Source: Candidatus Omnitrophota bacterium
Lineage (GTDB): Bacteria; Omnitrophota; Gorgyraeia; Gygaellales; Profunditerraquicolaceae
Direction of reading: 5' to 3'
Length of the DNA stretch: 64,000 nucleotides
Assembly: GCA_041650835.1 (NCBI GenBank)
Contig: JBAZKL010000003.1
Coordinates: 35,682 to 99,681, forward strand
Part shown: positions 1 through 64,000 of the stretch, in pieces
How the letters are laid out: each line of letters starts with the position of its first letter
Numbering within the stretch: the first letter of the stretch is position 1
Position numbers and translations under genes: made by a program
Notes under the pieces: model-generated
Told to the model about the DNA's origin: nothing
Seen by the model: the letters and a program-made list of their open reading frames with translations, nothing else
Databases searched by the model: none

Positions 1-59
1 CTTAATAGTTCACATTTGAACTATATATTAATATATCATCAGGCTACGCAGAAGTCAAA

Positions 60-360
60 TTATTTTTGCTGCAGAAAGCAGCACACCCGCGCAGTACTGC
101 CGCAGAAAAGCGGTATACCCAGCCATTCCAATGAGGCTGGGTGCGATTAGCGCGGGGTGCAAGCAGAAAGCGGTACACCTGCACAGAAAGTGCGCACTTG
201 CTTTTCCAATAAAGCAAGGTGCGGTGCAACACCGCCGCAGCAAGCGGAGTACCCAGCCACACCAATAAGGCTGGGTGCTATAAACACCGGGTGTTGCGCC
301 AGAAAGGCGCACACCCGCGCAATACCTATAAGCGCGGGGTGTTCGCCAGCACCCCAGCTT
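60..360. repeat. array of ~5 REP-like hairpin units downstream of the oxidoreductase gene
   Basis: units gcagaaagc-(c)acacc-stem-YYCCAATAAG-stem; stems cccagcc/ggctggg, cttgc/gcaag, cgcgc/gcgcg covary. Confidence 0.6.
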
Positions 361-1516
361 AAGAGGAGTGCAGGGAGAATCCTTTCTGGCCGGGAAAGAA
401 ATCAGCAACCATCCCCTTGACCATCAAGGCAATTGCCAGGGATGCAGTCAGCCCCGGAGACTCTATACCGACTAAATTAATGAACCCACAAAGCCCTTTA
501 TCGGATTCATCACGAATAATAAAATCACGGAACCCCTCATTCGGCCCTTGGAGCTTCGGCCTCATTCCCGAGCTATCAACCGTTATATCTTCCAGGCTGA
601 TAAAAGGGAGGAAGGAACGCACACTCTCATAGAAAACTTTGCATTTATCCGCAGGAACATTGTAATCTATGGCGCCGACATATTCCGCGTCCGGCCCTAA
701 CCGCAGAGAACCGGACAGATCGAGCGTCGCATGCACGCCTAAGCAACCGGAATGCTCTTTACGCGGGACCGGATAGACCAAATGGCTGATAAACCTCCCT
801 TTATTGTTATGCACACGGCAATAATCCCCCTTACAATACTTTAATTTATATTCATCGCCCGCTACTCCTGCCATCGCAGAGATCTTATCGGAAAATAATC
901 CTGCCGCATTAATCACAACCCGGGAAAAAAACGTAAAATTACCGTCGGGCTTATCGAGGACAGTGACCGCGAAGCCTTCCCCCTCACCGGCTATAGCCGT
1001 CACTTCGGTATTATACGCGAATTGGACATGCCGCTGGCGCGCGCGCATCTGGAGCTCCTGCATGAACCGGTGAGAATCAATAATACCCGTGGCAGCGGAA
1101 CATATCGCGGCCTCCGCTTTGATATTCGGCTCGGCAGCTTTTACCTGCGCTTGCCCTAACCAACTGAGCCCTTCCACATTATTCGCTAATCCCTGTTTAT
1201 ACAGATTTTCCAGATCCAGCACCTCTTGAGGGCTCACCGCAACGATCAATTTCCCTGTTCTTTTATGAGGGACCGCGTGCTCCCGGCAAAACGCGTAAAG
1301 CAATTCTCTGCCCTCGACACAGGTCTTCGCTTTCAATGAATCTGACGGATAGTACATTCCCCCGTGGATCACTTCGCTATTACGGGAACTGGTCTCCTGG
1401 CCGAACTTCGGATGCCGTTCGACCACAAGAACATTCCGGCCGTCCTTTGAAAGCTCAAAGGCAAGCGCCAAGCCGATCACCCCGGCGCCAATAATGGTAA
1501 TATCGACTTTTTCCAT
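359..1516 (-). CDS. FAD-dependent oxidoreductase (L-2-hydroxyglutarate oxidase LhgO-like / glycerol-3-phosphate dehydrogenase family)
   Basis: N-terminal dinucleotide-binding motif IIGAGVIGLALAFEL, full-length 385 aa ORF. Confidence 0.7.
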   Translation of the reverse strand: MEKVDITIIGAGVIGLALAFELSKDGRNVLVVERHPKFGQETSSRNSEVIHGGMYYPSDSLKAKTCVEGRELLYAFCREHAVPHKRTGKLIVAVSPQEVLDLENLYKQGLANNVEGLSWLGQAQVKAAEPNIKAEAAICSAATGIIDSHRFMQELQMRARQRHVQFAYNTEVTAIAGEGEGFAVTVLDKPDGNFTFFSRVVINAAGLFSDKISAMAGVAGDEYKLKYCKGDYCRVHNNKGRFISHLVYPVPRKEHSGCLGVHATLDLSGSLRLGPDAEYVGAIDYNVPADKCKVFYESVRSFLPFISLEDITVDSSGMRPKLQGPNEGFRDFIIRDESDKGLCGFINLVGIESPGLTASLAIALMVKGMVADFFPGQKGFSLHSS

Positions 1517-1614
1517 ATTTTGATTGTTCGCAGCAACCGCATCCGGGATAAAACAACAGTATTACACAAACACACCGCAAGCGACGCCGCAAGACCCGTA
1601 TTCCCTGTTTTTGA

Positions 1615-2940
1615 TCAGATTAAATGCAGATATGCTTTACCTTCTTTTAAAGGGCTGATAAAACGTTCTATTTTAATAGTATATTTGATCGGCTTTAAAT
1701 CAATCAGCTCCTTTGAAGGTCTGGGGGCGATGATTTCAACCTTAGGATTAAAGATATCATCCTCATTTTCTTCCCTGACAACAGCGATACTTCCGTCACT
1801 TAATGCCACCAGCGTGCCGATCGGCCAAACGCCCATATTTCTATAAAAAGCGTCGAAAAGCTTCGGTTCAAAGCCAAAGCCCCTGTCCTTTTGCATGATC
1901 TCATAGATCACCGGCGGCGGATAATCATTCTTATAGGAACGCCGCTGCATCAACGCGTCATAAACGTCACAGAGCGATACCAAAAGCGAAACGAAATGCG
2001 GCGGCCGCCCGAATGACAATTTAGGATACCCTTTTAAATTATATTTCAAGTGATGTTCGTAAGCGACAATAACGGGAAGGAACCCCAAGGTATCGACATA
2101 TTTCAACAATATCTCGGAACCGACAGTTACATGATTAGTGATCTTACTGAATTCTTCGGAAGTCAATTTATCCGGCTTTTGAATGATCTTGCGGGAGATA
2201 TAGAGCTTACCGATATCGTGGAAAAGAGCGGCGATGCCGATATCCAGAACATCCTCCCGGTCAAAGCCGAGCTTCGTGGAAAAATACATGGAAAGAATAG
2301 AAACATTTAAAACATGACGGAACGTCGTTATATCATAGCGCTTGACCGCGGTCAACTTTAAAAGGTCATGGAATTGGCCCATCAAACCTTCCATCATGTT
2401 CAAAAGGTTGAATTTCAGGTCAAAAGGATCCACTTCCTGGCCGGAAAGTAACGCTTCCATGCTCTGCGTGACATTATCCAAAGAACTATCGTAAGCCTGC
2501 GCCGCGTTAACAGCCCCTCCCAGGAATTCGGGAGTGCCGTGTATTTTACCGACCGAAATATTCTTGACCCCCGCGAGCGATAAATACTCCTGAACGGTTT
2601 TCGTGAATTCCTCTTTCCGTAAAAGCAGGATATCGATAAACGCCATTAATTCCTGCCGGCTCATGAGGTAACGGAAGGCTATTCTTTCGATCTTTCGGTC
2701 TTTAAAATAAGAAATGATGGGTTTGACGCGCTTAGTCAGCTCGAAGAATATTTCCTTCTCAAAAACAAGTTCATCCCCAACGATACCGATGACTATTTCT
2801 TCTTTCTCGCGCAAAACCCCCTGCATGCTCTCAAAAGCGACGTCAAAATATTTCTTGAACCGGGGATGCGCGGTAGCATAAAGCTTTGCCACCTCTACAG
2901 CGGTCAAGAAAGTTGCGAATGCTGCTTCAACATTATTCAC
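1615..2940 (-). CDS. HD-GYP domain c-di-GMP phosphodiesterase
   Basis: HDIGK ... HHLKYNLKGYP motifs (HD and GYP) in the 441 aa ORF. Confidence 0.75.
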   Translation of the reverse strand: MNNVEAAFATFLTAVEVAKLYATAHPRFKKYFDVAFESMQGVLREKEEIVIGIVGDELVFEKEIFFELTKRVKPIISYFKDRKIERIAFRYLMSRQELMAFIDILLLRKEEFTKTVQEYLSLAGVKNISVGKIHGTPEFLGGAVNAAQAYDSSLDNVTQSMEALLSGQEVDPFDLKFNLLNMMEGLMGQFHDLLKLTAVKRYDITTFRHVLNVSILSMYFSTKLGFDREDVLDIGIAALFHDIGKLYISRKIIQKPDKLTSEEFSKITNHVTVGSEILLKYVDTLGFLPVIVAYEHHLKYNLKGYPKLSFGRPPHFVSLLVSLCDVYDALMQRRSYKNDYPPPVIYEIMQKDRGFGFEPKLFDAFYRNMGVWPIGTLVALSDGSIAVVREENEDDIFNPKVEIIAPRPSKELIDLKPIKYTIKIERFISPLKEGKAYLHLI

Positions 2941-4885
2941 GCTGCCACCTTTTTAAAAGCTCCCGGGTTTTTTTCCGGATGCCCGACCCGCCCCAAACCC
3001 AGCGCTTCCCCAAAAAAGCCAAATAACCCTTTGCCTCCCGGATATCAAGCTCCTCGATAAGGATCAGGCTCTCCATAACGGTCTTATTTTCCTTTCCCCA
3101 GAAATGAGGAAAGACAAAAATCTTATCCAGGGCTTTTTTTGCCGTCGCAGGGTCTTTAAGCAATATCTGTAAAGCTTCTTTCTTCAACAGGATATCCTGC
3201 CCCTCAAGGATAGAAAAGAAATATTCTTTATCAAAAACGGGCAGGCGCCCGAGGGCCTGTAATGCTTCAGACTTCATCAGCGCGTTTGATTTTGAAAAAA
3301 TATATTTCAGGATCTCCTGGGCCAAGGGCGATTGGACAAAGACCAATGCTTCAACGACCTTGCCGATCACCTCCAGATCAGCCGCTTTTTTATCCAGCTC
3401 CTCATAAAAATGAGGCAGTTGATCAGGGAAGAATTTCAGGAAAAACCTCAGGACGTACGCGTTGATAAGGCCTTCTTTAAACATCTTATCGAGGTAAAAC
3501 GGAGAATTCATCACGCTTTCCCGGATGAAAGGTATCAAGTAGTCGAAATCAGTCGGGACATTCTCCTGAAAAACGATATTCTCCACGGAATGCATGATAC
3601 GCTTACGCAGCATTTCCGATTCCGGCACCCAAAAAGGGCCTGTCTTTTCCTTTTCAACCAGGACTTCCAGGATAGAGCTGATATACTCCCATTCATTTGC
3701 CTTCACCGAAAGCTCAAATTCATTCGCTATTTTTTCTAAAATAAGCTGCAATTTCTTTACATCGGCCTCGCTGGTAAGCAAATTAAGCAAGATCAACCGG
3801 TAGTGCGTGTTCAACGTATCCTGCTCCAGCCTGAATTCTTTATCCCGCATCGTGTTTTCCAAGACCACAGAAAGCGCGTGGCGGTAGACCTCAGGGATAT
3901 ATTGATTCTCTTCGGTTGAAAAAAGAGCCTTGATCTTATTGCGCAGGCGGACATTCCCCTTTAAAGCATCAACGTTCTTCGCTTTTTGCTCAATCACGGC
4001 CGCGACTTCCGCGTGTTTGGAATTATTGACCAACTGCGAAAACAATTGAAAGCTCATAGCGTCAAAAGAATGGTCGGAAGTCATTTGGTCCCATAACGCG
4101 TCAGCCAGATTGCTTTCGCTTAAATCCTTAAACAACGCTTTTATTTCATCCGCGCTGTACTTCTTAGTAACTTCTTTATCGTTTAAGATCAACTTTAAAA
4201 GCCCCTTCGAGCAACCGGCAAACCGGTTTCCCTCCTTATCATTTTCTTTGATATATCCGAAGAATTCTTTTACGTTCTTATTAAGGGCCGTGTCTTCAAA
4301 TAGATCTTTGACCTTGAATTTACCGACGATCCTTTCAAAATTATTCGCCGCGTTAGCGATCTTCTGCGGGTCACGCTTATTCATCGCGTCGCGGAATAAA
4401 TATATCCAAATATCTTTACATTCTTCTCCCTCGCTTTTAAGCAATTGGGAAAAATCAAGCTCTTCAACAAGCACATGGCTGATCTTTTCCTGGTCAAGTA
4501 TGTTCTGCAATCCGCCTGAACGTATGATATCACGCGCGGACATAGCCATCTTGGAAAGAAAGACGATAAGCTCCTCAAGGGTTACCCCGGGGCGGATCTC
4601 CAGCCCCTGGATCTTACGGGCGTGAAAGACCAAAGTGATCTCGTTCGAAAGGGCCGCGTAGGTAATAATAAGCCCTTCCACGAACACGGAAGTATCGCTA
4701 AAATTGACCTTTATCGGGTTTGCGTAGTTCAAAAGTTCTTCGATCTTGCCTTTAAGAGCCTCTACTGACTTTATATAATAGGGATGCTCTTGAAAATAAG
4801 CTGAGGCGTTATTAAAAGCGACTTTTAAACTTTTAAAGAATTCAAGATAGGCGGTTTCTTTGTCCATAATAATACTTACCCTCAT
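2933..4885 (-). CDS. hypothetical alpha-helical (HEAT-repeat-like) protein, co-transcribed with HD-GYP (8-nt overlap)
   Basis: long ORF, helical-repeat-like composition, no recognisable catalytic motif. Confidence 0.45.
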   Translation of the reverse strand: MRVSIIMDKETAYLEFFKSLKVAFNNASAYFQEHPYYIKSVEALKGKIEELLNYANPIKVNFSDTSVFVEGLIITYAALSNEITLVFHARKIQGLEIRPGVTLEELIVFLSKMAMSARDIIRSGGLQNILDQEKISHVLVEELDFSQLLKSEGEECKDIWIYLFRDAMNKRDPQKIANAANNFERIVGKFKVKDLFEDTALNKNVKEFFGYIKENDKEGNRFAGCSKGLLKLILNDKEVTKKYSADEIKALFKDLSESNLADALWDQMTSDHSFDAMSFQLFSQLVNNSKHAEVAAVIEQKAKNVDALKGNVRLRNKIKALFSTEENQYIPEVYRHALSVVLENTMRDKEFRLEQDTLNTHYRLILLNLLTSEADVKKLQLILEKIANEFELSVKANEWEYISSILEVLVEKEKTGPFWVPESEMLRKRIMHSVENIVFQENVPTDFDYLIPFIRESVMNSPFYLDKMFKEGLINAYVLRFFLKFFPDQLPHFYEELDKKAADLEVIGKVVEALVFVQSPLAQEILKYIFSKSNALMKSEALQALGRLPVFDKEYFFSILEGQDILLKKEALQILLKDPATAKKALDKIFVFPHFWGKENKTVMESLILIEELDIREAKGYLAFLGKRWVWGGSGIRKKTRELLKRWQRE

Positions 4886-5077
4886 ATTTTCAATATTTTA
4901 CAGCGAAAATGCTTTTTATACAATGAGAAAATTATCGAGCATCAGTTCTTAACTTTGCCTGCCGCTCTACAGAAAACCGATAACCGAAGGCACGAAGACA
5001 CGATACTCTTTACTAATTTCTTAAAAATAGTATAATATAGGAATAAACCTTTCAACCTTAATTACATCCGTAAAACA

Positions 5078-6019
5078 ATGTCTAAAAAGATTATTATCGG
5101 CGTAGGGATCCCTTTAGAAACAGTGGAGAACTTAAAAAAACAATTCGATCCCGAAGAATTTGAATTTGTAAACTTTCCCAGCGCCCAGGAACTTATTAAG
5201 AACATTAACACCTATACTGACATAAATCTTATTTTTGTCTATAATCAGCTTCCCGACCTTAAAGACTGCCAGGAGCTCTGCATAGCCCTGCGCTCGGAAA
5301 CGAATACCGAAACGGTCCCCATCATAGTGCTTTCCCATATGGAGAAAAACCAGGAAGAAAAGATAAAAATGCTCAAAAGCGGCCTGGTTGACGGCTACCT
5401 GCATTATCTGGTAAGCCCCGAAGAACTTACCGCCTATGCCAATGTTTTCCTGCAGCGCCAGGCGCTCGAAGATGAACTTGAGGAAAAAAACGAGCTCTTA
5501 AGCACTCTCTCCAACACGGATGAATTAACAAAACTATTTAACCGCCGCTACCTTATTCAACGCCTGGAAGAAGAACTTAAACGGATTCAGAGGTATAACT
5601 ATCCTCTTTCCTGTATTATGCTTGATCTAGACCATTTTAAACAGGTCAATGATAAATTCGGGCATGCTCACGGGGACCTCGTCCTTGAACAATTATCGTT
5701 TTTGACAAAGAAAACAGTCCGCGCCACAGACATAGTATGCCGCTACGGAGGGGAAGAAATTGTTATCGTCCTGCCCTATACCAATTATGACGGCGCCTAT
5801 ATCGTTGCCAGAAGACTGCGTAAGCGCGTTGAAGAATACGCGTTCGGGACCATTGATAAATCTTTGGAGTTGACCATCAGTATCGGACTGATAACCGTCG
5901 ATAATAATGACCGCGTGGATATCGACACGCTCCTGCAAGTCCTGGACCAGCAATTATACGAAGCAAAGAACACCGGGCGCAACAAAACCTGCGGCGGCCT
6001 TTATAAAGACAAGAAATGA
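5078..6019 (+). CDS. diguanylate cyclase (GGDEF) with degenerate N-terminal receiver-like domain
   Basis: RYGGEEIVIVLP (GGEEF) motif; candidate promoter ...TTTACT-N16-TATAAT... at ~5010-5036. Confidence 0.8.
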   Translation: MSKKIIIGVGIPLETVENLKKQFDPEEFEFVNFPSAQELIKNINTYTDINLIFVYNQLPDLKDCQELCIALRSETNTETVPIIVLSHMEKNQEEKIKMLKSGLVDGYLHYLVSPEELTAYANVFLQRQALEDELEEKNELLSTLSNTDELTKLFNRRYLIQRLEEELKRIQRYNYPLSCIMLDLDHFKQVNDKFGHAHGDLVLEQLSFLTKKTVRATDIVCRYGGEEIVIVLPYTNYDGAYIVARRLRKRVEEYAFGTIDKSLELTISIGLITVDNNDRVDIDTLLQVLDQQLYEAKNTGRNKTCGGLYKDKK

Positions 6020-6030
6020 CCCGATGAGAT

Positions 6031-6073
6031 AAAAAAACCCCGTAAGGACTATCTCCTTACGGGGTTTTTTTTA
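6031..6073. terminator. bidirectional intrinsic terminator between GGDEF gene and secreted-protein gene
   Basis: aaaaaaa-ccccgtaaggactatctccttacgggg-tttttttt. Confidence 0.8.
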
Positions 6074-6074
6074 C

Positions 6075-6150
6075 TGCAGAAAGCCTACCTGCCGGTAGGC
6101 AGGCAGCACACACCGCCATCCCTATAAGCGCGGGATGTAAGCAGAAAACC
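6075..6150. repeat. REP-like units including cctacctgccggtaggcagg palindrome
   Basis: ctgcagaaagcctacctgccggtaggcaggcagcacacaccgccatccctataagcgcgggatg. Confidence 0.5.
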
Positions 6151-6159
6151 GTAATGTTT

Positions 6160-6915
6160 TTATGGAGCATACATCTGCATCATATAGAAATCAGGCACCG
6201 GGGAAGGTTCTAAAGGCGGCGAAAAAGCCCCGTATCCTTCCGGTGGATTTTCACGGTCAAACGGATGGGTATTAAGCGCGTCCCACGGCTGCTCTTCGTC
6301 AAAGACAGGGCCGTGCTGTTTACTATCATTAGGCAGCGGGAATGTGACTAAATCAAAAACTCCTGAAATAATCCGGGCTACCGGATAAATAACCGCTTTG
6401 CCGATCCCCTTAACAATCGTTAACGCAGAATTTTGCTGTTCTGCCTTATTAAGCTGACCCGGGATCTCAACTATCCCTGCGAAGGTATTAACAACCCCGC
6501 GGGCTAATTTTTCGCCGACAGGAGCAACTCCCTGCTGATGGATCGAATATGTGGAGCCTTTTTCCCAGGCATACTCGCTATCTAAAGGAATCCCGATACC
6601 CTCGTTATCGGCATGATCGGGTAAAAGACATGTCGCCAACTGATAAACTCCGGAAGCGGTCCGGCCGATACCATGAAAAATACCCCTTAAAATACCCGCT
6701 ACCCCTCCCAAAAGCTTATTATTCCCCTCTTCTGCGATACCGCTTTCAAATCCTTTAATAACTTGAAAAGGTACTTCCAGCCACCCGGTAAACGTATTAA
6801 TCACTCCATGCTTAGCTTTGGACGCGGAAGATGCCAAATACGTTGATCCTTGAGCAAAAACCGGTAAAGAAAACAAAAAACAAAAAAGAACTAAAAAAAC
6901 GGGTATTCTCTTCAT
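6160..6915 (-). CDS. secreted protein with two GxxNTFxGxxExPxQ repeats (tentatively like exosortase-associated TIGR04073-type proteins)
   Basis: signal peptide MKRIPVFLVLFCFLFSLPVFA; internal repeats HGVINTFTGWLEVPFQV / RGVVNTFAGIVEIPGQL. Confidence 0.5.
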   Translation of the reverse strand: MKRIPVFLVLFCFLFSLPVFAQGSTYLASSASKAKHGVINTFTGWLEVPFQVIKGFESGIAEEGNNKLLGGVAGILRGIFHGIGRTASGVYQLATCLLPDHADNEGIGIPLDSEYAWEKGSTYSIHQQGVAPVGEKLARGVVNTFAGIVEIPGQLNKAEQQNSALTIVKGIGKAVIYPVARIISGVFDLVTFPLPNDSKQHGPVFDEEQPWDALNTHPFDRENPPEGYGAFSPPLEPSPVPDFYMMQMYAP

Positions 6916-7069
6916 TTCTGCCTCCTTTGTATATTAGATGAATTCCACTGATAAATCCTGTAAAAACCGATATATTTAAAGTATAACACAATTTGGGGAA
7001 GCTGTAAAGGTAAGGGAACAAACTTAATAAACAGCTGACAAAGCATGTTTTGAACAACACATTAAGAAA

Positions 7070-7192
7070 GTCTAAAGTATAAAGACTCAATAACAAAGGA
7101 AGGTTAAAGAATAAAGGTTTAATTTTAAAATTTAACCTTTATTCTTTGGGTTTCCTTTGTTTTTTAAGCTTTAGACTTTTAAATTAACGTTA
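7070..7192. repeat. AT-rich ~130-bp palindromic element (copy 1 of 4)
   Basis: gtctaaagtataaagactcaataacaaaggaaggttaaagaataaaggtttaatttt | aaaatttaacctttattctttgggtttcctttg... Confidence 0.55.
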
Positions 7193-7220
7193 TATCTACT
7201 TATTAAGGTAAAACAAGATA

Positions 7221-8678
7221 TTACAATACCGGCAGATTTGATCTTCCCATCAGGTAAGTATCGATATGGTAGGCGGCGCGCCTTCCTTCCGCGATAGCCC
7301 AAACTATCAGAGACTGCCCGCGCCGGGCGTCTCCCGCGGCAAATACCCCTTTTGCTGCCGTTTTAAACTGCTGATCCGCCAGGATATTACCCCGCTGATC
7401 AAAAGATACTCCCAATGCCTCTAACAAGGGGTTATATTCCACATGTAAAAAACCTAAAGCCAGAATAACCAGGTCGGCCTCTATCTCAAACTCACTGCCT
7501 TTTATTTCTTGTATAACCGGACACCCCTGGGTATCCTTACCATGGGTAACCCTGACACAGGAAAGTTTTTTTACAGCGCCTTTTTCACCGGTAAATTTCT
7601 TAGTCGAAACTGCCCAGTCGCGCTGCCCGCCCTCTTCATGGCTCGTTGAAGTTTTAAGCAGCAGAGGATACTTTGGCCACGGCATGGAGGCAGTCCGGCA
7701 ATCAGGAGGCATAGGGAACAGCTCTATCTGCACCACACAGGCAGCTTTCTGCCTATGAGCTACACCCACGCAATCAGCCCCGGTATCTCCTCCTCCGATA
7801 ACCACTACCTTCTTACCGCGGGCATCAATGGTTTTTTCTTGAGGAATATCCCCGCCGGCAACCCGCTTATTTGATTGCACCAGGTAATCCATGGCAAAAT
7901 GTATTCCGGTGAGGTTTCTTCCTTCTATTGCTAAATCCCGGGGGGTTCGGCTGCCCATAGTAAGAGAAACCGCGTCAAATTCTTTCTTAATATCCGCAAC
8001 ACAGGCTTTATCAATAAGATCCACGCTTGTCTTAAAAACAACCCCTTCTTTCTTTAAAACGCTGACTCTTCGGCTCATGATCTTTTTATCCAGCTTAAAA
8101 TCCGGGATCCCATAAGTAAGAATGCCTCCGATGGCATCATCCTTCTCGAATACGACCACCCGGTGTCCGGCTTTATTCAATTGGTCAGCGCATGCAAGGC
8201 CGGCAGGTCCTGAACCGATAACCGCGACTTTCTTACCGGTACGCTTTTGAGGAGGCTGCGGCTTGACAAACCCATGAGCAAACGCGTATTCAACGACCGC
8301 TAATTCATTTTCACGGATAGTCACCGGATCATCATTAATACCCAACACGCAGGAAAATTCGCAGAGCGCAGGGCAGATCCTGCCGGTTATTTCAGGAAGG
8401 TTATTCGTCGCCTGCAGCATTTCGTATGCTTTTTTCCATTGCCCGCGATGGATCAGGTCATTCCACTCGGGTATATAATTTCCCACCGGGCAGCCCCAAT
8501 GGCAAAAGGGAATCCCGCAATCCATGCAGCGCGACGCCTGTTCTTTTGAATGAATTTCAGGACGAATAAGCGCTACTTCATCAAAATCATGCACTCGTTC
8601 ACACACCGGCCTGTATGCTGATTTCTGGCGCTTTATTTTTAAAAACCCTTTTATATCACCCATACCTATCCCCCTCAA
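7221..8678 (-). CDS. gltD: glutamate synthase small subunit (NADPH-dependent, beta chain)
   Basis: FeS motif CHWGCPVGNYIPEWN...CPALCEFSC, two Rossmann motifs GSGPAGL / GGGDTG. Confidence 0.9.
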   Translation of the reverse strand: MRGIGMGDIKGFLKIKRQKSAYRPVCERVHDFDEVALIRPEIHSKEQASRCMDCGIPFCHWGCPVGNYIPEWNDLIHRGQWKKAYEMLQATNNLPEITGRICPALCEFSCVLGINDDPVTIRENELAVVEYAFAHGFVKPQPPQKRTGKKVAVIGSGPAGLACADQLNKAGHRVVVFEKDDAIGGILTYGIPDFKLDKKIMSRRVSVLKKEGVVFKTSVDLIDKACVADIKKEFDAVSLTMGSRTPRDLAIEGRNLTGIHFAMDYLVQSNKRVAGGDIPQEKTIDARGKKVVVIGGGDTGADCVGVAHRQKAACVVQIELFPMPPDCRTASMPWPKYPLLLKTSTSHEEGGQRDWAVSTKKFTGEKGAVKKLSCVRVTHGKDTQGCPVIQEIKGSEFEIEADLVILALGFLHVEYNPLLEALGVSFDQRGNILADQQFKTAAKGVFAAGDARRGQSLIVWAIAEGRRAAYHIDTYLMGRSNLPVL

Positions 8679-8707
8679 CCCTCAACGCTCTATGCTAAAC
8701 GCTCGCG

Positions 8708-11700
8708 CTACCCATCCGAAACTTCCTCTTGTTTTAATTTTTTCTGGAGGCCTTTTTCTTCCAGGATCCGCTTATACTCCAGCGGCATGACTTTTACAAA
8801 ATGTTTAACCTTATTCCTAAAATCGCCGAGCAATTGTCCTGCCAAGCGGCTTTGCGTGTATTTATAGTGGTTTGTAACCAGTTGATGAAGCGTTTCTATA
8901 TCTTGCGCGCCGGGCTTTTGCAGCTCTACCATTTCCATATTGCATTTCCGCGGGAATACTCCAAGCGTATCATAAATATAGGCGATCCCGCCTGACATAC
9001 CCGCGGCAAAATTCCTTCCGGTCTTACCCAGCACTACCACTCTTCCGCCGGTCATATATTCGCAGCCGTGGTCTCCTACTCCCTCAACCACCGTATAGAG
9101 CCCGGAATTACGTATGCAAAAGCGCTCTCCCGCGATTCCCCGGACATACGCCTCGCCGGTAATGGCGCCGTAAAATGTGGTATTGCCGATGATAATGTTT
9201 TCTTCCGGATCAAAAACAGCCTTTTTATCGGGATAAACGATTATTTTCCCGCCGGAAATACCTTTGCCCACATAATCATTACACATCCCTTCCAATTCAA
9301 AGGTGACGCCTTTGGCAAGCCACGCGCCGAAGCTCTGTCCCGCGACCCCCTTGAACACGCAATGGATGGTATCTTCAGGCAAGCCCGTTTCTCCATAGCG
9401 CCGGCAAACTTCACCGCTCAGCATTGCCCCTGTCGTCCTGTCGGTATTCCTGATCTCTAAATTCAGGTTAACCGGTTTTGCCTCATCCAGCGAAGGCTTG
9501 GACATCTCAATGAGTTTAAGGTCCAATATCTTATCTATGCCGTGATCCTGCGTTCTCCGGCAATGCGTAGCGACTGACTGAGGGACCTTCGGCTTATAGA
9601 GGATCTTTGAGAAATCGACTTTCCTGGCTTTCCAGGGGAGGATTGCTTCATTGACCTCCAACAGATCAGTACGGCCGATCATCTCATCCATTGTCCGCAC
9701 CCCCAGCTCGCTCATGATCGAACGTAATTCCTCGATCACAAAATTAAAATACCGAGTAATATATTCCGGCCTTCCCTGGAACTTTTTTTCCAATATTTCA
9801 TCCTGGGTAGCTACTCCGACGGAACAATTATTCAAATGGCAGTGGCGTAACATCACACACCCCATAACGATCAAAACCGCGGTGCAAAAACCGAATTCTT
9901 CGGCTCCTAAAAGCGCAGCCATGGCCACATCACGGCCCGTGCGCATCTGTCCGTCAGTTTGTAAACGCACCCGGCTCCTGAGGTCGTTCAATACCAGTGT
10001 CTGATGGGTTTCCGCTATCCCCAATTCCCACGGCAGCCCCGCGTGTTTTATCGAACTTAACGGGGAAGCGCCTGTCCCGCCGTCGCCTCCGGAAACCAAG
10101 ATCATATCCGCGTGTCCTTTGGCAACTCCCGCGGCGATAGTCCCCACACCGATCTCTGAAACCAGCTTCACGCTGATCCTGGCGCGGGGATTGGTATTTT
10201 TCAGGTCAAAAATAAGCTGCGCGAGGTCCTCAATGGAATAAATATCATGATGCGGCGGAGGAGAGATCAAAGTAACCCCGGGAGTCGTGTACCTGGTTTT
10301 AGCGATCGTGACACTGACTTTATGCCCGGGGAGCTGGCCGCCTTCTCCCGGCTTAGCGCCCTGCGAGATCTTGATCTGCAACTCGTCCGCGTTCACCAAA
10401 TAATTCGTCGTTACTCCGAACCTGCCTGATGCCACCTGTTTTATAGCGCTTCGTTTTGAATCACCGTTCGGAAGCGGCGTAAAACGGGCAGGGTCCTCGC
10501 CCCCTTCGCCGGTATTTGATTTACCCTTGAGCCTGTTCATCGCGACAGCTATGGTTTCATGGGCACCGCGGCTTATCGAACCAAAGCTCATTGCGCCGGT
10601 GGCAAAACGCTTCACTATCTCCGATACAGGCTCAACTTCTCCTAAAGGGACGCGAGAAGCGCTTTTCTTGAATTTTAAAAGGCCGCGTAGGGTAGTCGGT
10701 TGCCGCGACTGGTCATTGATGCATTGAGCGAATTCAACATATTTCTTTTGGTCATCTTTTCTTACCGCGTCCTGCAAAGCGGCAATGCTTTCCGGATTCC
10801 ACAAATGGAACTCCCCGTCGCGCCTCCACTGATAAAGCCCGCCGGAAGGAAGAAAAGGCGCGTCTATCGATCTTACCGGGAAAGCTTCCCGGTGCCTTAA
10901 AAGCGTCTCTTGCGCGATCGTGTCGATACCCGCCCCGCCGATCCGGGAGACCGTCCCCGTAAAACACAGGTCGATCACTTCCTGATGCAGCCCTAATGCC
11001 TCAAATATCTGCGACCCGCGGTAACTCTGCAGCGTTGAGATCCCCATTTTAGATAAGATCTTTAAGATCCCCTTATCAATGGCTTTACAGTAATTTTTAA
11101 GAGCAGCCTTGAGATCAAGGGATAGCTCCCCGTCCTTGATCAATTGGGCCACTGCTTCAAAGGCAAGATACGGATTGACACAATCAGCGCCATAGCCGAA
11201 AAGCAGGGCGAAATGATGCACTTCCCGCGGTTCAGCGCTCTCGATGAAAATACCGATCTGCGTCCTTAATGATTTACGCACCAGGTGATGGTGCACTACC
11301 CCTGTCGCCAGCAACGCGGGCAGCCCCGCCTGCTCCTGATCCACGCCGCGGTCGCTTAAAACAATAAAGGTATACCCTTCTTTAATGGCAACTTCGGCGT
11401 CCGCGCAGATCCTTTTAAGCGCCTTGCGAAAACCGTTCTTTTCTGAAACCGCAAACAAGAGCGATATGACCTTGGTCCTAAAACCGTTGATCTTGATCTT
11501 CTTGATCTTCTCTAATTCGGAGTTCGTGAGGATCGGATGCTTAATGAAGAGCCTATGGCAATGCTCAGGAGTCTCCTCCAGCAGGTTCTTCGCGGGGCCG
11601 ATAAAGCTGAACAAGCTCATGACTAACTCTTCCCTGATAGGGTCTATCGCGGGATTAGTGACCTGCGCGAAAAGCTGCTTAAAGTACGTAAAGAGCAATT

Positions 11701-13273
11701 GCGGTTTCGCGGATAACACCGCATGGGGGGAATCATTTCCCATGGAGCCAATAGGCTCCTGGCCGGTCTCAGCCATAGGCTTAATAATGCTTTTAAGGTC
11801 TTCCCGGGTATAGCCGAACGCCTTTAAAGTTACGAGAACATTCTTTGCTTTAACTTCCCTGGGCTTCTTTTCAGGCAAAGCGTCAAAATCAACCAAATGC
11901 TCTTTAAGCCAGTCGCCATAGGGTTTTTGCCCGGCGATCGTCTCTTTAACCTCTTTATCGTCGATCAAGCGGCCCGCGTGAGTGTCGATAAAGAATATTT
12001 TACCCGGCTCAAGCCTTCCGGAGCTGACAATGTCCTCGGGAGCAATATCCAGGACACCGACTTCAGAGGCCATAACCACGGTATCATGCCTGGTAATTAT
12101 ATACCGCGCCGGCCGCAACCCATTACGGTCGAGCACAGCCCCTACTCTTGTGCCGTCGGTAAAAGCGATCGCCGCGGGGCCGTCCCAGGGCTCCATGCAA
12201 CTGATGTGATATTTATAGAAATCTTTTACCCCGGCGTCCATATGGGCATCATGCTCCCACGCGGACGGAATAAGCATCATCATAACGTGCGCGAGGGACC
12301 TGCCTGATAACAAGAGAAGTTCAAAAACATTATCCAGGGTCGCTGAATCGCTGCCGCCGGGGACGACAATAGGCAGGATCTTCTTTAACTCTTTGCCCAA
12401 CAGAGCGCTTTTCATGAGCCCCTGGCGCGCCTGCATCCAATTTATGTTGCCGCGCAGCGTATTGATCTCGCCGTTATGCGCCAGGAAGCGGAACGGCTGC
12501 GCCAAGTCCCAGGTAGGAAAAGTATTCGTGCTGTAGCGTGAATGCACCAGGCCCAGCGCGCTCTTAAGGCGGCTGTCGCGAAGATCAGTAAAGAACGTAT
12601 CCACCTGATGAGGCATTAAAAGGCCTTTATAGGAAAATGTACGGCACGAAAGATTAGTAATATAAAAAAACGATCTTTGTTTTAATGAAGAGGCCCTGAC
12701 GAGATTTTCGACTTTTTTCCTGATGATGTAGAGCGTTCTTTCAAAAGCCAACTCATCCGCGAAAGCAAACTCATCTTTGCCGCGGGAAATATTCTTACCG
12801 ATAAAGACCTGTTCAATAACCGGTTCGCTCTCTTTCGCAGCCTGTCCTATCACGTTATTATCAACCGGCACTTCCCGCCACCCTAAGAGCAATTGACGCT
12901 CTTCTTTGATTGCCGCCGCAAACGCATTTTTACAGAACGCGCGCTCCTTTTTATCCGTCGGCAGAAAAACCAGCCCTGCGCCATAGCCCCCCTGGGCGGG
13001 GAGGCTGATCTTTACTTGCCGGCAGACATCGGTAAAGAATTCATGCGGCATCTGGATCAAAATACCCGCGCCATCCCCGGTCTTCGGATCAGCGCCTGTG
13101 GCGCCGCGATGGGAAAGCCGGTGCAGTACCTCAAGTGCGGACCTGACGATCTCATTGGAACGCTTCCCTTTTATGTTACAGACAAAGCCGACACCGCAGG
13201 AATCATGTTCAAAACGGCTATCATAGAGCCCGTGACGTTCTAATGCTTCTCGATTGTTCATTAACACACTCAT
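8708..13273 (-). CDS. gltB: glutamate synthase large subunit
   Basis: 1521 aa; N-terminal Ntn amidotransferase with Cys-1 (FEHDSCGVGF), FMN and GXGXG domains. Confidence 0.95.
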   Translation of the reverse strand: MSVLMNNREALERHGLYDSRFEHDSCGVGFVCNIKGKRSNEIVRSALEVLHRLSHRGATGADPKTGDGAGILIQMPHEFFTDVCRQVKISLPAQGGYGAGLVFLPTDKKERAFCKNAFAAAIKEERQLLLGWREVPVDNNVIGQAAKESEPVIEQVFIGKNISRGKDEFAFADELAFERTLYIIRKKVENLVRASSLKQRSFFYITNLSCRTFSYKGLLMPHQVDTFFTDLRDSRLKSALGLVHSRYSTNTFPTWDLAQPFRFLAHNGEINTLRGNINWMQARQGLMKSALLGKELKKILPIVVPGGSDSATLDNVFELLLLSGRSLAHVMMMLIPSAWEHDAHMDAGVKDFYKYHISCMEPWDGPAAIAFTDGTRVGAVLDRNGLRPARYIITRHDTVVMASEVGVLDIAPEDIVSSGRLEPGKIFFIDTHAGRLIDDKEVKETIAGQKPYGDWLKEHLVDFDALPEKKPREVKAKNVLVTLKAFGYTREDLKSIIKPMAETGQEPIGSMGNDSPHAVLSAKPQLLFTYFKQLFAQVTNPAIDPIREELVMSLFSFIGPAKNLLEETPEHCHRLFIKHPILTNSELEKIKKIKINGFRTKVISLLFAVSEKNGFRKALKRICADAEVAIKEGYTFIVLSDRGVDQEQAGLPALLATGVVHHHLVRKSLRTQIGIFIESAEPREVHHFALLFGYGADCVNPYLAFEAVAQLIKDGELSLDLKAALKNYCKAIDKGILKILSKMGISTLQSYRGSQIFEALGLHQEVIDLCFTGTVSRIGGAGIDTIAQETLLRHREAFPVRSIDAPFLPSGGLYQWRRDGEFHLWNPESIAALQDAVRKDDQKKYVEFAQCINDQSRQPTTLRGLLKFKKSASRVPLGEVEPVSEIVKRFATGAMSFGSISRGAHETIAVAMNRLKGKSNTGEGGEDPARFTPLPNGDSKRSAIKQVASGRFGVTTNYLVNADELQIKISQGAKPGEGGQLPGHKVSVTIAKTRYTTPGVTLISPPPHHDIYSIEDLAQLIFDLKNTNPRARISVKLVSEIGVGTIAAGVAKGHADMILVSGGDGGTGASPLSSIKHAGLPWELGIAETHQTLVLNDLRSRVRLQTDGQMRTGRDVAMAALLGAEEFGFCTAVLIVMGCVMLRHCHLNNCSVGVATQDEILEKKFQGRPEYITRYFNFVIEELRSIMSELGVRTMDEMIGRTDLLEVNEAILPWKARKVDFSKILYKPKVPQSVATHCRRTQDHGIDKILDLKLIEMSKPSLDEAKPVNLNLEIRNTDRTTGAMLSGEVCRRYGETGLPEDTIHCVFKGVAGQSFGAWLAKGVTFELEGMCNDYVGKGISGGKIIVYPDKKAVFDPEENIIIGNTTFYGAITGEAYVRGIAGERFCIRNSGLYTVVEGVGDHGCEYMTGGRVVVLGKTGRNFAAGMSGGIAYIYDTLGVFPRKCNMEMVELQKPGAQDIETLHQLVTNHYKYTQSRLAGQLLGDFRNKVKHFVKVMPLEYKRILEEKGLQKKLKQEEVSDG

Positions 13274-13285
13274 GCTTTCGGTAAT

Positions 13286-13528
13286 TTATAAATGTTTATA
13301 GTTATTCGGATCGATCCCTAATTTTCTTATTTTTGAGCGCATGGTATTGCGGTTGATGCCTAAAATGCGGGCGGCTTTCAGCTGGTTGCCTGCGGTACGC
13401 TCGAGCGCGCGTTCAAACAAGGGCTTCTCTACCGTTTCAATAATGAGCTTATATAATACACCTTTCTTGTTCTGATACAAGAAATTCTCAAATTCAACGA
13501 CTTTGCCTTTTAACGAATTGATATCCAT
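13286..13528 (-). CDS. Fis-family DNA-binding protein, first gene of fis-gltB-gltD operon
   Basis: C-terminal HTH QLKAARILGINRNTMRSKIRKLGI. Confidence 0.7.
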   Translation of the reverse strand: MDINSLKGKVVEFENFLYQNKKGVLYKLIIETVEKPLFERALERTAGNQLKAARILGINRNTMRSKIRKLGIDPNNYKHL

Positions 13529-13695
13529 TCTTGCGCCTTAAAAGGGCCTATGCCCAAAGTTTAAGCAATAGAGAATAAAAAAAAACGCCCACACAAACGC
13601 TTTACTTCGCGCCTGTAATGAACGTCAATGTTCAATCTTTATTCTTTATTACTGTCGGCACAACAATGTGCCTAAATAATATACAATAGCTTCTT

Positions 13696-13731
13696 ATTAT
13701 ATACAAGTAAAAAAATAATAATCCTGGTAAC
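13696..13731 (-). promoter_or_regulatory. promoter for fis-gltBD: GTTACCAGG-N21-TATAAT (extended -10 TGTATATAAT) reading toward lower coordinates
   Basis: plus strand ATTATAtacaagtaaaaaaataataatCCTGGTAAC; same architecture at four other loci. Confidence 0.5.
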
Positions 13732-13828
13732 ACTTATTTTCATGAAACCAGTGACTTATAAAGAAGCGCCACCATACATCATTTATACCTGAACAACAAT
13801 AGTTATGTTTAAGAAAGGCTTTATTAAT

Positions 13829-14002
13829 GAACGGGTCCTGTCTTGGACTGTTTTCTCGCGGGGACGTTTGCCCCGCCCCGGCGTGGCGGGGCTGCACTCA
13901 GGTCGGCTGCGTCGCTCTGCCCGACTTCGTTTATCGAGGGGCATCCGTGCCCGCTCCTTGCCTTTATGCCCCACTCGTAAACAGTCCAAGCCACCCGTTC
14001 AC
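13829..14002. ncRNA. structured element E1 (~174 nt; long closing stem, internal hairpins), paralog of E2; candidate regulatory RNA/DNA element upstream of fis-gltBD promoter
   Basis: ends gaacgggtcctgtcttggactg ... cagtccaagccacccgttcac pair; compensatory changes against E2 in at least three stems. Confidence 0.5.
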
Positions 14003-14175
14003 TAACAGAATTACCAACCAAACACATAACACAGGTCTCATGACACAAACAACTGATTTATTAGATAACGAATCTGGCGGTTTTTCGAGCGCCCTCCTTC
14101 TCCCTTTTATAGACTTGCAATATCTTTGGCGGACTTCGGAGGATAAATAATGTCGATTTTAAAATTTTAGTTAGC

Positions 14176-14342
14176 GGGTGCCGAGGCGCGATTTGAGCAG
14201 GACGTAAAGGCGACGAGCGGGCATGGTGTCCGAGCGCATAGCGCGAGGACGAGCGAGGAAGCCGATGCGAGCGAGCTTTTCCACGCCGGGGAAAAGCGAG
14301 CGTTCCTGCGAAAACGCGCCTCGGCAGGACCCGCGAAATTCC
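14176..14342. repeat. long-hairpin element F1 (14-bp terminal inverted repeat gggtGCCGAGGCgcg...cgcGCCTCGGCagg, GAGCG-rich interior), immediately 3' of GltB-like gene
   Basis: paralog at 18274-18432 with covarying terminal repeat. Confidence 0.5.
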
Positions 14343-14452
14343 TAAACGAAAAGATTGACAGGGACATTCTAGTTATACGACTGTAAAATAAAAACGGGGT
14401 TTGCCCGGACAACACCGGACAAACCCCGCACAACTTCAAAAAAACCGGCGTA

Positions 14453-16045
14453 TTATTTCCCGTCGATTATTTTTTCCGCTTCTTTACGGTAGGCATCCAT
14501 CACATACGGTATCCCTGAGATCTCCTCCGCTTCTTTGGTCAAGCTCATCAGGTCTTTGCGTGAGATGCTCTTGAGGCTGAAATTCCGCGAGCCAGCCATC
14601 AATTGCTGCAACCCTACCCTTAACCGCTGGCTGAAAGTATAAATTCCCACAGCTCCCAACGGGATATCTTTCATATCCTTACCGTATTTCTCCGCCAATT
14701 CTTCATAGCAGACGAAGATCTCTTCCGGCTTGGTACCGAATTCTGATACCGTCGGAGGCAAGGTGCCGTTCTTGATCCAATCGCCGACATTCTTACCGAC
14801 GAATCCGGGGATCATGAGCGCCCGGCCCATACACACAGCCTTGACATACGGAGACCCCATAGCGATCACTTTAAAGATATGATCCTCAAGGGCAAAACCA
14901 CCGGCGATAGCGATATCCGGGATCCGCATTTTCTTCTTGGACAATCTGTCGCAGAATTCCTGCGTCAACGCCTGCAGATAGAATGTGGGAATACCCCATT
15001 CCTGCATCATTCTCCAGGGGCTCATACCGGTGCCGCCGGGAGCGCCGTCAATGGTCAAAAGGTCGATCTTTGCCATTGAGGAGAACTTTAACGCCTGCGC
15101 TAACTCCACCATAGAATAGGCGCCGGTCTTAAGCGTTATCCTCTTAAATCCGAGGTCTCTTAATCGTTTTATCTCTTTCATGAAGCCTTCTTCAGAGACA
15201 AAACCTAAACGGGAATGGCGTTCGAATTCTTTGATAGCGCCGGCTTTAAAAGCTTCCTGGGTAGCATGCACTGTCGGGTCCGGGGTAACGATATACCCGC
15301 GCTTCTTCAATTCAAGCGCCCGTTCAAGGGACTTGACCTTGATCTCACCGCCGATACACTTGGCGCCCTGGCCCCATTTCAGTTCAATGGTATCCAATTT
15401 ATGTTTCTTACGCACATATTCAGCAACGCCTAAACGGGTATCTTCGACGTTCATCTGAACTAAGATCTCGCCAAATCCGTCATGGAACCTTTTATAAAGC
15501 TCGATCCTTCTATCCATATCAGGAGCGCTGGTGATCTTGCCTTTACCGTCTAATTCCAGCTTCGGGTCAATACCGCAGACGTTCTCGCCGCAGACGATGG
15601 TGACACCCGAGATCGCGGCACCGATAGCAAAATGCTCCCAATTCTTACGGGCGATCTCCGTTGAACCGAGCGCGCCGGTAAAAATAGGCATTTTCATTCG
15701 AACCTTCATATCCCAGCCGTATTCGGTCTGAGTATCGACCGAAGGGAACGTAGCGGTATCCGGACCTCCCTCAACTCCCTTAGGCATACCGTTTGCGCCC
15801 TGGGCATACCCCTGGATATTCAAATGGGAATAATCAACCGGATAATCCTTGTCGCCTCCGGCGGTCATTTCACCGAACGGACCCGGATAGATCACTTCTC
15901 TTCCTCTAAATGATGATTTGAATACTTCGCAATTACCGCGGCAAGACTCAAGACAACGGGAACATAACCCTGAGCAAGGCACTACATTTTTAGAACGATT
16001 GAATGTACGGGTTGCGTCATTCCCCCCCGGAGTTCGTAAATTCAT
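14453..16045 (-). CDS. glutamate synthase domain-2-like FMN-dependent protein (archaeal-type GltB homolog)
   Basis: 530 aa; glutamate synthase FMN domain-like sequence (GAPGGTGMSPW..., IAGGF) preceded by Cys-rich N-terminus. Confidence 0.75.
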   Translation of the reverse strand: MNLRTPGGNDATRTFNRSKNVVPCSGLCSRCLESCRGNCEVFKSSFRGREVIYPGPFGEMTAGGDKDYPVDYSHLNIQGYAQGANGMPKGVEGGPDTATFPSVDTQTEYGWDMKVRMKMPIFTGALGSTEIARKNWEHFAIGAAISGVTIVCGENVCGIDPKLELDGKGKITSAPDMDRRIELYKRFHDGFGEILVQMNVEDTRLGVAEYVRKKHKLDTIELKWGQGAKCIGGEIKVKSLERALELKKRGYIVTPDPTVHATQEAFKAGAIKEFERHSRLGFVSEEGFMKEIKRLRDLGFKRITLKTGAYSMVELAQALKFSSMAKIDLLTIDGAPGGTGMSPWRMMQEWGIPTFYLQALTQEFCDRLSKKKMRIPDIAIAGGFALEDHIFKVIAMGSPYVKAVCMGRALMIPGFVGKNVGDWIKNGTLPPTVSEFGTKPEEIFVCYEELAEKYGKDMKDIPLGAVGIYTFSQRLRVGLQQLMAGSRNFSLKSISRKDLMSLTKEAEEISGIPYVMDAYRKEAEKIIDGK

Positions 16046-16125
16046 AATCCCCCCTTTTTTGTTGAAGAAAGCCTACCTGCTTAATAATTATGCACATTAT
16101 GCTTATCTTTTGGGCACCATTGCTC

Positions 16126-16243
16126 AAAAAAAAAGACGACCTTCTCACGAGAGAATGGACGCCATTGTCCACTGCAAATCATGTAAATTGTATCTTATCA
16201 TAAAAGGTCGTTTTGTCAACTATTGGATTAATTGGGTAACTGG
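16126..16243 (-). promoter_or_regulatory. promoter (TTGACA-N17-TAAGAT with upstream GGTAAC-type motif) and leader with small hairpins followed by U9 run, for GltB-like gene
   Basis: minus strand GTTACCCAAttaatccaatagTTGACAaaacgaccttttatgaTAAGAT; downstream ggtcgtcttttttttt. Confidence 0.4.
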
Positions 16244-16332
16244 CGCGGAATAAATGACTTTCTTTCCTATAAAAATAGTAACCAAACACACGTAAGTCTA
16301 AGACAATGGTCTATGATCGCAGGAGATCGGGT

Positions 16333-16506
16333 GAACGGGTCCTGTCTTGGTTTGTTTTTCGCAGGGACGTTTGTCCTGCCCCAGCGTGGCAGGACTGCAC
16401 TCCCTTTCAGCCCCTCACTCTGCCCGATAATTTTTTAGAGGGGCAACCATGCCCGCTCGGGGCTTCCAGAGGCCCTGCTCAAAACTAAACCAAGCCACCC
16501 GTTCAC
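16333..16506. ncRNA. structured element E2 (paralog of E1), upstream of GltB-like gene promoter
   Basis: same 174-nt length and termini as E1; stems gcaggg/ccctgc, tcctgcc/ggcagga, cttggttt/aaaccaag covary with E1. Confidence 0.5.
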
Positions 16507-16568
16507 AATAAAAATGCTATCAAGACACATAATACAGATTACAGGACACAAGTATTCCATGGTAGATG

Positions 16569-16730
16569 GAAAACTTTACGGTTTTTGCTTTAAGCGCACA
16601 TTTGAAAACTTTCGGCACAAGGGTTTTATCTGCAGTGCGCAAAGATTTACGGCGAGTTGAAGCACGCTCTTTACGTAAGTCTATTGCGTAAACGAGCCGT
16701 AAACTGTAGCGCACGGCGAAAGTTTTTTTG
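16569..16730. repeat. rod-like structured repeat K1 (aaactttacgg...ccgtaaa termini), paralog at 22896-23066
   Basis: shared blocks aaactttacggtt-tgct-aagcgcacatt-gaaaacttt and gttgaagcacg; 5' gaaaactttcg pairs with 3' cgaaagtttt. Confidence 0.45.
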
Positions 16731-16800
16731 CTGCAGAAAGCAGCACACCTGCGCATTTTCCAATAAGCGCAGGGTGAAGCGTAAGCAAAAAGCGGAAAGT
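16730..16800. repeat. REP-like hairpin unit (ctgcagaaagcagcacacc-tgcgca-ttttccaataa-gcgcagggtg)
   Basis: same family as 60-360, 6075-6150, 33735-33790, 60010-60060. Confidence 0.5.
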
Positions 16801-16920
16801 TATATCGCAAAAATAGTGGATAATAGAATATCTATGGCTAGGGAATCAAGGAAACCGGGGATCGTGGTAAAAAAGTCACAAGACGCAACCGCTGTGATTA
16901 AATCGAACCGTCCCCTATTT

Positions 16921-17577
16921 TTAACGAGGATGCAGCTTCTTCCAGCGCTCAGTAAAAAGAAAAAAGACTCCCGGGCCGAAGGAGCACAACATGACTGCCA
17001 GGCCGAAAGCGATCCCCAGGAATGTGCCAAAGCCGGCGCAGCAATAATTCCTGTAGCGCGCCAGGATATGTAACGGGACCGCCACCAGAAGTTCCAGGAT
17101 ACTGCCGCGAAAAAAGCTCAGGCGGATCCTTTCTAAGAAAGATTGCGGTGCCAGCTTCCTGCTCCAGACATAAAAAACGCATCCCCAAACAACCCAAGAC
17201 GCTCCCAACGCAGCAAGCGCCAGCCATTCTTTCATGTTTTTACCCTGGCTCACGGTTTCATTGATCGCCAAGACTATCCCCGCAACAAGTAATGCCATCA
17301 GCAGAGAAGAAAACACAACCACCGGCACAATGCTACGTTGTGAAACCGGCCGGCGATCGGTCAGGTCTACATGAACATCGAGCAACGCTGCCTGGGCAGC
17401 GAGAAACAAGGCAAAGCCCACCCAATAAGGCCAATGAGTAAAAAGCTCCTCGAATGCTTTGAGATTTATATTATTTTTAGGGTCAAGGCTCAAAAAAGAC
17501 AGGATAGTGACAGGAAAGGTAAAAATGATAATGATCAATCCGTACAGCGCCAATACCACCAGAGCCCATTTTTTCAT
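16921..17577 (-). CDS. integral membrane protein, unknown function
   Basis: 218 aa, several hydrophobic helices. Confidence 0.5.
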   Translation of the reverse strand: MKKWALVVLALYGLIIIIFTFPVTILSFLSLDPKNNINLKAFEELFTHWPYWVGFALFLAAQAALLDVHVDLTDRRPVSQRSIVPVVVFSSLLMALLVAGIVLAINETVSQGKNMKEWLALAALGASWVVWGCVFYVWSRKLAPQSFLERIRLSFFRGSILELLVAVPLHILARYRNYCCAGFGTFLGIAFGLAVMLCSFGPGVFFLFTERWKKLHPR

Positions 17578-17620
17578 ACCATCCCCCTTAATAACAACCG
17601 TATATACCGTTAATTTTAAA

Positions 17621-17748
17621 AGCTAAAGGCTAAATAACAAAAGAAGATTAAAGGTATAAGGTTTAATTTTAAAATTTCCTACCTGCCGGTAGGCAGGAAC
17701 CTTTTGCCTTTGAATTTTCTTTGTTATTTATTCTTTAGCCTTTAAACT
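17621..17748. repeat. AT-rich ~130-bp palindromic element (copy 2 of 4)
   Basis: arms aaaggctaaataacaaaagaagattaaaggtataaggtttaatttt / mirror image, central cctacctgccggtaggcagg. Confidence 0.55.
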
Positions 17749-17759
17749 TACATCAGTAC

Positions 17760-17987
17760 CTATACTTCTTTCTTTATCACCTTGAAAAACTGTAGCTTCT
17801 TACACTGAGGGCATAAACCCAGGGTCCTTTTCCCCTTACTCTTGGCGTAAGCGCGCACGCCGCCGGCAGCCCAATATGATATCGAATAACCGCACTGCGG
17901 GCATTCCAGAAACCATTTCTTGGATTCATCCTCGACTTTCTGAAAAACCTTCTTAGGCAGTAACTTTTTGAGAATTTTGCGTAACAT
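17760..17987 (-). CDS. small zinc-ribbon protein (CxxC...CxxC)
   Basis: 75 aa, CPQCGYS...CPQCKK. Confidence 0.4.
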   Translation of the reverse strand: MLRKILKKLLPKKVFQKVEDESKKWFLECPQCGYSISYWAAGGVRAYAKSKGKRTLGLCPQCKKLQFFKVIKKEV

Positions 17988-18273
17988 AGCGCATCCTCCT
18001 TACCTTACCATAATCCCAAACATATAAATCTCCTATTCCTTCGAAGCCCTACCAATGAGAAAAAAAACCTGCCATATCCCCTTAATTCTAACATCGATCG
18101 ATCTTGCATATATTCCCTTTCTTCCGGTTTATAATAACCTCAACTTAATAAACCTTCCGGCAGTATTACAGATAAATTACCCCTTATTGATTTATTGTAC
18201 CGCTCATATACCGCTTGTCAATGTTTTAAGGGGAGTAAAGCGGGGGGAAACTTGGTCAAGATGAGAGTTATGC

Positions 18274-18432
18274 GGCTGCCGAGGCATGTTTTGAGCGGCA
18301 CATAAGGAAACTTGAGCGGGCACGGCTTGCCGCATTCTCAAATAATTACCAAGAGCGAAAGTTTCCGCTGAGCGCAGATTTTTCACGCTGGGAAAAATCA
18401 AGCGATGCCGCGAAAAATATGCCTCGGCAGCC
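18274..18432. repeat. long-hairpin element F2 (ggctGCCGAGGCat...atGCCTCGGCagcc), immediately 3' of amidotransferase gene
   Basis: paralog of F1. Confidence 0.5.
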
Positions 18433-18475
18433 ACAACATTATCTCAGCTCGAAATCTTTCAGTAGTATAAAATGA

Positions 18476-19180
18476 CTAAGCGGAAACCGTAGATCTGATT
18501 ATATTGAGAAAATTACGATAGAGAATATTGGCGTGCGCGTCAAAGGAAGCTTTGTTTTCTCGGAATTCATTGCGGATCTTTGTAAAAACCGGTTGTTGTT
18601 TATTTTTTGCGTAAGCATCGATCCAGGAATCAACGATCGCCGGAGTCACTTCGATATGGAATTGCAGACCATAAGCATTCTTACCCACGCGAAACGCCTG
18701 ATGCGGGCATTTCTCAGACGAAGCTAACAGCACCCCGCCTTTGGGAATTTCGAACATATCCTCATGCCACTGAAAAACCTTTAAATCAAAAGGCAAATCT
18801 TTAAAAAGGGCATCTCGCCTGCCGGCTTCAGTAAACCGCACCTCTGAAAACCCGATTTCTTTTTGCGGCGAATTCCCCACTTTCGCTTCGGCTGCTTTGG
18901 CCAAGAGCTGGCTGCCCAGGCAAATCCCAAGAAAAGGGATACCTTTCTTGAGGATTTCTTTTATGAAAGCATCTTCTCCTTTTAAAAAAGGGAATTTATT
19001 ATCTTCATAAACATTCATCGGCCCGCCCAAAGAAATGACCGCCTCTATTGCGCTCAGGTTGACCGGTAATACTTCCCCCTTGCTCAGGTCAATAACAGAA
19101 AAAGAACGGGCAGTATCGGTCAAGAAACTTCCGATACTGCCCGGCCCTTCGATATCTATATGCTTTACCGCAATGATCAT
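18476..19180 (-). CDS. class I glutamine amidotransferase-like protein
   Basis: GICLGSQLL nucleophile elbow, His/Glu region FHIE. Confidence 0.75.
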   Translation of the reverse strand: MIIAVKHIDIEGPGSIGSFLTDTARSFSVIDLSKGEVLPVNLSAIEAVISLGGPMNVYEDNKFPFLKGEDAFIKEILKKGIPFLGICLGSQLLAKAAEAKVGNSPQKEIGFSEVRFTEAGRRDALFKDLPFDLKVFQWHEDMFEIPKGGVLLASSEKCPHQAFRVGKNAYGLQFHIEVTPAIVDSWIDAYAKNKQQPVFTKIRNEFRENKASFDAHANILYRNFLNIIRSTVSA

Positions 19181-19195
19181 GCGTTACATATTCGC

Positions 19196-21391
19196 TTATT
19201 TAATGAACAACATCTCCCTGTATTTCGGCAGGTCCCAATGTTCGTCGGAAACAACCGACTCCAGCGCATCCACATGCTTTCTGATATGCTCCATCAAAGG
19301 CTTAAGCTCTTCAAAATAAAGCATAGCGCGTTTTTCCCCGTCAAGTTTTCCCGCCTTCTCTAAAAGCTTCATCATAGCCTTGGTATTGCGCCTGACGTAA
19401 TAGATCTTGGAGGTAACCTCGCTTAAATGCTCTTTTTGATCATCAAGGGCAGCTTCCTCAAACTTCACCTTAGCGCTCTTCTTAAGATCAGCCACTTCGC
19501 CGATGGTCTTTGCCAGCATATGCTGATATTCGATGCCCGCGGGCACGACACTGGCGTTTACCATTTCATTGAGCGTCTGCGCTTCGATCTCCAGGACCAA
19601 ATTATAAGTATGGATCCAGATATGATACCGCGCCACCAGCTCTTCCTTGGTAAAAACCTTATATTTCTCAAAAAGGGCGATATTCTTTTCTTCGGTCAAT
19701 GCCTCAAGGGCTTGCGCGGTTGAAGCGACGTTCGGCAAGCCTCTCTTCTTTGCTTCTTTGACCCATTCTTCCGCGTAGTTATTCCCTTCAAAACGGATAT
19801 CCTTGGTATCCTTAACTACTTCGGAGACCACTGAAAGCACTGCCGCGTTGAATTCTTTACCGCCTGATTGCGCTTTCCTGATCTTCTCGGCAACATAATC
19901 AAGGCTCTCGGCAATGATCGTATTAACTACCGCGATCGGCGTGGAGATATTCTGCGAAGAACCTACCGCGCGGAACTCAAACTTTGCGCCGGTGAAAGCA
20001 AACGGGGAAGTCCGGTTCCTGTCAGTCGAATCTTTATTGAACTTTGGCAGGCGCGCAACGCCTAAATCAATAACATCGCGCTTTGAAACGCTTGATTTTG
20101 CCCCCTTCTCAAGCATATTCAAGATCTGGGTAAGCTGTTCACCCAAAAAGACGCTGATGATCGCAGGAGGAGCTTCGTTCGCGCCAAGCCTGTGCTCATT
20201 ACCCGCCATGGCAACGCTTGCGCGTAAAAGATCGGAATGATAATAGACCGCGCGCAACACCGCTGCCAGCACTGCGAGAAACTGCAGGTTATCCTCGGGA
20301 GTATCTCCCGGATTAAGCAAATTATTGCCTTTATCATCGGCTAAGGACCAATTAAGATGTTTGCCGCTTCCATTAATTCCCGCGAATGGTTTTTCATGCA
20401 AGAGGCAGACTAATCCATGGCGAAGCGCCACCTTCTTCATTAAATCCATTAAAAGCTGGTTATGGTCAGCCGCCAGGTTTGACTCTTCGAAGATCGGAGC
20501 GAATTCATACTGGTGCGGAGCGACTTCGTTATGCCGGGTAGTCACCGGTATCGCGAGTTTATAAGCTTCTTCGGCGACCTCAAACATAAAATTAAGCACG
20601 CGGTCTTTAATGGTGCCGAAATACTGGTCTTCCAGCTGTTGCCCCTTAGGAGAAGCAGCGCCGACGAGTGTACGGTTAGCCATGACCAGGTCCTGCCTGA
20701 GATTATAATAATTTTTGTCGATCAGGAAATATTCCTGTTCCGGGCCGCAGGTTGAATATACTTTCTTGACATCTTTATGGCCAAAAAGCTTTACCAGATT
20801 AACCGCCGCTTTATTTAAGGCTTCATCTGAACGCAGCAACGGTAATTTCTGGTCTAAGGCATCTCCATGATAAGAGATAAAAATCGTTGGGATACAAAGA
20901 GTTCGCCCTAATTTGCTCTCCATGATAAAAGCGGGGCTGGTCGGGTCCCATGCGGTATACCCGCGCGCTTCAAAGGTCGCGCGGATGCCGCCTGAAGGAA
21001 AGCTGCTGGCGTCCGGCTCTCCCTGAATAAGCCGCGAACCGGAAAATTTCTCAATGACTTTCCCGGGGGCGGTTATAGAGATAAAGCTATCATGCTTCTC
21101 GGCGGTCAAGCCGGTCATAGGCTGGAACCAATGCGTATAATAGGTAGCCCCTTTACTCATTGCCCAATCCTTCATGGCATTAGCGATCTCATTTGCCTGC
21201 TCAAGAGTAATAGTCTTGCCTTCATTCATCCATATTTTGAACGCTTCCAGGGTATCTTTAGAAATATGCTTTTGCATAGTTTCCAGATTAAAGGTATTCT
21301 CGCCAAAATAGCTGGAAACCTTTTTCGGCGATTCATTCTTTACTAAATCCACACTTTTGATCTTAACAAGCAGCTCCTGACGAATTCCCAT
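19196..21391 (-). CDS. glnN: glutamine synthetase type III
   Basis: ~730 aa, GS motif NGSGKHLNWSL; the ATG at ~21391 follows SD AAGGAGG (track ORF extends to a TTG at 21409). Confidence 0.85.
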   Translation of the reverse strand: MGIRQELLVKIKSVDLVKNESPKKVSSYFGENTFNLETMQKHISKDTLEAFKIWMNEGKTITLEQANEIANAMKDWAMSKGATYYTHWFQPMTGLTAEKHDSFISITAPGKVIEKFSGSRLIQGEPDASSFPSGGIRATFEARGYTAWDPTSPAFIMESKLGRTLCIPTIFISYHGDALDQKLPLLRSDEALNKAAVNLVKLFGHKDVKKVYSTCGPEQEYFLIDKNYYNLRQDLVMANRTLVGAASPKGQQLEDQYFGTIKDRVLNFMFEVAEEAYKLAIPVTTRHNEVAPHQYEFAPIFEESNLAADHNQLLMDLMKKVALRHGLVCLLHEKPFAGINGSGKHLNWSLADDKGNNLLNPGDTPEDNLQFLAVLAAVLRAVYYHSDLLRASVAMAGNEHRLGANEAPPAIISVFLGEQLTQILNMLEKGAKSSVSKRDVIDLGVARLPKFNKDSTDRNRTSPFAFTGAKFEFRAVGSSQNISTPIAVVNTIIAESLDYVAEKIRKAQSGGKEFNAAVLSVVSEVVKDTKDIRFEGNNYAEEWVKEAKKRGLPNVASTAQALEALTEEKNIALFEKYKVFTKEELVARYHIWIHTYNLVLEIEAQTLNEMVNASVVPAGIEYQHMLAKTIGEVADLKKSAKVKFEEAALDDQKEHLSEVTSKIYYVRRNTKAMMKLLEKAGKLDGEKRAMLYFEELKPLMEHIRKHVDALESVVSDEHWDLPKYREMLFIK

Positions 21392-21418
21392 GATCTCCTC
21401 CTTAGTCAACGATGTCTT

Positions 21419-21466
21419 AAAAAAAAAGCGCCCACATTCGGCCTCTTACCCGGCCACAGTGAACGC
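21419..21466 (-). terminator. terminator-like hairpin plus U9 in the glnN 5' leader, ~27 nt upstream of the start codon (candidate attenuator)
   Basis: minus-strand RNA gcguucacugugGCCggguaagaGGCcgaaugugggcgc-UUUUUUUUU; stem needs G-U pairs so it only forms in the minus-strand transcript. Confidence 0.45.
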
Positions 21467-21534
21467 CCCTGTTCTTAGCTGTGACAATCTCATGTGCACT
21501 GCTATGTGCACATTTACTATACAATAAGATATCA

Positions 21535-21569
21535 TTATATACAAGTAAAAAATGCTTGCGCTTGGTAAC
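21535..21569 (-). promoter_or_regulatory. glnN promoter: GTTACCAAG-N21-TATAAT
   Basis: plus strand ATTATAtacaagtaaaaaatgcttgcgCTTGGTAAC. Confidence 0.5.
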
Positions 21570-21608
21570 TTTTTTTACCCTTAAAACGCGGCTTTTCCAC
21601 AGCCGTCT

Positions 21609-22001
21609 TCACGCCGGTAAAGGCCCCTTCCCCGATTCATCAGGATCATGGACCTTAATGAAATCCTCTAGTTTATGGCCGTCAATGCCGTCCATTCTGA
21701 CAAATTGAATACCTGCTTCGGTAACATTTTCTTTTGCCTGCACAAGCCGCGAAACATCCCTTGTCCAGACAACCCGGCTATAGATCGAAAGCGGAATAAA
21801 ATAATCCGGGACTACCAGCCCCATGGTAAAAGTATCCCCCACGTCAACTTTCTTCGACACCACGATATGGGCGCCTTCTTTTGAAATATCCTTTGTGAAA
21901 GAAAGAAAACGCCCGCAGGGCTTGATCTTCTCGGCATTGCCCTGGCAATGAGCAATGACCCTGGTTAACAACCGATTGGATTCTCTTTTTTCTACCATCA
22001 T
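21609..22001 (-). CDS. PilZ domain protein (c-di-GMP binding)
   Basis: RESNRL and DISKEGA motifs. Confidence 0.6.
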   Translation of the reverse strand: MMVEKRESNRLLTRVIAHCQGNAEKIKPCGRFLSFTKDISKEGAHIVVSKKVDVGDTFTMGLVVPDYFIPLSIYSRVVWTRDVSRLVQAKENVTEAGIQFVRMDGIDGHKLEDFIKVHDPDESGKGPLPA

Positions 22002-22399
22002 GAAACATTCCTCTCTTCCCGGGAAAAACTATTCGTAAACAGCCGGTTTACTTCACCGTGCAGCACGGAAAGGGCGTCTAATTTATAATAGTACCCGTCG
22101 GCATTGTTGACTAAGAACCGTTGTTCGTCTTGCGGATAAACACTGGAGATCAATATTTTGATCCCGGGAAATTCCTTCTTTATCATATCAAAAACATCAA
22201 GGCCGCTTGATTCCGGCAACAAGATATCTAAAAGGGCTATTTTTACGTCCTCATTCCTTCTTAACAGATCAATCGCTTCTTTCCCGTCAGAAGCCTGTAA
22301 GACCTTATAGCCCAAACCCGTTAATTCCTGAAAAAAAAGAGCCCGGATCTTAGGTTCGTCATCAATAACCAGGATCTTATTAATTTGTACCATTCTCAA
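21998..22399 (-). CDS. single-domain response regulator (CheY-like receiver)
   Basis: KILVIDDE...LLDILLPESSG. Confidence 0.75.
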   Translation of the reverse strand: MRMVQINKILVIDDEPKIRALFFQELTGLGYKVLQASDGKEAIDLLRRNEDVKIALLDILLPESSGLDVFDMIKKEFPGIKILISSVYPQDEQRFLVNNADGYYYKLDALSVLHGEVNRLFTNSFSREERNVS

Positions 22400-22742
22400 C
22401 TACCCCTTTAATTTTCTTTAATAACACTTCAATCCCCTGCGATTTATCATAATAATCATGCGCCCAGGAGATCATACGCTTCTGCTCTTCCGGATGATAG
22501 ACGCTCGAAACGATCACCTTGGTATTCTTATGGAACATCTGTATCACCTCGGACAATGTCTCCCCGTCAATATCAGGCATTTTAATATCTAAAAGCACTA
22601 AATCGATAGCTTCTTTCTTCAATATTTCATTGGTTTCCGAAGCATTTGAGGCCTCAATTACCTTAAACCCTTCAGAAACAAGCAAACTCGTATACATATC
22701 ACGGATATTCTTTTCATCATCCACTACCAGGATCTTTTTCAT
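22380..22742 (-). CDS. single-domain response regulator (CheY-like receiver)
   Basis: MKKILVVDDE...LLDIKMPDIDG; track ORF extends 15 codons upstream. Confidence 0.75.
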   Translation of the reverse strand: MKKILVVDDEKNIRDMYTSLLVSEGFKVIEASNASETNEILKKEAIDLVLLDIKMPDIDGETLSEVIQMFHKNTKVIVSSVYHPEEQKRMISWAHDYYDKSQGIEVLLKKIKGVVENGTN

Positions 22743-22895
22743 AGCCGGCTCCTTTTTGTTATGATTATTAATAGTATAGTAAAACACAGATTAAAAGAAC
22801 GTTAAAATAACATTAAGTTTCTTTAATGATTGCAAGACACATGACACAAGTCGCAAGTGGTCAGTAGTCCACAGTCCATAGTCGATAGTAATTGA

Positions 22896-23066
22896 TAAAC
22901 TTTACGGTTATGCTGAAGCGCACATTAGAAAACTTTTTCCAAAAGTCTGCGAGGAATTACGAGGTGTTGAAGCACGATGCTCTCCCGTAAATCTACTGGC
23001 GGAAACACCGAGTAAACCGAAGCAGACGGAAAAAGTTTTCAGTGCGCGCAAGCAAAACCGTAAAGT
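22896..23066. repeat. rod-like structured repeat K2 (paralog of K1)
   Basis: aaactttacggtt...aaaccgtaaagtt termini; 5' gaaaactttttcc pairs with 3' ggaaaaagttttc. Confidence 0.45.
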
Positions 23067-23079
23067 TACATCATAAAAG

Positions 23080-23230
23080 TAGAGAAAACGGAATATTCGA
23101 TAAACAAGAAAATCCGGGGAACCGGTAATCGGGGACTAGAGAATCTGGAGATTGGGGAATCCGGGATGATGGTGACAGGGGACATCCGGAGAACCGAAAA
23201 GCCGGGACAGAGACATTAAGAGAATGAGAA
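23080..23230. repeat. GGGGA-periodic repeat (paralog at 51690-51755)
   Basis: tccggggaaccggtaatcggggactagagaatctggagattggggaatccggg vs tccgggaaaactggtaatccgagactaggggatcgggtgatcgggg. Confidence 0.4.
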
Positions 23231-23236
23231 TAATAC

Positions 23237-24718
23237 TCACGCAAGCGGCAGGGTAACGGTAAACGTGGTCCCTTTTCCCGGCTTGCTTTTGACTTGAATA
23301 TCAGCATTATGGATCTTGGCGATAGACTGGACGATATTTAAACCCAGGCCTATGCCTGAATACGAACTTTTTATCTTCATATCTTTCTGGAAGAATTTAT
23401 TAAAGATCTTCGGCAGGTCTTCCTCGGCAATACCGATACCCGTGTCGGAAACGCTCAAGGCGACTTTATTATTGACGCTCTTTACCGCTATATTTATCTT
23501 TCCTTTCGCGGGAGTGAATTTAACCGCGTTATTGATCAAGTTAAAAACAAGCCTGCGCAAATGCAGCTTGTCCGCCTTGACCATGACCGGCCTCCCCGGG
23601 ATATCCCCGGAAACGATAAGTTCTTTTTCAACAGCCAGGACTTTACATTGCTCAAGGATCTCCCTCAAGAGTTCCGCCAGATCTATCTGCTCAAAATGAA
23701 AGACCCCTGTTTTATATTCAAGCCGGGTCAGCAACAATAGATCCTCGATCATTTTTATCATTCTCTGGGCTTCTTCGAGGTTCACATTGAGGACCGTCTT
23801 ATATTCATCGATGCTTCGCTCTTTACGCAAGGCGACTTCAGTCTGCCCCCGGATTATCGCCAGCGGCGTTTTTAACTCATGCGCGGCATGCGAGCTGAAT
23901 TCACTCACATATTGAAATGACTTCTCCAGGCGCGATATCATATCATTAAAAGCTTCGACCAGAGGCTTGATCTCTTCATCGATATGCCCGGGCTTGACCC
24001 GCTCACGAAGGTCTTCATAGGTTATTTTACGCGCTGTCTCCGTGATCCTGACCACAGGCTTTAAAATACGCGTCGTAAGGATGCCTCCGATAAAAAAACC
24101 CAGGATCAGGATGACCGGGACACTCACCCAGCGGTAATACAACATGATATTAATGACATGCTGCAGGGGCTCAAGCGGCGTACAGACCTTTAAGACATAT
24201 AACGTTTTATTATTCAGGAAGAACGGCATACTGATCATGCGAAGATCGACGCCCTTGTACCGCACATCCGTCAGCATTTTTTGTTTATCGGTGATCACAT
24301 CGGAGCTTTTTAATATCAGCGATACCAGATCAGGAGGCATATTCCCGGAAGAAACAACCACTTCTCCCGAAGGATTCGCAAAAACGACGTAATCATTTTT
24401 CAGACCCAGGGTATCGATGTTTTTAAGCCACAACGCGTGCAGCCGCGCTACTTTATCCTGATCACCGTGAACCGCCTCTTCCCCGATCGCCCTTTTAAAT
24501 GAAAAAATAAAAGACCAATGGTCATGGCCCAGGATATTGACATATGAAGCTACCGTATTGACCAGCGCATTGGCTTTCATTTCAAGGCGCTCGTCAAAAT
24601 CACGGTATAAATTATAATAGAGGTTTATATAGATAAAGCTGGTATACACCGCGAGGATCAATCCCAAGATAGCGGTGTACAAAATACTGATCTTAAAACG
24701 CACGGAATTAAATTTCAT
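23237..24718 (-). CDS. sensor histidine kinase (TM-HAMP-HisKA-HATPase)
   Basis: H-box SHELKTPL, G-boxes. Confidence 0.85.
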   Translation of the reverse strand: MKFNSVRFKISILYTAILGLILAVYTSFIYINLYYNLYRDFDERLEMKANALVNTVASYVNILGHDHWSFIFSFKRAIGEEAVHGDQDKVARLHALWLKNIDTLGLKNDYVVFANPSGEVVVSSGNMPPDLVSLILKSSDVITDKQKMLTDVRYKGVDLRMISMPFFLNNKTLYVLKVCTPLEPLQHVINIMLYYRWVSVPVILILGFFIGGILTTRILKPVVRITETARKITYEDLRERVKPGHIDEEIKPLVEAFNDMISRLEKSFQYVSEFSSHAAHELKTPLAIIRGQTEVALRKERSIDEYKTVLNVNLEEAQRMIKMIEDLLLLTRLEYKTGVFHFEQIDLAELLREILEQCKVLAVEKELIVSGDIPGRPVMVKADKLHLRRLVFNLINNAVKFTPAKGKINIAVKSVNNKVALSVSDTGIGIAEEDLPKIFNKFFQKDMKIKSSYSGIGLGLNIVQSIAKIHNADIQVKSKPGKGTTFTVTLPLA

Positions 24719-24725
24719 GAACCCC

Positions 24726-25394
24726 TTACCCTTTTAAAATATAGCCGACACCGCGGACAGTATGGATGAGCTCCTTTTTAAAGCCTTTATCTATTTTTTT
24801 ACGCAGGAAATTAGTATACACATCGATGATATTGGTAAAGCTGTCGAAATCGTCCCCCCAGACATGCTCTGAGATCATCGTCCTGGTCACGACCTGGCCG
24901 GCATGCATCATCAAATATTCCAACAAGGCGTATTCTTTCGCGGAAAGGCCGATCTCCTTTCCGGAGCGCCGGACCTTGCGGGTAAGCTGATCCAGCTCCA
25001 GGTCTTCGACCTTAAGCGAGGTTGTCTTGACCGTCGCATCCCGGCGTAAAAGCGCGCGCACCCTGGCCAAAAGTTCTTCAAACGCAAAAGGCTTGGTAAG
25101 ATAATCATCCGCCCCGGCGTCCAACCCTGAAACTTTTTCTTCGACCGACCCGCGGGCGGTGAGCATTAAAACAGGGACATGGATCTTTTTCCCGCGCAGC
25201 TGCCGGCAGATCCCCCTGCCATCGCCGTCAGGCAACATGACATCAAGGACGATCAGATCATAAGGATTGGTTTCCGCCAGAAAAAGCGCTTTTTCCCCGG
25301 TAGGAGCAAGGTCAACCGTATAATGCTCCTCCCGCAAGCCGCGCTTAATAAAATCAGCGATACGGATTTCATCTTCCACTAAGAGGATCCTCAT
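24726..25394 (-). CDS. OmpR-family response regulator
   Basis: MRILLVEDE receiver plus winged-helix C-terminus. Confidence 0.85.
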
Positions 25395-25542
25395 GGCCTC
25401 AGCCCTTCTTCCTTCCGGAAACGGAAAAAGCAATTCCCTGTCCCGCCCTTAAGGAATTGCCTATAGACTATCTTTCTTTAGCATATCGCCACCTCCGGTG
25501 ACTGATATACGCTCTTATTCCAGCGGCGCTTCAAAAACGGTT

Positions 25543-26031
25543 TTAATACACGCGCCTGCCTTGCGACTGGTCCCAAACTTCCAGTAATTCCAGGCATTCC
25601 TGCCGCAAGAACCCGGGAAAAATATTCAAGGGGCTTTTCCCCAGTTTCTTAAGCCGGGCATTAGAAATATTCAATTCATGAAACCCTCGCTTACTTACAT
25701 CAGCGATAGAAGTCCCATACACAAGCGCGCCGATCCTCGCCCAATGGATAGCTCCAAAACACATAGGGCACGGCTCCGTCGTTGAATAAATATGGCATCC
25801 CGAAAGATCCCATGTCTTGAGCTTCCGTGACGCGGCCCTGATCGCGTTTATTTCCGCGTGAGCGCTTGCGTCACGCTTTAAAACAGTGTTACGCGCTACA
25901 GCCACTACAATCCCCCTACGGGTAATACAAGCGCCGAACGGCCCGCCGGCAACAGACACCGTATTTTTACGGGCCTCTGCCAGGGCTAAACGCATATAAT
26001 GTTCTTTTAATCCGGGCTGAAATTTATCCAT
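25543..26031 (-). CDS. tadA: tRNA-specific adenosine deaminase
   Basis: HAEINAI ... PCPMCFGAI zinc motif. Confidence 0.85.
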   Translation of the reverse strand: MDKFQPGLKEHYMRLALAEARKNTVSVAGGPFGACITRRGIVVAVARNTVLKRDASAHAEINAIRAASRKLKTWDLSGCHIYSTTEPCPMCFGAIHWARIGALVYGTSIADVSKRGFHELNISNARLKKLGKSPLNIFPGFLRQECLELLEVWDQSQGRRVY

Positions 26032-26049
26032 GACGCAATGATGTATAAT

Positions 26050-26526
26050 TTAACGGTCGATCTTGATAACTTTATACCTTAAGACGCCTGCGGGCACCTT
26101 GATTTCCACGATCTCATTTACCTTATGCCCGATTAAGGCTTTACCGACCGGAGAAGTAACGGAGATCTTACTTGCGGCATAATCTGCTTCTAATTCGGAA
26201 ACCAGCGTATATTGAAGTTTTTCTTCTGAATCGAGGTCTTCCAGATCTACAATCGCTCCAATAAGCACTTCATCTTTAGTAATAGATTGATCGTCAAGGA
26301 TACGCGCCCGGCTCATTTTATCTTCCAACTCCGCGACCTTCTTTTCATTAAGCCCCTGCGCATCCTTAGCAGCGTCATATTCGGCATTTTCGCTGATATC
26401 ACCATGGGCCCGGGCCGTAGCGATAGCCCTGGAAATCTCCTGGCGCCGCGTTGTTTTTAAATAGTCTAATTCCTGCATCAATTTTTCAAAACCTTTTTGT
26501 GTTAAATAAATTTCCCCACCGCTCAC
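26050..26526 (-). CDS. greA: transcription elongation factor GreA
   Basis: 158 aa, typical GreA N- and C-domain sequence. Confidence 0.9.
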   Translation of the reverse strand: MSGGEIYLTQKGFEKLMQELDYLKTTRRQEISRAIATARAHGDISENAEYDAAKDAQGLNEKKVAELEDKMSRARILDDQSITKDEVLIGAIVDLEDLDSEEKLQYTLVSELEADYAASKISVTSPVGKALIGHKVNEIVEIKVPAGVLRYKVIKIDR

Positions 26527-26759
26527 CTGTCACCTCCGATAAAAAACCTCATATCCAATATTCATTCGAGAACAACTTCCATTACGTCACACCTATTCTA
26601 CAGCTAAACAAGACATGATTCAATCAAATTCGGCGCAGCAGGCGCGGTATTCATCTATAGAAAAAACCGGATTAAGCGGTTTTCTGCTTACAGCCGGTTT
26701 TTCCCCATGTTTATATTTAATTCTCGATATTTATCCCGGATATCGCGCTTCCGCCGGGA

Positions 26760-27101
26760 TCATCCGATTGCTCCTGGACCTCGTTCTTCGGTACGGATAC
26801 GCACGCATTCCTTAAGGTCTAAGACGAAGATCTTTCCGTCGCCGGTCTCCCCTGTCTTGGCTCCCTTGACGATCGCTTTTATCGTCGGCTCTACATAATT
26901 ATCGTTCACCGCGATCTCAAGGCGGATCTTTCGCAGAAGGTTCCCCGTTTCTTTGGCGCCCCGGTACACCTCCGTAACACCCTTCTGCCTGCCGTGCCCC
27001 AACACTTCGCTTACCGTGATCAGGTTAACTTCCGCTTTATATAACTCCTCTTTTACTTCCTCTAACTTGTATGGTTGTATTATCGCTATTATTAACTTCA
27101 T
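26760..27101 (-). CDS. glnK: nitrogen regulatory protein P-II (copy 1)
   Basis: [17 protein letters not shown]..., T-loop RYRGxxY-like region; >99% nt identity to copy at 28862-29206. Confidence 0.9.
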
Positions 27102-27119
27102 ACATCCTCCTTTTCCAAA

Positions 27120-27225
27120 GTCACCAGACACATGTCACAAGTCACAGGTTACAGATCGCAGATGCAAACTGTTCCAATTGTTCTTGTGTCTTGTGACCTG
27201 CGACTTGTGACTCTATATATTCTTT
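27120..27225. repeat. inverted-repeat element with CAGACACATGTCACAAG motif between amt1 and glnK1
   Basis: gtcacaagtcacaggt ... gacctgcgacttgtgac. Confidence 0.4.
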
Positions 27226-28454
27226 TACTCCAATACCGTATACGCCCTCTCCCGGTGCTGCGTCAGGTCAAGGCCCATCATCTCTTCCTTCTCCGTCACG
27301 CGCATCCTAAAGAATATATCCACAAGTTTATATATAACAACCGTGCCGATAAAAGTATAAACTACAGCAACCCCCAAACCGGCCGCCTGGATCAATAATT
27401 GCTTCGGGTTCCCGAAAAACAATCCGTCAGCGCCAGCCGGGTTGACCGCCTTGGAAGCGAATAACCCGGTCGCGAGAGTCCCCAGGATACCTCCAAGCCC
27501 ATGGACACCGAAGGCATCCAGAGAATCGTCATAGCCGAATTTCGGCTTGATCACTGCTACGCCGATAAAACAAACAATGCTGGCAAATATCCCTATTACG
27601 AGCGCGGAAGACGGGCTGACAAAACCGGAAGCAGGGGTAATGGTCGCAAGTCCTGCGATAGAACCGGTAACAATACCGAATACGGTCGGCTTACCGTTGC
27701 GTATCCATTCCAAAAGCGCCCAGCTTAATCCGGCGCTGGCCGCGGCGGCGTTCGTCGCCACAAAAGTACTGACTGCCAGCCCGTTAGCCGCCAGAGCGCT
27801 GCCCGCGTTAAAACCGAACCACCCGAACCAAAGCAGCGCCGTCCCTAAAACTACCAAAGGAAGGTTATGCGGAGCAGGGACATTATGTTCAAGGTTTTTT
27901 CTCCTGCCGATTATTAAGGTAGTCACGAGCGCTGCTATTCCCGCGCTCGTATGCACAACAATGCCCCCCGCGAAATCAAGCACTCCTAAATTCTTAAGCC
28001 AACCTCCCTCACCCCAGACCCAATGGCAAAGAGGGGCGTAAATAAAGGTGCTCCATAAAAGAGTAAATACCAAAAATGCCGAGAAGCGGATCCTTTCCGC
28101 GAAAGCTCCGATAATAAGCGCAGGAGTAATGATAGCGAACATCGCCTGGAATATCATGAATGCCTGGTGCGGGATCGTCCCGGCATACGCGGCATACGGC
28201 TCTACCCCCACGCCGTTCAATCCAAACCAAAGCGAACCGCCCCAAAAACCCTTCCCCGGAGCAAACGAAAGGCTATAGCCAAAAAGCATCCAATGCACCG
28301 TCAACAAACATAAAACAAAGAAACATTGCATCAAGACGCTCAAAATGTTCTTTCTTCTGACCATCCCTCCATAGAAAAAGGCCAATCCCGGGGTCATTAA
28401 CATAACAAACGCGCTCGAGAATAAGACAAATACCGTATCTCCCGAATTAATCAT
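27225..28454 (-). CDS. amt: ammonium transporter (Amt family), copy 1
   Basis: 409 aa, 11 TM, typical Amt signature. Confidence 0.9.
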   Translation of the reverse strand: MINSGDTVFVLFSSAFVMLMTPGLAFFYGGMVRRKNILSVLMQCFFVLCLLTVHWMLFGYSLSFAPGKGFWGGSLWFGLNGVGVEPYAAYAGTIPHQAFMIFQAMFAIITPALIIGAFAERIRFSAFLVFTLLWSTFIYAPLCHWVWGEGGWLKNLGVLDFAGGIVVHTSAGIAALVTTLIIGRRKNLEHNVPAPHNLPLVVLGTALLWFGWFGFNAGSALAANGLAVSTFVATNAAAASAGLSWALLEWIRNGKPTVFGIVTGSIAGLATITPASGFVSPSSALVIGIFASIVCFIGVAVIKPKFGYDDSLDAFGVHGLGGILGTLATGLFASKAVNPAGADGLFFGNPKQLLIQAAGLGVAVVYTFIGTVVIYKLVDIFFRMRVTEKEEMMGLDLTQHRERAYTVLE

Positions 28455-28547
28455 AACCGCTCCTCTCTGCTGATTTGCTCAACTGTTTACACAATTGAAT
28501 AAAAGAACCCAATAAAAATTCCTCCATAGAAAAACGAAGGATTATTG

Positions 28548-28735
28548 GCACCCCGGCTTAAAGGAGTGCCGGGTATGCGCCTTCTGCGGCAACACCCCGG
28601 CTTAAAGGAGTGCCGGGTATGCGCCTTCTGCGGCAACACCCCGGCTTAAAAGGATGTGCCGGGTGTGTTGCTTTCTGCGTACACCCCGCGCTATTCTGTA
28701 TTGCGCGGGTGTGTTGCTTTCTGCAACAAAGGCGT
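28548..28735. repeat. tandem ~44-bp hairpin repeats (x3) plus REP-like unit in amt1 leader
   Basis: cccggcttaaaggagtgccgggtatgcgccttctgcggcaacac x3, then caccccgcgctattctgtattgcgcgggtg. Confidence 0.6.
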
Positions 28736-28822
28736 TTACACACAACTGTTACTATACAATCGTGCATAAACGCCTCTGTTTTGAAAACACAAGCACTGCA
28801 ATGTGCTATTTTATTCTTCTCT

Positions 28823-28855
28823 CTTTACAAGTAAGATAGCACATCTCCTGGTAAC
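28823..28855 (-). promoter_or_regulatory. amt1 promoter region with CCTGGTAAC motif (weaker -10)
   Basis: plus strand TCTTTAcaagtaagatagcacatctCCTGGTAAC. Confidence 0.35.
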
Positions 28856-28861
28856 TATTAT

Positions 28862-29206
28862 TTATCCGATCGCCATAGCTCCCTTTTCTTCGGTACGGAT
28901 ACGCACGCATTCCTTAAGGTCTAAGACGAAGATCTTTCCATCGCCGGTCTCCCCTGTCTTGGCTCCCTTGACGATCGCTTTTATCGTCGGCTCTACATAA
29001 TTATCGTTCACCGCGATCTCAAGGCGGATCTTTCGCAGAAGGTTCCCCGTTTCTTTGGCGCCCCGGTACACCTCCGTAACACCCTTCTGCCTGCCGTGCC
29101 CCAACACTTCGCTTACCGTGATCAGGTTAACTTCCGCTTTGTATAACTCCTCTTTTACTTCCTCTAACTTGTATGGTTGTATTATCGCTATTATTAACTT
29201 CATCAA
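28862..29206 (-). CDS. glnK: nitrogen regulatory protein P-II (copy 2)
   Basis: 2 nt differences from copy 1 over ~315 nt. Confidence 0.9.
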
Positions 29207-29291
29207 AAACCTCCCTTATTCGGTTTTCGGTACTCGGTGCTCGGTTGTCGGTGACCATGTTAGCCGATAACCGAACACCGATAACCCCTGA

Positions 29292-30521
<1,230 letters not shown>

Positions 30522-30764
30522 CTTTATCCTCCTTATTCATTCACACTCATGGGCCTTACCCATTTATTCAAATTACAAACCTCAAACCCGACGCACCCTT
30601 CTCATCGCTGAAAGAGGCATACTCTGTTTATTATTCCTTATGAAAACCCGCCCGTCATGCTGCTTGCCTGTGTCATTTCAACAGCCTAAACAACACACTT
30701 GAATACCCAGTTGTGCAAAAGAGCACAACAAAACCTTACTCCTCCTTTCGTAAAAAACCCTCTT

Positions 30765-30941
30765 TTAAAGCCCTAATTTTTCTTTCACTAATTTCGCGTA
30801 AAGTTTATTGATGCGCTCCGTCTTAAGCCAGCGCTCCAGAGTCGATATCTGCACATCCATCATCCTTGAAAGGTCAAAAAGAGTATATCCATGCTCGACC
30901 TTATAACTCCTCAATTTTCCGATCAGCTCTTTGTCCAGCAT
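30765..30941 (-). CDS. small HTH protein (58 aa) immediately after third P-II gene (start 3 nt after its stop)
   Basis: own translation MLDKELIGKLRSYKVEHGYTLFDLSRMMDVQISTLERWLKTERINKLYAKLVKEKLGL; below ORF-track size cutoff; coordinates approximate. Confidence 0.35.
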   Translation of the reverse strand: MLDKELIGKLRSYKVEHGYTLFDLSRMMDVQISTLERWLKTERINKLYAKLVKEKLGL

Positions 30942-30944
30942 AGG

Positions 30945-31283
30945 TTAAACAGCCTTTTCGCCCTTTTCTCCGGTACGGATCCTTACCACATCCTCGACCT
31001 GGTAAATAAATATTTTTCCGTCTCCTATTTCCCCGGTCCTGGCGATCGAAGAGATAGCGGTAACGATCTTATCAAGATCCTGGTCCTTAATTACCATCTC
31101 TATCTTTATTTTTGGCAGAAAGTTCACCTTGTATTCCCTGCCCCTGAACTGTTCAATAAGCCCTTTTTGCCTGCCATGGCCTTCGATATGCGTAACCATC
31201 ATCCCCGGATAGCCGTATTTTTCCAACGCTTCGGTTATTTCATCGAGCTTCTCCACCCTTACCACTGCCTCTATCTTTTTCAT
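30945..31283 (-). CDS. nitrogen regulatory protein P-II (divergent third copy)
   Basis: MKKIEAVVRVEKLDEITEAL...GHGRQKG. Confidence 0.85.
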   Translation of the reverse strand: MKKIEAVVRVEKLDEITEALEKYGYPGMMVTHIEGHGRQKGLIEQFRGREYKVNFLPKIKIEMVIKDQDLDKIVTAISSIARTGEIGDGKIFIYQVEDVVRIRTGEKGEKAV

Positions 31284-31340
31284 CGCTTCTATCCTCCTGC
31301 GCCTGTCCCCTGAAAAAGAAGACAGGCGCGAAATTCATAA

Positions 31341-32726
31341 TTAATTATTATATGTATAGAAATTAGGGTACGCGGGAGTCCCATGTTCAGGTATATCCAA
31401 CCCTTTTAATTCCTCCTGAGGAGAGACCCGTATACCAAAGATCTTATCCATCACTTTGAACATGATCAATCCGAGCACAAATGCCCAGGTAACGCACACG
31501 GCTGCCCCGATAACTTGAGCAATAAGCTGTCCTGCTCCGCCGCCGTAGAATAACCCTCTTACCAAAGGCGCCTCAGTGCTGCCGAGGCCGTAGGTCCCGT
31601 CGGCAAAGAGCCCGACGCTGATGAGCCCCCATACGCCATTCATGGCATGCACGCTTACCGCCCCGACGGGATCATCTATTCCCCGCGCTTCCCAGAAATA
31701 AACGCTCATTACCACTATCGCGCCGGCGATCAAACCTATCACAACCGCAGCCCATGCCTCAACCCAGGCGCAGGGAGCGGTAATTGCCACTAACCCGGCC
31801 AAACAGCCGTTGAGCATCATGCCGACATCCCATTTTTTTGTCTTCGCGAAAACAAGCAGCAAAGCGCACGCAGCTCCGGCGGCGGCAGCTAAATTGGTAT
31901 TCACCGCAACGACCGATATCCTTAACTGATGCGCGGAAAATGTCGACCCGGGATTAAACCCGAACCACCCGAACCATAAGATAAAAGTACCCAGCGCCGC
32001 CAAAGTGATACTATGCCCGGGGATAGCTTTGGGTTTACCATCCTTGGCGAACTTACCGAAACGAGGGCCTAAGACGATAGCTCCCGCCAACCCGACAAAG
32101 CCTCCTATAGTATGCACGACTCCGGAACCGGCGAAATCAACGTGGCCGATACCAAAGGGAAGTTTCGCAAGCCATCCTCCTCCCCAAACCCAATGCCCGT
32201 ATATAGGATAAATTATCGCCGTAACAATCAGGCTGTAAAAGAAATACGCGCTGAATTTCATGCGTTCGGCAACCGCCCCTGAAACAATGGTCGCCGCGGT
32301 ACCGGCAAAAACCAGCTGCCAGAAAAACATCAGGTATTTCCCTACATCATAATTCTCGCCGTGGAGAAACCAACCGGACGTCCCGATGAGCCCGTGGGCA
32401 TCCTTGCCCATCATGAACGCGAACCCGAACGCCATAAACACTAAAGACGCAATGACAAAATCAATTGTGTTCTTCGCCATCAAATTGGTGGCGTTCTTCG
32501 CCCTGCAAAATCCCGCTTCAACCATGGCAAAACCCGCTTGCATGAAAAAAACAAGGAACCCGCACACCAATATCCATACATAATCCACTGGAGCCTGTGG
32601 ATTAGCGGCAAGAGTCTGCGCCCCGGAAGGATCCTGCGCCCATACTGCCTGCGCGAGCCCCAGGACCCCTAATAATACTAATACGAACTTTTTAAACATG
32701 GTTAACCTCGCTTTTTTAGAATGCAT
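31341..32726 (-). CDS. amtB: ammonium transporter with signal peptide (AmtB-like), copy 3
   Basis: 461 aa, cleavable N-terminal signal then Amt core. Confidence 0.9.
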   Translation of the reverse strand: MHSKKARLTMFKKFVLVLLGVLGLAQAVWAQDPSGAQTLAANPQAPVDYVWILVCGFLVFFMQAGFAMVEAGFCRAKNATNLMAKNTIDFVIASLVFMAFGFAFMMGKDAHGLIGTSGWFLHGENYDVGKYLMFFWQLVFAGTAATIVSGAVAERMKFSAYFFYSLIVTAIIYPIYGHWVWGGGWLAKLPFGIGHVDFAGSGVVHTIGGFVGLAGAIVLGPRFGKFAKDGKPKAIPGHSITLAALGTFILWFGWFGFNPGSTFSAHQLRISVVAVNTNLAAAAGAACALLLVFAKTKKWDVGMMLNGCLAGLVAITAPCAWVEAWAAVVIGLIAGAIVVMSVYFWEARGIDDPVGAVSVHAMNGVWGLISVGLFADGTYGLGSTEAPLVRGLFYGGGAGQLIAQVIGAAVCVTWAFVLGLIMFKVMDKIFGIRVSPQEELKGLDIPEHGTPAYPNFYTYNN

Positions 32727-33600
32727 AGCTTAAATATACGCCCCCATAAAACCTGCTTTTCTGGTTGCCGTTACCTTTATCGCTTATGTTCCCCCAGGGA
32801 ACGGAATAATTGATATTCGGTTTCATCGACAGGCGCTTGGTAAGGGGCATGGTAATGCCTGCCCCGATCGCGGCATCGCCGCCTTTACTTCTATAATACT
32901 GTTTATTGTTATGTCCTACATGACCCGCAAGATCCAGGCTCATAGAAGTTTTCTTTACGGTGAAGGGAATGCTCTTGGAAAGATTGAGCATCGTATAACT
33001 TCCTTCACCACCGCCATCTTCTTTCTTTCCGTAATCATAATAATACGTTACCGAGGGAGATAAGAAGACTTTTGGGAAAGCCAAGCTACCATACACTTCG
33101 CGGCTGAAACCTTTCGGAGCGCCGTCCGTGGGGAGCGCGTCGGGAAAATCATAGTAGATATGCCCCAGCGAAACATCCACATGCTTGAAGTTATAGGTAT
33201 AATCCAGGATATAATCGGTTTCACTTGATTTCAGAAGATCATTATTCTTAAGGTCATGGCTGACCCAATAACCGAACTTGAGGCGCCCAAACTTCGATTC
33301 AGGGCTCTTAATATAAAAACCCGGCTGGATCACGGGATCGCCGTCAAGCATAATGCCTCGCCATATATAAATAGAACTGTAGTTGAGATCACCGGAAACT
33401 TCAAATCCCAAATCAGAAAGGATCCCTTCCCCCGTCGATTCAGTAGCTGCCGACACGACATGCGCAGAAGGATTACGTACCGCGCTTAAATTCGGATCGA
33501 CCTCCTCAGCGAAAGAAGTAGAGCAAAAAAACAATCCTGCCACTATGGCGAACACACTATAAAACACATACCTCATTTTCTCCTCCTTTGTTATAGTCAC
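32716..33600 (-). CDS. outer-membrane beta-barrel (porin-like) protein, first gene of porin-amt-PII operon
   Basis: signal peptide, alternating amphipathic strands, C-terminal ...SYAF. Confidence 0.55.
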   Translation of the reverse strand: MTITKEEKMRYVFYSVFAIVAGLFFCSTSFAEEVDPNLSAVRNPSAHVVSAATESTGEGILSDLGFEVSGDLNYSSIYIWRGIMLDGDPVIQPGFYIKSPESKFGRLKFGYWVSHDLKNNDLLKSSETDYILDYTYNFKHVDVSLGHIYYDFPDALPTDGAPKGFSREVYGSLAFPKVFLSPSVTYYYDYGKKEDGGGEGSYTMLNLSKSIPFTVKKTSMSLDLAGHVGHNNKQYYRSKGGDAAIGAGITMPLTKRLSMKPNINYSVPWGNISDKGNGNQKSRFYGGVYLSYAF

Positions 33601-33734
33601 GGTTTTCTTACGGCGTACATTTTCTGAAGCACATTGCGTAAAACCGTCTTTTACCGACTTTTTCGTCTTAAAGTAAAAAGGCGCCTTTTAATATTCCCCC
33701 CTGGAATAAAAAAGACGCCTGCGTCTTAACTTCT

Positions 33735-33790
33735 GCTTACACCCGGCGCAGATTGGTATTGCGCCGGTGTGCCGCTTGCTGCGGCAAATA
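33735..33790. repeat. REP-like hairpin unit
   Basis: ctgcttacacccggcgcagattggtattgcgccggtgtgccgcttgctgcggc. Confidence 0.45.
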
Positions 33791-33878
33791 AAAAAGCGTT
33801 CTTTTTCAAGAACGCCCTCGATCTATCTCTATTGCTACTTTGCGAATTGCGACACTTCAACGTGTTTGTAACTTCTTA

Positions 33879-33913
33879 TACTTATACAAGTGTGAAAACC
33901 TTGTTCCTGGTAA
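33879..33913 (-). promoter_or_regulatory. promoter for porin-amt3-PII operon: GTTACCAGG-N21-TATAAG
   Basis: plus strand CTTATAcaagtgtgaaaaccttgttCCTGGTAAC. Confidence 0.45.
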
Positions 33914-33918
33914 CCTCT

Positions 33919-34482
33919 TTAAATCAAATCAATGTATTTCCTGCATTTTTCTCTGACCTTCGCCATACGTTTGATGACCATCACATGCGAGATCCCCAGC
34001 TTCAGGCCGATCTCGCGGGTAGTTAAACCATCCGCATAATAACCGAACATTTCTTTCTCAATAAGGCTGAAGCCGTTATTGCGTATGGTTTCCACTAAAA
34101 GTTTATCGTGCAAATTATCGATATACTCCTTACGATTATCGTTATGATCGGCGATCATGTCCTCCCAGCATATCCCCGACTCCGCGTCGGACGAAAGCGC
34201 TTCAAGGCTTACCAGGCAGCGCCGCGGAGCGGCCTTCCTGATATAATTCTTCAAATAAAAGTAGCACCCCTGTAAAATGTAACTATCCGTCTTATCGGCG
34301 AGCTTCCCCGCGCGAAAATCAGCCAGGAGATGGATCATTGCTTCCTGGAACAGGTCCTCACTGCTTAAAAAACACGAACTCCCCTTTAAACGGTAGGTGA
34401 TCCGTTTTAACACGGGAGTGATCCTTTTTATGACCGTATCAAAATCTGTTTTTTCCATAATTCCACCTTGCTGAAGCATCAT
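33919..34482 (-). CDS. sigma-70 family RNA polymerase sigma factor (ECF-like)
   Basis: region 2 and region 4 HTH (GLTTREIGLKLGISHVMV). Confidence 0.65.
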   Translation of the reverse strand: MMLQQGGIMEKTDFDTVIKRITPVLKRITYRLKGSSCFLSSEDLFQEAMIHLLADFRAGKLADKTDSYILQGCYFYLKNYIRKAAPRRCLVSLEALSSDAESGICWEDMIADHNDNRKEYIDNLHDKLLVETIRNNGFSLIEKEMFGYYADGLTTREIGLKLGISHVMVIKRMAKVREKCRKYIDLI

Positions 34483-36213
34483 CTATCCGCGGTAGCGGTT
34501 AGTGATCGGCATACGCCGGTCCCTGCCGAAGGCCTTTGGGGTTATTTTTATGCCCGGCGGCGACTGGCGCCGCTTATATTCGCTCTTATCGACCATTTGT
34601 AATACCTTCGATACCATAGCGCTATCGAAGCCTAAAGCAACGATCGCGTTAATGTCCTTATTTTCTTCGACATACGCCTTTAAAACCGGGTCTAACTGTT
34701 CATACGGGGCAAGCGTATCCCGGTCCAACTGGTTAGGCCGCAATTCAGCCGTCGGCTCTTTGGTCAAAATACGCTGCGGGATGACGAACGAAATAGAATT
34801 ACGGTAATACGATAATTGATAAACCAGCCCTTTCGGGACATCTTTGATCACGGCAAAACCTCCGGCCATATCGCCGTAGAGCGTGGCATAGCCGGTGCTC
34901 ATTTCCGATTTATTTCCCGTAGTCAATACCAACCAGGAGAATTTATTGGAAAGCGCCATTAAACAAGTGCCCCTGATACGCGCCTGCAGATTTTCTTCAG
35001 TGACATTCTTCTCCAAACCGGCAAAATAGGGCTCAAAGATCAAAAGATACATCTTATAGATCTGTTCGATAGAAATACTCATAAAGGCGATCCCTAAATT
35101 ATCCGCCAATTGCCGGGCATCAGTTTCCGATTCATTGGATGAATAACGGGTCGGCATAAAAACACCCGTTACATTCGAACGGCCTAACGCATCAACCGCC
35201 AATGCCGCCACAAGCGCCGAATCAACCCCTCCGCTTAAACCGATCACCGTTTTCTGAAAGCCGTTTTTCACCACATAATCACGCAGCCCCAGCGTCAATG
35301 CCTTATAAACTTCAGCAGCCGGCTCCAGGGGACTGGCCAGGCTCAGCGGTATTTGCGCCCGCTCAGGGTCACGGGAAGAAAGAGCCGGCAAAGTCAAAAC
35401 AACGGCTTTCTTCTTTGCGTAGGCCTTGACTCGGGAAAGGGCCACATCGGCTATCAAAAGCTCTTCCTCGAATGCCGCTGCCCGCGCGATCACAGCGCCC
35501 TGCCTGTCAACAACCATGCTCTGGCCGTCAAAGACCAATTCATCCTGCCCTCCCACTAAATTGGTATAGGCGATATATACGCGGTTTTTCCTTGCCTGTG
35601 CGCAAATTATCCCTTCCCTCTCTTTTATTTTCCCCGCATGATAGGGAGAAGCGTTAATATTAAGAATGAGCTGGGCGCCTGCCAGGTTTTGAGCTTTGAG
35701 CGGCCCCTCGGCATGCCAGATATCCTCACAAATATTCACTCCGAACACAAAAGGCAACGGCAGCTTCCCGGAAGTCCGGGCTTCCCGGCGCGTTATCGCA
35801 TAAAGATCAGGGGTGTCGCCGGAAGAAAAATACCGCTTTTCATCGAAAACACCGTAATTCGGCAGCAGCATTTTGTGGTATATATGACGGACCTTTTTCT
35901 TATATATGACGGCTGCCGCGTTATAGAGGGCGTTACCCTTGCGGTCCACGAACCCGGCGATCGTAATGATACCAGGGTCAACGCTGCGGGCAAACGCGCG
36001 CAACGCGCAAAGATTATCAGCGATAAACTTCGGTTTAAGCAAAAGGTCCTCGGGAGGATACCCGGTTAATGATAATTCCGGAAAGCAAATAATATCAACA
36101 TTTTTTTGCGCTGCCCGGCTCAAGTATTCGCTCATCTTTTGGCTGTTACCCTCCAGATCGCCGACCGTAGCGTTTATTTGCCCTAATGCTATACGAAAGC
36201 TGTTTTCTCTCAT
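34483..36213 (-). CDS. nadE: glutamine-dependent NAD+ synthetase (nitrilase domain plus NadE domain)
   Basis: MRENSFRIALGQ... CN-hydrolase, GLSGGVDSALVA P-loop; the 22 upstream codons in the track ORF are read from the leader module. Confidence 0.85.
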   Translation of the reverse strand: MRENSFRIALGQINATVGDLEGNSQKMSEYLSRAAQKNVDIICFPELSLTGYPPEDLLLKPKFIADNLCALRAFARSVDPGIITIAGFVDRKGNALYNAAAVIYKKKVRHIYHKMLLPNYGVFDEKRYFSSGDTPDLYAITRREARTSGKLPLPFVFGVNICEDIWHAEGPLKAQNLAGAQLILNINASPYHAGKIKEREGIICAQARKNRVYIAYTNLVGGQDELVFDGQSMVVDRQGAVIARAAAFEEELLIADVALSRVKAYAKKKAVVLTLPALSSRDPERAQIPLSLASPLEPAAEVYKALTLGLRDYVVKNGFQKTVIGLSGGVDSALVAALAVDALGRSNVTGVFMPTRYSSNESETDARQLADNLGIAFMSISIEQIYKMYLLIFEPYFAGLEKNVTEENLQARIRGTCLMALSNKFSWLVLTTGNKSEMSTGYATLYGDMAGGFAVIKDVPKGLVYQLSYYRNSISFVIPQRILTKEPTAELRPNQLDRDTLAPYEQLDPVLKAYVEENKDINAIVALGFDSAMVSKVLQMVDKSEYKRRQSPPGIKITPKAFGRDRRMPITNRYRG

Positions 36214-36224
36214 AAGAATAAAAA

Positions 36225-36425
36225 AAGCGCCCTTCATCCACCACCGGGATAAAGGACGCCTTAGTCCATGCTTTACCACCCGAACATACAGGATTGTTCG
36301 GTGTACCCTCGCGGGTAAAAAAAAAGTCTTTTTGCGTTCTTTGCAAAAAGACTTCTGCGTCTTAATTCTACTTCTCTGTACTTATTATAAATATACCACA
36401 GATTCGGCTTTTGTCAAGCTTTTCC
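36225..36425 (-). promoter_or_regulatory. promoter-leader module copy 1 (TTGACA-N16-TATATT; hairpin+U9; covarying hairpin; hairpin+U7 ending ~8 nt before nadE ATG)
   Basis: ~75-80% identical to 43050-43260. Confidence 0.55.
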
Positions 36426-36432
36426 CTGATCT

Positions 36433-36684
36433 TTATGGCAGAAAAAGCACCGCTTTATTCTCCGTAACCTCCAGGAAACTTTTTCCCTCGGCATTAAAAA
36501 CAACTGATTTTCCAGAAAGCTCCCGCACAGTTATTCTCCCCGTAATAAGGTTAGCGGCAAAAGGGGCATGATCGGCGAGTATTCCTACATAGCCGGTTTC
36601 AGCCGGTACCACCAAAGATACCACCTCCCCCTCATAAAGGGGCCTCTCCGGGCTCAAGATAGCGACATGGAACGGTTTCTCCAT
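36433..36684 (-). CDS. atpC: ATP synthase epsilon subunit (short, beta-sandwich domain only)
   Basis: 83 aa. Confidence 0.8.
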   Translation of the reverse strand: MEKPFHVAILSPERPLYEGEVVSLVVPAETGYVGILADHAPFAANLITGRITVRELSGKSVVFNAEGKSFLEVTENKAVLFLP

Positions 36685-36697
36685 AGAATTCCTTAAC

Positions 36698-38110
<1,413 letters not shown>

Positions 38111-38968
38111 TCATCCTTTCAGCGCTTCCGCGGAGGAAATGATTTCCAGCATATCCTGCGTGATCGTCGCCTGCCTGACTTTATTTCTCGTCAAAACCAG
38201 ATTTTTTAAAAGCTCCCTGGCGTTGTCGGTTGCTGTTTTCATGGCAACCGTCCTTGCCGCATGCTCTGAAGCAAACGCCTCCAGGAGTATGAACCTGCCG
38301 GAGAGCGAGATATACCGGGGAAGCAGCTCCTCAAGGACTCTCACCGCTGCCGGCTCAAAAATATACTCGGATTTAACTCCACCTTCCCCCTGGAGGCCGA
38401 GGAACTTCTTTACTACCGGTTTATGCAATAATGCCGTTTCAAAATGAGCATAGGCGCAATACACTTCTCCAACCTTCCCCGACGAAAAAAGATCGACAAG
38501 ATTTCCCGTGATCTCATCGGATATGTTTTTCGAATACCTGCCGTTGAGGCCGACATAACTCTTGGCTATTGAGACTCCCGGGGCATTCTTGAAATAATTA
38601 AGCCCTTTTCGCCCGACGATAACCAGTTCCACGTTATCTTTCTTTCGCTCATTGATGAACGCCTCCGCGGCGCGTATGATATCATTATTATAAACACCGC
38701 AGAGCCCGCTGTCGGATGTGATCACGCACAAACAGGTTTTCTCTCCAAACGCTTTTTTCTTCAGGTACGGGCTCAGCGGAACCTCTACACTCGCCAGAAG
38801 ATTATTGAGCATTGTTCTTAATTTCAGAAAATACTGCCTCTGGGCAGAAAGTATTTTATTAGTGCTGTTTAACTTAGACACCGAGATCATCTCCAATGCC
38901 CCCGTTACTTTTTTGGCATTTTCAATGCTGCGTATCCTTAGTTTTATCTGTCTGAGAGACTGGATCAT
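38111..38968 (-). CDS. atpG: ATP synthase gamma subunit
   Basis: 285 aa, operon position. Confidence 0.9.
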
Positions 38969-40494
38969 CGCTTAATCCGGGAAATAAATTCTTTTTTGAA
39001 CGATTCGATCGCCTGATCAAGGTCATTCATAAGGCCCTGGCTTAATTCTTTTTCCGTCTGGACCTTATGCTCGATTTCAGGGTACACCTGTTCCATGTAT
39101 TGATAAAAGGCAGGCTCGAATTTCTTGATCGCGGCTACCGGGATATCATCAAGGAAACCGCGTGTCCCGCAATAAATGATCATGACCTGTTTTGCCAGAG
39201 AAAGCGGGTGGTACTGATCCTGTTTTAAGATCTCAACCATCCTCTCTCCGCGGGTCAACTGCGCCTGGGTGGTCTTATCCAATTCCGTCCCGAACTGGGT
39301 AAAAGCGACCAATTCCCGGTACTGGGCCAGATCCAGCCGCAGCTTTGAAGCGACTTGGCGCATTGCCTTTACCTGGGCCTTACCGCCGACGCGCGATACC
39401 GATAACCCCACATTGATAGCCGGACGGATGCCCGCGTAAAAAAGATCGCTCTCCAAATAGATCTGACCGTCGGTGATCGAAATGACGTTGGTCGGGATAT
39501 AGCTGGTAATATCTCCGGCTTGAGTTTCTATGATCGGGATTGCCGTAGAAGACCCTCCCCCTAACTCATCATTAAGTTTGGCGCAACGCTCCAATAATCG
39601 GGAATGAAGATAAAAAATATCCCCGGGATACGCTTCTCTGCCCGGCGGCCGGCGAAGTAAAAGAGAGATCTGGCGGTAAGCTTGCGCGTGCTTTGACAGG
39701 TCATCATAGACCACAAGCGCGTGCTTACCGGAATACATGAATTCTTCCGCGATCGCGCATCCGGAATACGGCGCCAAATATTGCAGCGATGCCGATGCGC
39801 GCGAAGAAGCGCTCACCACCGTCGTATAAGACATCGCGCCGTATTTTTCCAGATGCTGAACAACAGCGACGATACTGGCAAGCTTCTGTCCGATAGCGAC
39901 ATAGATACAATACACCCCTTTGTTCTTTTGATTGATGATCGTATCGATGGCGATAGAGGTCTTGCCGGTCTGCCGGTCGGCGATGATCAATTCCCGCTGG
40001 CCGCGGCCGATAGGCGTCATCGCGTCGATCGCCTTGATCCCTGTTTCCAGCGACTCAAACACCGGTTGGCGCTCGACGACATTCGGAGCCCCTGCTTCAA
40101 GCGGCCTGAATTTATCCGCCGCAACAGGCCCTTTCCCGTCAATAGGCCGGCCAAGCGCATTCACCACGCGGCCGACCAACGCAACTCCCACCGGTACTGA
40201 AACGATCTTACCGGTACGCTTAACGATATCTCCCTCTTTAATGTTCTTATCGGGGGTGTCCGTGCCGAAAACAACTACCCCGACGCTATCTTCTTCAAGG
40301 TTAAAAACCATACCCATGATATTATCGGAGAATTCAACCAGTTCCCCCATCATGACATCGTCAAGGCCGTAAATCCGGGCAATAGTATCGCCTACCTGGA
40401 TCACCGTCCCGATCGATTCGACCCTTAAACGGGAACGGTATTTTTCCAGTTCTTTCTTAATGATCGAGGTTACTTCTTCCGGTTTGAGTGCCAT
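38965..40494 (-). CDS. atpA: ATP synthase alpha subunit
   Basis: GDRQTGKT P-loop. Confidence 0.95.
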
Positions 40495-40495
40495 A

Positions 40496-41050
40496 TTATA
40501 CCTTTACCGCCATGAGCTTCTCACGAAGTTCATCAAGGCGCCTGCGTACTGAACCGTCAATAACGGTATTTCCGATAATTATCTGCACACCGCCGAGCAG
40601 AGTCGAGTCAAGATCGATATAAAACTTAAACCTTCGCGCGTACTTCTCTTCTAATTTCTTCTCAATGCTCTTGATAAGATCTAAATCCAACAAATAACTC
40701 GTCCGCAAGAGCACCTCGGATTCTCCGTAATGCGAATATTTCACCCTGACATATTCGATAATATCAGCGATCTTATCGATGCGTCCTTTCTCTAAAAGAA
40801 GTTTCAAGAATTGCTTTGTTTCAGGCAGGAATGCATCACCCAATACAGCGTCGATAAAACCGTATTTCTCACTGAGGGTGATCTCCAGGCTGCACAGAAA
40901 TTCAAAAAAATCAGGATTATTATTCATAAGGGCCTTAAGGCCCTTTAAATCATCGACAGCCTGCAGGCGATGGGCCCCTTCCTTGGCATAACCCAGGAAC
41001 GCTTCCGCGTACCTGTTAACGACAATCCTGTCTTTAAAATTAGCTTTCAT
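40496..41050 (-). CDS. atpH: ATP synthase delta subunit
   Basis: 184 aa, operon position. Confidence 0.8.
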
Positions 41051-41545
41051 CTAAAGATCATCCATTCGCTTAAGAAAATCTTCCACGATCTTTTTATCTT
41101 CTTCCGCGGTCAACTTCTCTTGAATGACACTTTCCGCCGCGCTCATAGCCAGGTCGACAATTTCTTTCTTTAATTCCTGTTTTGCCTTTGAAAGCTCATA
41201 TTTAACGCTCGCCTGGGCATTGGTAATGATCTCCTGCGCTTGCTCGAAGGCTTTTTTCCTGGAATCTTCCACGATCTTTCTACCGTCGACGATCGCTTCC
41301 TGGAGGCGCAGCTTGGCGATAGCTTCAATCCCGTTCACCTTTGCTTCATATTCAGCTTTGATGCGCGCCATGTCGACCTTAGTGTCCTCTATATTCTTGA
41401 ATTCCGCGGCGATACGCTCCTTACGCTGGTCTAAAAGCGCTAATATCTTCTTCCAGGCAAAGCTGCGCAAGACAAAAAGCAGAAGCAGGAAACTTAAGAC
41501 CTGCGCGACAATTTCACTGCCGCTTAATAATTTTAGCAGTTCCAT
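41051..41545 (-). CDS. atpF: ATP synthase subunit b
   Basis: N-terminal TM then long coiled coil. Confidence 0.8.
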   Translation of the reverse strand: MELLKLLSGSEIVAQVLSFLLLLFVLRSFAWKKILALLDQRKERIAAEFKNIEDTKVDMARIKAEYEAKVNGIEAIAKLRLQEAIVDGRKIVEDSRKKAFEQAQEIITNAQASVKYELSKAKQELKKEIVDLAMSAAESVIQEKLTAEEDKKIVEDFLKRMDDL

Positions 41546-41560
41546 AGTTTATAAGAATGT

Positions 41561-41791
41561 TTAAAATTTCCCCGATAATACAAATGAAAAAACCAGGGCA
41601 TAAATAGTGATCGCCTCGATAAAGGCGCATCCGATGGTCATGTTGATCAATATTTTCGTTGAAGCTTCCGGCTGGCGGGCAATCGCATCCATCGCGGAAG
41701 AAACAGCTTTTCCTAATCCTATCGCAGACCCAAACGCAGCTACCCCTAATCCTAAGGGAAGGCTCAATGCAAGTGCGAATTTCAGATCCAT
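41561..41791 (-). CDS. atpE: ATP synthase subunit c
   Basis: 76 aa two-helix hairpin with carboxylate in helix 2 (FIEAITIYALV). Confidence 0.85.
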   Translation of the reverse strand: MDLKFALALSLPLGLGVAAFGSAIGLGKAVSSAMDAIARQPEASTKILINMTIGCAFIEAITIYALVFSFVLSGKF

Positions 41792-41809
41792 ACTTCCTCC
41801 TTTTTTTTC

Positions 41810-42556
41810 TTACTCTTCATGGGTTAAAACAACAGCAAAATAAATCGTGCTTAAAAGGCAAAAAACCACTGCCTGGACAACCGCCGCTAAGAGCGATGAA
41901 AACATATTAAAGAACAACAAGGGAAACCCTTTCATGCCGAAATTCGTCAAAACCGATAACAAAACATCGTCACCCCAGATATTACTGCGCAGACGAAGCG
42001 ATAAACTGAGAGGTTTAATCAACTCTCCCGCCAGATGCAGAAAAAACATTAATAAGGGAATAACGATCGAGAACGCGATGGCGCCGCGCGGTCTTCCTGC
42101 CAGGTGGTCGAGATATCCCCGTACCCCTAACTCTTTAAGCGCGGAATATTGAACGTAAAAGAAAACACACAGCGCCAGCGCCAGGGTCGTTGACCAGCTT
42201 GACGTCGAAGGCTTCAGGAACGGCACCAAACCGGAAAGATTCATAAAAAGTATATAGATAAAGAGCGTCCCGATAAAAGGGGTGTACTTTCTTCCTTTCG
42301 GCCCCAGGATCCCGCAGACAAAATCATCTAAGCCTCCCGCTAAAACCTCAACGGCATTCTGCAGCCTCCCCGGGATCAAAGAATTCTTTCTCGCGCCATA
42401 AAAGGCGATTGCCGAGATCACTGCCATAATAAAGAGCGAATAAACAACGTGTTCCCAGACATACAGATTTTCAAAAAATGGATTACCCTTGAACCTTTCC
42501 GCAAGCAACGCCAACAAATCGGGTAATTCATGCTGTACAACAGCACCTTCTACCAT
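41810..42556 (-). CDS. atpB: ATP synthase subunit a
   Basis: 248 aa polytopic, conserved Arg helix. Confidence 0.85.
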   Translation of the reverse strand: MVEGAVVQHELPDLLALLAERFKGNPFFENLYVWEHVVYSLFIMAVISAIAFYGARKNSLIPGRLQNAVEVLAGGLDDFVCGILGPKGRKYTPFIGTLFIYILFMNLSGLVPFLKPSTSSWSTTLALALCVFFYVQYSALKELGVRGYLDHLAGRPRGAIAFSIVIPLLMFFLHLAGELIKPLSLSLRLRSNIWGDDVLLSVLTNFGMKGFPLLFFNMFSSLLAAVVQAVVFCLLSTIYFAVVLTHEE

Positions 42557-42559
42557 ATT

Positions 42560-42810
42560 AATTTCCCCTGCTATTCTGATTATTTCTATAAATGGGGTAT
42601 GGGTAAAGGTAAGGCGGTTAGTTTAGTAGTTAGGAAAGGTAGTTTGGGTTCAAGATCTAACTACCTTTCCCAACAACCAAACAAATATCCTAACCTTAAC
42701 CATAATCTAACACTATAGGTCATAGACCATCAACCGTGGACTAACGCCTACCTGTTTACCCCGAGCTTGTCGAGGGGTGTCTTGTGTCATGCGACATGTG
42801 CCTACAACCT
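42560..42810. repeat. mosaic repeat region between atpZ-like gene and atpB
   Basis: shares gttagtttagtagttaggaaagg, ccccgagcttgtcgagggg and cttgtgtcatgcgacatgtg modules with 51590-52130. Confidence 0.5.
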
Positions 42811-42813
42811 GCT

Positions 42814-43050
42814 TCAAGGCTTCTTGTCCACCAACAGCACAAATTTAACAAGCCTGATTATTTCTATTAAACTGGCTAAAAAACCCGTGCCGATACAAAT
42901 ATAATACACCCACGCACCTGCGTTAAATTGCTTTACGAAATATTCACCTGCCAGATATCCGGCCACCGGGCCAGAGGCCAACAAGAGCGGGATAAAAGCG
43001 GCAACGCCGGCGATCTTAATTAATTTATAGGGTCCTTCTTTTTCAGCCAT
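42814..43050 (-). CDS. small two-TM membrane protein upstream of atpB (AtpZ/AtpI-like)
   Basis: 78 aa, position as first gene of atp operon. Confidence 0.45.
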   Translation of the reverse strand: MAEKEGPYKLIKIAGVAAFIPLLLASGPVAGYLAGEYFVKQFNAGAWVYYICIGTGFLASLIEIIRLVKFVLLVDKKP

Positions 43051-43260
43051 AAAGAAAAAAGGCGCCCTTCATCCAATCATTGGAGGAAAAAACGCCTTAG
43101 TTTTTGTTTCAACACCCAAACATATCTGATTGTTTGGTGGCCTCGTGGGCAAAAAAAAATCTTTTTGCGAAGCTGCAAAAAGACTTCTATGTCTTACCTG
43201 TCAACTCTGTACAAGACTATTATAATAAACAAGCTGTTTTTGTCAAGCCTTTATTGCTTA
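43050..43260 (-). promoter_or_regulatory. promoter-leader module copy 2 (TTGACA-N16-TATAAT; hairpin+U9; covarying hairpin; hairpin+U6 ~4 nt before ATG) driving atp operon
   Basis: near-consensus sigma70 hexamers. Confidence 0.55.
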
Positions 43261-43998
43261 ATCTCTTTTACCTCTGATATCTTTTGCCAAAATGATCGCC
43301 TCAGCGATCTCTCGCATGCCCTTACGCATATCCATACTTTGCTTCTGGATCAGCCGGAATGCTTCCGCGGAAGAAATATTGGCTTCCTGGGACAAAATAT
43401 CCTTCGCGCGTTCAACGAGCTTCCTGGTAGTCAAAGCTTCTTCTGCGGTGCGGGCGCGAACATCCAGTTCAGCATTCTCGATCGCCACGGCAGCCTGATT
43501 AGCAAGCGCGGTCAGAATATCCACTTCGTGTTTGGTAAAGACGTGCTTTTTGGAAGTATAACAGTTCAAGACCCCGATAACCCTCCCCTTGACTGTTAAC
43601 GGCACGCTCGCCAGGGAGCAAAGGCCTTCTTTAACCGCGATATCGCCATTAAGGTACCGGGGGTCTTCTTTGACATCCAGGACAAACACCGCTTTATTCT
43701 CCTGTGCGGCTATACCGGCGATGCCTTCTCCCAGCTTAACATTCGGCTTCTTATTATAGGCCTCCGATATAGACTGCGTTGCCCGCACTACTAATTCTTT
43801 TTTTTCCGGGTCAAGCAGCATAAGCGAAGAAATTTTAGAATTCATGATCTCGGCGGTTACCTGCACGATCAAACGAAGCAACTCATCCATATATAAGCCG
43901 CTGGTGAGCAGATTGGCCACCTTTGAAAGCGCCTCGATCTGTTTAACATATACCTGGTAATTCTCTTTCTTTTTTACAATTTTAACCGCTTTAGCCAT
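43258..43998 (-). CDS. GAF-ANTAR RNA-binding antitermination regulator
   Basis: GAF domain then C-terminal ANTAR (ERAKDILSQEANISSAEAFRLIQKQSMDMRKGMREIAEAII); ATG overlaps stop of the upstream aminotransferase (ATGGCTAA). Confidence 0.75.
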   Translation of the reverse strand: MAKAVKIVKKKENYQVYVKQIEALSKVANLLTSGLYMDELLRLIVQVTAEIMNSKISSLMLLDPEKKELVVRATQSISEAYNKKPNVKLGEGIAGIAAQENKAVFVLDVKEDPRYLNGDIAVKEGLCSLASVPLTVKGRVIGVLNCYTSKKHVFTKHEVDILTALANQAAVAIENAELDVRARTAEEALTTRKLVERAKDILSQEANISSAEAFRLIQKQSMDMRKGMREIAEAIILAKDIRGKRD

Positions 43999-45157
43999 GT
44001 TTGGTTTCCCTTCGCAAGAATAACGAGATCCTGTTAACCGCTTCTTTGAGATTATCCAGGCTTGAAGCATAAGACATCCTGACGTATCCTTCGCCCGATT
44101 TTCCGAAAGCGTTACCGGGGACAACCGCGACTTTCTGGTTTTTTAACAATGCTTGCGCGAAATCAATTGAACTCATGCCTGTTTTCTTAATAGATGCAAA
44201 GGCGTAAAAGGCCCCCTGAGGCATCATGCACGGCAGGCCTAATTGATTGAGCGCATCCACAATAAATTCCCTTCTCCTGCGGTACTCCCGCTTCATCTCC
44301 TCTACCGGCTTCCTGCCGCTTTGCAAAGCCTCATACGCCGCCATCTGGGAAGTGATCGGCACGCACATGATCGTATATTGATGTATTTTGGTCATCGCGG
44401 CGATGATCTCTTTCGGGCCGCAGGCAAAGCCGACCCTCCAGCCGGTCATCGCGTAGCTTTTCGAGAATCCGTCGAGATAAACCGTATTATCTTTCGCGCG
44501 GGGGAGGCTCGCAAAAGACGTATGCTCGAAATCATAGGTCAAATCGCCGTATATTTCATCCGAAATGCACAAAACATTATGCTTTAAGAGGACCTTATTG
44601 ATCTCTGAGAGCTCTTTATGCGTATAAGAAACACCGGTCGGGTTTGCGGGATAATTAAAAATGATCGCTTTAGTCTTACGGTCGATATTCTTCTCTAAAT
44701 CAGCCGGCGTTAATTTAAACTTTTGTTTTTCAGTATCGATATAAACCGGGATGCCTCCTGCCAACTCGGTCATCGGCCCGTAAGAGACATAACTGGGGAT
44801 CGGGACCAAAACCTTATCCCCGGGGTTAGTGATCGCCCGCAAGATCAGGTCCATTCCTTCGCTGACTCCCACCGTGATCAAGATCTCTTCATCAGGGCAA
44901 TAGTCCAGATGAAACTTATTTTTTAAATACCGGCTGATACCCAAACGCAGCTTATATAACCCTTTGTTAGAGGTATACGATGTAAACCCCTGTTCAAGAG
45001 AATAAATACCCGCCTCCCGTATCGGCCAGGGAGTGACAAAATCAGGCTCACCCACTCCCAGGGAGATCACATCTTTCATCCCCAGAACCAGGTCAAAAAA
45101 AACCCGTATTCCCGAAGGCTGCATTTCCTTGACTATGTGAGCGATCCTATCGTTCAT
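43991..45157 (-). CDS. class I/II pyridoxal-phosphate aminotransferase (aspartate/alanine aminotransferase-like)
   Basis: 388 aa, SFSKSYAMTGWRVG lysine region. Confidence 0.8.
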   Translation of the reverse strand: MNDRIAHIVKEMQPSGIRVFFDLVLGMKDVISLGVGEPDFVTPWPIREAGIYSLEQGFTSYTSNKGLYKLRLGISRYLKNKFHLDYCPDEEILITVGVSEGMDLILRAITNPGDKVLVPIPSYVSYGPMTELAGGIPVYIDTEKQKFKLTPADLEKNIDRKTKAIIFNYPANPTGVSYTHKELSEINKVLLKHNVLCISDEIYGDLTYDFEHTSFASLPRAKDNTVYLDGFSKSYAMTGWRVGFACGPKEIIAAMTKIHQYTIMCVPITSQMAAYEALQSGRKPVEEMKREYRRRREFIVDALNQLGLPCMMPQGAFYAFASIKKTGMSSIDFAQALLKNQKVAVVPGNAFGKSGEGYVRMSYASSLDNLKEAVNRISLFLRRETKHG

Positions 45158-45182
45158 GACTCTTCTCTCTTGCCCGTTATGA

Positions 45183-45668
45183 TCAATACGATATTGCTAT
45201 CCGCGCATGATCTTCTTTATGTTTTAGAATTACCCCGTCTTCTTTGTATTTCTTCATTAAAAAGTGGGTCGATGTGCCTTTCACATTTACCATCGGCGCC
45301 AACTTCTCCGCCACAAAATTAGAGACGGTATGCATATCTTTGCCCTCAACGATCAACAGCAGGTCATACGTACCTGAGACCAAATAACAGCTGGAGACTT
45401 CAGGGAAGGAATATATCCGTTCGGCGATCTTATCAAAACCCACGTCCTTCTGAGGAGTAATATCCACCTCGATCAAAGCGCGGACCGTTGTATCGGGGTC
45501 CCTGACCAATTCCTTATTAATGATAGTCTTATACCTCAGGATAATGCCTTCTTTTTCATACTTTAAGACCGCCTTCTTAACGTCAGCCGGTTTCTTCCTA
45601 AGCATGGTAGCGATCTCATTGACGCTTAAACGCGCGTCTTTTTCTAATATTTCCAATATCTCATCCAT
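45183..45668 (-). CDS. Lrp/AsnC family transcriptional regulator
   Basis: N-terminal HTH LSVNEIATMLR and C-terminal RAM domain. Confidence 0.8.
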   Translation of the reverse strand: MDEILEILEKDARLSVNEIATMLRKKPADVKKAVLKYEKEGIILRYKTIINKELVRDPDTTVRALIEVDITPQKDVGFDKIAERIYSFPEVSSCYLVSGTYDLLLIVEGKDMHTVSNFVAEKLAPMVNVKGTSTHFLMKKYKEDGVILKHKEDHARIAISY

Positions 45669-45669
45669 A

Positions 45670-46401
45670 CTATATCCCTCCGTTTCGTCGATAACAGATC
45701 TTCGGCCCCTGCCTCTTATGCTCAGAGCGAGCGATCATCTTTTTGATCTTGTCGACTTTCTTCTTTGCAACAACCGGGACCTGTTTCTTTTCCAAACGCT
45801 CTAATATCTCATCCAATTCAGAATAAGTGACCCCCATCTCGTCTTCATCGGTCTGGCCGGGCCAGAGGCCAGCAGTCGGAGGTTTGGTAATCACCCGTTC
45901 GGGGATATCTAACGCGCGCGCAAGTACGCGGACATCTTTTTTCAATAGATCACCAAGGGGAAGGATATCGGTAGCTCCATCGCCATGTTTGGTAAAATAC
46001 CCGATCATAAGCTCACTTTTATTACCCGTGCCGCAGACCAGATAATTCAAGGTGTTGGCATAATAATAAAAAACAACCATACGCAGCCGGGATTTCAAAT
46101 TTGCCAAAGCCAGCTTATTCCCCCTGGGCAAGGACTTCAGGAACATATCGTATAAACCGGACAAATCGACGACTTTCGTCTTTATACCCAGCTGCCGGGC
46201 GACCAGGAGCGCATCCGCCCTGTCTTCTTTCTGGCTATGGCAGGGTAAGACCAAAGCTAAAAGCCGCTTTGCCCCAACAGCTTGTTTGGCTAAAGCGGCA
46301 ATTACACTGGAATCGATCCCGCCGCTTAACCCCATCACAATGCCTTTTACCCGTGCAAGACGTACTTGTTTCTTGATCCAGGCAACAATTCTCTCTTTCA
46401 T
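45670..46401 (-). CDS. nadE: NH3-dependent NAD+ synthetase
   Basis: GLSGGIDSSV P-loop, 243 aa. Confidence 0.85.
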   Translation of the reverse strand: MKERIVAWIKKQVRLARVKGIVMGLSGGIDSSVIAALAKQAVGAKRLLALVLPCHSQKEDRADALLVARQLGIKTKVVDLSGLYDMFLKSLPRGNKLALANLKSRLRMVVFYYYANTLNYLVCGTGNKSELMIGYFTKHGDGATDILPLGDLLKKDVRVLARALDIPERVITKPPTAGLWPGQTDEDEMGVTYSELDEILERLEKKQVPVVAKKKVDKIKKMIARSEHKRQGPKICYRRNGGI

Positions 46402-46547
46402 ACGGTAATTGGATAGAAAAATTATGCGAAAGGAAAGCGCCTTACCAGCTTTATGCCTTATTCTGAGAAAAGCACATCTTTTGGAGTTTTCTAAATATTA
46501 ATCATAGCATAATTTCAAAGAGGGTCAAGGAGATAATCGCCTGCTTG

Positions 46548-47213
46548 CTACAGCGCTTCGGGATGGTGTTTTACCACTCTTGCTTCAACCAGATAGACCA
46601 CATCTTCGGAGATATTGGTCGCGTGGTCGCAGATACGCTCAAGATGCCGGGCTATCAATAGAAGAGGAACCGCCCGGTCAGCGGTTTTCGCATCACGCGC
46701 CATATAATCATTGATCAATTCATCCTGGACCAGGTTACGCAGCTTATCCGCTTCTGAATCAGACAAAACCACTTTTTTCGCCAAATCAACATTCTTGTTA
46801 ACAAACGCCTCGATCGAATCATGCACCATATTCTGGGCAATGACCGACAATTTCGGGATATCAACTAATGGTTTCAATAAAGGCTTATCGACCAATTCAA
46901 GCACTCGTTCTGCGATATCAACTGACAGATCGGCAATACGTTCAAGCTCGGAATTGATCTTCATGGCGGTAGCAATAAACCGTAAATCACCTGCCATCGG
47001 CTGATACCGCGCGATCAGGTCGATACAACGTTCATCGATCGCCAGCTCCAGTTCATCGATAGAATTATCGTGGCCGATGATCTCCCGGGCTGCCTGCTGA
47101 TCGCGGTTTTTTAACGCCTCAATGGATTTATAGATAGATTCCTGCGTCAACGCGGCCATTTTTAGAATATCCTTATGTAACTCCTTTAACTCGTCGTCAA
47201 AATGCCTCTGCAT
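46548..47213 (-). CDS. phoU: phosphate transport system regulator PhoU
   Basis: 221 aa, two PhoU repeats. Confidence 0.85.
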   Translation of the reverse strand: MQRHFDDELKELHKDILKMAALTQESIYKSIEALKNRDQQAAREIIGHDNSIDELELAIDERCIDLIARYQPMAGDLRFIATAMKINSELERIADLSVDIAERVLELVDKPLLKPLVDIPKLSVIAQNMVHDSIEAFVNKNVDLAKKVVLSDSEADKLRNLVQDELINDYMARDAKTADRAVPLLLIARHLERICDHATNISEDVVYLVEARVVKHHPEAL

Positions 47214-47229
47214 AACTCCTCCTGAATAT

Positions 47230-47500
47230 ATATTAGTTTAGCATAAATCGCCTGATAAAACGAATTTTATATTTAATACCCCCTATGGACTATCGAATAC
47301 TTGTGTCATGTGTCTGGATTCCCTTATCCCTTAGTCCCGGCTCCGGGTGCCCCAGTCGCCAGTGCCCCAGCATCCCAGTATTTTTACGATGTAACTTTCC
47401 AGTCTCTCATGGACCGTGGATCATGGACTATGGACCATCGACTACTTGTGTCTTGTGTCATGTGACCTGCGACCAAATCCCCTCATCACCTGAGGAAGCT
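47230..47500. repeat. mosaic repeats (GGACTATGGACCATCGACTACTTGTGTCATGTG-type) between pstB and phoU
   Basis: two internal copies; related to 22840-22890 and 51760-51800. Confidence 0.45.
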
Positions 47501-48256
47501 CTACCCGTATCTTCCCGTAATATACTCTTCCGTCCGCTTATCCTGCGGGGAGGTAAAAACACTTTCAGTCTTGCCGAACTCCACCAACTCCCCTAAAAGC
47601 ATAAAACCCGTATCGTCAGAAACACGCGCAGCCTGCTGCATATTATGCGTAACAATAACAATAGTATACTTATCTTTAAGTTCACGCATGAGCTCTTCGA
47701 TCCGCGCGGTTGCCTGCGGGTCAAGCGTAGAACACGGCTCATCCATCAACAAAAGATCAGACTTTACGGCAATAAGCCGGGCGATACAAAGCCGCTGTTT
47801 TTGTTCCAGAGAAAGGCTTAAAGCTGATGCGCGCAGCCTGTCCTTTAACTCATCCCATAAAAGCACCGAACGCAAGCTCTGCTCGACCGCTTCGTACAAA
47901 TTTTCTTTTGTTTGCTTAAGGCCGTGTATCCTTAAACCAAACACCACATTCTCGAAAATGCTCAAAGGAAAAGGATTGGGTCTTTGAAAAACCATCCCAA
48001 CGTTCTTACGCAGCTCCACTAAATCAGTTTTTTGATCTAAGATATCCTTCCCGTCGATCAAAACGCGCCCCTCCATCCGAACGCCTTCCACGAGGTCGTT
48101 CATCCGGTTAAAGACCCGTAAGAGCGTAGACTTACCGCAGCCTGACGGCCCGATAATAGCGGTGATCTTTTTTTCCTGAAGGCTGACGCAAACGCTTTTT
48201 AAGGCCTGGAAACCGCTGTACCACAAATTGAGATCATGAGTGATTATTTTAGCCAT
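47501..48256 (-). CDS. pstB: phosphate ABC transporter ATP-binding protein
   Basis: Walker [10 protein letters not shown]. Confidence 0.9.
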
Positions 48257-48263
48257 AGATCCA

Positions 48264-49010
48264 TTATCCGAATTTACCGCTGATATAATCTTCCGTCCGT
48301 TTATCCTTGGGCGCGGTAAAGATCTTATCTGTCTTATCTATTTCAATCAGCTCACCCGAAAGGAAAAAAGCGGTCCTATCCCCCACCCGCGCGGCCTGCT
48401 TCACATTATTCGTCACCAAAACGATGGCGTATTGCTCTTTAAGCTTAAGCATTGTTTCTTCCACTTTCGCCGTTGATATCGGATCCAGCCCGGAACAAGG
48501 CTCATCGAACAAAATGACTTCGGGCCCGACTGCCAGGGTGCGGGCGATACAAAGGCGTTGCTGCTGTCCCCCGGACAACTTAAATGCTGAAAGAGAAAGC
48601 CTGTCTTTAACTTCATCCCAAATATAGGCCTGCCGCAAAGCCCCTTCCACAAGCCCGTCTAATTTCTTTTTTTCCCGTATGTTATGCATCCGCGCACCGT
48701 ACGCCACATTATCATATATCGATAACGGCAGCGGCATAGGCATCGCGAAAACCATTCCGACCTTCTTGCGTAAAAGCTCCAGATCCATGTCCCGAATATT
48801 CTTTTTATCGAAAGAAACCGTCCCTTCCATGCGGAAATGCGCCTGCAATTCATTGAGCCGGTTAAGCATGCGTAAAAATGTGGTCTTACCGCTGTTAGCA
48901 GGGCCGATCACGCTTAAAATCTCCCTGGTCTGTATATCCATGCGGACATTATTGATCGCTTGCACTTCCCCGAACCAGATATGGAGCCCCTCAATATTGA
49001 ATTTTACCAT
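48264..49010 (-). CDS. pstB: phosphate ABC transporter ATP-binding protein (second copy)
   Basis: Walker [10 protein letters not shown]. Confidence 0.9.
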
Positions 49011-49855
49011 TTCTTTTTCTTTCTGAACTGATACCGTATAACGATAGCTACTAAATTCATAAATAACACCAGCGTCAACAAGACCAGCGCGGTGCCATAG
49101 CGGGTCTTTTCATCGACGTTAGGCACCTGCGTTGAGATTACGTAAAGATGATACGGCAATGCCATTGCCTGGTCAAAGACCGATCCCGGCAGTCGCGGCA
49201 GATAAAAAGCCGCGACCGTAAAAAGAATAGGCGCTGTTTCACCGGCAGCTCTCCCTAACCCCAGGATCGTACCCGTTAAAATACCGGGGATCGCGTTCGG
49301 CAGGACAATATGACGAATGGTCTGCCATTTACTGGCGCCTAAAGAAAGGCTTACTTCGCGAAACGAATACGGGACGCTCTCCAAAGCTTCGCGCGAAGTC
49401 GTGATAATGATCGGCAGGATCATGATCCCCAGCGTCAATGACCCGGAAAGAATAGATGCCCCGAATTTCAGGAAAACGACAAAAAGCGCCAGGCCAAAAA
49501 GCCCATACACAACTGAAGGGACCCCTGCCAGGTTCACAATTGCCAATTTGATCATCCTGGTCAAAAGAGTATCTTTGGAATATTCGCTTAAATAGACAGC
49601 CGCCAAAAGCCCTATCGGAAGGGCAAAAATAATCGCTCCTGACACTAAATATAAAGTACCGACAATCGCGGGGAATATCCCTCCGGCGCGCATCCCTTGC
49701 CGAGGGATATCGCTCAAGAATTGCCAATTGATCGCCGGTAAGCCCTTTTGGATAATAACTAAAACGATCAAACCGACAGGCAGAACGACTAAAAAAGTAG
49801 CCAGGAATAAAAAGAAAAACGCGATACTCTGGGTTTTTTGAGGGTTTCGTCTCAT
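49004..49855 (-). CDS. pstA: phosphate ABC transporter permease PstA
   Basis: 283 aa ABC permease. Confidence 0.85.
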   Translation of the reverse strand: MRRNPQKTQSIAFFFLFLATFLVVLPVGLIVLVIIQKGLPAINWQFLSDIPRQGMRAGGIFPAIVGTLYLVSGAIIFALPIGLLAAVYLSEYSKDTLLTRMIKLAIVNLAGVPSVVYGLFGLALFVVFLKFGASILSGSLTLGIMILPIIITTSREALESVPYSFREVSLSLGASKWQTIRHIVLPNAIPGILTGTILGLGRAAGETAPILFTVAAFYLPRLPGSVFDQAMALPYHLYVISTQVPNVDEKTRYGTALVLLTLVLFMNLVAIVIRYQFRKKKKW

Positions 49856-50721
49856 CGCTTCTTATGCAAGAATATATCCGCGGTGACATTGACCGCAAAG
49901 CTGATCAAAAATAATACGATACCTATGGCGAATAAAGCGAAATAATGCTCGCTGCCGACAACCGCTTCGCCCATTTCCGCGGCAATGGTCGCGGTCAAGG
50001 TGCGCACCGGCTGCAGGATCGAAGACGGAATAACCGCGGAATTACCGGTGATCATCATCACGGCCATTGTTTCACCGATCACTCGTCCTATCCCCAGCAT
50101 GACCGCCGCCAGGATACCGGAAGACGCCGCAGGCAGGATAACGCGATAAATAGCCTGCCAATGCGTGGCACCCAGCGCCAAGGCGCCTTCTTTATATGCC
50201 CGGGGCACTGAATAAAGCGCATCTTCCGCGATAGAAACAATCGTCGGCATAGCCATAAAAGCAAGGATGATCGATCCTGAAACGGCTGTCAACCCGGTAG
50301 GCAAACCAAAGGCGTGCTTGACCCAGGGGACCAGGGTCACCATACCGATAAAACCAAGGACAACGCTGGGAATTGCCGCCAAAAGCTCAATCCCTGATTT
50401 TAAGAGCTCTTTAATATTCTGAGGCGCGACTTCCGCGATATAAACGGCGCAGGCAACGCCGATGGGGATGGAAATGATCGCAGCGCCCACGGTAACATAG
50501 AGCGACCCCAGGATCAAAGGCAGGATACCTAATTGGGGCGGCTCAGAAATCGGGTACCAGTTCTTGCCGAACAAAAACGATGGAATGCTGACTATTTTAA
50601 ATAACGCCAGCCCCTCTTTCAGCAAAAACAAGAAGATAAGCGCGACAAAGAAGATCACCGCGATCCCGCAGCAAAAGATCAACTTCTCAATGATGAATTC
50701 TTTGAATTTACGCATGATCAT
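49852..50721 (-). CDS. pstC: phosphate ABC transporter permease PstC
   Basis: 289 aa ABC permease. Confidence 0.85.
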   Translation of the reverse strand: MIMRKFKEFIIEKLIFCCGIAVIFFVALIFLFLLKEGLALFKIVSIPSFLFGKNWYPISEPPQLGILPLILGSLYVTVGAAIISIPIGVACAVYIAEVAPQNIKELLKSGIELLAAIPSVVLGFIGMVTLVPWVKHAFGLPTGLTAVSGSIILAFMAMPTIVSIAEDALYSVPRAYKEGALALGATHWQAIYRVILPAASSGILAAVMLGIGRVIGETMAVMMITGNSAVIPSSILQPVRTLTATIAAEMGEAVVGSEHYFALFAIGIVLFLISFAVNVTADIFLHKKR

Positions 50722-51569
50722 TGAACCGGCACAAAATCAGTCTCCTTAACGATAGACTGCCCTTCCTGAGAGAGTATAAAATCAACAAAGCTCTTAACCG
50801 GCCCCTGAGGCGCGGCATTGGTATATAAAAATAACGGGCGCGAAATAGGATATGCCCCCGTCATTACGTTTTCAATGGTGGGAGAGAAAAAAGCTGCCGA
50901 ACCATCTTTGGCTACCGCGATGGGTTTTTGCTTTGAAGAAATATACCCCATGCCATAATAACCGATCGCGGAAAGGTTCTGAGTTACTTCATCGGCAATC
51001 GCCTGAGAAGAAGAAAGCATGAGCGCGGAAGGCGCGAATTCTTCTTTGGAGCCGGGATCATTCTTACGCAACACATGCTCTTTAAAATAAACATGGGTGC
51101 CGGAATTTACTTCCCGGGACAGGAGCACGATCTTCTGGTCAATCCCTCCCAATTCCTTCCAATTAGTTATTTTACCGGTAAAGATCTGCGCGAGCTGCTC
51201 AAGCGTCAAATTACAAACCGGATTCCCCGGATTTACTACCACTGCCAGCCCATCCAACGCGGCCTTAATTTCATACGGAGCAATTCCTTTTTTAGCCGCA
51301 AGGTCTATTTCTTTATTTTTAATATTGCGCGAACTCATCGCGATATCACAAGAATTACTCAGAAGACTGGCGATCCCCGTGCCTGAACCTCCGCCGGTAA
51401 CCGCGATAAACTCTTCCGGATGATTCTCCATGAATCTTTCCGCCCAAGCCTGACCCAAATTCACCATGGTATCCGAACCTTTAATCTGTAGTGAATTCTT
51501 TCCTGAAGCGGCGAAAACAGGCGTTACTCCCAAGAACAATGCTACTACAAACAAGAATTTCTTGATCAT
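50718..51569 (-). CDS. pstS: phosphate-binding protein PstS
   Basis: signal peptide, periplasmic binding fold. Confidence 0.85.
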   Translation of the reverse strand: MIKKFLFVVALFLGVTPVFAASGKNSLQIKGSDTMVNLGQAWAERFMENHPEEFIAVTGGGSGTGIASLLSNSCDIAMSSRNIKNKEIDLAAKKGIAPYEIKAALDGLAVVVNPGNPVCNLTLEQLAQIFTGKITNWKELGGIDQKIVLLSREVNSGTHVYFKEHVLRKNDPGSKEEFAPSALMLSSSQAIADEVTQNLSAIGYYGMGYISSKQKPIAVAKDGSAAFFSPTIENVMTGAYPISRPLFLYTNAAPQGPVKSFVDFILSQEGQSIVKETDFVPVQ

Positions 51570-51589
51570 ATTTCCTCCTTTTCCTTATA

Positions 51590-51885
51590 GAGAATACTAT
51601 ACACTTCCCATATTATATCCATGTGAGGGCCATGTTAAATCTATGTAAAGTTTTGGAGTATTATCGAGGGGGTGTTCACAAGAAATTCAGTACAGGGATA
51701 TCCGGGAAAACTGGTAATCCGAGACTAGGGGATCGGGTGATCGGGGAATACAGACACATGACACAAGACACAGGACACACGTAGTCCATGGTCCACGGTC
51801 GATGGTCCACAGTTATAGGGTGTGGTTAAGGTTAAGATGTTAGTTTGGTTGTTAGGTTAAGGAGATGGGTTATTGAACGTTAATG
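51590..51885. repeat. mosaic of dispersed repeat modules
   Basis: ccgggaaaactggtaatccgagactaggggatcgggtgatcgggg, cagacacatgacacaagacacaggacac, tggaccatcgac, ggttaaggtta modules. Confidence 0.5.
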
Positions 51886-52020
51886 ATAAAGGTTAAAGTC
51901 TAAATAACAAAGGAAATTCAAAGAATAAAGGTTAAATTTTAAAATTACCTGACTGCAGGCAGGAATCTTGAACCTTAGACCTTTAATCTTCCTTTGTTAT
52001 TTATCCTTTAGACTTTAGAC
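51886..52020. repeat. AT-rich ~130-bp palindromic element (copy 3 of 4)
   Basis: ggttaaagtctaaataacaaaggaaattcaaagaataaaggttaaatttt ... mirror; centre acctgactgcaggcagg. Confidence 0.55.
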
Positions 52021-52130
52021 TTATCTTACTATTTATTGTTTTAAACCAAACTCCTTTACCCAACTACTAAACTAACTTCTTTACCCTTTCCTAACTACCA
52101 ATATTAAAGTAGCAGGTCCCCCCTCGACAA

Positions 52131-52379
52131 GCTCAGGGTAAACCCTTCGACTTAATTGACACGTAAGACTATCAGGCGCTCAGGGTAAACCCTTCGACTT
52201 AATGAACAGGTAATGTTATAAGACGCTCAGGGTAAACCCTTCGACTTAATTGACACGTAAGACTATAAGGCGCTCAGGGTAAACCCTTCGACTTAATTGA
52301 CACGTAAGACTATAAGGCGCTCAGGGTAAACCCTTCGACTTAATGAACAGGTAATGTTATAAGACGCTCAGGGTAAACC
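52131..52379. repeat. 47-bp tandem repeat x5.3 (units A-B-A-A-B-partial); last units encode the C-terminal codons of PhoR
   Basis: gctcagggtaaacccttcgacttaattgacacgtaagactatcaggc / gctcagggtaaacccttcgacttaatgaacaggtaatgttataagac. Confidence 0.85.
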
Positions 52380-53559
52380 AGAACTCTGAACCCAGGCCTT
52401 CAGTGCTTTCGACGCCTACACTACCGCCATGCAATTCAACAATATGCTTAACGATAGAAAGGCCAAGGCCGGTTCCACCGAGCTCCCGGGAACGCCCTTT
52501 ATCAACGCGGTAAAAACGTTCAAAGATACGGGAGATGTCTTTTTCAGGGATACCGCTGCCGGTATCCTTAACGAGGAACTTCACAAACCCATTCAGGGCT
52601 AACGAGGAAACCACAACTAAACCGCTTTCACGGTTAAATTTAATAGCATTATCGATAAGATTGGTAAACACCTGTTCAACCTTGTTTTTATCCGCATAGA
52701 CAAGTTGCTCATGCGGCACTTTATTCTCCAACCGTAAAAACCTCTTTTTTATCTGGACGCTGAACCCGGAAGCTATCTGTTCTATGAGCTTTCTTACCTC
52801 GATCTTTTCTTTCTTGATTTCTACCGGGTGAGACTCCAGATTTGAGAGGCTCAACAGGTCGCTGGTCAGCCTGTCTAAACGGTCCGCGTGCTCCTGAACG
52901 ATCTTTAAGAAATTCCGGCTTTCTTCTTTGTCATCGATTGCCCCCTCTAAAAGCGTCTCCACAAAACCCTTGATCGAGGTAAGCGGGGTCTTTAATTCAT
53001 GCGAAACATTTGCCACAAAATCAGAACGGATCTTCTCCAATTTCCTCATCTCGGTGATATCGTGAATGACCAATACACAGCCGCTTACCGAGTTATTCTC
53101 AAATAACGGCGTCGCGTTCACCTGAAATATCTTTTGCAGGGGCCAGATGACGCTCAGCTCTTTGGAAAGGAATTTTCCGTTTCTTAAGGCAGCCGTTACG
53201 ATCTCAGCGACATCATTATTGGAAAAGGCCTCAAGGAATAATTTCCCCTCGATCTCCCGGCGGGGGATATTCAATATCCTCTCTGCCGAAGGATTAACCG
53301 AAATGACCCGGGTATCTTTATCAACCGCGATCACCGCTTCTGCCATATTCCCCAAAATAGCCTGATGCTGAGCGTTCTCTTTTTCAAGCGAGTTGATCCG
53401 GAATTCTATCTTTTGAAGAAGCTCGTTTAAAACACTCACTAATTGCTTTATCGAAACAGAGGCGTAATACGCGGGGATCCGGACATGATGATCTCCGGCT
53501 AAGACTTTTTGCAAGATACTGACAATTTCTTTAATTTGACTGCCGGCGAAAAATATCAA
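52357..53559 (-). CDS. phoR: PhoR-like sensor histidine kinase (PAS-HisKA-HATPase)
   Basis: H-box SHELKTPL; paired with PhoB-like regulator. Confidence 0.8.
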   Translation of the reverse strand: MIFFAGSQIKEIVSILQKVLAGDHHVRIPAYYASVSIKQLVSVLNELLQKIEFRINSLEKENAQHQAILGNMAEAVIAVDKDTRVISVNPSAERILNIPRREIEGKLFLEAFSNNDVAEIVTAALRNGKFLSKELSVIWPLQKIFQVNATPLFENNSVSGCVLVIHDITEMRKLEKIRSDFVANVSHELKTPLTSIKGFVETLLEGAIDDKEESRNFLKIVQEHADRLDRLTSDLLSLSNLESHPVEIKKEKIEVRKLIEQIASGFSVQIKKRFLRLENKVPHEQLVYADKNKVEQVFTNLIDNAIKFNRESGLVVVSSLALNGFVKFLVKDTGSGIPEKDISRIFERFYRVDKGRSRELGGTGLGLSIVKHIVELHGGSVGVESTEGLGSEFWFTLSVL

Positions 53560-53562
53560 GAT

Positions 53563-54258
53563 TTATTCCTCATCGAAAAGGAAACGGTACCCGTAATTCT
53601 TCACGGTAACGATCCTTTGTGCCTGTTTCTTGAGTTTCTTGCGCAATGTCCTGATATGCACGTCAACAGTGCGCGTTTGTATAAGAGAGGCATGGTTAAA
53701 CCCCCAAATAGCATCTAAAAGGTACTCCCGCGATAAAACCCTTCCCTGCGCGCCAACGAGAGTTTTAAGCAGCTCGAATTCCTTTGAAGTAAGCTCAACC
53801 GGCTTACCGTCAGCCTCTACCTTGATCCGTGAAAAATCCATGCTGAGACCTTTGACCGTAACCAACGACAGAGAAGATGCTTTTTCTTTCACGCGGCGTA
53901 ATACCGCTTTAATGCGGGCGGTCAATTCTCTCAGGCTGAAAGGCTTAGTGACATAATCGTCGGCGCCGAGCTCTAAACCGACGATCTTATCGGTTTCCTG
54001 GCCTTTCGCGGTCACCATAACAAGCGGGATCGCCGCGGTAGCGTCTTTTTTCTTAAGCTGACGGCAGACTTCAAACCCGTCTATTCCCGGCAGCATTAAA
54101 TCCAAAATGATAAGATCGGGATGCTCCTGGCAGGCCAGGCTCAATGCTGATTCCCCATCAAAAGTAGAGAGGACCCTGAATCCCTCTTTTTTCAGGTTGT
54201 ACTCGAGCATGCGAACGATATCTTTTTCATCGTCGACAATAAGGATCTTTTCTTTCAT
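53563..54258 (-). CDS. phoB: phosphate regulon response regulator PhoB (OmpR family)
   Basis: 231 aa REC plus winged helix. Confidence 0.85.
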   Translation of the reverse strand: MKEKILIVDDEKDIVRMLEYNLKKEGFRVLSTFDGESALSLACQEHPDLIILDLMLPGIDGFEVCRQLKKKDATAAIPLVMVTAKGQETDKIVGLELGADDYVTKPFSLRELTARIKAVLRRVKEKASSLSLVTVKGLSMDFSRIKVEADGKPVELTSKEFELLKTLVGAQGRVLSREYLLDAIWGFNHASLIQTRTVDVHIRTLRKKLKKQAQRIVTVKNYGYRFLFDEE

Positions 54259-54305
54259 AATGCTTTAACGGCGCAAGAAACACGCCCATAAAATATTACA
54301 CGCGC

Positions 54306-54980
54306 CTATTTTGATTTTATCGCGACGACTTTAATGAAATCAGCGGCATCCTCGATCTTATCCGTTACGCCTTCAAGATATTCCGCCAGCTGATAGGTAA
54401 GCAATAATGTCGCCGGCTCAAGCTGGGTATGAATGATCGACTCGATCAAAGTCTTCTTTTTGTCATCTGCTTCATGCTCAAAACGGTCGACATCCGCGCA
54501 ATCAAGCAACGTCTTCTTCAAGTCGTTCTTTATGACCGCCTGAATAGCGTCTTTAAGCTTCGTTATCGAAAAAACAATCGATTCAGTGCTGGAAGCTATA
54601 TTTTTCAGGATATTATCGGGGAGCTTTTGTTCAATAAAACCCAAGAGGCGCGCTGAGCCGTTAGTCCAATCAGCGATCTTATCCAATGATTTCACAAAAT
54701 GCATCAGGTCTTCCCGGTCAGGGGCCAAAAGCAGGCTTTCGGAAAGTTCGCTGACCATTTTTGTGCGCAGCAGGTCAGCCTGATGCTCGCTCTCCCTGAC
54801 TTTTTCGATTGCGATTGTTTTTGCCTCCAGATCAGCTTTGATGAACGCGCTGACCGCGTCGGCAAAATACGTCACGCATTTAAAAGTCTCATCAACGTGT
54901 TTTTGAGCGTCTTGTAGAATAGACTGCTCCTCTGCCATACCTAACCACCCGAGGATATTACGGACTTCTTTCATGTTCAA
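54306..54980 (-). CDS. DUF47 (PhoU-like) protein associated with Pit transporter
   Basis: 224 aa helical, upstream of pit. Confidence 0.7.
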   Translation of the reverse strand: MNMKEVRNILGWLGMAEEQSILQDAQKHVDETFKCVTYFADAVSAFIKADLEAKTIAIEKVRESEHQADLLRTKMVSELSESLLLAPDREDLMHFVKSLDKIADWTNGSARLLGFIEQKLPDNILKNIASSTESIVFSITKLKDAIQAVIKNDLKKTLLDCADVDRFEHEADDKKKTLIESIIHTQLEPATLLLTYQLAEYLEGVTDKIEDAADFIKVVAIKSK

Positions 54981-54986
54981 CCTCCT

Positions 54987-55967
54987 TTAAGCTTTTACGC
55001 ACATTACAATTATTTTTAAGACGATAAAGCCGACAATCCCGGAAATAAACGGTGTCGCCAGCCAACAGATGATAATCTCACGCATGATCCGTAGATTCAT
55101 CACCTTAACTCCCTTAACCAGGCCCACGCCGAATATCGCACCGACGATAGAATGGCTCGTTGATACGGGGATACCAAACAAGGTATACACATGGACATTA
55201 ATAGCGCTGGCTAATTGCGTCGCGAAGGCCATAAGCGGCAGGAGATGCGTAATATCGGAACCTATGGTTTCAATGACCTTGTAACCCCAGGTCATGATAC
55301 CGAGGACGATTGCCAGGCCGCCGAAAACAACGCTCATTTGAGGGGAAAGTATCCCCGCTCCCGCGATAACACCGGTAGCATTAGCAACATCATTGGCGCC
55401 CCAGGTATAGGCGACATAACAACCGCTCAAAATGACCAGGACCGCGACGCTCACGCGAAAATAACGCGCAGGAATAATCCGATGAGCGATTTGTTTAAGA
55501 ATAAGGTAAAACACATACCCTAAAATAGCGGCACCGAGAGGCGTAAAGATCCAGCACATAAATATATCCAGCATTATCTTCCATTTAACCGGCGCATGGA
55601 TCGCTAACCCCGCCCCTGCCACCGCTCCGACAATGGAATGGCTTGTTGAAATCGGTATTTTCCGGTAAGTCGCTAATACCACCCAGAAGCAGGCAGAAAA
55701 CATAGCAACCATCGCCACATATAAAGACATGGTTTTATCTAATTTATCGATGGGCACGATCCCTTTTCCAATGGTATGCGTTACGTATGAGCCCTGCAGG
55801 GAAGCTCCAAGGAAGCCAAAAAGCACGATTAAAATGATCGCTTGTCTTAAACTTAAAACCCGTGAACCGACTGCGGTTCCCAGGGAATTCGCCGCGTCAT
55901 TAGCTCCGATCGACCAGCCAACCGCCACTCCCATCAACAAAACCAGAAAAACAAGAAATAAATACAT
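54987..55967 (-). CDS. pit: inorganic phosphate transporter, PiT family
   Basis: GANDVANA repeats in both halves. Confidence 0.85.
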   Translation of the reverse strand: MYLFLVFLVLLMGVAVGWSIGANDAANSLGTAVGSRVLSLRQAIILIVLFGFLGASLQGSYVTHTIGKGIVPIDKLDKTMSLYVAMVAMFSACFWVVLATYRKIPISTSHSIVGAVAGAGLAIHAPVKWKIMLDIFMCWIFTPLGAAILGYVFYLILKQIAHRIIPARYFRVSVAVLVILSGCYVAYTWGANDVANATGVIAGAGILSPQMSVVFGGLAIVLGIMTWGYKVIETIGSDITHLLPLMAFATQLASAINVHVYTLFGIPVSTSHSIVGAIFGVGLVKGVKVMNLRIMREIIICWLATPFISGIVGFIVLKIIVMCVKA

Positions 55968-55970
55968 CAG

Positions 55971-56642
55971 CTATTTTCCTTTACAGTGAGTGACACAAAC
56001 CCCGCAAATAAACTGGTCCACTAATCTTTGTTTCTGGAAATCCTTTAATTTCTCAAAACATCTCAAATGCTCAAAATCAATGACCTCTTCTTTGATCGCC
56101 CCGGCAGGGCAGGCCGCGACGCAACTCCTGCAGCTCCCGCAGGTATCCGTCAAAGGTTTATCGGCCTTAAGCGGCATATCGGTCAAAATAGTCGCCAGCC
56201 GTAATTGAGCCCCCAGCTTTTTATTGACTACCAGGTTATTTCTCCCCAACCAGCCTAAACCGGCCAGGAGCGCAACTTTTTTATGCGAGAGGTGCGCAGA
56301 TTGCTTCTGCCAATCGACTATTTGTGAGGCGGGGATCGGCAGCGCCCTATAGCCTTTTCTTTGGATATACTGGCTCAGCTGAAATGCCGATTGATCAAGA
56401 AAATTATTGGCGCAGCGATAATGATGAAAATACAGCCGCGTGGGAGCATCGACGATCTCTTCCAAGACCCCTGAAGAAAGCCTGACCGCGACACTTACCG
56501 CCCGGTCCATTCCCTTGATCACTTCCTGAGAAAGAGCGAATTCGCGCTTTGCCTGAGTAATATCGGCAACGCCGAAGAGATCGAAGCCTTTCTCTAAAGA
56601 GAATTTCTTAAGCTGGGAATAATGATCCTTTATTTTCTTCAT
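55971..56642 (-). CDS. 4Fe-4S cluster protein, epoxyqueuosine reductase QueG-like (short)
   Basis: CGSCRSCVAACPAGAI and CGVCVTHC motifs. Confidence 0.4.
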   Translation of the reverse strand: MKKIKDHYSQLKKFSLEKGFDLFGVADITQAKREFALSQEVIKGMDRAVSVAVRLSSGVLEEIVDAPTRLYFHHYRCANNFLDQSAFQLSQYIQRKGYRALPIPASQIVDWQKQSAHLSHKKVALLAGLGWLGRNNLVVNKKLGAQLRLATILTDMPLKADKPLTDTCGSCRSCVAACPAGAIKEEVIDFEHLRCFEKLKDFQKQRLVDQFICGVCVTHCKGK

Positions 56643-58528
56643 GGGTTATTTTTCTCCCCCCTGAATTTCTTCAAGTAGACCATCAAAAGGGAGATCGCCG
56701 CCGGAGTCACGCCGGAAATACGGGAAGCCTGTCCCAGATTCAAAGGTTTAAATCCGGCAAGCTTTTCTCTGATCTCCCGCGACAAGCCGGGAATACTCGT
56801 AAAAACCAGGTCTTGCGGCAGAAGTATTTTTTCCAAATGTTTGAATTTCTCTACTTCCGATATCTGACGTTCAATAAAACCACTATATTTTACCTCAATT
56901 TCTATTTGTTTTAAAGCATTCTCTGGTATTTCTAATTTATCAAGCCCGAAGCTTTTAAGCTTTTCTGTATCTATTTGCGGCCGCTTGAGCAGCGCTTCCA
57001 ACGTAAAAACCTTCTTGATCGCGGGTATCTTCAAACGCTCCAAGTGAGCATTGATCTCTAAGGAAGGCTTGACGTTAGTAGCTTTCAAAAGTTTATACCC
57101 CCTGCTGATCGCCGCGGCCTTCTCTTGCGTCTTCTCCCGCAGCTCTTTCGATACCAAGCCTGCCCGGTAACCGGCCTCACAAAGCCGCAGGTCAGCATTA
57201 TCTTCACGCACAATAAGGCGGTATTCAACGCGCGAGGTAAACATACGGTAAGGCTCCAGGGTCCCTTTAGTAGTTAAATCGTCAAGCAATACTCCGATGT
57301 AACTGGTAGAACGGTCAAGTGCCAACGGCTCTTTATTTTTTATCCGTAACGCCGCGTTTATTCCGGCGATCAACCCCTGCGCGGCCGCTTCCTCATAACC
57401 GGTAGTACCGTTTATCTGGCCGGCAAGATAGAGGTTCTTGACCAATTTCGTCTCCAGGCTTGGATAAAGCTGCGTGGCTTCGATGACCGAATGCTCTATC
57501 CCGTAACCGAAACGGATAACTTCCGCTTTTTCCAAACCTTCGATAGAATGTACGATCTTTTGCTGCACATCCTGCGGTAAACTGGTAGATAATCCGTTAG
57601 GATAAACCGCATCGCTTTCATATCCTTGCGGTTCCAGGAAAACCTGATGGCGCAGGCGGTCCTCGAATTTAACGACCTTATCCTCGATCGAAGGACAATA
57701 GCGCACGCCGGTTGCTTTAATGATCCCGGCATATAACGGCGATTTATCCAGGTTATCCCTGATAATCTGGTGGGTTTTCTTATTGGTATAAGTAATATAA
57801 CAGGGGACCTGCCTTTGCGTTATTGCCGCGGTAGAAAATGAAAATGGCCTTGGCAGCTCATCCCCGCGCTGGATCGTTAACTTGGAAAAATCAATCGAAC
57901 GCTTATCCAACCGGGGACAGGTGCCGGTTTTAAAGCGTAATATCTTAAAACCTAATTCTTGAAAATGCGCCGCCAGCTCAACACTTGCCTTTTCATCGAC
58001 CCTGCCGCCGCGAACATGCGTTAAGCCCACGTGGATCAGTCCATTGAGGAACGTCCCGGGACAAATAATAACCGCCCGCGCGGAGATAGGCCCATGCGGC
58101 TCCAGAAGGACTCCTTTAACAACCGCGTCCTCGACCAATAAGCGGACAACCTCTCCCTCTATAACAGTCAAACGCTCCTGTCCCTTAACAAGCGAACACA
58201 TGTAGTTATTATAAAGTCCCATATCGATCTGCGCGCGCGAAGACTGCACCGCGGGGCCTTTGGAAGCATTCAGTATCCTGAATTGGATCCCGCAGGCATC
58301 GGCAGCTTTTCCCATTGCGCCGCCTAAAGCGTCGATTTCCTTCACTAACTGGCCTTTTCCCACTCCGCCGATAGCAGGATTACAGCTCATCAGGCCGATG
58401 GTGCGGGCATTCAATGAAACCATAAGCGTCTTTGCCCGCATTCGCGCGCAGGCAAGCGCGGCTTCAATACCCGCATGCCCGGCTCCAACAACAATAATAT
58501 CGTAATTATCCATTGCTCTTACCTTCAT
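56639..58528 (-). CDS. mnmG: tRNA uridine 5-carboxymethylaminomethyl modification enzyme MnmG
   Basis: FAD motif IVVGAGHAGIEAA, 629 aa. Confidence 0.9.
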   Translation of the reverse strand: MKVRAMDNYDIIVVGAGHAGIEAALACARMRAKTLMVSLNARTIGLMSCNPAIGGVGKGQLVKEIDALGGAMGKAADACGIQFRILNASKGPAVQSSRAQIDMGLYNNYMCSLVKGQERLTVIEGEVVRLLVEDAVVKGVLLEPHGPISARAVIICPGTFLNGLIHVGLTHVRGGRVDEKASVELAAHFQELGFKILRFKTGTCPRLDKRSIDFSKLTIQRGDELPRPFSFSTAAITQRQVPCYITYTNKKTHQIIRDNLDKSPLYAGIIKATGVRYCPSIEDKVVKFEDRLRHQVFLEPQGYESDAVYPNGLSTSLPQDVQQKIVHSIEGLEKAEVIRFGYGIEHSVIEATQLYPSLETKLVKNLYLAGQINGTTGYEEAAAQGLIAGINAALRIKNKEPLALDRSTSYIGVLLDDLTTKGTLEPYRMFTSRVEYRLIVREDNADLRLCEAGYRAGLVSKELREKTQEKAAAISRGYKLLKATNVKPSLEINAHLERLKIPAIKKVFTLEALLKRPQIDTEKLKSFGLDKLEIPENALKQIEIEVKYSGFIERQISEVEKFKHLEKILLPQDLVFTSIPGLSREIREKLAGFKPLNLGQASRISGVTPAAISLLMVYLKKFRGEKNNP

Positions 58529-58551
58529 TCAAAAAATGGTAGTTAGATTAC

Positions 58552-58680
58552 GGTAAAGTTTAAAGGATAAAGACTAAATAACAAAGGAAATTCAAAGATT
58601 AAAGTATCAATTTTAGAATTTATTATTTAAACTTTAACCTTCCTTTGATATTTGATATTTAATCTTTAACCTTTATCATT
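58552..58680. repeat. AT-rich ~130-bp palindromic element (copy 4 of 4)
   Basis: ggtaaagtttaaaggataaagactaaataacaaaggaaattcaaagattaaag ... mirror. Confidence 0.55.
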
Positions 58681-58686
58681 AACGCG

Positions 58687-59970
58687 CTATTTCTGAGCGT
58701 ACTTCACCAGGAGAGAAATTATATCCATGCCCATCATTTCTCCGCAAGACCCCAGGAGCGCGGCTTTCTCGGAGAAGCTCATCACCCCGTCAGGCTTGAT
58801 CTTTGCTCCTGAGATCAAGATCGGCACAGGGTCATCCGAGTGAGCCCGGCGGGAACAAAGCGTCGCGTGATCTGCGGTGACCGCGACAATACAATCTTTG
58901 AGATTAAGGTGGGGAATAAGGTTAGAGAAAAAGAATTTATCAATCAACTCAATAATTTCTTTTTTCCTTACGTGATCTCCGTCGTGGCCTGCTTCATCCG
59001 GCCCTTTAATATGAATATATATCCCGTCATAACGCTGGAGCGCATCGAGGGCTATTTTTGCCCAGATCTGATAATCCACATCCAAATGGCCGGTAGAAGA
59101 AGGCATCGCGATGATCTGCATTCCCGTCAAAAGGGCGATCCCCCGCTCAACCGGCATTTGAACAAAACAACCGAATTTCATTTTATACTTGCTATTAATA
59201 TCGGGGAACCGGGGGAGGCAATCGCCGGCATCCCGGGATAAAATAATATTCGCAGGCAGCATATTGGCGTTCGTTCTTTTTTTATTGATCGCCGATTCAA
59301 TCAGGACCTTCTGCGATTCTCGCGTAAATTCATTCAAAAGGCTTGCTGCTTCTTGAGCTTCCAAAGAACCCTCATGCCCTGCCATGGGGACGGCATCAGT
59401 GACCGCAAGGAGCGCTTTTTCCCGGGGACGGCTAAAGCTGCCGACGCGCTCATAGGCAGGATCGGTATTCGTGATCCATCCCGATAACTTTGAATGCATT
59501 CCGCGGATCACCAGGACGCCCCAACGGCCGACCGTATGTTTAAATTCAAATGTCGCGTTCGATAAAGAAACTTTACTATTGATCTCCTGAGCAAGAGCGC
59601 CGGCTTCGTCAACCGTCAAGTTCCTGCCGACCCGGCGGTCTTTTAACGTCCGGCCATCCGGGTCAACGCAGGCAAAGGTCATCCGTAACGCTAAATTGCC
59701 CTCACTCATCGGTACACCTTCCGCAAAAGCTTCCAAAGGCCCCCTGCCGGTATAATAGCGCTCGTGATCATAACCTAAAATACTGATCACCGCGGTATCA
59801 GATTGCGGGACAATATTCTTACCCATAGGGTAAACCATGCCCGTTACTCCCTTTTGGGCAAGGCGGTCCATCTGCGGAGTGAGCGCCGCTTCAAGCGGAG
59901 TTTTATTTTCTAATTCTTTAAGCGCCTGGTCAGCGATGCCGTCGAGAATGATGTAGATGATCTTTTTCAT
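58687..59970 (-). CDS. apgM: 2,3-bisphosphoglycerate-independent phosphoglycerate mutase, archaeal-type (ApgM family)
   Basis: MKKIIYIILDGIADQ metal-binding N-terminus, 427 aa. Confidence 0.75.
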   Translation of the reverse strand: MKKIIYIILDGIADQALKELENKTPLEAALTPQMDRLAQKGVTGMVYPMGKNIVPQSDTAVISILGYDHERYYTGRGPLEAFAEGVPMSEGNLALRMTFACVDPDGRTLKDRRVGRNLTVDEAGALAQEINSKVSLSNATFEFKHTVGRWGVLVIRGMHSKLSGWITNTDPAYERVGSFSRPREKALLAVTDAVPMAGHEGSLEAQEAASLLNEFTRESQKVLIESAINKKRTNANMLPANIILSRDAGDCLPRFPDINSKYKMKFGCFVQMPVERGIALLTGMQIIAMPSSTGHLDVDYQIWAKIALDALQRYDGIYIHIKGPDEAGHDGDHVRKKEIIELIDKFFFSNLIPHLNLKDCIVAVTADHATLCSRRAHSDDPVPILISGAKIKPDGVMSFSEKAALLGSCGEMMGMDIISLLVKYAQK

Positions 59971-60009
59971 AGGGGATACGTATTAGATATTAGGTTATCG
60001 GTGATCGGC

Positions 60010-60060
60010 TGCGCAGAAAGCGCGCACCGGCCTTTCCAATAAGGCCGGGTGTTATCGGCC
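60010..60060. repeat. REP-like hairpin unit (gcgcagaaagcgcgcaccggcctttccaataaggccgggtg)
   Basis: family member with YYCCAATAAG loop. Confidence 0.5.
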
Positions 60061-60170
60061 AAGTATAATTACCGCTAACCTACAATCGAGTACCGATAAT
60101 ATACTCAAAAGCACAAAGGACAAGGCATCTGTCGCCTTGTCCTTTGTGCTCATTTAACATCAAAGTTTAT

Positions 60171-62462
60171 TTAACATTTGGAAAAACCGCACGCCTGGCA
60201 TTTCACGCAACCTTCTTCATGACGTAACGCCCCTCCGCAATCAGGACAGACGCCAACGATATCTCCGCGCGATTTCGTATCAACATGGGATTCTTCAGTA
60301 TAGGAATGCTTCATAGCCTTGCTTTCGATCTCCATGGGAGTTGAATGAACATGAAGGTGGCCGTTCACCAGCCTTCGTTCAACTACGCGGGCAATAGCAT
60401 CGGAACAGGAAAATATCCTTTGGCCTTTCTCCCAGGAAGGAGAAGGACAGCGGATATTACGCAACTGCTCAATAATCGATTTAACCTCTATTCCTGAACG
60501 AAACGCAAGCGACACCAGCCTCCCGAGCGCCTCAAGTTGAGACGCAGCGCACCCGCCGGCTTTACCCATCTGAGTAAAAAGCTCGAAAGGCTTACCTTCT
60601 TCATCAATATTGATCGTCACATATAAATTACCGCAGCCGGTAGATACTTTTGTAGTCGTACCGGTGATCACCTCCGGACGGGGCCGGGGAGCGATCTTGC
60701 CCACCTCCAGCTTTGATTCCTGGACAACAACCGCCGGCTGTTTATATGAAATATTCAGGACCTGCTCTTCCCTGCTTCTGTCACGGTAGACCGTGATCCC
60801 TTTACAGTCTAACGTATAGGCCAACAAGTAAGCTTTACGCACATCATCAAGTGAAGCCTCATGAGGAAAATTAATGGTCTTTGAGACCGCGTTATGGGTA
60901 TATTTCTGGAATGCCGCCTGCATCTTAACATGCCATTCAGGAGCGATATCATGCGCGGTGACAAATAATTCTTTAACATCTTCCGGGACGCCTTCGATAT
61001 TATGCAAAGAACCGGTCTCAGCGATCTTTTCCATCAATTCCCGGCTGTAAAACCCTCTTTGACGGGCAACTTCTTCGAACAAAGGCTCTACTTCAACCAG
61101 CTTATCGTTATCCATAACATTTCGGTAATAGACGATCGCAAAAAGCGGTTCTACCCCTGATGAACAAGGTCCGGCGATAATACTGATCGTTCCCGTCGGA
61201 GCGATAGTGGTCAATGTCGCGTTACGGATAGAAATACCTTCTTTTTCCCAGGTACTTCCTTTATACGCGGGGAAAACGCCTTTTTCACGGGCTAATTCCT
61301 GCGATTTCTTAACCGACTCGGCAAGGATAAACGCCATCAATTTCTCCGCAAGCCCGACTGCTTCATCGCTATTATACGGAATACCCAGGCGGATAAGCAG
61401 GCTTGCCCAGCCCATAACCCCTAAACCGATCTTACGGGTCAATTTAGTCGCTTTCTCGATCTGCGGCAGGGGGAATTTATTGACATCGATAAGGTTATCA
61501 AGAAAATACACCGCAAGCCGGGTAACGTCTCTTAATTTAGCCCAATCGACCTCATAGCCGGTATTTTTCTTTTTATACATACGGTCCAGGTTAATAGAAC
61601 CCAGATCGCAGCTTTCATACGGCAGGAGCGGCTGTTCACCGCAGGGGTTAGTACTTTCGATCTTCCCTAATTTCGGCGTCGGATTATATTCATTAATACG
61701 GTCAATAAAGATAATACCCGGCTCTCCGTTCTTATGCGCCTGTTTTACGATCAAATCGAACACCTCTTTGGCGAGCACTTTCTGGACCGGCTTATTGGTA
61801 TGCGGGTCCATAAGGTCAAAGGGTTTGCCGGCTTCCAGGCTTTCCATAAACTCATCGGTGATAGCGACGGAGATATTGAAATTCGTAATAAGCTTGTTAT
61901 TTTCTTTGCAGGTTATAAACTCGAGGATATCAGGATGGTCGACCCGTAAAATACCCATATTTGCGCCCCGGCGCGTGCCTCCCTGCTTTACGGCTTCAGT
62001 CGCCGCGTCATAAACTTTCATAAACGATATCGGCCCTGAAGCCACGCCTCCGGTTGTTTTTACCACGGCATTCTTCGGGCGAAGGCGGGAAAAAGAAAAA
62101 CCGGTTCCCCCGCCTGATTTATGGATGAGGCTGGTAGATTTAAGCGTTTCAAAGATCGACTCCATCGCATCTTCGATAGGAAGCGTAAAACAGGCGCTCA
62201 ACTGCCCCAGGTCCTTTCCGGCATTCATAAGACAGGGGGAATTCGGAACAAATTCCAAAGAAGACATGATCGCATAGAAATCATTTTCCAATTTCGCGAT
62301 TTCTTTCTCATCCTGGCCATAATCCTTATCGGCAGAAGCGATCGCCTTGGCCACGCGGTGAAACATTTCCTCTGGAGTTTCAACGACTTTTCCTGACGGG
62401 TCTCTTTTCAGATATCTTCTTTCTAATACCTTTAAGGCATTCTCGGAAAGCTTTATCCCCAT
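60171..62462 (-). CDS. nrdJ: adenosylcobalamin-dependent (class II) ribonucleotide reductase
   Basis: 763 aa, MGIKLSENALKVLERRYL N-terminus; C-terminal Cys pairs. Confidence 0.85.
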   Translation of the reverse strand: MGIKLSENALKVLERRYLKRDPSGKVVETPEEMFHRVAKAIASADKDYGQDEKEIAKLENDFYAIMSSLEFVPNSPCLMNAGKDLGQLSACFTLPIEDAMESIFETLKSTSLIHKSGGGTGFSFSRLRPKNAVVKTTGGVASGPISFMKVYDAATEAVKQGGTRRGANMGILRVDHPDILEFITCKENNKLITNFNISVAITDEFMESLEAGKPFDLMDPHTNKPVQKVLAKEVFDLIVKQAHKNGEPGIIFIDRINEYNPTPKLGKIESTNPCGEQPLLPYESCDLGSINLDRMYKKKNTGYEVDWAKLRDVTRLAVYFLDNLIDVNKFPLPQIEKATKLTRKIGLGVMGWASLLIRLGIPYNSDEAVGLAEKLMAFILAESVKKSQELAREKGVFPAYKGSTWEKEGISIRNATLTTIAPTGTISIIAGPCSSGVEPLFAIVYYRNVMDNDKLVEVEPLFEEVARQRGFYSRELMEKIAETGSLHNIEGVPEDVKELFVTAHDIAPEWHVKMQAAFQKYTHNAVSKTINFPHEASLDDVRKAYLLAYTLDCKGITVYRDRSREEQVLNISYKQPAVVVQESKLEVGKIAPRPRPEVITGTTTKVSTGCGNLYVTINIDEEGKPFELFTQMGKAGGCAASQLEALGRLVSLAFRSGIEVKSIIEQLRNIRCPSPSWEKGQRIFSCSDAIARVVERRLVNGHLHVHSTPMEIESKAMKHSYTEESHVDTKSRGDIVGVCPDCGGALRHEEGCVKCQACGFSKC

Positions 62463-62537
62463 GTTCCCTCCGGCTTTAATAGGATATCTTTTCCTATCTC
62501 TTGCGATTATTAAATAATACCGCTTCCTTCAAAAATC

Positions 62538-62620
62538 AGTATAACACCGCCACGTATCTTGTCAAGAGAAAAAATACAATATGTAGTATACAGCGAGCGA
62601 TAGAACACAATATGTAGTAT
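62538..62620 (-). promoter_or_regulatory. nrdJ promoter (TTGACA-N16-TATACT) with two upstream NrdR-box-like repeats 30 bp apart
   Basis: plus strand tacaatatgtagtata (62575-62590) and acacaatatgtagtat (62605-62620). Confidence 0.5.
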
Positions 62621-62684
62621 TATATTACCGGACTTACAATTATCCGTTCGCGATCGGGTGATCGGATGACAAAATTACGAGGGT

Positions 62685-63707
62685 TTAAAGAGGCTGGCAA
62701 GAATCCCTGACAACCAATTCTGCGGGAAGCACGAGCTTTTCTATCTTAGTCTTCTTTTTTGACATGATCTGATCAAGGCGCTTGACGCTTTCTTCAGCCA
62801 TTTTGATCAAAGGCTGCCGCACGGTAGTTAACGCGACCGGACCGTAAAGCCCGGAAGGATTATCATCAAAGCCTACGATCGAAACATCAGCAGGCACATG
62901 TTTACCCGATTCTTTAACGACCGTCATTACTTCAAGGGCCATGGAATCAGACGAGATGAAGATCGCGGTCGGAGGCTCCTCCATTTTAAGCAGTTTTTCC
63001 GCCGCCAGGCGCGCCTGCCCGCGGGAATAGTCTGTCTTAATACAATAGCTTTCATTGAAGGCGATATCGTTTTTCTTAAGGGAGCGCTTATATCCTTCCA
63101 GGCGCTGAATAGCGGCCTGCGTAATCAGGTCTCCGCTGATATGAGCGATCTTACGATGGCCTAAGCCTACCAGATAATCAACAGCGTCCTCCGCTCCTTT
63201 TACATTATCGACGGAAATACTGCTCACCTCCAGGTCCTCAACGCGGTTATTGATAACGATAGTGGGGATAGAAGCAAGGATCGCTTCTTCCAATTGATTC
63301 CGGTTACCGATCACATCGGCAAAGATGACCCCGCCGATACCTTTCAGGTTCAAGGGAGAACGCGCGTCGGTCAAATGCAGCAAAAGGTCCAGTTTTAATA
63401 TACTGCAGAGCGTACCGATACCGCGGATCAATTCCAAAGCGTAGAATGAATAAAAGATGCCTTCATAGCGGGGCATGACCAGGGCAACGACATTGCTTTT
63501 GCCTGAAGCCAGCCGTTGCGCGTAGACCGAAGGCTGAAATTTAAATTTTTTAACGGCTTCTTTGACTTTAATGCGGTTTCTTTCTTTAACGCAGGGGGCG
63601 TTATTGATCACCCGGGAGACAGTACTGATCGATACTCCCGCTGCCCGAGCGACATCGGTGATGGAAACAACTTGATTAGAAGAAGGTGCTTTTTTTCCGC
63701 GTACCAT
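62685..63707 (-). CDS. LacI-family transcriptional regulator
   Basis: N-terminal HTH VSITDVARAAGVSISTVSRV plus periplasmic-binding-like core. Confidence 0.8.
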   Translation of the reverse strand: MVRGKKAPSSNQVVSITDVARAAGVSISTVSRVINNAPCVKERNRIKVKEAVKKFKFQPSVYAQRLASGKSNVVALVMPRYEGIFYSFYALELIRGIGTLCSILKLDLLLHLTDARSPLNLKGIGGVIFADVIGNRNQLEEAILASIPTIVINNRVEDLEVSSISVDNVKGAEDAVDYLVGLGHRKIAHISGDLITQAAIQRLEGYKRSLKKNDIAFNESYCIKTDYSRGQARLAAEKLLKMEEPPTAIFISSDSMALEVMTVVKESGKHVPADVSIVGFDDNPSGLYGPVALTTVRQPLIKMAEESVKRLDQIMSKKKTKIEKLVLPAELVVRDSCQPL

Positions 63708-63737
63708 GTATAGTAAAGATTTTTCCGGATAAACAGA

Positions 63738-63986
63738 TTATTTGACTCTATCGCCTACTTTAACCGACGAACTTTCCTGCTTTATGTCGCAAGCGGAGAA
63801 ATTCTTGCGTATCTGGATAGCTTCCAGCACGGCAACCGCGTTGTCTTCCCGATACACGCTCAAGATATCTCCGACCTTGATGCCTGAATCTTCCCCTAAA
63901 TTAACAATGACGAAATTATTTTCCCTATTCACCAGCAAGACTTCGCCTTTTTGGGAAACGGCAGACGCGGAAGGCATCGATTCCAA
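63738..63986 (-). CDS. hypothetical small protein
   Basis: 82 aa ORF only. Confidence 0.3.
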   Translation of the reverse strand: MESMPSASAVSQKGEVLLVNRENNFVIVNLGEDSGIKVGDILSVYREDNAVAVLEAIQIRKNFSACDIKQESSSVKVGDRVK

Positions 63987-64000
63987 CGCTGATTGAGGCC

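Follow-up and report, generated by a model that had tools for sequence, protein, structure and literature searches.

A GAF-ANTAR protein as the probable antiterminator of ammonium-assimilation genes in an Omnitrophota bacterium

The 64-kb window, i.e. the whole stretch of Candidatus Omnitrophota DNA analysed here, encodes a GAF-ANTAR protein predicted to be a one-component, ligand-sensing and RNA-binding antiterminator, which probably controls the ammonium-assimilation regulon of this bacterium by ANTAR-type attenuation. The locus is a well-supported new example of the known ANTAR mechanism, not a new mechanism. In the scheme proposed, promoters upstream of long leaders would start the transcription of glnN, fis-gltBD, NadE598/sigma and atp, with similar leaders for amt3 and, probably, omp-amt1. 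By default, an intrinsic terminator with a U6-U9 tail would form in the nascent leader and bring transcription to a stop. Upon activation of the GAF domain, the dimeric protein would bind the hexaloop hairpin P1 and then P2, the 3' arm of which is the start of the terminator 5' arm; P2, once held, would block the terminator and RNA polymerase would read through. Within this scheme, we infer the binding of RNA by the GAF-ANTAR protein, the direction of its response and its ligand.

The regulator and its conserved gene neighbourhood

The protein-coding features on which the argument draws are the following:

43258..43998, minus strand: GAF-ANTAR one-component regulator of 246 aa (Pfam, PDB sequence matches, AF2 model)
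43991..45157, minus strand: class I/II (AspC/PatA-like) aminotransferase (Pfam Aminotran_1_2, E 4.3e-69)
45183..45668, minus strand: AsnC/Lrp-family regulator (Pfam), first gene of the AsnC-aminotransferase-GAF-ANTAR triad
33919..34482, minus strand: orf187, divergent sigma-70-family (ECF-like) sigma factor (TIGR02937, profile search of the PDB)

The preliminary description of this DNA had recognised a GAF-ANTAR protein in the ORF 43258-43998, which Pfam bears out with GAF_2 at residues 37-174 (E 4.9e-25) and ANTAR (PF03861) at residues 185-236 (model positions 3-54 of 54, E 1.5e-16), the latter match being full-length and above threshold with 60.3 bits vs. a curated cutoff of 27.3. The identical protein is labelled at NCBI as 'GAF and ANTAR domain-containing protein [Candidatus Omnitrophota bacterium]'. 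Among sequences of the PDB, phmmer retrieved GAF domains as well as the ANTAR domains of EutV, NasR and Rv1626, with Rv1626 as the top match of solved ANTAR structure (E 4.9e-8). The AF2 model, of moderate confidence (mean pLDDT 67) and used for the domain layout only, presents the GAF domain, a long connecting helix (residues 156-205) and then the helices 210-221 and 229-243, with the ANTAR region occupying residues 185-243, that is the modular build of sensor, long helix and ANTAR domain. Regarding the ligand, the GAF fold of the model resembles the GAF domains of PtsP, Lcd1 and NifA, and NifA and PtsP/EI-Ntr, whose GAF domains sense nitrogen, are among the top matches by NCBIfam and by fold. 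GAF domains that bind cAMP, and others, match the fold just as well, and the assignment of a ligand from fold or sequence neighbours was dropped. Our guess would be a metabolite reporting nitrogen status, e.g. 2-oxoglutarate or glutamine.

The coupling of the regulator to the aminotransferase, as previously claimed, holds: the ATG of the regulator (43998-43996) overlaps the 3' end of the aminotransferase gene by 8 nt, in ATGGCTAA, and both genes lie in one operon. NCBIfam PRK07682 matches the aminotransferase with an E-value of 4.9e-164 and a score under the PRK07682 cutoff. The adjacency or overlap of the two genes is kept in relatives, and the AsnC-aminotransferase pair lies upstream of the GAF-ANTAR gene in most loci long enough to show it. 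In the loci of about 80 Omnitrophota species, the triad is found directly upstream of the Amt/PII/GlnN/GltBD cluster with the same leaders, the gene order after the triad in relatives being sigma187-OMP-Amt-PII-Amt-PII-GlnN-Fis-GltBD; beyond two annotated relatives, gene labels in these loci come solely from BLAST comparison with the proteins of the window. The span from the regulator to the leaders is within 30 kb in the window and within 10 kb in relatives. The link between regulator and leaders drawn in the preliminary description is thus strengthened by phylum-wide synteny and co-occurrence, and is still inferential.

As for orf187, TIGR02937 aligns over positions 3-164 of 165 (E 6.8e-11) with 42.1 bits, just under the cutoff of 42.9, the Pfam matches to sigma regions r2 and r4 are below threshold, and the family profile matches sigma factors of the PDB, namely FliA (4.9e-8), SigH (3.2e-5) and others. 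In relatives, no gene intervenes between the type-A attenuator and orf187, and P2 with a T-run lies upstream in 25/25 of them. An alternative sigma-factor gene thus appears to stand behind one of the predicted attenuators.

Anatomy and statistics of the leaders

The leaders fall into types A, B and C, together with two others. Four nitrogen-gene leaders (omp-amt1, amt3, glnN and fis-gltBD) are preceded by a promoter-like box, GTTACCARG-N14-ACTTGTA, the position of which is given in brackets:

21419..21569, minus strand: glnN leader, type C (box 21569-21540)
13577..13731, minus strand: fis-gltBD leader, type C (box 13731-13702)
43048..43246, minus strand: atp operon leader, type A (aligns with 28 orthologous leaders)
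36280..36417, minus strand: NadE598/sigma leader, type A, upstream of orf598 (Gln-dependent NAD synthetase) and orf187
28725..28855, minus strand: amt3 leader (box 28855-28826)
33786..33914, minus strand: omp-amt1 leader, type B, degenerate in the window (box GTTACCAGG-N14-ACTTGTA, 33914-33885)
16112..16226, minus strand: GltB-like530 leader, of ambiguous assignment (promoter TTGACA-17-TAAGAT)

In the glnN leader, the hexaloop hairpin with A1 and G4 that had been reported earlier is confirmed as P1, augugcac-AUAGCA-gugcacau (21513-21492), and is followed after a 17-nt linker by P2, gaac-AGGGGC-guuc (21474-21461), which is overlapped by the 5' arm of the terminator, GGGGCGUUCAC, and then by U9 (21427-21419); the glnN leaders of most relatives contain P2 only. 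The fis-gltBD leader is built alike, with P1 ggcac-AUUGUU-gugcc (13672-13657), a 22-nt linker, P2 ugaac-AUUGAC-guuca (13634-13619) overlapped by the terminator, and U9 (13585-13577). The leader signature is clearer than the preliminary description had seen; P2 had been overlooked in both the glnN and gltB leaders. Applied without guidance to 15 orthologous leaders, in a MAFFT alignment that was not structure-guided, RNAalifold returned exactly the two hexaloop hairpins P1 and P2, with three compensatory pairs, the covariation in type C being supplied by outer P1 pairs.

In the type-A leader of the atp operon, a promoter (TTGACA at 43246-43241, 16 nt, TATAAT at 43224-43219) precedes P1, cuugu(a)c-AGAGUU-gacagg (43215-43197), the pairing of which needs a bulged A, and a clear P2, aagac-AUAGAA-gucuu (43195-43180), then the terminator and U9 (T9 at 43159-43151). 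Downstream of this first terminator come a CACC..GGGUG hairpin and a further hairpin, aaaac-UAAGGC-guuuu (43104-43089), overlapped by a second terminator with U6 (to 43055). The type-A terminator presents compensatory changes, with an observed covariation score reached by 0/500 shuffles; no covariation was found in P1 and P2 within type-A leaders, the stems of which are invariant. The NadE598/sigma leader has a similar arrangement, namely a promoter (TTGACA, 16 nt, TATATT), P1 uac-AGAGAA-gua (36380-36369), P2 aagac-GCAGAA-gucuu (36363-36348), and a terminator with U9 (36325-36317).

The amt3 leader contains P1, agcac-AUUGCA-gugcu (28807-28792), a 10-nt linker and P2, aaac-AGAGGC-guuu (28781-28768); the 25-bp hairpin that overlaps this P2 is devoid of a U-run. 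In the omp-amt1 leader, the hairpins acac-GUUGAA-gugu and gauc-GAGGGC-guuc, the latter with one mismatch, precede the terminator gcguucuu-GAAA-aagaacgc and U6; in relatives, this leader is canonical (acac-AuuGAa-gugu, 8 nt, aac-AnnGGC-guu). The amt3, omp-amt1 and 36.3-kb (36430-36280) leaders were absent from the earlier list. The GltB-like530 leader exhibits one hairpin, aguggac-AAUGGC-guccauu (16173-16154), ahead of U9 (16134-16126), and a possible second one, gagc-AAUGGU-gccc, 3' of the U-run; its fold z-score is only -0.69 and its two conformers are isoenergetic. The U-runs of the glnN, fis-gltBD, GltB-like and atp leaders are all T9 and lie where they had been claimed, but the claim for the nadE leader (46402-46547) fails: R..G.. 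hexaloop hairpins are absent from its gene strand and a long U-run is lacking, and this leader was removed from the attenuator set on those grounds. P1 and P2 were also looked for in the amt2 leader (30522-30770) and none was found.

Across the window, dual C-G-closed R..G.. hexaloops followed by T6 or more occur three times on the gene strand, vs. a mean of 0.01 (maximum 1) in 200 dinucleotide shuffles, and single P2-like hairpins with T6 six times, vs. 0.76 +/- 0.85; the opposite strand has no dual and one single occurrence. Both hexaloop hairpins are present in the glnN, fis-gltBD, amt3 and 36.3-kb leaders. In the loci of 80 related species, 82 dual-hairpin and T-run matches lie on the gene strand vs. 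10 on the other, and, considering intergenic regions, a P2-like hairpin with a T-run stands upstream of 62/102 nitrogen-cluster or atp genes vs. 7/140 other genes. Regarding folding, the minimum-free-energy structures of the leaders consist of P1 and the terminator, and in the glnN, gltB, atp and 36.3-kb leaders they use the 3' arm of P2 in the stem preceding U9. Forcing P2 costs 5-8 kcal/mol in the glnN, gltB and 36.3-kb leaders, so that termination would be their default state. That the U-run hairpins are mere terminators of the upstream genes was considered and rejected because conserved promoters separate the upstream stop codons from the hairpins.

Other partners and other mechanisms

The leaders could be genuine ANTAR attenuators served by another ANTAR protein elsewhere in the genome, e.g. 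of the NasT/EutV response-regulator type, the GAF-ANTAR protein then having another target or acting on the adjacent type-A leader only. Since the window covers 64 kb of a 435-kb contig within a larger genome, such a protein could be the true partner, and a second GAF-ANTAR copy is present in some relatives. Besides, the linkers between P1 and P2 differ greatly among the three leader types (2-5 nt in type A, 8 nt in type B and 15-22 nt in type C, with 10 nt in amt3), which could mean more than one binding protein. Those of types A and C are at or past the range functional for EutV, where linkers of 5-12 nt work and function is lost at 3 nt, at 14 nt or upon extension by 20 nt (PMC3369931; PMC8934654), published ANTAR-substrate matches having linkers of 4-18 nt. 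Against this reading, which we hold to be unlikely, the window encodes no ANTAR domain other than that of the GAF-ANTAR gene, this gene keeps its synteny with the leader-bearing cluster throughout the species loci described above and is unusually conserved, with at least 79% identity in all 120 homologs among the matches listed, and no response-regulator-ANTAR gene was called in the loci of the two annotated relatives.

The hairpin and U-run elements could instead be ordinary attenuators or terminators under a riboswitch, another RNA-binding protein or NusA/NusG pausing, the A..G.. hexaloops being incidental. The invariance of the P1 and P2 stems within each leader type is compatible with that possibility, as conservation alone could yield them, and so is the presence in the same leaders of another conserved hairpin family, CACC..GGGUG. 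The covariance-model scan suggested in the preliminary description was performed with a model rebuilt from the 30 sequences of the published Figure S2, eut-biased and calibrated in shortened form; among its 21 matches were five leaders, all marginal, the best at GltB-like530 (E 0.014, with an odd alignment) and the others at amt3 (E 0.83), gltB, omp and atp (E 0.8-9), glnN not being listed; the scan is not counted among the support. An Rfam scan of the whole window gave nothing at gathering thresholds and only chance-level matches at E<=10, the leaders matching neither a riboswitch nor an ANTAR target.

What makes incidental hexaloops very unlikely is the pattern of change across paralogous leaders: the P1 stems vary (GCAC/GUGC, ACAC/GUGU, UAC/GUA) and so do the P2 stems (GAAC/GUUC, AAGAC/GUCUU, AAC/GUU, GGAC/GUCC), whereas the six-base loop, G4 and a purine at position 1 stay. 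In 29 type-A and 15 type-C leaders, loop position 4 is always G and position 1 is A or G, with G and not A in many copies; G1 loops, e.g. GAUGAA, are also among published ANTAR substrates. When all hexaloop hairpins are considered, A1/G4 is the sole clearly enriched loop combination before T-runs, 2.5-fold and on the gene strand only. Furthermore, the P1 and P2 hexaloops of the window, with G4, A/G1 and a closing C-G pair, agree with the published consensus of ANTAR substrates (SYAC-AAHGRH-GUDB / RRGY-AAHGDV-GCYY), including its stems.

A main action of the GAF-ANTAR protein on translation, occluding or exposing ribosome-binding sites, is highly improbable: translational ANTAR targets are known from actinobacteria (PMC8164766), the second atp-leader hairpin and terminator end 5 nt before the atpZ-like ATG (43050) and orf598 has a hairpin directly against its start codon, but wherever the anatomy is clear, P2 overlaps with a stable stem and U6-U9 located 10-100 nt upstream of the Shine-Dalgarno sequence, i.e. 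a termination architecture.

Relation to known ANTAR systems and wider regulon

ANTAR regulons are predominantly nitrogen-related (PMC3369931). The EutV-controlled eut leaders of Enterococcus faecalis resemble those of the window in their dual A1/G4 hexaloops, in a P2 exclusive with the terminator, in the P1 stem (G/A)CAC..GUG(C/U) shared by eutS and eutP, and in one regulator being common to several transcription units (PMC3369931; PMC8934654). Unlike EutV, which is a phosphorylated response regulator for ethanolamine use, the window protein is a GAF sensor without a receiver domain and its candidate targets are ammonium-assimilation genes and ATP synthase; the RNA differs as well, with P2 stems GAAC or AAGAC instead of GAGC, linkers of 2-5 or 15-22 nt instead of 5-12 nt, and often G at loop position 1. 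The NasR/nasF system of Klebsiella oxytoca (PMC7496416) is likewise a ligand-binding domain fused to ANTAR, without a kinase, in nitrogen assimilation, and its nasF P2 (GGAU-AAAGGC-GUCC) is very similar to the hairpins GGAC-(U/A)A(A/U)GGC-GUCC found here; NasR however uses a nitrate-binding NIT sensor and serves a single nas operon, in contrast to the GAF sensor and at least five candidate leaders here.

The same functional theme is met in the regulons predicted in Desulfotomaculum acetoxidans and Pelobacter carbinolicus (Ramesh et al., 2012), where multiple ANTAR substrates precede the genes of PII, ammonium transporters, glutamine synthetase and glutamate synthase. These regulons, of Firmicutes and Deltaproteobacteria, have regulators of the response-regulator type, whereas the window belongs to another phylum with another sensor domain, and the predicted Omnitrophota attenuators also front an alternative sigma gene, as well as the atp operon in one subclade. 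GnfK/GnfR of Geobacter represents the same theme of ANTAR substrates at nitrogen genes with a regulator of the response-regulator type. AmiR/AmiC of Pseudomonas aeruginosa and PdtaR (Rv1626) of Mycobacterium tuberculosis have the ANTAR output domain in common with the window protein, but AmiR and PdtaR present a pseudo-receiver or receiver N-terminus and no GAF domain, their control being exerted by a partner protein or kinase. No GAF-ANTAR protein had been characterised as of 2012 (Ramesh et al., PMC3369931), and literature searches found no functional study of one after that date. The class would thereby gain a concrete and conserved set of candidate RNA targets together with a ligand hypothesis, and a first view is offered of ammonium-assimilation regulation, by predicted antitermination and an alternative sigma factor, in an uncultivated and widespread phylum.

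More tentatively, a two-tier circuit may be envisaged, in which the GAF-ANTAR protein, sensing a nitrogen-status metabolite, would gate orf187 via the type-A attenuator and the sigma factor would drive the box promoters of amt, glnN/glnA, gltBD and gdh, mostly followed by a second ANTAR attenuator, with the F1Fo ATP synthase operon also gated in one subclade; if true, this possible arrangement would constitute a coherent feed-forward AND gate of a hitherto undescribed kind.

A wider regulon for the ANTAR-type leaders themselves is indicated by metagenomes, in which a pattern scan yielded 121 matches, with the same leader upstream of Fis-like/GltB (48), GlnN (24), type I GS (15) and GDH (1) genes. 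Chance matches in GC-rich unrelated contigs, which account for several of the 121, were set aside; 72 of the 121 matches also carry the promoter-like box, for which the pattern did not search, and these are the reliable set.

The GAF-ANTAR regulator and its operon

The regulator is encoded at 43258-43998 by an ORF of 246 residues, on the minus strand like all the genes of interest in the window, and its initial description as a GAF-ANTAR gene is borne out by Pfam, with GAF_2 matched at residues 37-174 (E 4.9e-25) and a full-length ANTAR domain, the only one in the window, at residues 185-236 (E 1.5e-16, 60.3 bits vs. a gathering score of 27.3). The suggested coupling to an aminotransferase gene corresponds to an overlap: the regulator start codon lies within the final codons of this upstream gene and the two ORFs share 8 nt, namely ATGGCTAA. 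The genes 5' of the regulator are:

43991-45157, minus strand, class I/II aminotransferase
45183-45668, minus strand, AsnC/Lrp regulator
45670-46401, minus strand, NH3-type NAD synthetase (NadE, 243 aa)

Comparison with solved structures pairs the C-terminus with the ANTAR domains of Rv1626 (4.9e-8), EutV (1.8e-5) and NasR (4.5e-4) and the N-terminus with many GAF domains. The AlphaFold model, which is moderately confident (mean pLDDT 67), comprises a GAF alpha/beta domain, a long helix (residues 156-205) and two more helices up to residue 243. An identical protein is present in public databases from a Candidatus Omnitrophota metagenome-assembled genome (435-kb contig), and all of the 120 homologs listed are at least 79% identical, a conservation that is unusually high for a regulatory protein.

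As regards the GAF domain, NCBIfam scores it best against the N-terminal GAF domain in NifA (2e-13) and the one in PtsP/EI-Ntr (1.3e-12), and fold comparison places GAF structures of PtsP and NifA among its best matches. The GAF domains of NifA and PtsP sense 2-oxoglutarate or glutamine. Since cAMP-binding and other GAF domains match the regulator equally well, either of these ligands would be a guess.

Attenuator-like leaders in the window

ANTAR substrates consist of two hexaloop hairpins (P1 and P2) with A and G at loop positions 1 and 4 (A1 and G4), the second of which overlaps a terminator; the consensus reads SYAC-AAHGRH-GUDB / RRGY-AAHGDV-GCYY, with linkers of 4-18 nt among published matches (Ramesh et al., PMC3369931). 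Hairpins followed by U-runs had been proposed for the leaders of glnN, fis-gltBD, a GltB-like gene (530 aa, 14453-16045) and nadE/atpZ. The U9 runs do occur where they had been placed and the proposal stands for glnN, fis-gltBD and atp; the GltB-like leader is ambiguous, with a single strong hexaloop hairpin (AAUGGC) and U9, a fold no better than shuffles and two isoenergetic conformers, and inspection of the nadE leader revealed no ANTAR-type hairpin or similar element. The main elements are:

21513-21492, minus strand, glnN leader P1, augugcac-AUAGCA-gugcacau
21474-21461, minus strand, glnN leader P2, gaac-AGGGGC-guuc, 17 nt after P1
13672-13657, minus strand, fis-gltBD leader P1, ggcac-AUUGUU-gugcc
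13634-13619, minus strand, fis-gltBD leader P2, ugaac-AUUGAC-guuca, 22 nt after P1
28807-28768, minus strand, amt3 leader, both hairpins, agcac-AUUGCA-gugcu, 10 nt, aaac-AGAGGC-guuu
43195-43180, minus strand, atp leader P2, aagac-AUAGAA-gucuu, overlapping terminator and U9
36417-36317, minus strand, 36.3-kb leader, near-copy of the atp leader, 5' of the glutamine-dependent NAD synthetase (orf598) and the sigma-factor-like orf187

In the glnN and fis-gltBD leaders, a long stem ending in GUGGGCG and U9 starts its 5' arm with the 3' arm of P2 (GUUCA); in the amt3 leader, P2 is engulfed by a 25-bp stem without U-run. In the atp leader, which lies directly 3' of the regulator, the promoter on the minus strand is near-consensus (TTGACA, 16 nt, TATAAT), P1 forms only with one bulged base, and a second hairpin-terminator pair ends just 5' of the atpZ-like start codon. 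The 36.3-kb leader reads uac-AGAGAA-gua, 5 nt, aagac-GCAGAA-gucuu, then terminator and U9, and in the omp-amt1 leader the dual-hairpin design is degenerate. Besides, the GltB-like hairpin reads GGAC-AAUGGC-GUCC, and the window encodes two NAD synthetases, the NH3-type one in the regulator's operon and a 598-aa glutamine-dependent CN-hydrolase-NadE (34483-36279, minus strand) 3' of the second of the atp-like attenuators (type A below).

A scan of the window required a C-G-closed hexaloop with R in the first loop position and G in the fourth, a spacing of 2-25 nt between paired hairpins, and T6+ on their 3' side. By these criteria the gene strand holds three pairs, where 200 dinucleotide shuffles average 0.01, and six single hairpins with T6+ (five of them within leaders) vs. 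0.76 +/- 0.85 in the shuffles; the opposite strand holds zero and one, respectively. Unconstrained folding yields P1 and the terminator in each clear leader, and forcing P2 costs 7.5 (glnN), 4.9 (gltB) and 5.9 kcal/mol (36.3-kb leader), which argues for termination as the predicted default state and for read-through needing P2 to be stabilised.

A covariance model rebuilt from 30 published sequences (36 positions, trained on eut-type P2 stems) was also run on the window with filters off and gave weak matches. Its best match (E 0.014) is the GltB-like leader, oddly aligned, followed by the amt3, gltB, omp-amt1 and atp leaders at E 0.8-9, and the glnN leader is absent from its matches in the window. 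The P1 stems here (GCAC..GUGC, ACAC..GUGU, UAC..GUA) are identical to those of eut leaders, and both hairpins keep the closing C-G pair of the published motif.

Conservation of the leaders and a proposed antitermination model

Relatives were compared over 80 species-level loci around regulator homologs, nearly all labelled Omnitrophota, with long contigs for two homologs. The AsnC-aminotransferase-GAF-ANTAR triad is nearly universal and is directly followed, in most loci, by orf187, an outer-membrane protein (OMP), Amt, PII, Amt, PII, GlnN, Fis-like, GltB and GltD, the atp operon being inserted right 3' of the regulator in the window and five other loci. As side observations, the long NAD synthetase lies directly 3' of the regulator in 18 relatives (gap typically ~3 nt or less), and a second GAF-ANTAR copy exists in some (L050, L077 and one locus with a tandem copy), directly 5' of the GltB-like homolog in three loci. 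A relaxed dual-hairpin and T-run scan of 1.12 Mb of these loci gave 82 gene-strand vs. 10 other-strand matches, and three leader types were distinguished:

Type A, 5' of orf187 or atp: TTGACA-17-TATACT, uac-AGCGUU-gua, 2-4 nt, aagac-AnnGAA-gucuu, terminator; farther 3', a second hairpin GGAC-uAAGGC-GUCC with its own terminator
Type B, 5' of OMP/Amt: acac-AuuGAa-gugu, 8 nt, aac-AnnGGC-guu
Type C, 5' of Fis-GltB and GlnN: gcac-RnnGnA-gugc, 15-22 nt, gaac-AnAGAC-guuc

In 29 type-A leaders aligned with MAFFT, G4 and the P2 stem are invariant and P1/P2 are 95.5% paired, with no covariation; pairing in the terminator reaches 97.7%, four of its pairs are compensatory, and its score is matched by 0/500 shuffles. 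For 15 type-C leaders, the hairpins that RNAalifold proposes are precisely P1 and P2, and outer P1 contains three compensatory pairs. Among hexaloop hairpins 5' of gene-strand T-runs, only the A1/G4 class is clearly enriched (17.4% vs. 6.8% elsewhere), with no such enrichment on the opposite strand. A P2-like hairpin and T-run precede 62/102 nitrogen-cluster or atp genes (orf187 25/25, Fis-like 9/10, OMP 6/7, atpZ 4/4, GlnN 8/18) vs. 7/140 other genes of the same loci, and essentially never the regulator's own operon.

An exact-pattern scan of metagenome contigs for type-C P1-P2 gave at least 121 matches. Among those listed, 96/121 are followed by T5+ and 72/121 have on their 5' side a promoter-like box, which the pattern did not include; the genes 3' are Fis-like/GltB (48), GlnN (24), type I glutamine synthetase (15) and glutamate dehydrogenase (1). 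As the latter two also have type-C leaders (within loci L084-L203, e.g. L114 and L144), the predicted regulon exceeds the window's genes. A minority of the listed matches, on unrelated GC-rich contigs, are due to chance.

The best-supported reading is that the one-component GAF-sensor protein would act as a classical ANTAR antiterminator controlling ammonium assimilation and, in the window's subclade, the atp operon as well. The analysis shows the domains, the anatomy of the RNAs, their default folding into the terminator, their conservation and a close genomic linkage; we infer that the regulator binds the leader RNAs, in which direction it acts, and what its ligand is. Simple membership in the EutV-like model is opposed by linkers both shorter and longer than EutV tolerates, P2-only glnN leaders in most relatives, the amt3 element lacking a U-run and the frequent G at loop position 1, a base also present there among published substrates (PMC3369931). 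The leaders may otherwise answer to another ANTAR protein encoded elsewhere in the genome. Other phyla had been predicted by 2012 to have ANTAR regulons 5' of genes for PII, Amt, GS and GOGAT (PMC3369931), so antitermination by the regulator would be of a known kind with an expected nitrogen theme. A literature search on GAF-ANTAR function or an Omnitrophota ANTAR system found nothing relevant; the novelty lies in the phylum, a sensor class without characterised member, and what looks like a link to an alternative sigma factor and ATP synthase.

A promoter-like box, orf187 and other repeated elements

Four window leaders share the box GTTACCARG-N14-ACTTGTA, with four perfect copies vs. 0.02 expected:

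13731-13702, minus strand, fis-gltBD leader
21569-21540, minus strand, glnN leader
28855-28826, minus strand, amt3 leader
33914-33885, minus strand, omp-amt1 leader

Relatives hold 61 copies in 33 of them, every one on the gene strand and, at all sites checked, 3' of orf187 within the nitrogen cluster; type-A leaders have a standard sigma-70 promoter, not the box. The product of orf187 (33919-34482, minus strand) matches a sigma-70/ECF superfamily model from end to end (E 6.8e-11), its 42.1 bits falling narrowly short of the 42.9 cutoff, and in the PDB a profile of 19 orthologs finds sigma factors, FliA and SigH among them. Judging by sequence, orf187 encodes a putative divergent sigma-70-family (ECF-like) sigma factor. 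In relatives, the first gene to follow the regulator's type-A attenuator is orf187, and the first box comes immediately 3' of this gene. From position and co-occurrence only, it is an attractive but rather doubtful idea that orf187 recognises the box, the antiterminator gating the sigma gene and then again each sigma-dependent transcript.

The window glnN (21540-21516) and gltB (13700-13676) leaders, on the minus strand, carry a second element, TTGTATA(G/T)TA, ~20 nt 3' of the box's ACTTGTATATAAT, and hence two candidate -10 elements; this insertion is absent from relatives, whose P1 begins 6-8 nt after CTTGTA.

Between nitrogen genes lies, in both orientations, a ~185-nt repeat with GUGAACGGGU/ACCCGUUCAC as closing sequences and a very stable fold (-88 to -92 kcal/mol):

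13825-14010 and 16325-16514, minus strand, strong copies differing by compensatory changes
14165-14333 and 18283-18428, plus strand, weaker copies
L045 (a relative) 3992-4138, further copy

It matches no Rfam family; candidate explanations are a MITE-like repeat and a structured RNA not yet described. A hairpin family ACACC(C)GG...CC(G)GGGUGU, likewise without Rfam match, has loops either C/U-rich, e.g. ACUCCUUUAA (anti-Shine-Dalgarno-like), or of AAUACC type:

28723-28549, minus strand, four in tandem
33771-33739, minus strand
43140-43112, minus strand
36305-36280, minus strand

These hairpins, also found in leaders of L009, L031, L060 and L072, lie 3' of ANTAR-type attenuators in nitrogen-gene leaders, one adjoining the orf598 start codon, and may be a second regulatory RNA element. 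Finally, near-identical palindromic hairpins (G/U)CCUGCCU-ACCGGC-AGGUAGG(C/A) at 6104-6083 and 17699-17676 (minus strand), 3' of unrelated genes, are probably a repeated terminator or REP-like element; a similar sequence, GCCTGCCTGCCGGCAGGCAGG, occurs in the related locus L047.

Follow-up and report, generated by a model that had tools for sequence, protein, structure and literature searches.

A 47-bp tandem array at the phoR 3' end of an Omnitrophota bacterium has probably arisen by local amplification of a small dispersed repeat whose family appears to be undescribed

The position of a 47-bp tandem array between phoR and pstS in a Candidatus Omnitrophota bacterium raises the question of whether the array takes part in phosphate regulation or belongs to the repetitive DNA of the genome at large. 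The window analyzed here, a stretch of 64,000 nucleotides, carries on its minus strand the gene order PHO4, PhoU_div, phoB (53563-54258), phoR, a 787-nt spacer, pstS, pstC, pstA, pstB, pstB and phoU. The phoR gene (52357-53559, minus strand) encodes a protein of 400 aa with PAS, HisKA and HATPase_c domains that ends in EFWFTLSVL* and has its closest homologues among Omnitrophota PhoR proteins; all homologues that carry an organism name are assigned to Omnitrophica or Omnitrophota, and among species genomes the nearest, at 58% identity, belongs to an Omnitrophota MAG. The pstS gene (50718-51569, minus strand) is the first of the pstSCAB-B-phoU series. An earlier note on this DNA regarded the array as a contingency locus for the phosphate regulon. 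The reading favored here, to which we assign a probability of about 0.7, is that the array arose through local amplification of a small extragenic repeat, belonging to a dispersed and apparently undescribed family, after insertion of one unit at the phoR 3' end, and that nothing points to a role in phosphate regulation.

The anatomy of the array is revealing of its modular nature. Tandem Repeats Finder places it at 52131-52379 with a period of 47, 5.3 copies, 89% matches, no indels and a score of 393, and unit comparison gives the order A', B, A, A, B on the plus strand, so that the 5.3 units and the A-B-A-A-B pattern described in the earlier note are borne out. Units 2 and 5 are identical, as are units 3 and 4, and unit 1 (A') differs from A by a single base. 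The A and B types differ at 7 positions, all of which fall within a 21-nt variable part, the insert (p ~0.002), and they are identical at 26 of 26 positions in the remainder. This 26-nt remainder, GCTCAGGGTAAACCCTTCGACTTAAT, is present in five exact copies, all in the array and none elsewhere in the 64-kb window (copies expected by chance, from 100 shuffles: 0). Stop codons interrupt all six reading frames of the array. The alternation of conserved 26-nt with variable 21-nt segments is reminiscent of CRISPR; however, the would-be spacers are of two recurring kinds and too short, the array ends in half-repeats, solitary units exist, and the flanking genes are all Pho genes with no cas gene among them, so that the earlier dismissal of CRISPR stands.

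The natural phase of the repeat is set by 86 metagenome contigs. In this phase, five long units (52143-52373, plus strand) each consist of CCCTTCGAC, a 26-nt insert and GCTCAGGG and are joined to one another by TAAA. The end of the array toward pstS is formed by one short unit, CCCCTCGAC-AA-GCTCAGGG (52120-52138, plus strand), which matches many metagenome units as well as a solitary short unit, CCCTCGAC-AA-GCTCGGGG, found in another mosaic intergenic region of the window (42759-42776, minus strand) in an orientation opposite to local transcription. Units with the long insert are confined to one locus within the 64-kb window.

The count of five long units comes from a single MEGAHIT assembly (ENA ERZ27247363, k141), which is identical to the window and is the sole carrier of the exact sequence, with no independent contig. 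Because of this, and because the contigs of three relatives (L136, L170 and L171) break inside repeats, the copy number and the A/B order might be ascribed to an assembly artefact, in which repeats from a mixed population were mis-resolved or joined into chimeras. By our own reckoning, however, the longest perfectly 47-periodic stretch is only about 121 nt, which is shorter than k = 141, and thus the assembler could have resolved the array; the two unit types together with the A' variant also give unique 141-mers across it. Similar arrays of 2 to 7 units are found in many independent assemblies; the element itself is beyond doubt, and an artefactual origin of the count and order is considered improbable.

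As had been noticed earlier, the array supplies the last codons of PhoR. The overlap between phoR and the first unit (52357-52379, minus strand), as read from the sequence and from relatives, comprises the codons W-F-T-L-S-V-L-stop, of which W-F-T-L-S lie in the terminal partial unit at 52366-52379. The half-site CCCTGAGC codes for (T)LS, and the stop codon (52357-52359) falls inside the first insert, 9 nt from its beginning. At this point type B reads GTC TTA TAA and type A reads GCC TTA TAG, with the stop at the same in-frame place, and the first insert of the relatives reads G[T/C]C TGA. Because both insert types stop PhoR at the same place, the number of units cannot change PhoR beyond one residue, contrary to the suggestion that it would alter the C-terminus, and the catalytic domain of the protein is intact.

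The region upstream of pstS likewise lends little to a regulatory interpretation. Rather than filling it, as had been supposed, the array takes up only the phoR-proximal 226 nt of the 787-nt spacer, and 562 nt separate its edge toward pstS (52131) from the pstS start codon (51569). Conservation with L169, a lineage whose PhoR is 95% identical, is limited to the pstS-proximal region of the spacer (51570-51682, minus strand; ~94% in the spacer alignment), and beyond these 113 nt the two spacers are an unalignable mosaic. Within the conserved region lies a sigma-70-like promoter candidate for pstS, TTAACA - 17 nt - TAATAT (51610-51638, minus strand), the -35 hexamer of which is overlapped by a candidate Pho box, TTTACA-N5-TTAACA (51633-51649, minus strand); both are identical in L169, and the latter is the only exact match to TTWACANNNNNTTWACA in 64 kb. 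We take this dimer to be a putative PhoB site on the strength of the Bacillus PhoP consensus, TTWACA-N5-TTWACA. The PhoB box consensus in E. coli is CTGTCAT-N4-CTGTCAT. Neither consensus has a match inside the array, whether up to 1 or up to 3 mismatches are allowed, although PhoB boxes had been expected there, and the array is about 480 nt from the candidate box and outside the promoter whose spacing it was thought to control. Judging from this arrangement, the conserved 113 nt adjoining pstS most likely supply the gene with a promoter and a PhoB site of its own.

The rest of the spacer consists of other repeat modules. Between the array and the pstS promoter region lies a long, imperfect, AT-rich 260-nt hairpin made up of two nested modules, the inverted repeats I1 and I2 (51830-52085; RNA fold -84.4 kcal/mol, z = -8.1), which recur at 7.1, 17.7, 42.7 and 58.6 kb of the window. 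Further modules, delimited by Tandem Repeats Finder at 51695-51812, are 7-mer blocks of the GTCCATG and AGACACA types and a ccgagactagg..gatcgggga block; these recur at 22.8, 27.1, 42.7 and 47.3 kb and on the contig L108, which derives from a relative. About 10 long intergenic regions in the window, the phoR-pstS spacer among them, share one set of modules (AT-rich long hairpins, 7-mer blocks and a ccgagactagg..gatcagggga block), and the modules of the spacer reappear in different orders at no fewer than 8 other intergenic sites of the window. The array is part of this mosaic, which evolves fast and occupies many of the intergenic regions in the genome.

Comparison with relatives shows how the array varies while its position does not. 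Protein searches yielded three close PhoR relatives, L169, L170 and L171, which together with the window represent separate species-level lineages, and a scan for the repeat core added L136, which carries the same locus as L170. Against the five long units of the window (the reference, at 100% PhoR identity) there is one long unit in L169 (PhoR 95% identical in amino acids, phoR 95% in nucleotides), two long units and a half-unit in L170 and L136 (82% and 83%) and one long unit in L171 (81% and 82%), these counts of 1, 2 and 1 being lower bounds because short-read metagenome assemblies can collapse identical tandem units. In all four lineages the unit is at the same position at the phoR 3' end. 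No tandem repeat was found in L003, the nearest species-level genome (58% PhoR identity). Two findings had been named in the earlier note as ones that would speak against a contingency locus; the first, an identical unit number in related genomes, was not what was observed, and the second, a PhoB site located elsewhere, has a candidate at 51633-51649. Between lineages the inserts are 69-88% identical, as against 68-91% for phoR third codon positions, and the cores are essentially invariant. The inserts thus drift, and the half-sites are either under constraint or made uniform again and again; that the cores barely vary hints at a sequence-specific constraint, which could reflect function.

Beyond this locus, an exact scan found the 21-nt core GCTCAGGGTAAACCCTTCGAC on 86 unrelated metagenome contigs, on which the unit again consists of the two half-sites with an insert of 0 to ~41 nt between them and neighboring units are joined by TAAA. 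Arrays of this family begin with CCCTTCGAC and end with GCTCAGGGTAAAC, contain 1 to 7 units, and are uniform in orientation in every array examined; solitary units are found as well. The contigs range from 38 to 66% GC. One of them encodes a protein identical to that of a Ca. Acidoferrales (Acidobacteriota) MAG, the one that carries HEY4839004.1, and on another the array adjoins an Acido-Lenti-1 RNA. In addition, L108, which shares the other intergenic modules of the window, has two 47-nt units with a very similar insert, situated after an unrelated gene for a 615-aa membrane protein and in an orientation opposite to transcription. Because the unit stands beside an unrelated gene on L108 and the core is present on 86 unrelated contigs, neither is specific to the Pho regulon.

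This breadth of contexts weighs against the contingency locus, in which the units would be PhoB boxes or would space the pstS promoter and changes in their number would alter the PhoR C-terminus. Such a locus would fit the location of the array between phoR and pstS, the difference in unit number among related lineages and the greater conservation of cores than of inserts. However, the PhoR frame is unaffected by either insert type, the promoter candidate and pstS lie 480-560 nt away from the array, beyond the -84 kcal/mol hairpin, the conserved 113 nt that hold the sole exact PhoP-type box of the window lie elsewhere, 47 bp does not correspond to an integral number of helical turns, and the same unit and core are found in non-Pho contexts and in other phyla. 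With no change of frame or spacing predicted, a phosphate contingency locus is very improbable.

A tabulation of the flanks of family units revealed no transposase, no terminal inverted repeats and no consistent target-site duplication, and thus mobility is deduced from distribution alone. The ends of family arrays, CCCTTCGAC and GCTCAGGGTAAAC, match as inverted repeats only at CCCT/AGGG, and the flanks show no duplication; on the left flank there is a weak preference for an A before CCC, and a general target motif is absent. Exact matches to the core numbered 0 among viral contigs, and the array had no blastn match among plasmid and phage records. Searches against Rfam gave no match at gathering score across the whole window, only spurious miRNA-precursor matches to the long hairpin when relaxed (E up to 10) on the spacer, and only tRNAs and one Acido-Lenti-1 RNA at seven family loci, the units themselves being unmatched. 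The family was likewise not found in the literature when searched by its DNA cores and by mistranslated peptides, and a keyword search on Omnitrophota and repeats gave nothing relevant to it; the family is apparently undescribed. The family is absent from all of the roughly 80 labelled PhoR loci, which come from many phyla, and its distribution is therefore patchy, its taxonomic range being that sampled from metagenomes.

The way in which a unit came to overlap phoR can be traced in the relatives. In L169 and L171 the single unit is bracketed on both sides by GGTTTACCCT, and the phoR frame after the unit reads FTLPLESPLVP* in L169 and FTLPIVLTEKTE* in L171. Among the 56 more distant PhoR homologues listed, nearly all end in FWF[TI]LP[KR]* or a close variant, and the four unit-carrying PhoR proteins end in FWFTLS[V/A](L)*, with LSA* or LSV* in the relatives. 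The simplest reading of these sequences is that an ancestor of this lineage would have received one unit within the final phoR codons, at a native GGTTTACCCT (codons W-F-T-L) imitating a junction of two units. In place of the native tail LP(K)*, PhoR would thereby have gained LS[V/A](L)*, and the old tail would have been displaced downstream. A relative without the unit would be expected to have a phoR 3' end of the form ...TGGTTTACCCTYCC..., and the empty-site allele would read ...GAGTTCTGGTTTACCCTYCCN..stop. At the corresponding codons TTTACCCT is native in 0 of 14 labelled PhoR genes, and thus the junction mimicry would be specific to the codon choice of this lineage. The proposed insertion is a single ancestral event, and the apparent remnant in L169 could also be a degenerate short unit (CCCT..TCGAA). 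Other family arrays have no flanking duplication like that at phoR.

Growth of the array beyond one unit may have involved both duplication and import. Shifted by 141 nt, the array matches itself over 108 nt with 1 mismatch, which indicates a recent local duplication of three units (141 bp). The A and B inserts differ by 33% (7/21), compared with 5% for phoR between the window and L169 (9% at third codon positions); if the single unit of L169 is ancestral, A and B are too divergent both to have arisen by local duplication and drift, and at least one of them was probably imported from another genomic copy. The second unit of L170, which is closer to the L108 unit (0.88) than to its own neighbor (0.77), also points to import. 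In the lineage of the window the locus would thus have grown to five long units and one short unit, acquiring units with different inserts (A and B, at least one of them probably imported) before the 141-bp duplication of three units.

Alternatively, the units may have been selected for a cis-acting function, as RNA or DNA, where the phoBR transcript ends, serving as a 3' stabilizer, an attenuator or insulator, or an RNase site before pstS, as is the case for some REP, BIME and BOX elements. The first unit keeps its position in four lineages, the most distant having 81% PhoR identity, phoR has no predicted intrinsic terminator behind it, and BOX and BIME elements are known to affect neighboring expression (PMC3049150). 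By our own reading, CCCUGAGC can pair with GUCGAAGGG through four Watson-Crick pairs, a tandem G-A/A-G and one G-C, and the half-site stem of the 42759 unit shows a T:A to C:G change, although this is weak support at best. Several results run counter to such a role. The RNA fold of the array is no better than that of shuffled sequences on either strand (z = -0.9 and +0.4), nor are single units as DNA (z between -0.9 and -1.7); across 8 distinct long units a compensatory change is seen in 0 of 13 predicted pairs, with a weak RNAalifold consensus; units occur in both orientations relative to transcription; and Rfam offers no match. Retention of unit 1 could, moreover, reflect mere overlap with the phoR stop codon. 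A selected cis-acting element is thus unlikely, and from the comparisons above we infer that the array has no regulatory role.

Remoter still is the possibility that the array codes for a regulatory RNA built of repeats, for example a type III antitoxin of the ToxI kind or an sRNA acting as a protein sponge. ToxI-type antitoxins are tandem-repeat arrays, and 5.3 direct repeats of 47 nt resemble them in layout only. The spacer contains no ORF of at least 60 aa on the transcribed strand between the array and pstS, and thus no toxin-sized ORF downstream; the flanking genes all belong to the Pho group, no conserved fold or Rfam match was found, and the family also exists as solitary units in many contexts. 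Together these make a repetitive RNA exceedingly improbable. A ToxI-like antitoxin in particular was ruled out, the array having no adjoining toxN-like gene, and a hammerhead-like core, a CsrA sponge and an integron attC site were ruled out from anatomy alone.

Among known systems, the closest analogue to the dispersed family favored here is the pneumococcal BOX element, with its boxA - variable tandem boxB - boxC arrangement. The boxB module is about 45 nt long, near the 47 nt of the present unit. As in BOX, the family is dispersed in intergenic DNA (two loci in the window, two units on L108 and 86 metagenome contigs) and has a module in variable tandem number (1-5 long units at phoR and 1-7 elsewhere). 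Unlike BOX, it has no terminal modules comparable to boxA and boxC, no terminal inverted repeats and no target-site duplication, and within each of its units invariant half-sites enclose the variable part. The two share no sequence similarity, and BOX is confined to streptococci whereas the present family spans phyla. BOX elements are modular and interspersed, with tandem boxB modules that vary in number between loci and strains, and they are found inserted in transcribed regions and in other repeats, with which they also cluster, and alter how coding sequences end (PMC3049150).

In proteobacteria, REP and BIME elements consist of short imperfect palindromes grouped with other short motifs in mosaic extragenic clusters; these differ greatly from strain to strain, can capture the 3' termini of genes and can serve as mRNA stabilizers or attenuators (PMC2817692, PMC3049150). 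The spacer modules similarly occur in mosaic combination with other short extragenic motifs, and the family junction GTCG-AAGGG-TTTA-CCCT-GAGC has the REP layout of a four-base head followed by a hairpin. However, the head reads GTCG where REPs have GT(A/G)G, the palindrome is very weak, and family units all face the same way whereas REPs in BIMEs alternate in orientation. REPs are also specific to a species or genus, whereas the family core is identical in Omnitrophota and Acidobacteriota.

Its conserved ends and variable interior, together with its short, non-coding and multicopy character, make the family reminiscent also of MITEs and the palindrome-associated elements derived from IS200/IS605, and in the one case of phoR the insertion adjoins a specific short sequence. 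It differs from them in having no terminal inverted repeats or consistent target duplication, the A before CCC being a weak preference only, and its units of 19-60 nt are far smaller than typical MITEs. We know of no partner transposase for the family. As with VNTRs and contingency loci, the number of units differs between related lineages, but with the array beyond the stop codon and remote from the promoter candidate, no effect on reading frame or promoter spacing is predicted when that number changes.

A bolder interpretation is that the half-site pair CCCTTCGAC...GCTCAGGG(TAAA) defines a new class of very small modular elements (19-60 nt), with variable cargo between invariant ends, that form head-to-tail arrays by insertion at sequences mimicking their junction and are kept identical across Omnitrophota and Acidobacteriota by a sequence-specific, horizontally shared enzyme. 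This interpretation is speculative, and we regard it as rather doubtful; were it true, the event at phoR would be a captured insertion at a junction mimic. Since REP-type repeats are specific to a species or genus, the identity of a 21-nt sequence across genomes of 38-66% GC from at least two phyla needs explaining, whether by a shared enzyme, by horizontal spread or otherwise.

For the Pho regulon the array would have little consequence, with the PhoR catalytic domain intact and pstS apparently under its own conserved promoter. Tandem arrays at gene ends in such uncultured lineages should be read first as mosaic repeats and only second as regulatory switches. Repeats of this kind also break metagenome assemblies, as in the three relatives whose contigs terminate in them, and elements of the family rewrite gene-terminal codons and create spurious repeat peptides such as PFDxAQGK and LRVNPSTS.

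The intergenic DNA separating phoR from pstS is built from elements that recur throughout the window. About ten long intergenic regions there are mosaics drawn from a common set of modules that differ in order and orientation, among them positions 6916-7220, 17578-17780, 22788-23236, 27100-27230, 42557-42830, 47214-47500, 51570-52130 and 58529-58686. The modules are of three kinds: long hairpins rich in AT, blocks of 7-mers (gtcacaagacacaag, gtagtccatggtcc), and a block of the form ggggaatccgg..ccgagactagg..gatcagggga. The window's modules are also present on a relative's contig (L108, 5560-5960). The phoR-pstS mosaic of the window is wholly unlike that of L169, a relative whose PhoR is 95% identical, which implies that this mosaic turns over very fast. 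Three independent assemblies of relatives (L136, L170 and L171) break off no more than a few hundred bases 3' of phoR, in mosaic repeat DNA, and the mosaic elements appear to be systematic breakpoints in metagenome assembly.

Between the 47-bp array and the pstS promoter region lies a hairpin of about 260 nt composed of two nested modules (51825-52095), with a predicted fold of -84.4 kcal/mol (z = -8.1 relative to shuffled sequence). Other AT-rich hairpins related to it are found at 7068-7179, 17623-17750 and 58561-58684, and one possible role for all of these is as transcriptional insulators. Another tandem array, unrelated to the 47-bp array, sits within a different long intergenic gap (28549-28679). 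It comprises 2.9 copies of a 44-nt unit with 93% matches, and every unit of it carries a CACCCGGC...GCCGGGGTG hairpin.

The surrounding Pho cluster (46548-55967) is unusually complete, encoding on one strand a PHO4-type transporter, PhoU_div, phoB, phoR, pstS, pstC, pstA, two tandem pstB paralogues and a second PhoU. Its PhoR (52357-53559) is a protein of 400 aa with PAS, HisKA and HATPase_c domains only; it lacks a sensor part, whether transmembrane or extracytoplasmic. Many of the homologues in Omnitrophota have a length of about 590 aa and possess HAMP or dCache domains.

Beyond the window, one metagenome contig bearing the repeat family (L091) encodes at 550-3234 a protein with the same sequence as HEY4839004.1, which comes from a Ca. 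Acidoferrales MAG. This match assigns the exact 21-nt core to Acidobacteriota, in addition to the window's Omnitrophota-like lineage. On several other contigs (L089, L138, L148, L162) tRNA genes directly adjoin family units, and on L129 the units (505-550) have an Acido-Lenti-1 RNA about 100 nt away. On L102 two family units (approximately 1963-2005) apparently fall in frame within an ORF, in the region of its signal peptide (MSKPFAFAQGKPFDVAQGK...), with a period of 24 nt, or 8 codons.
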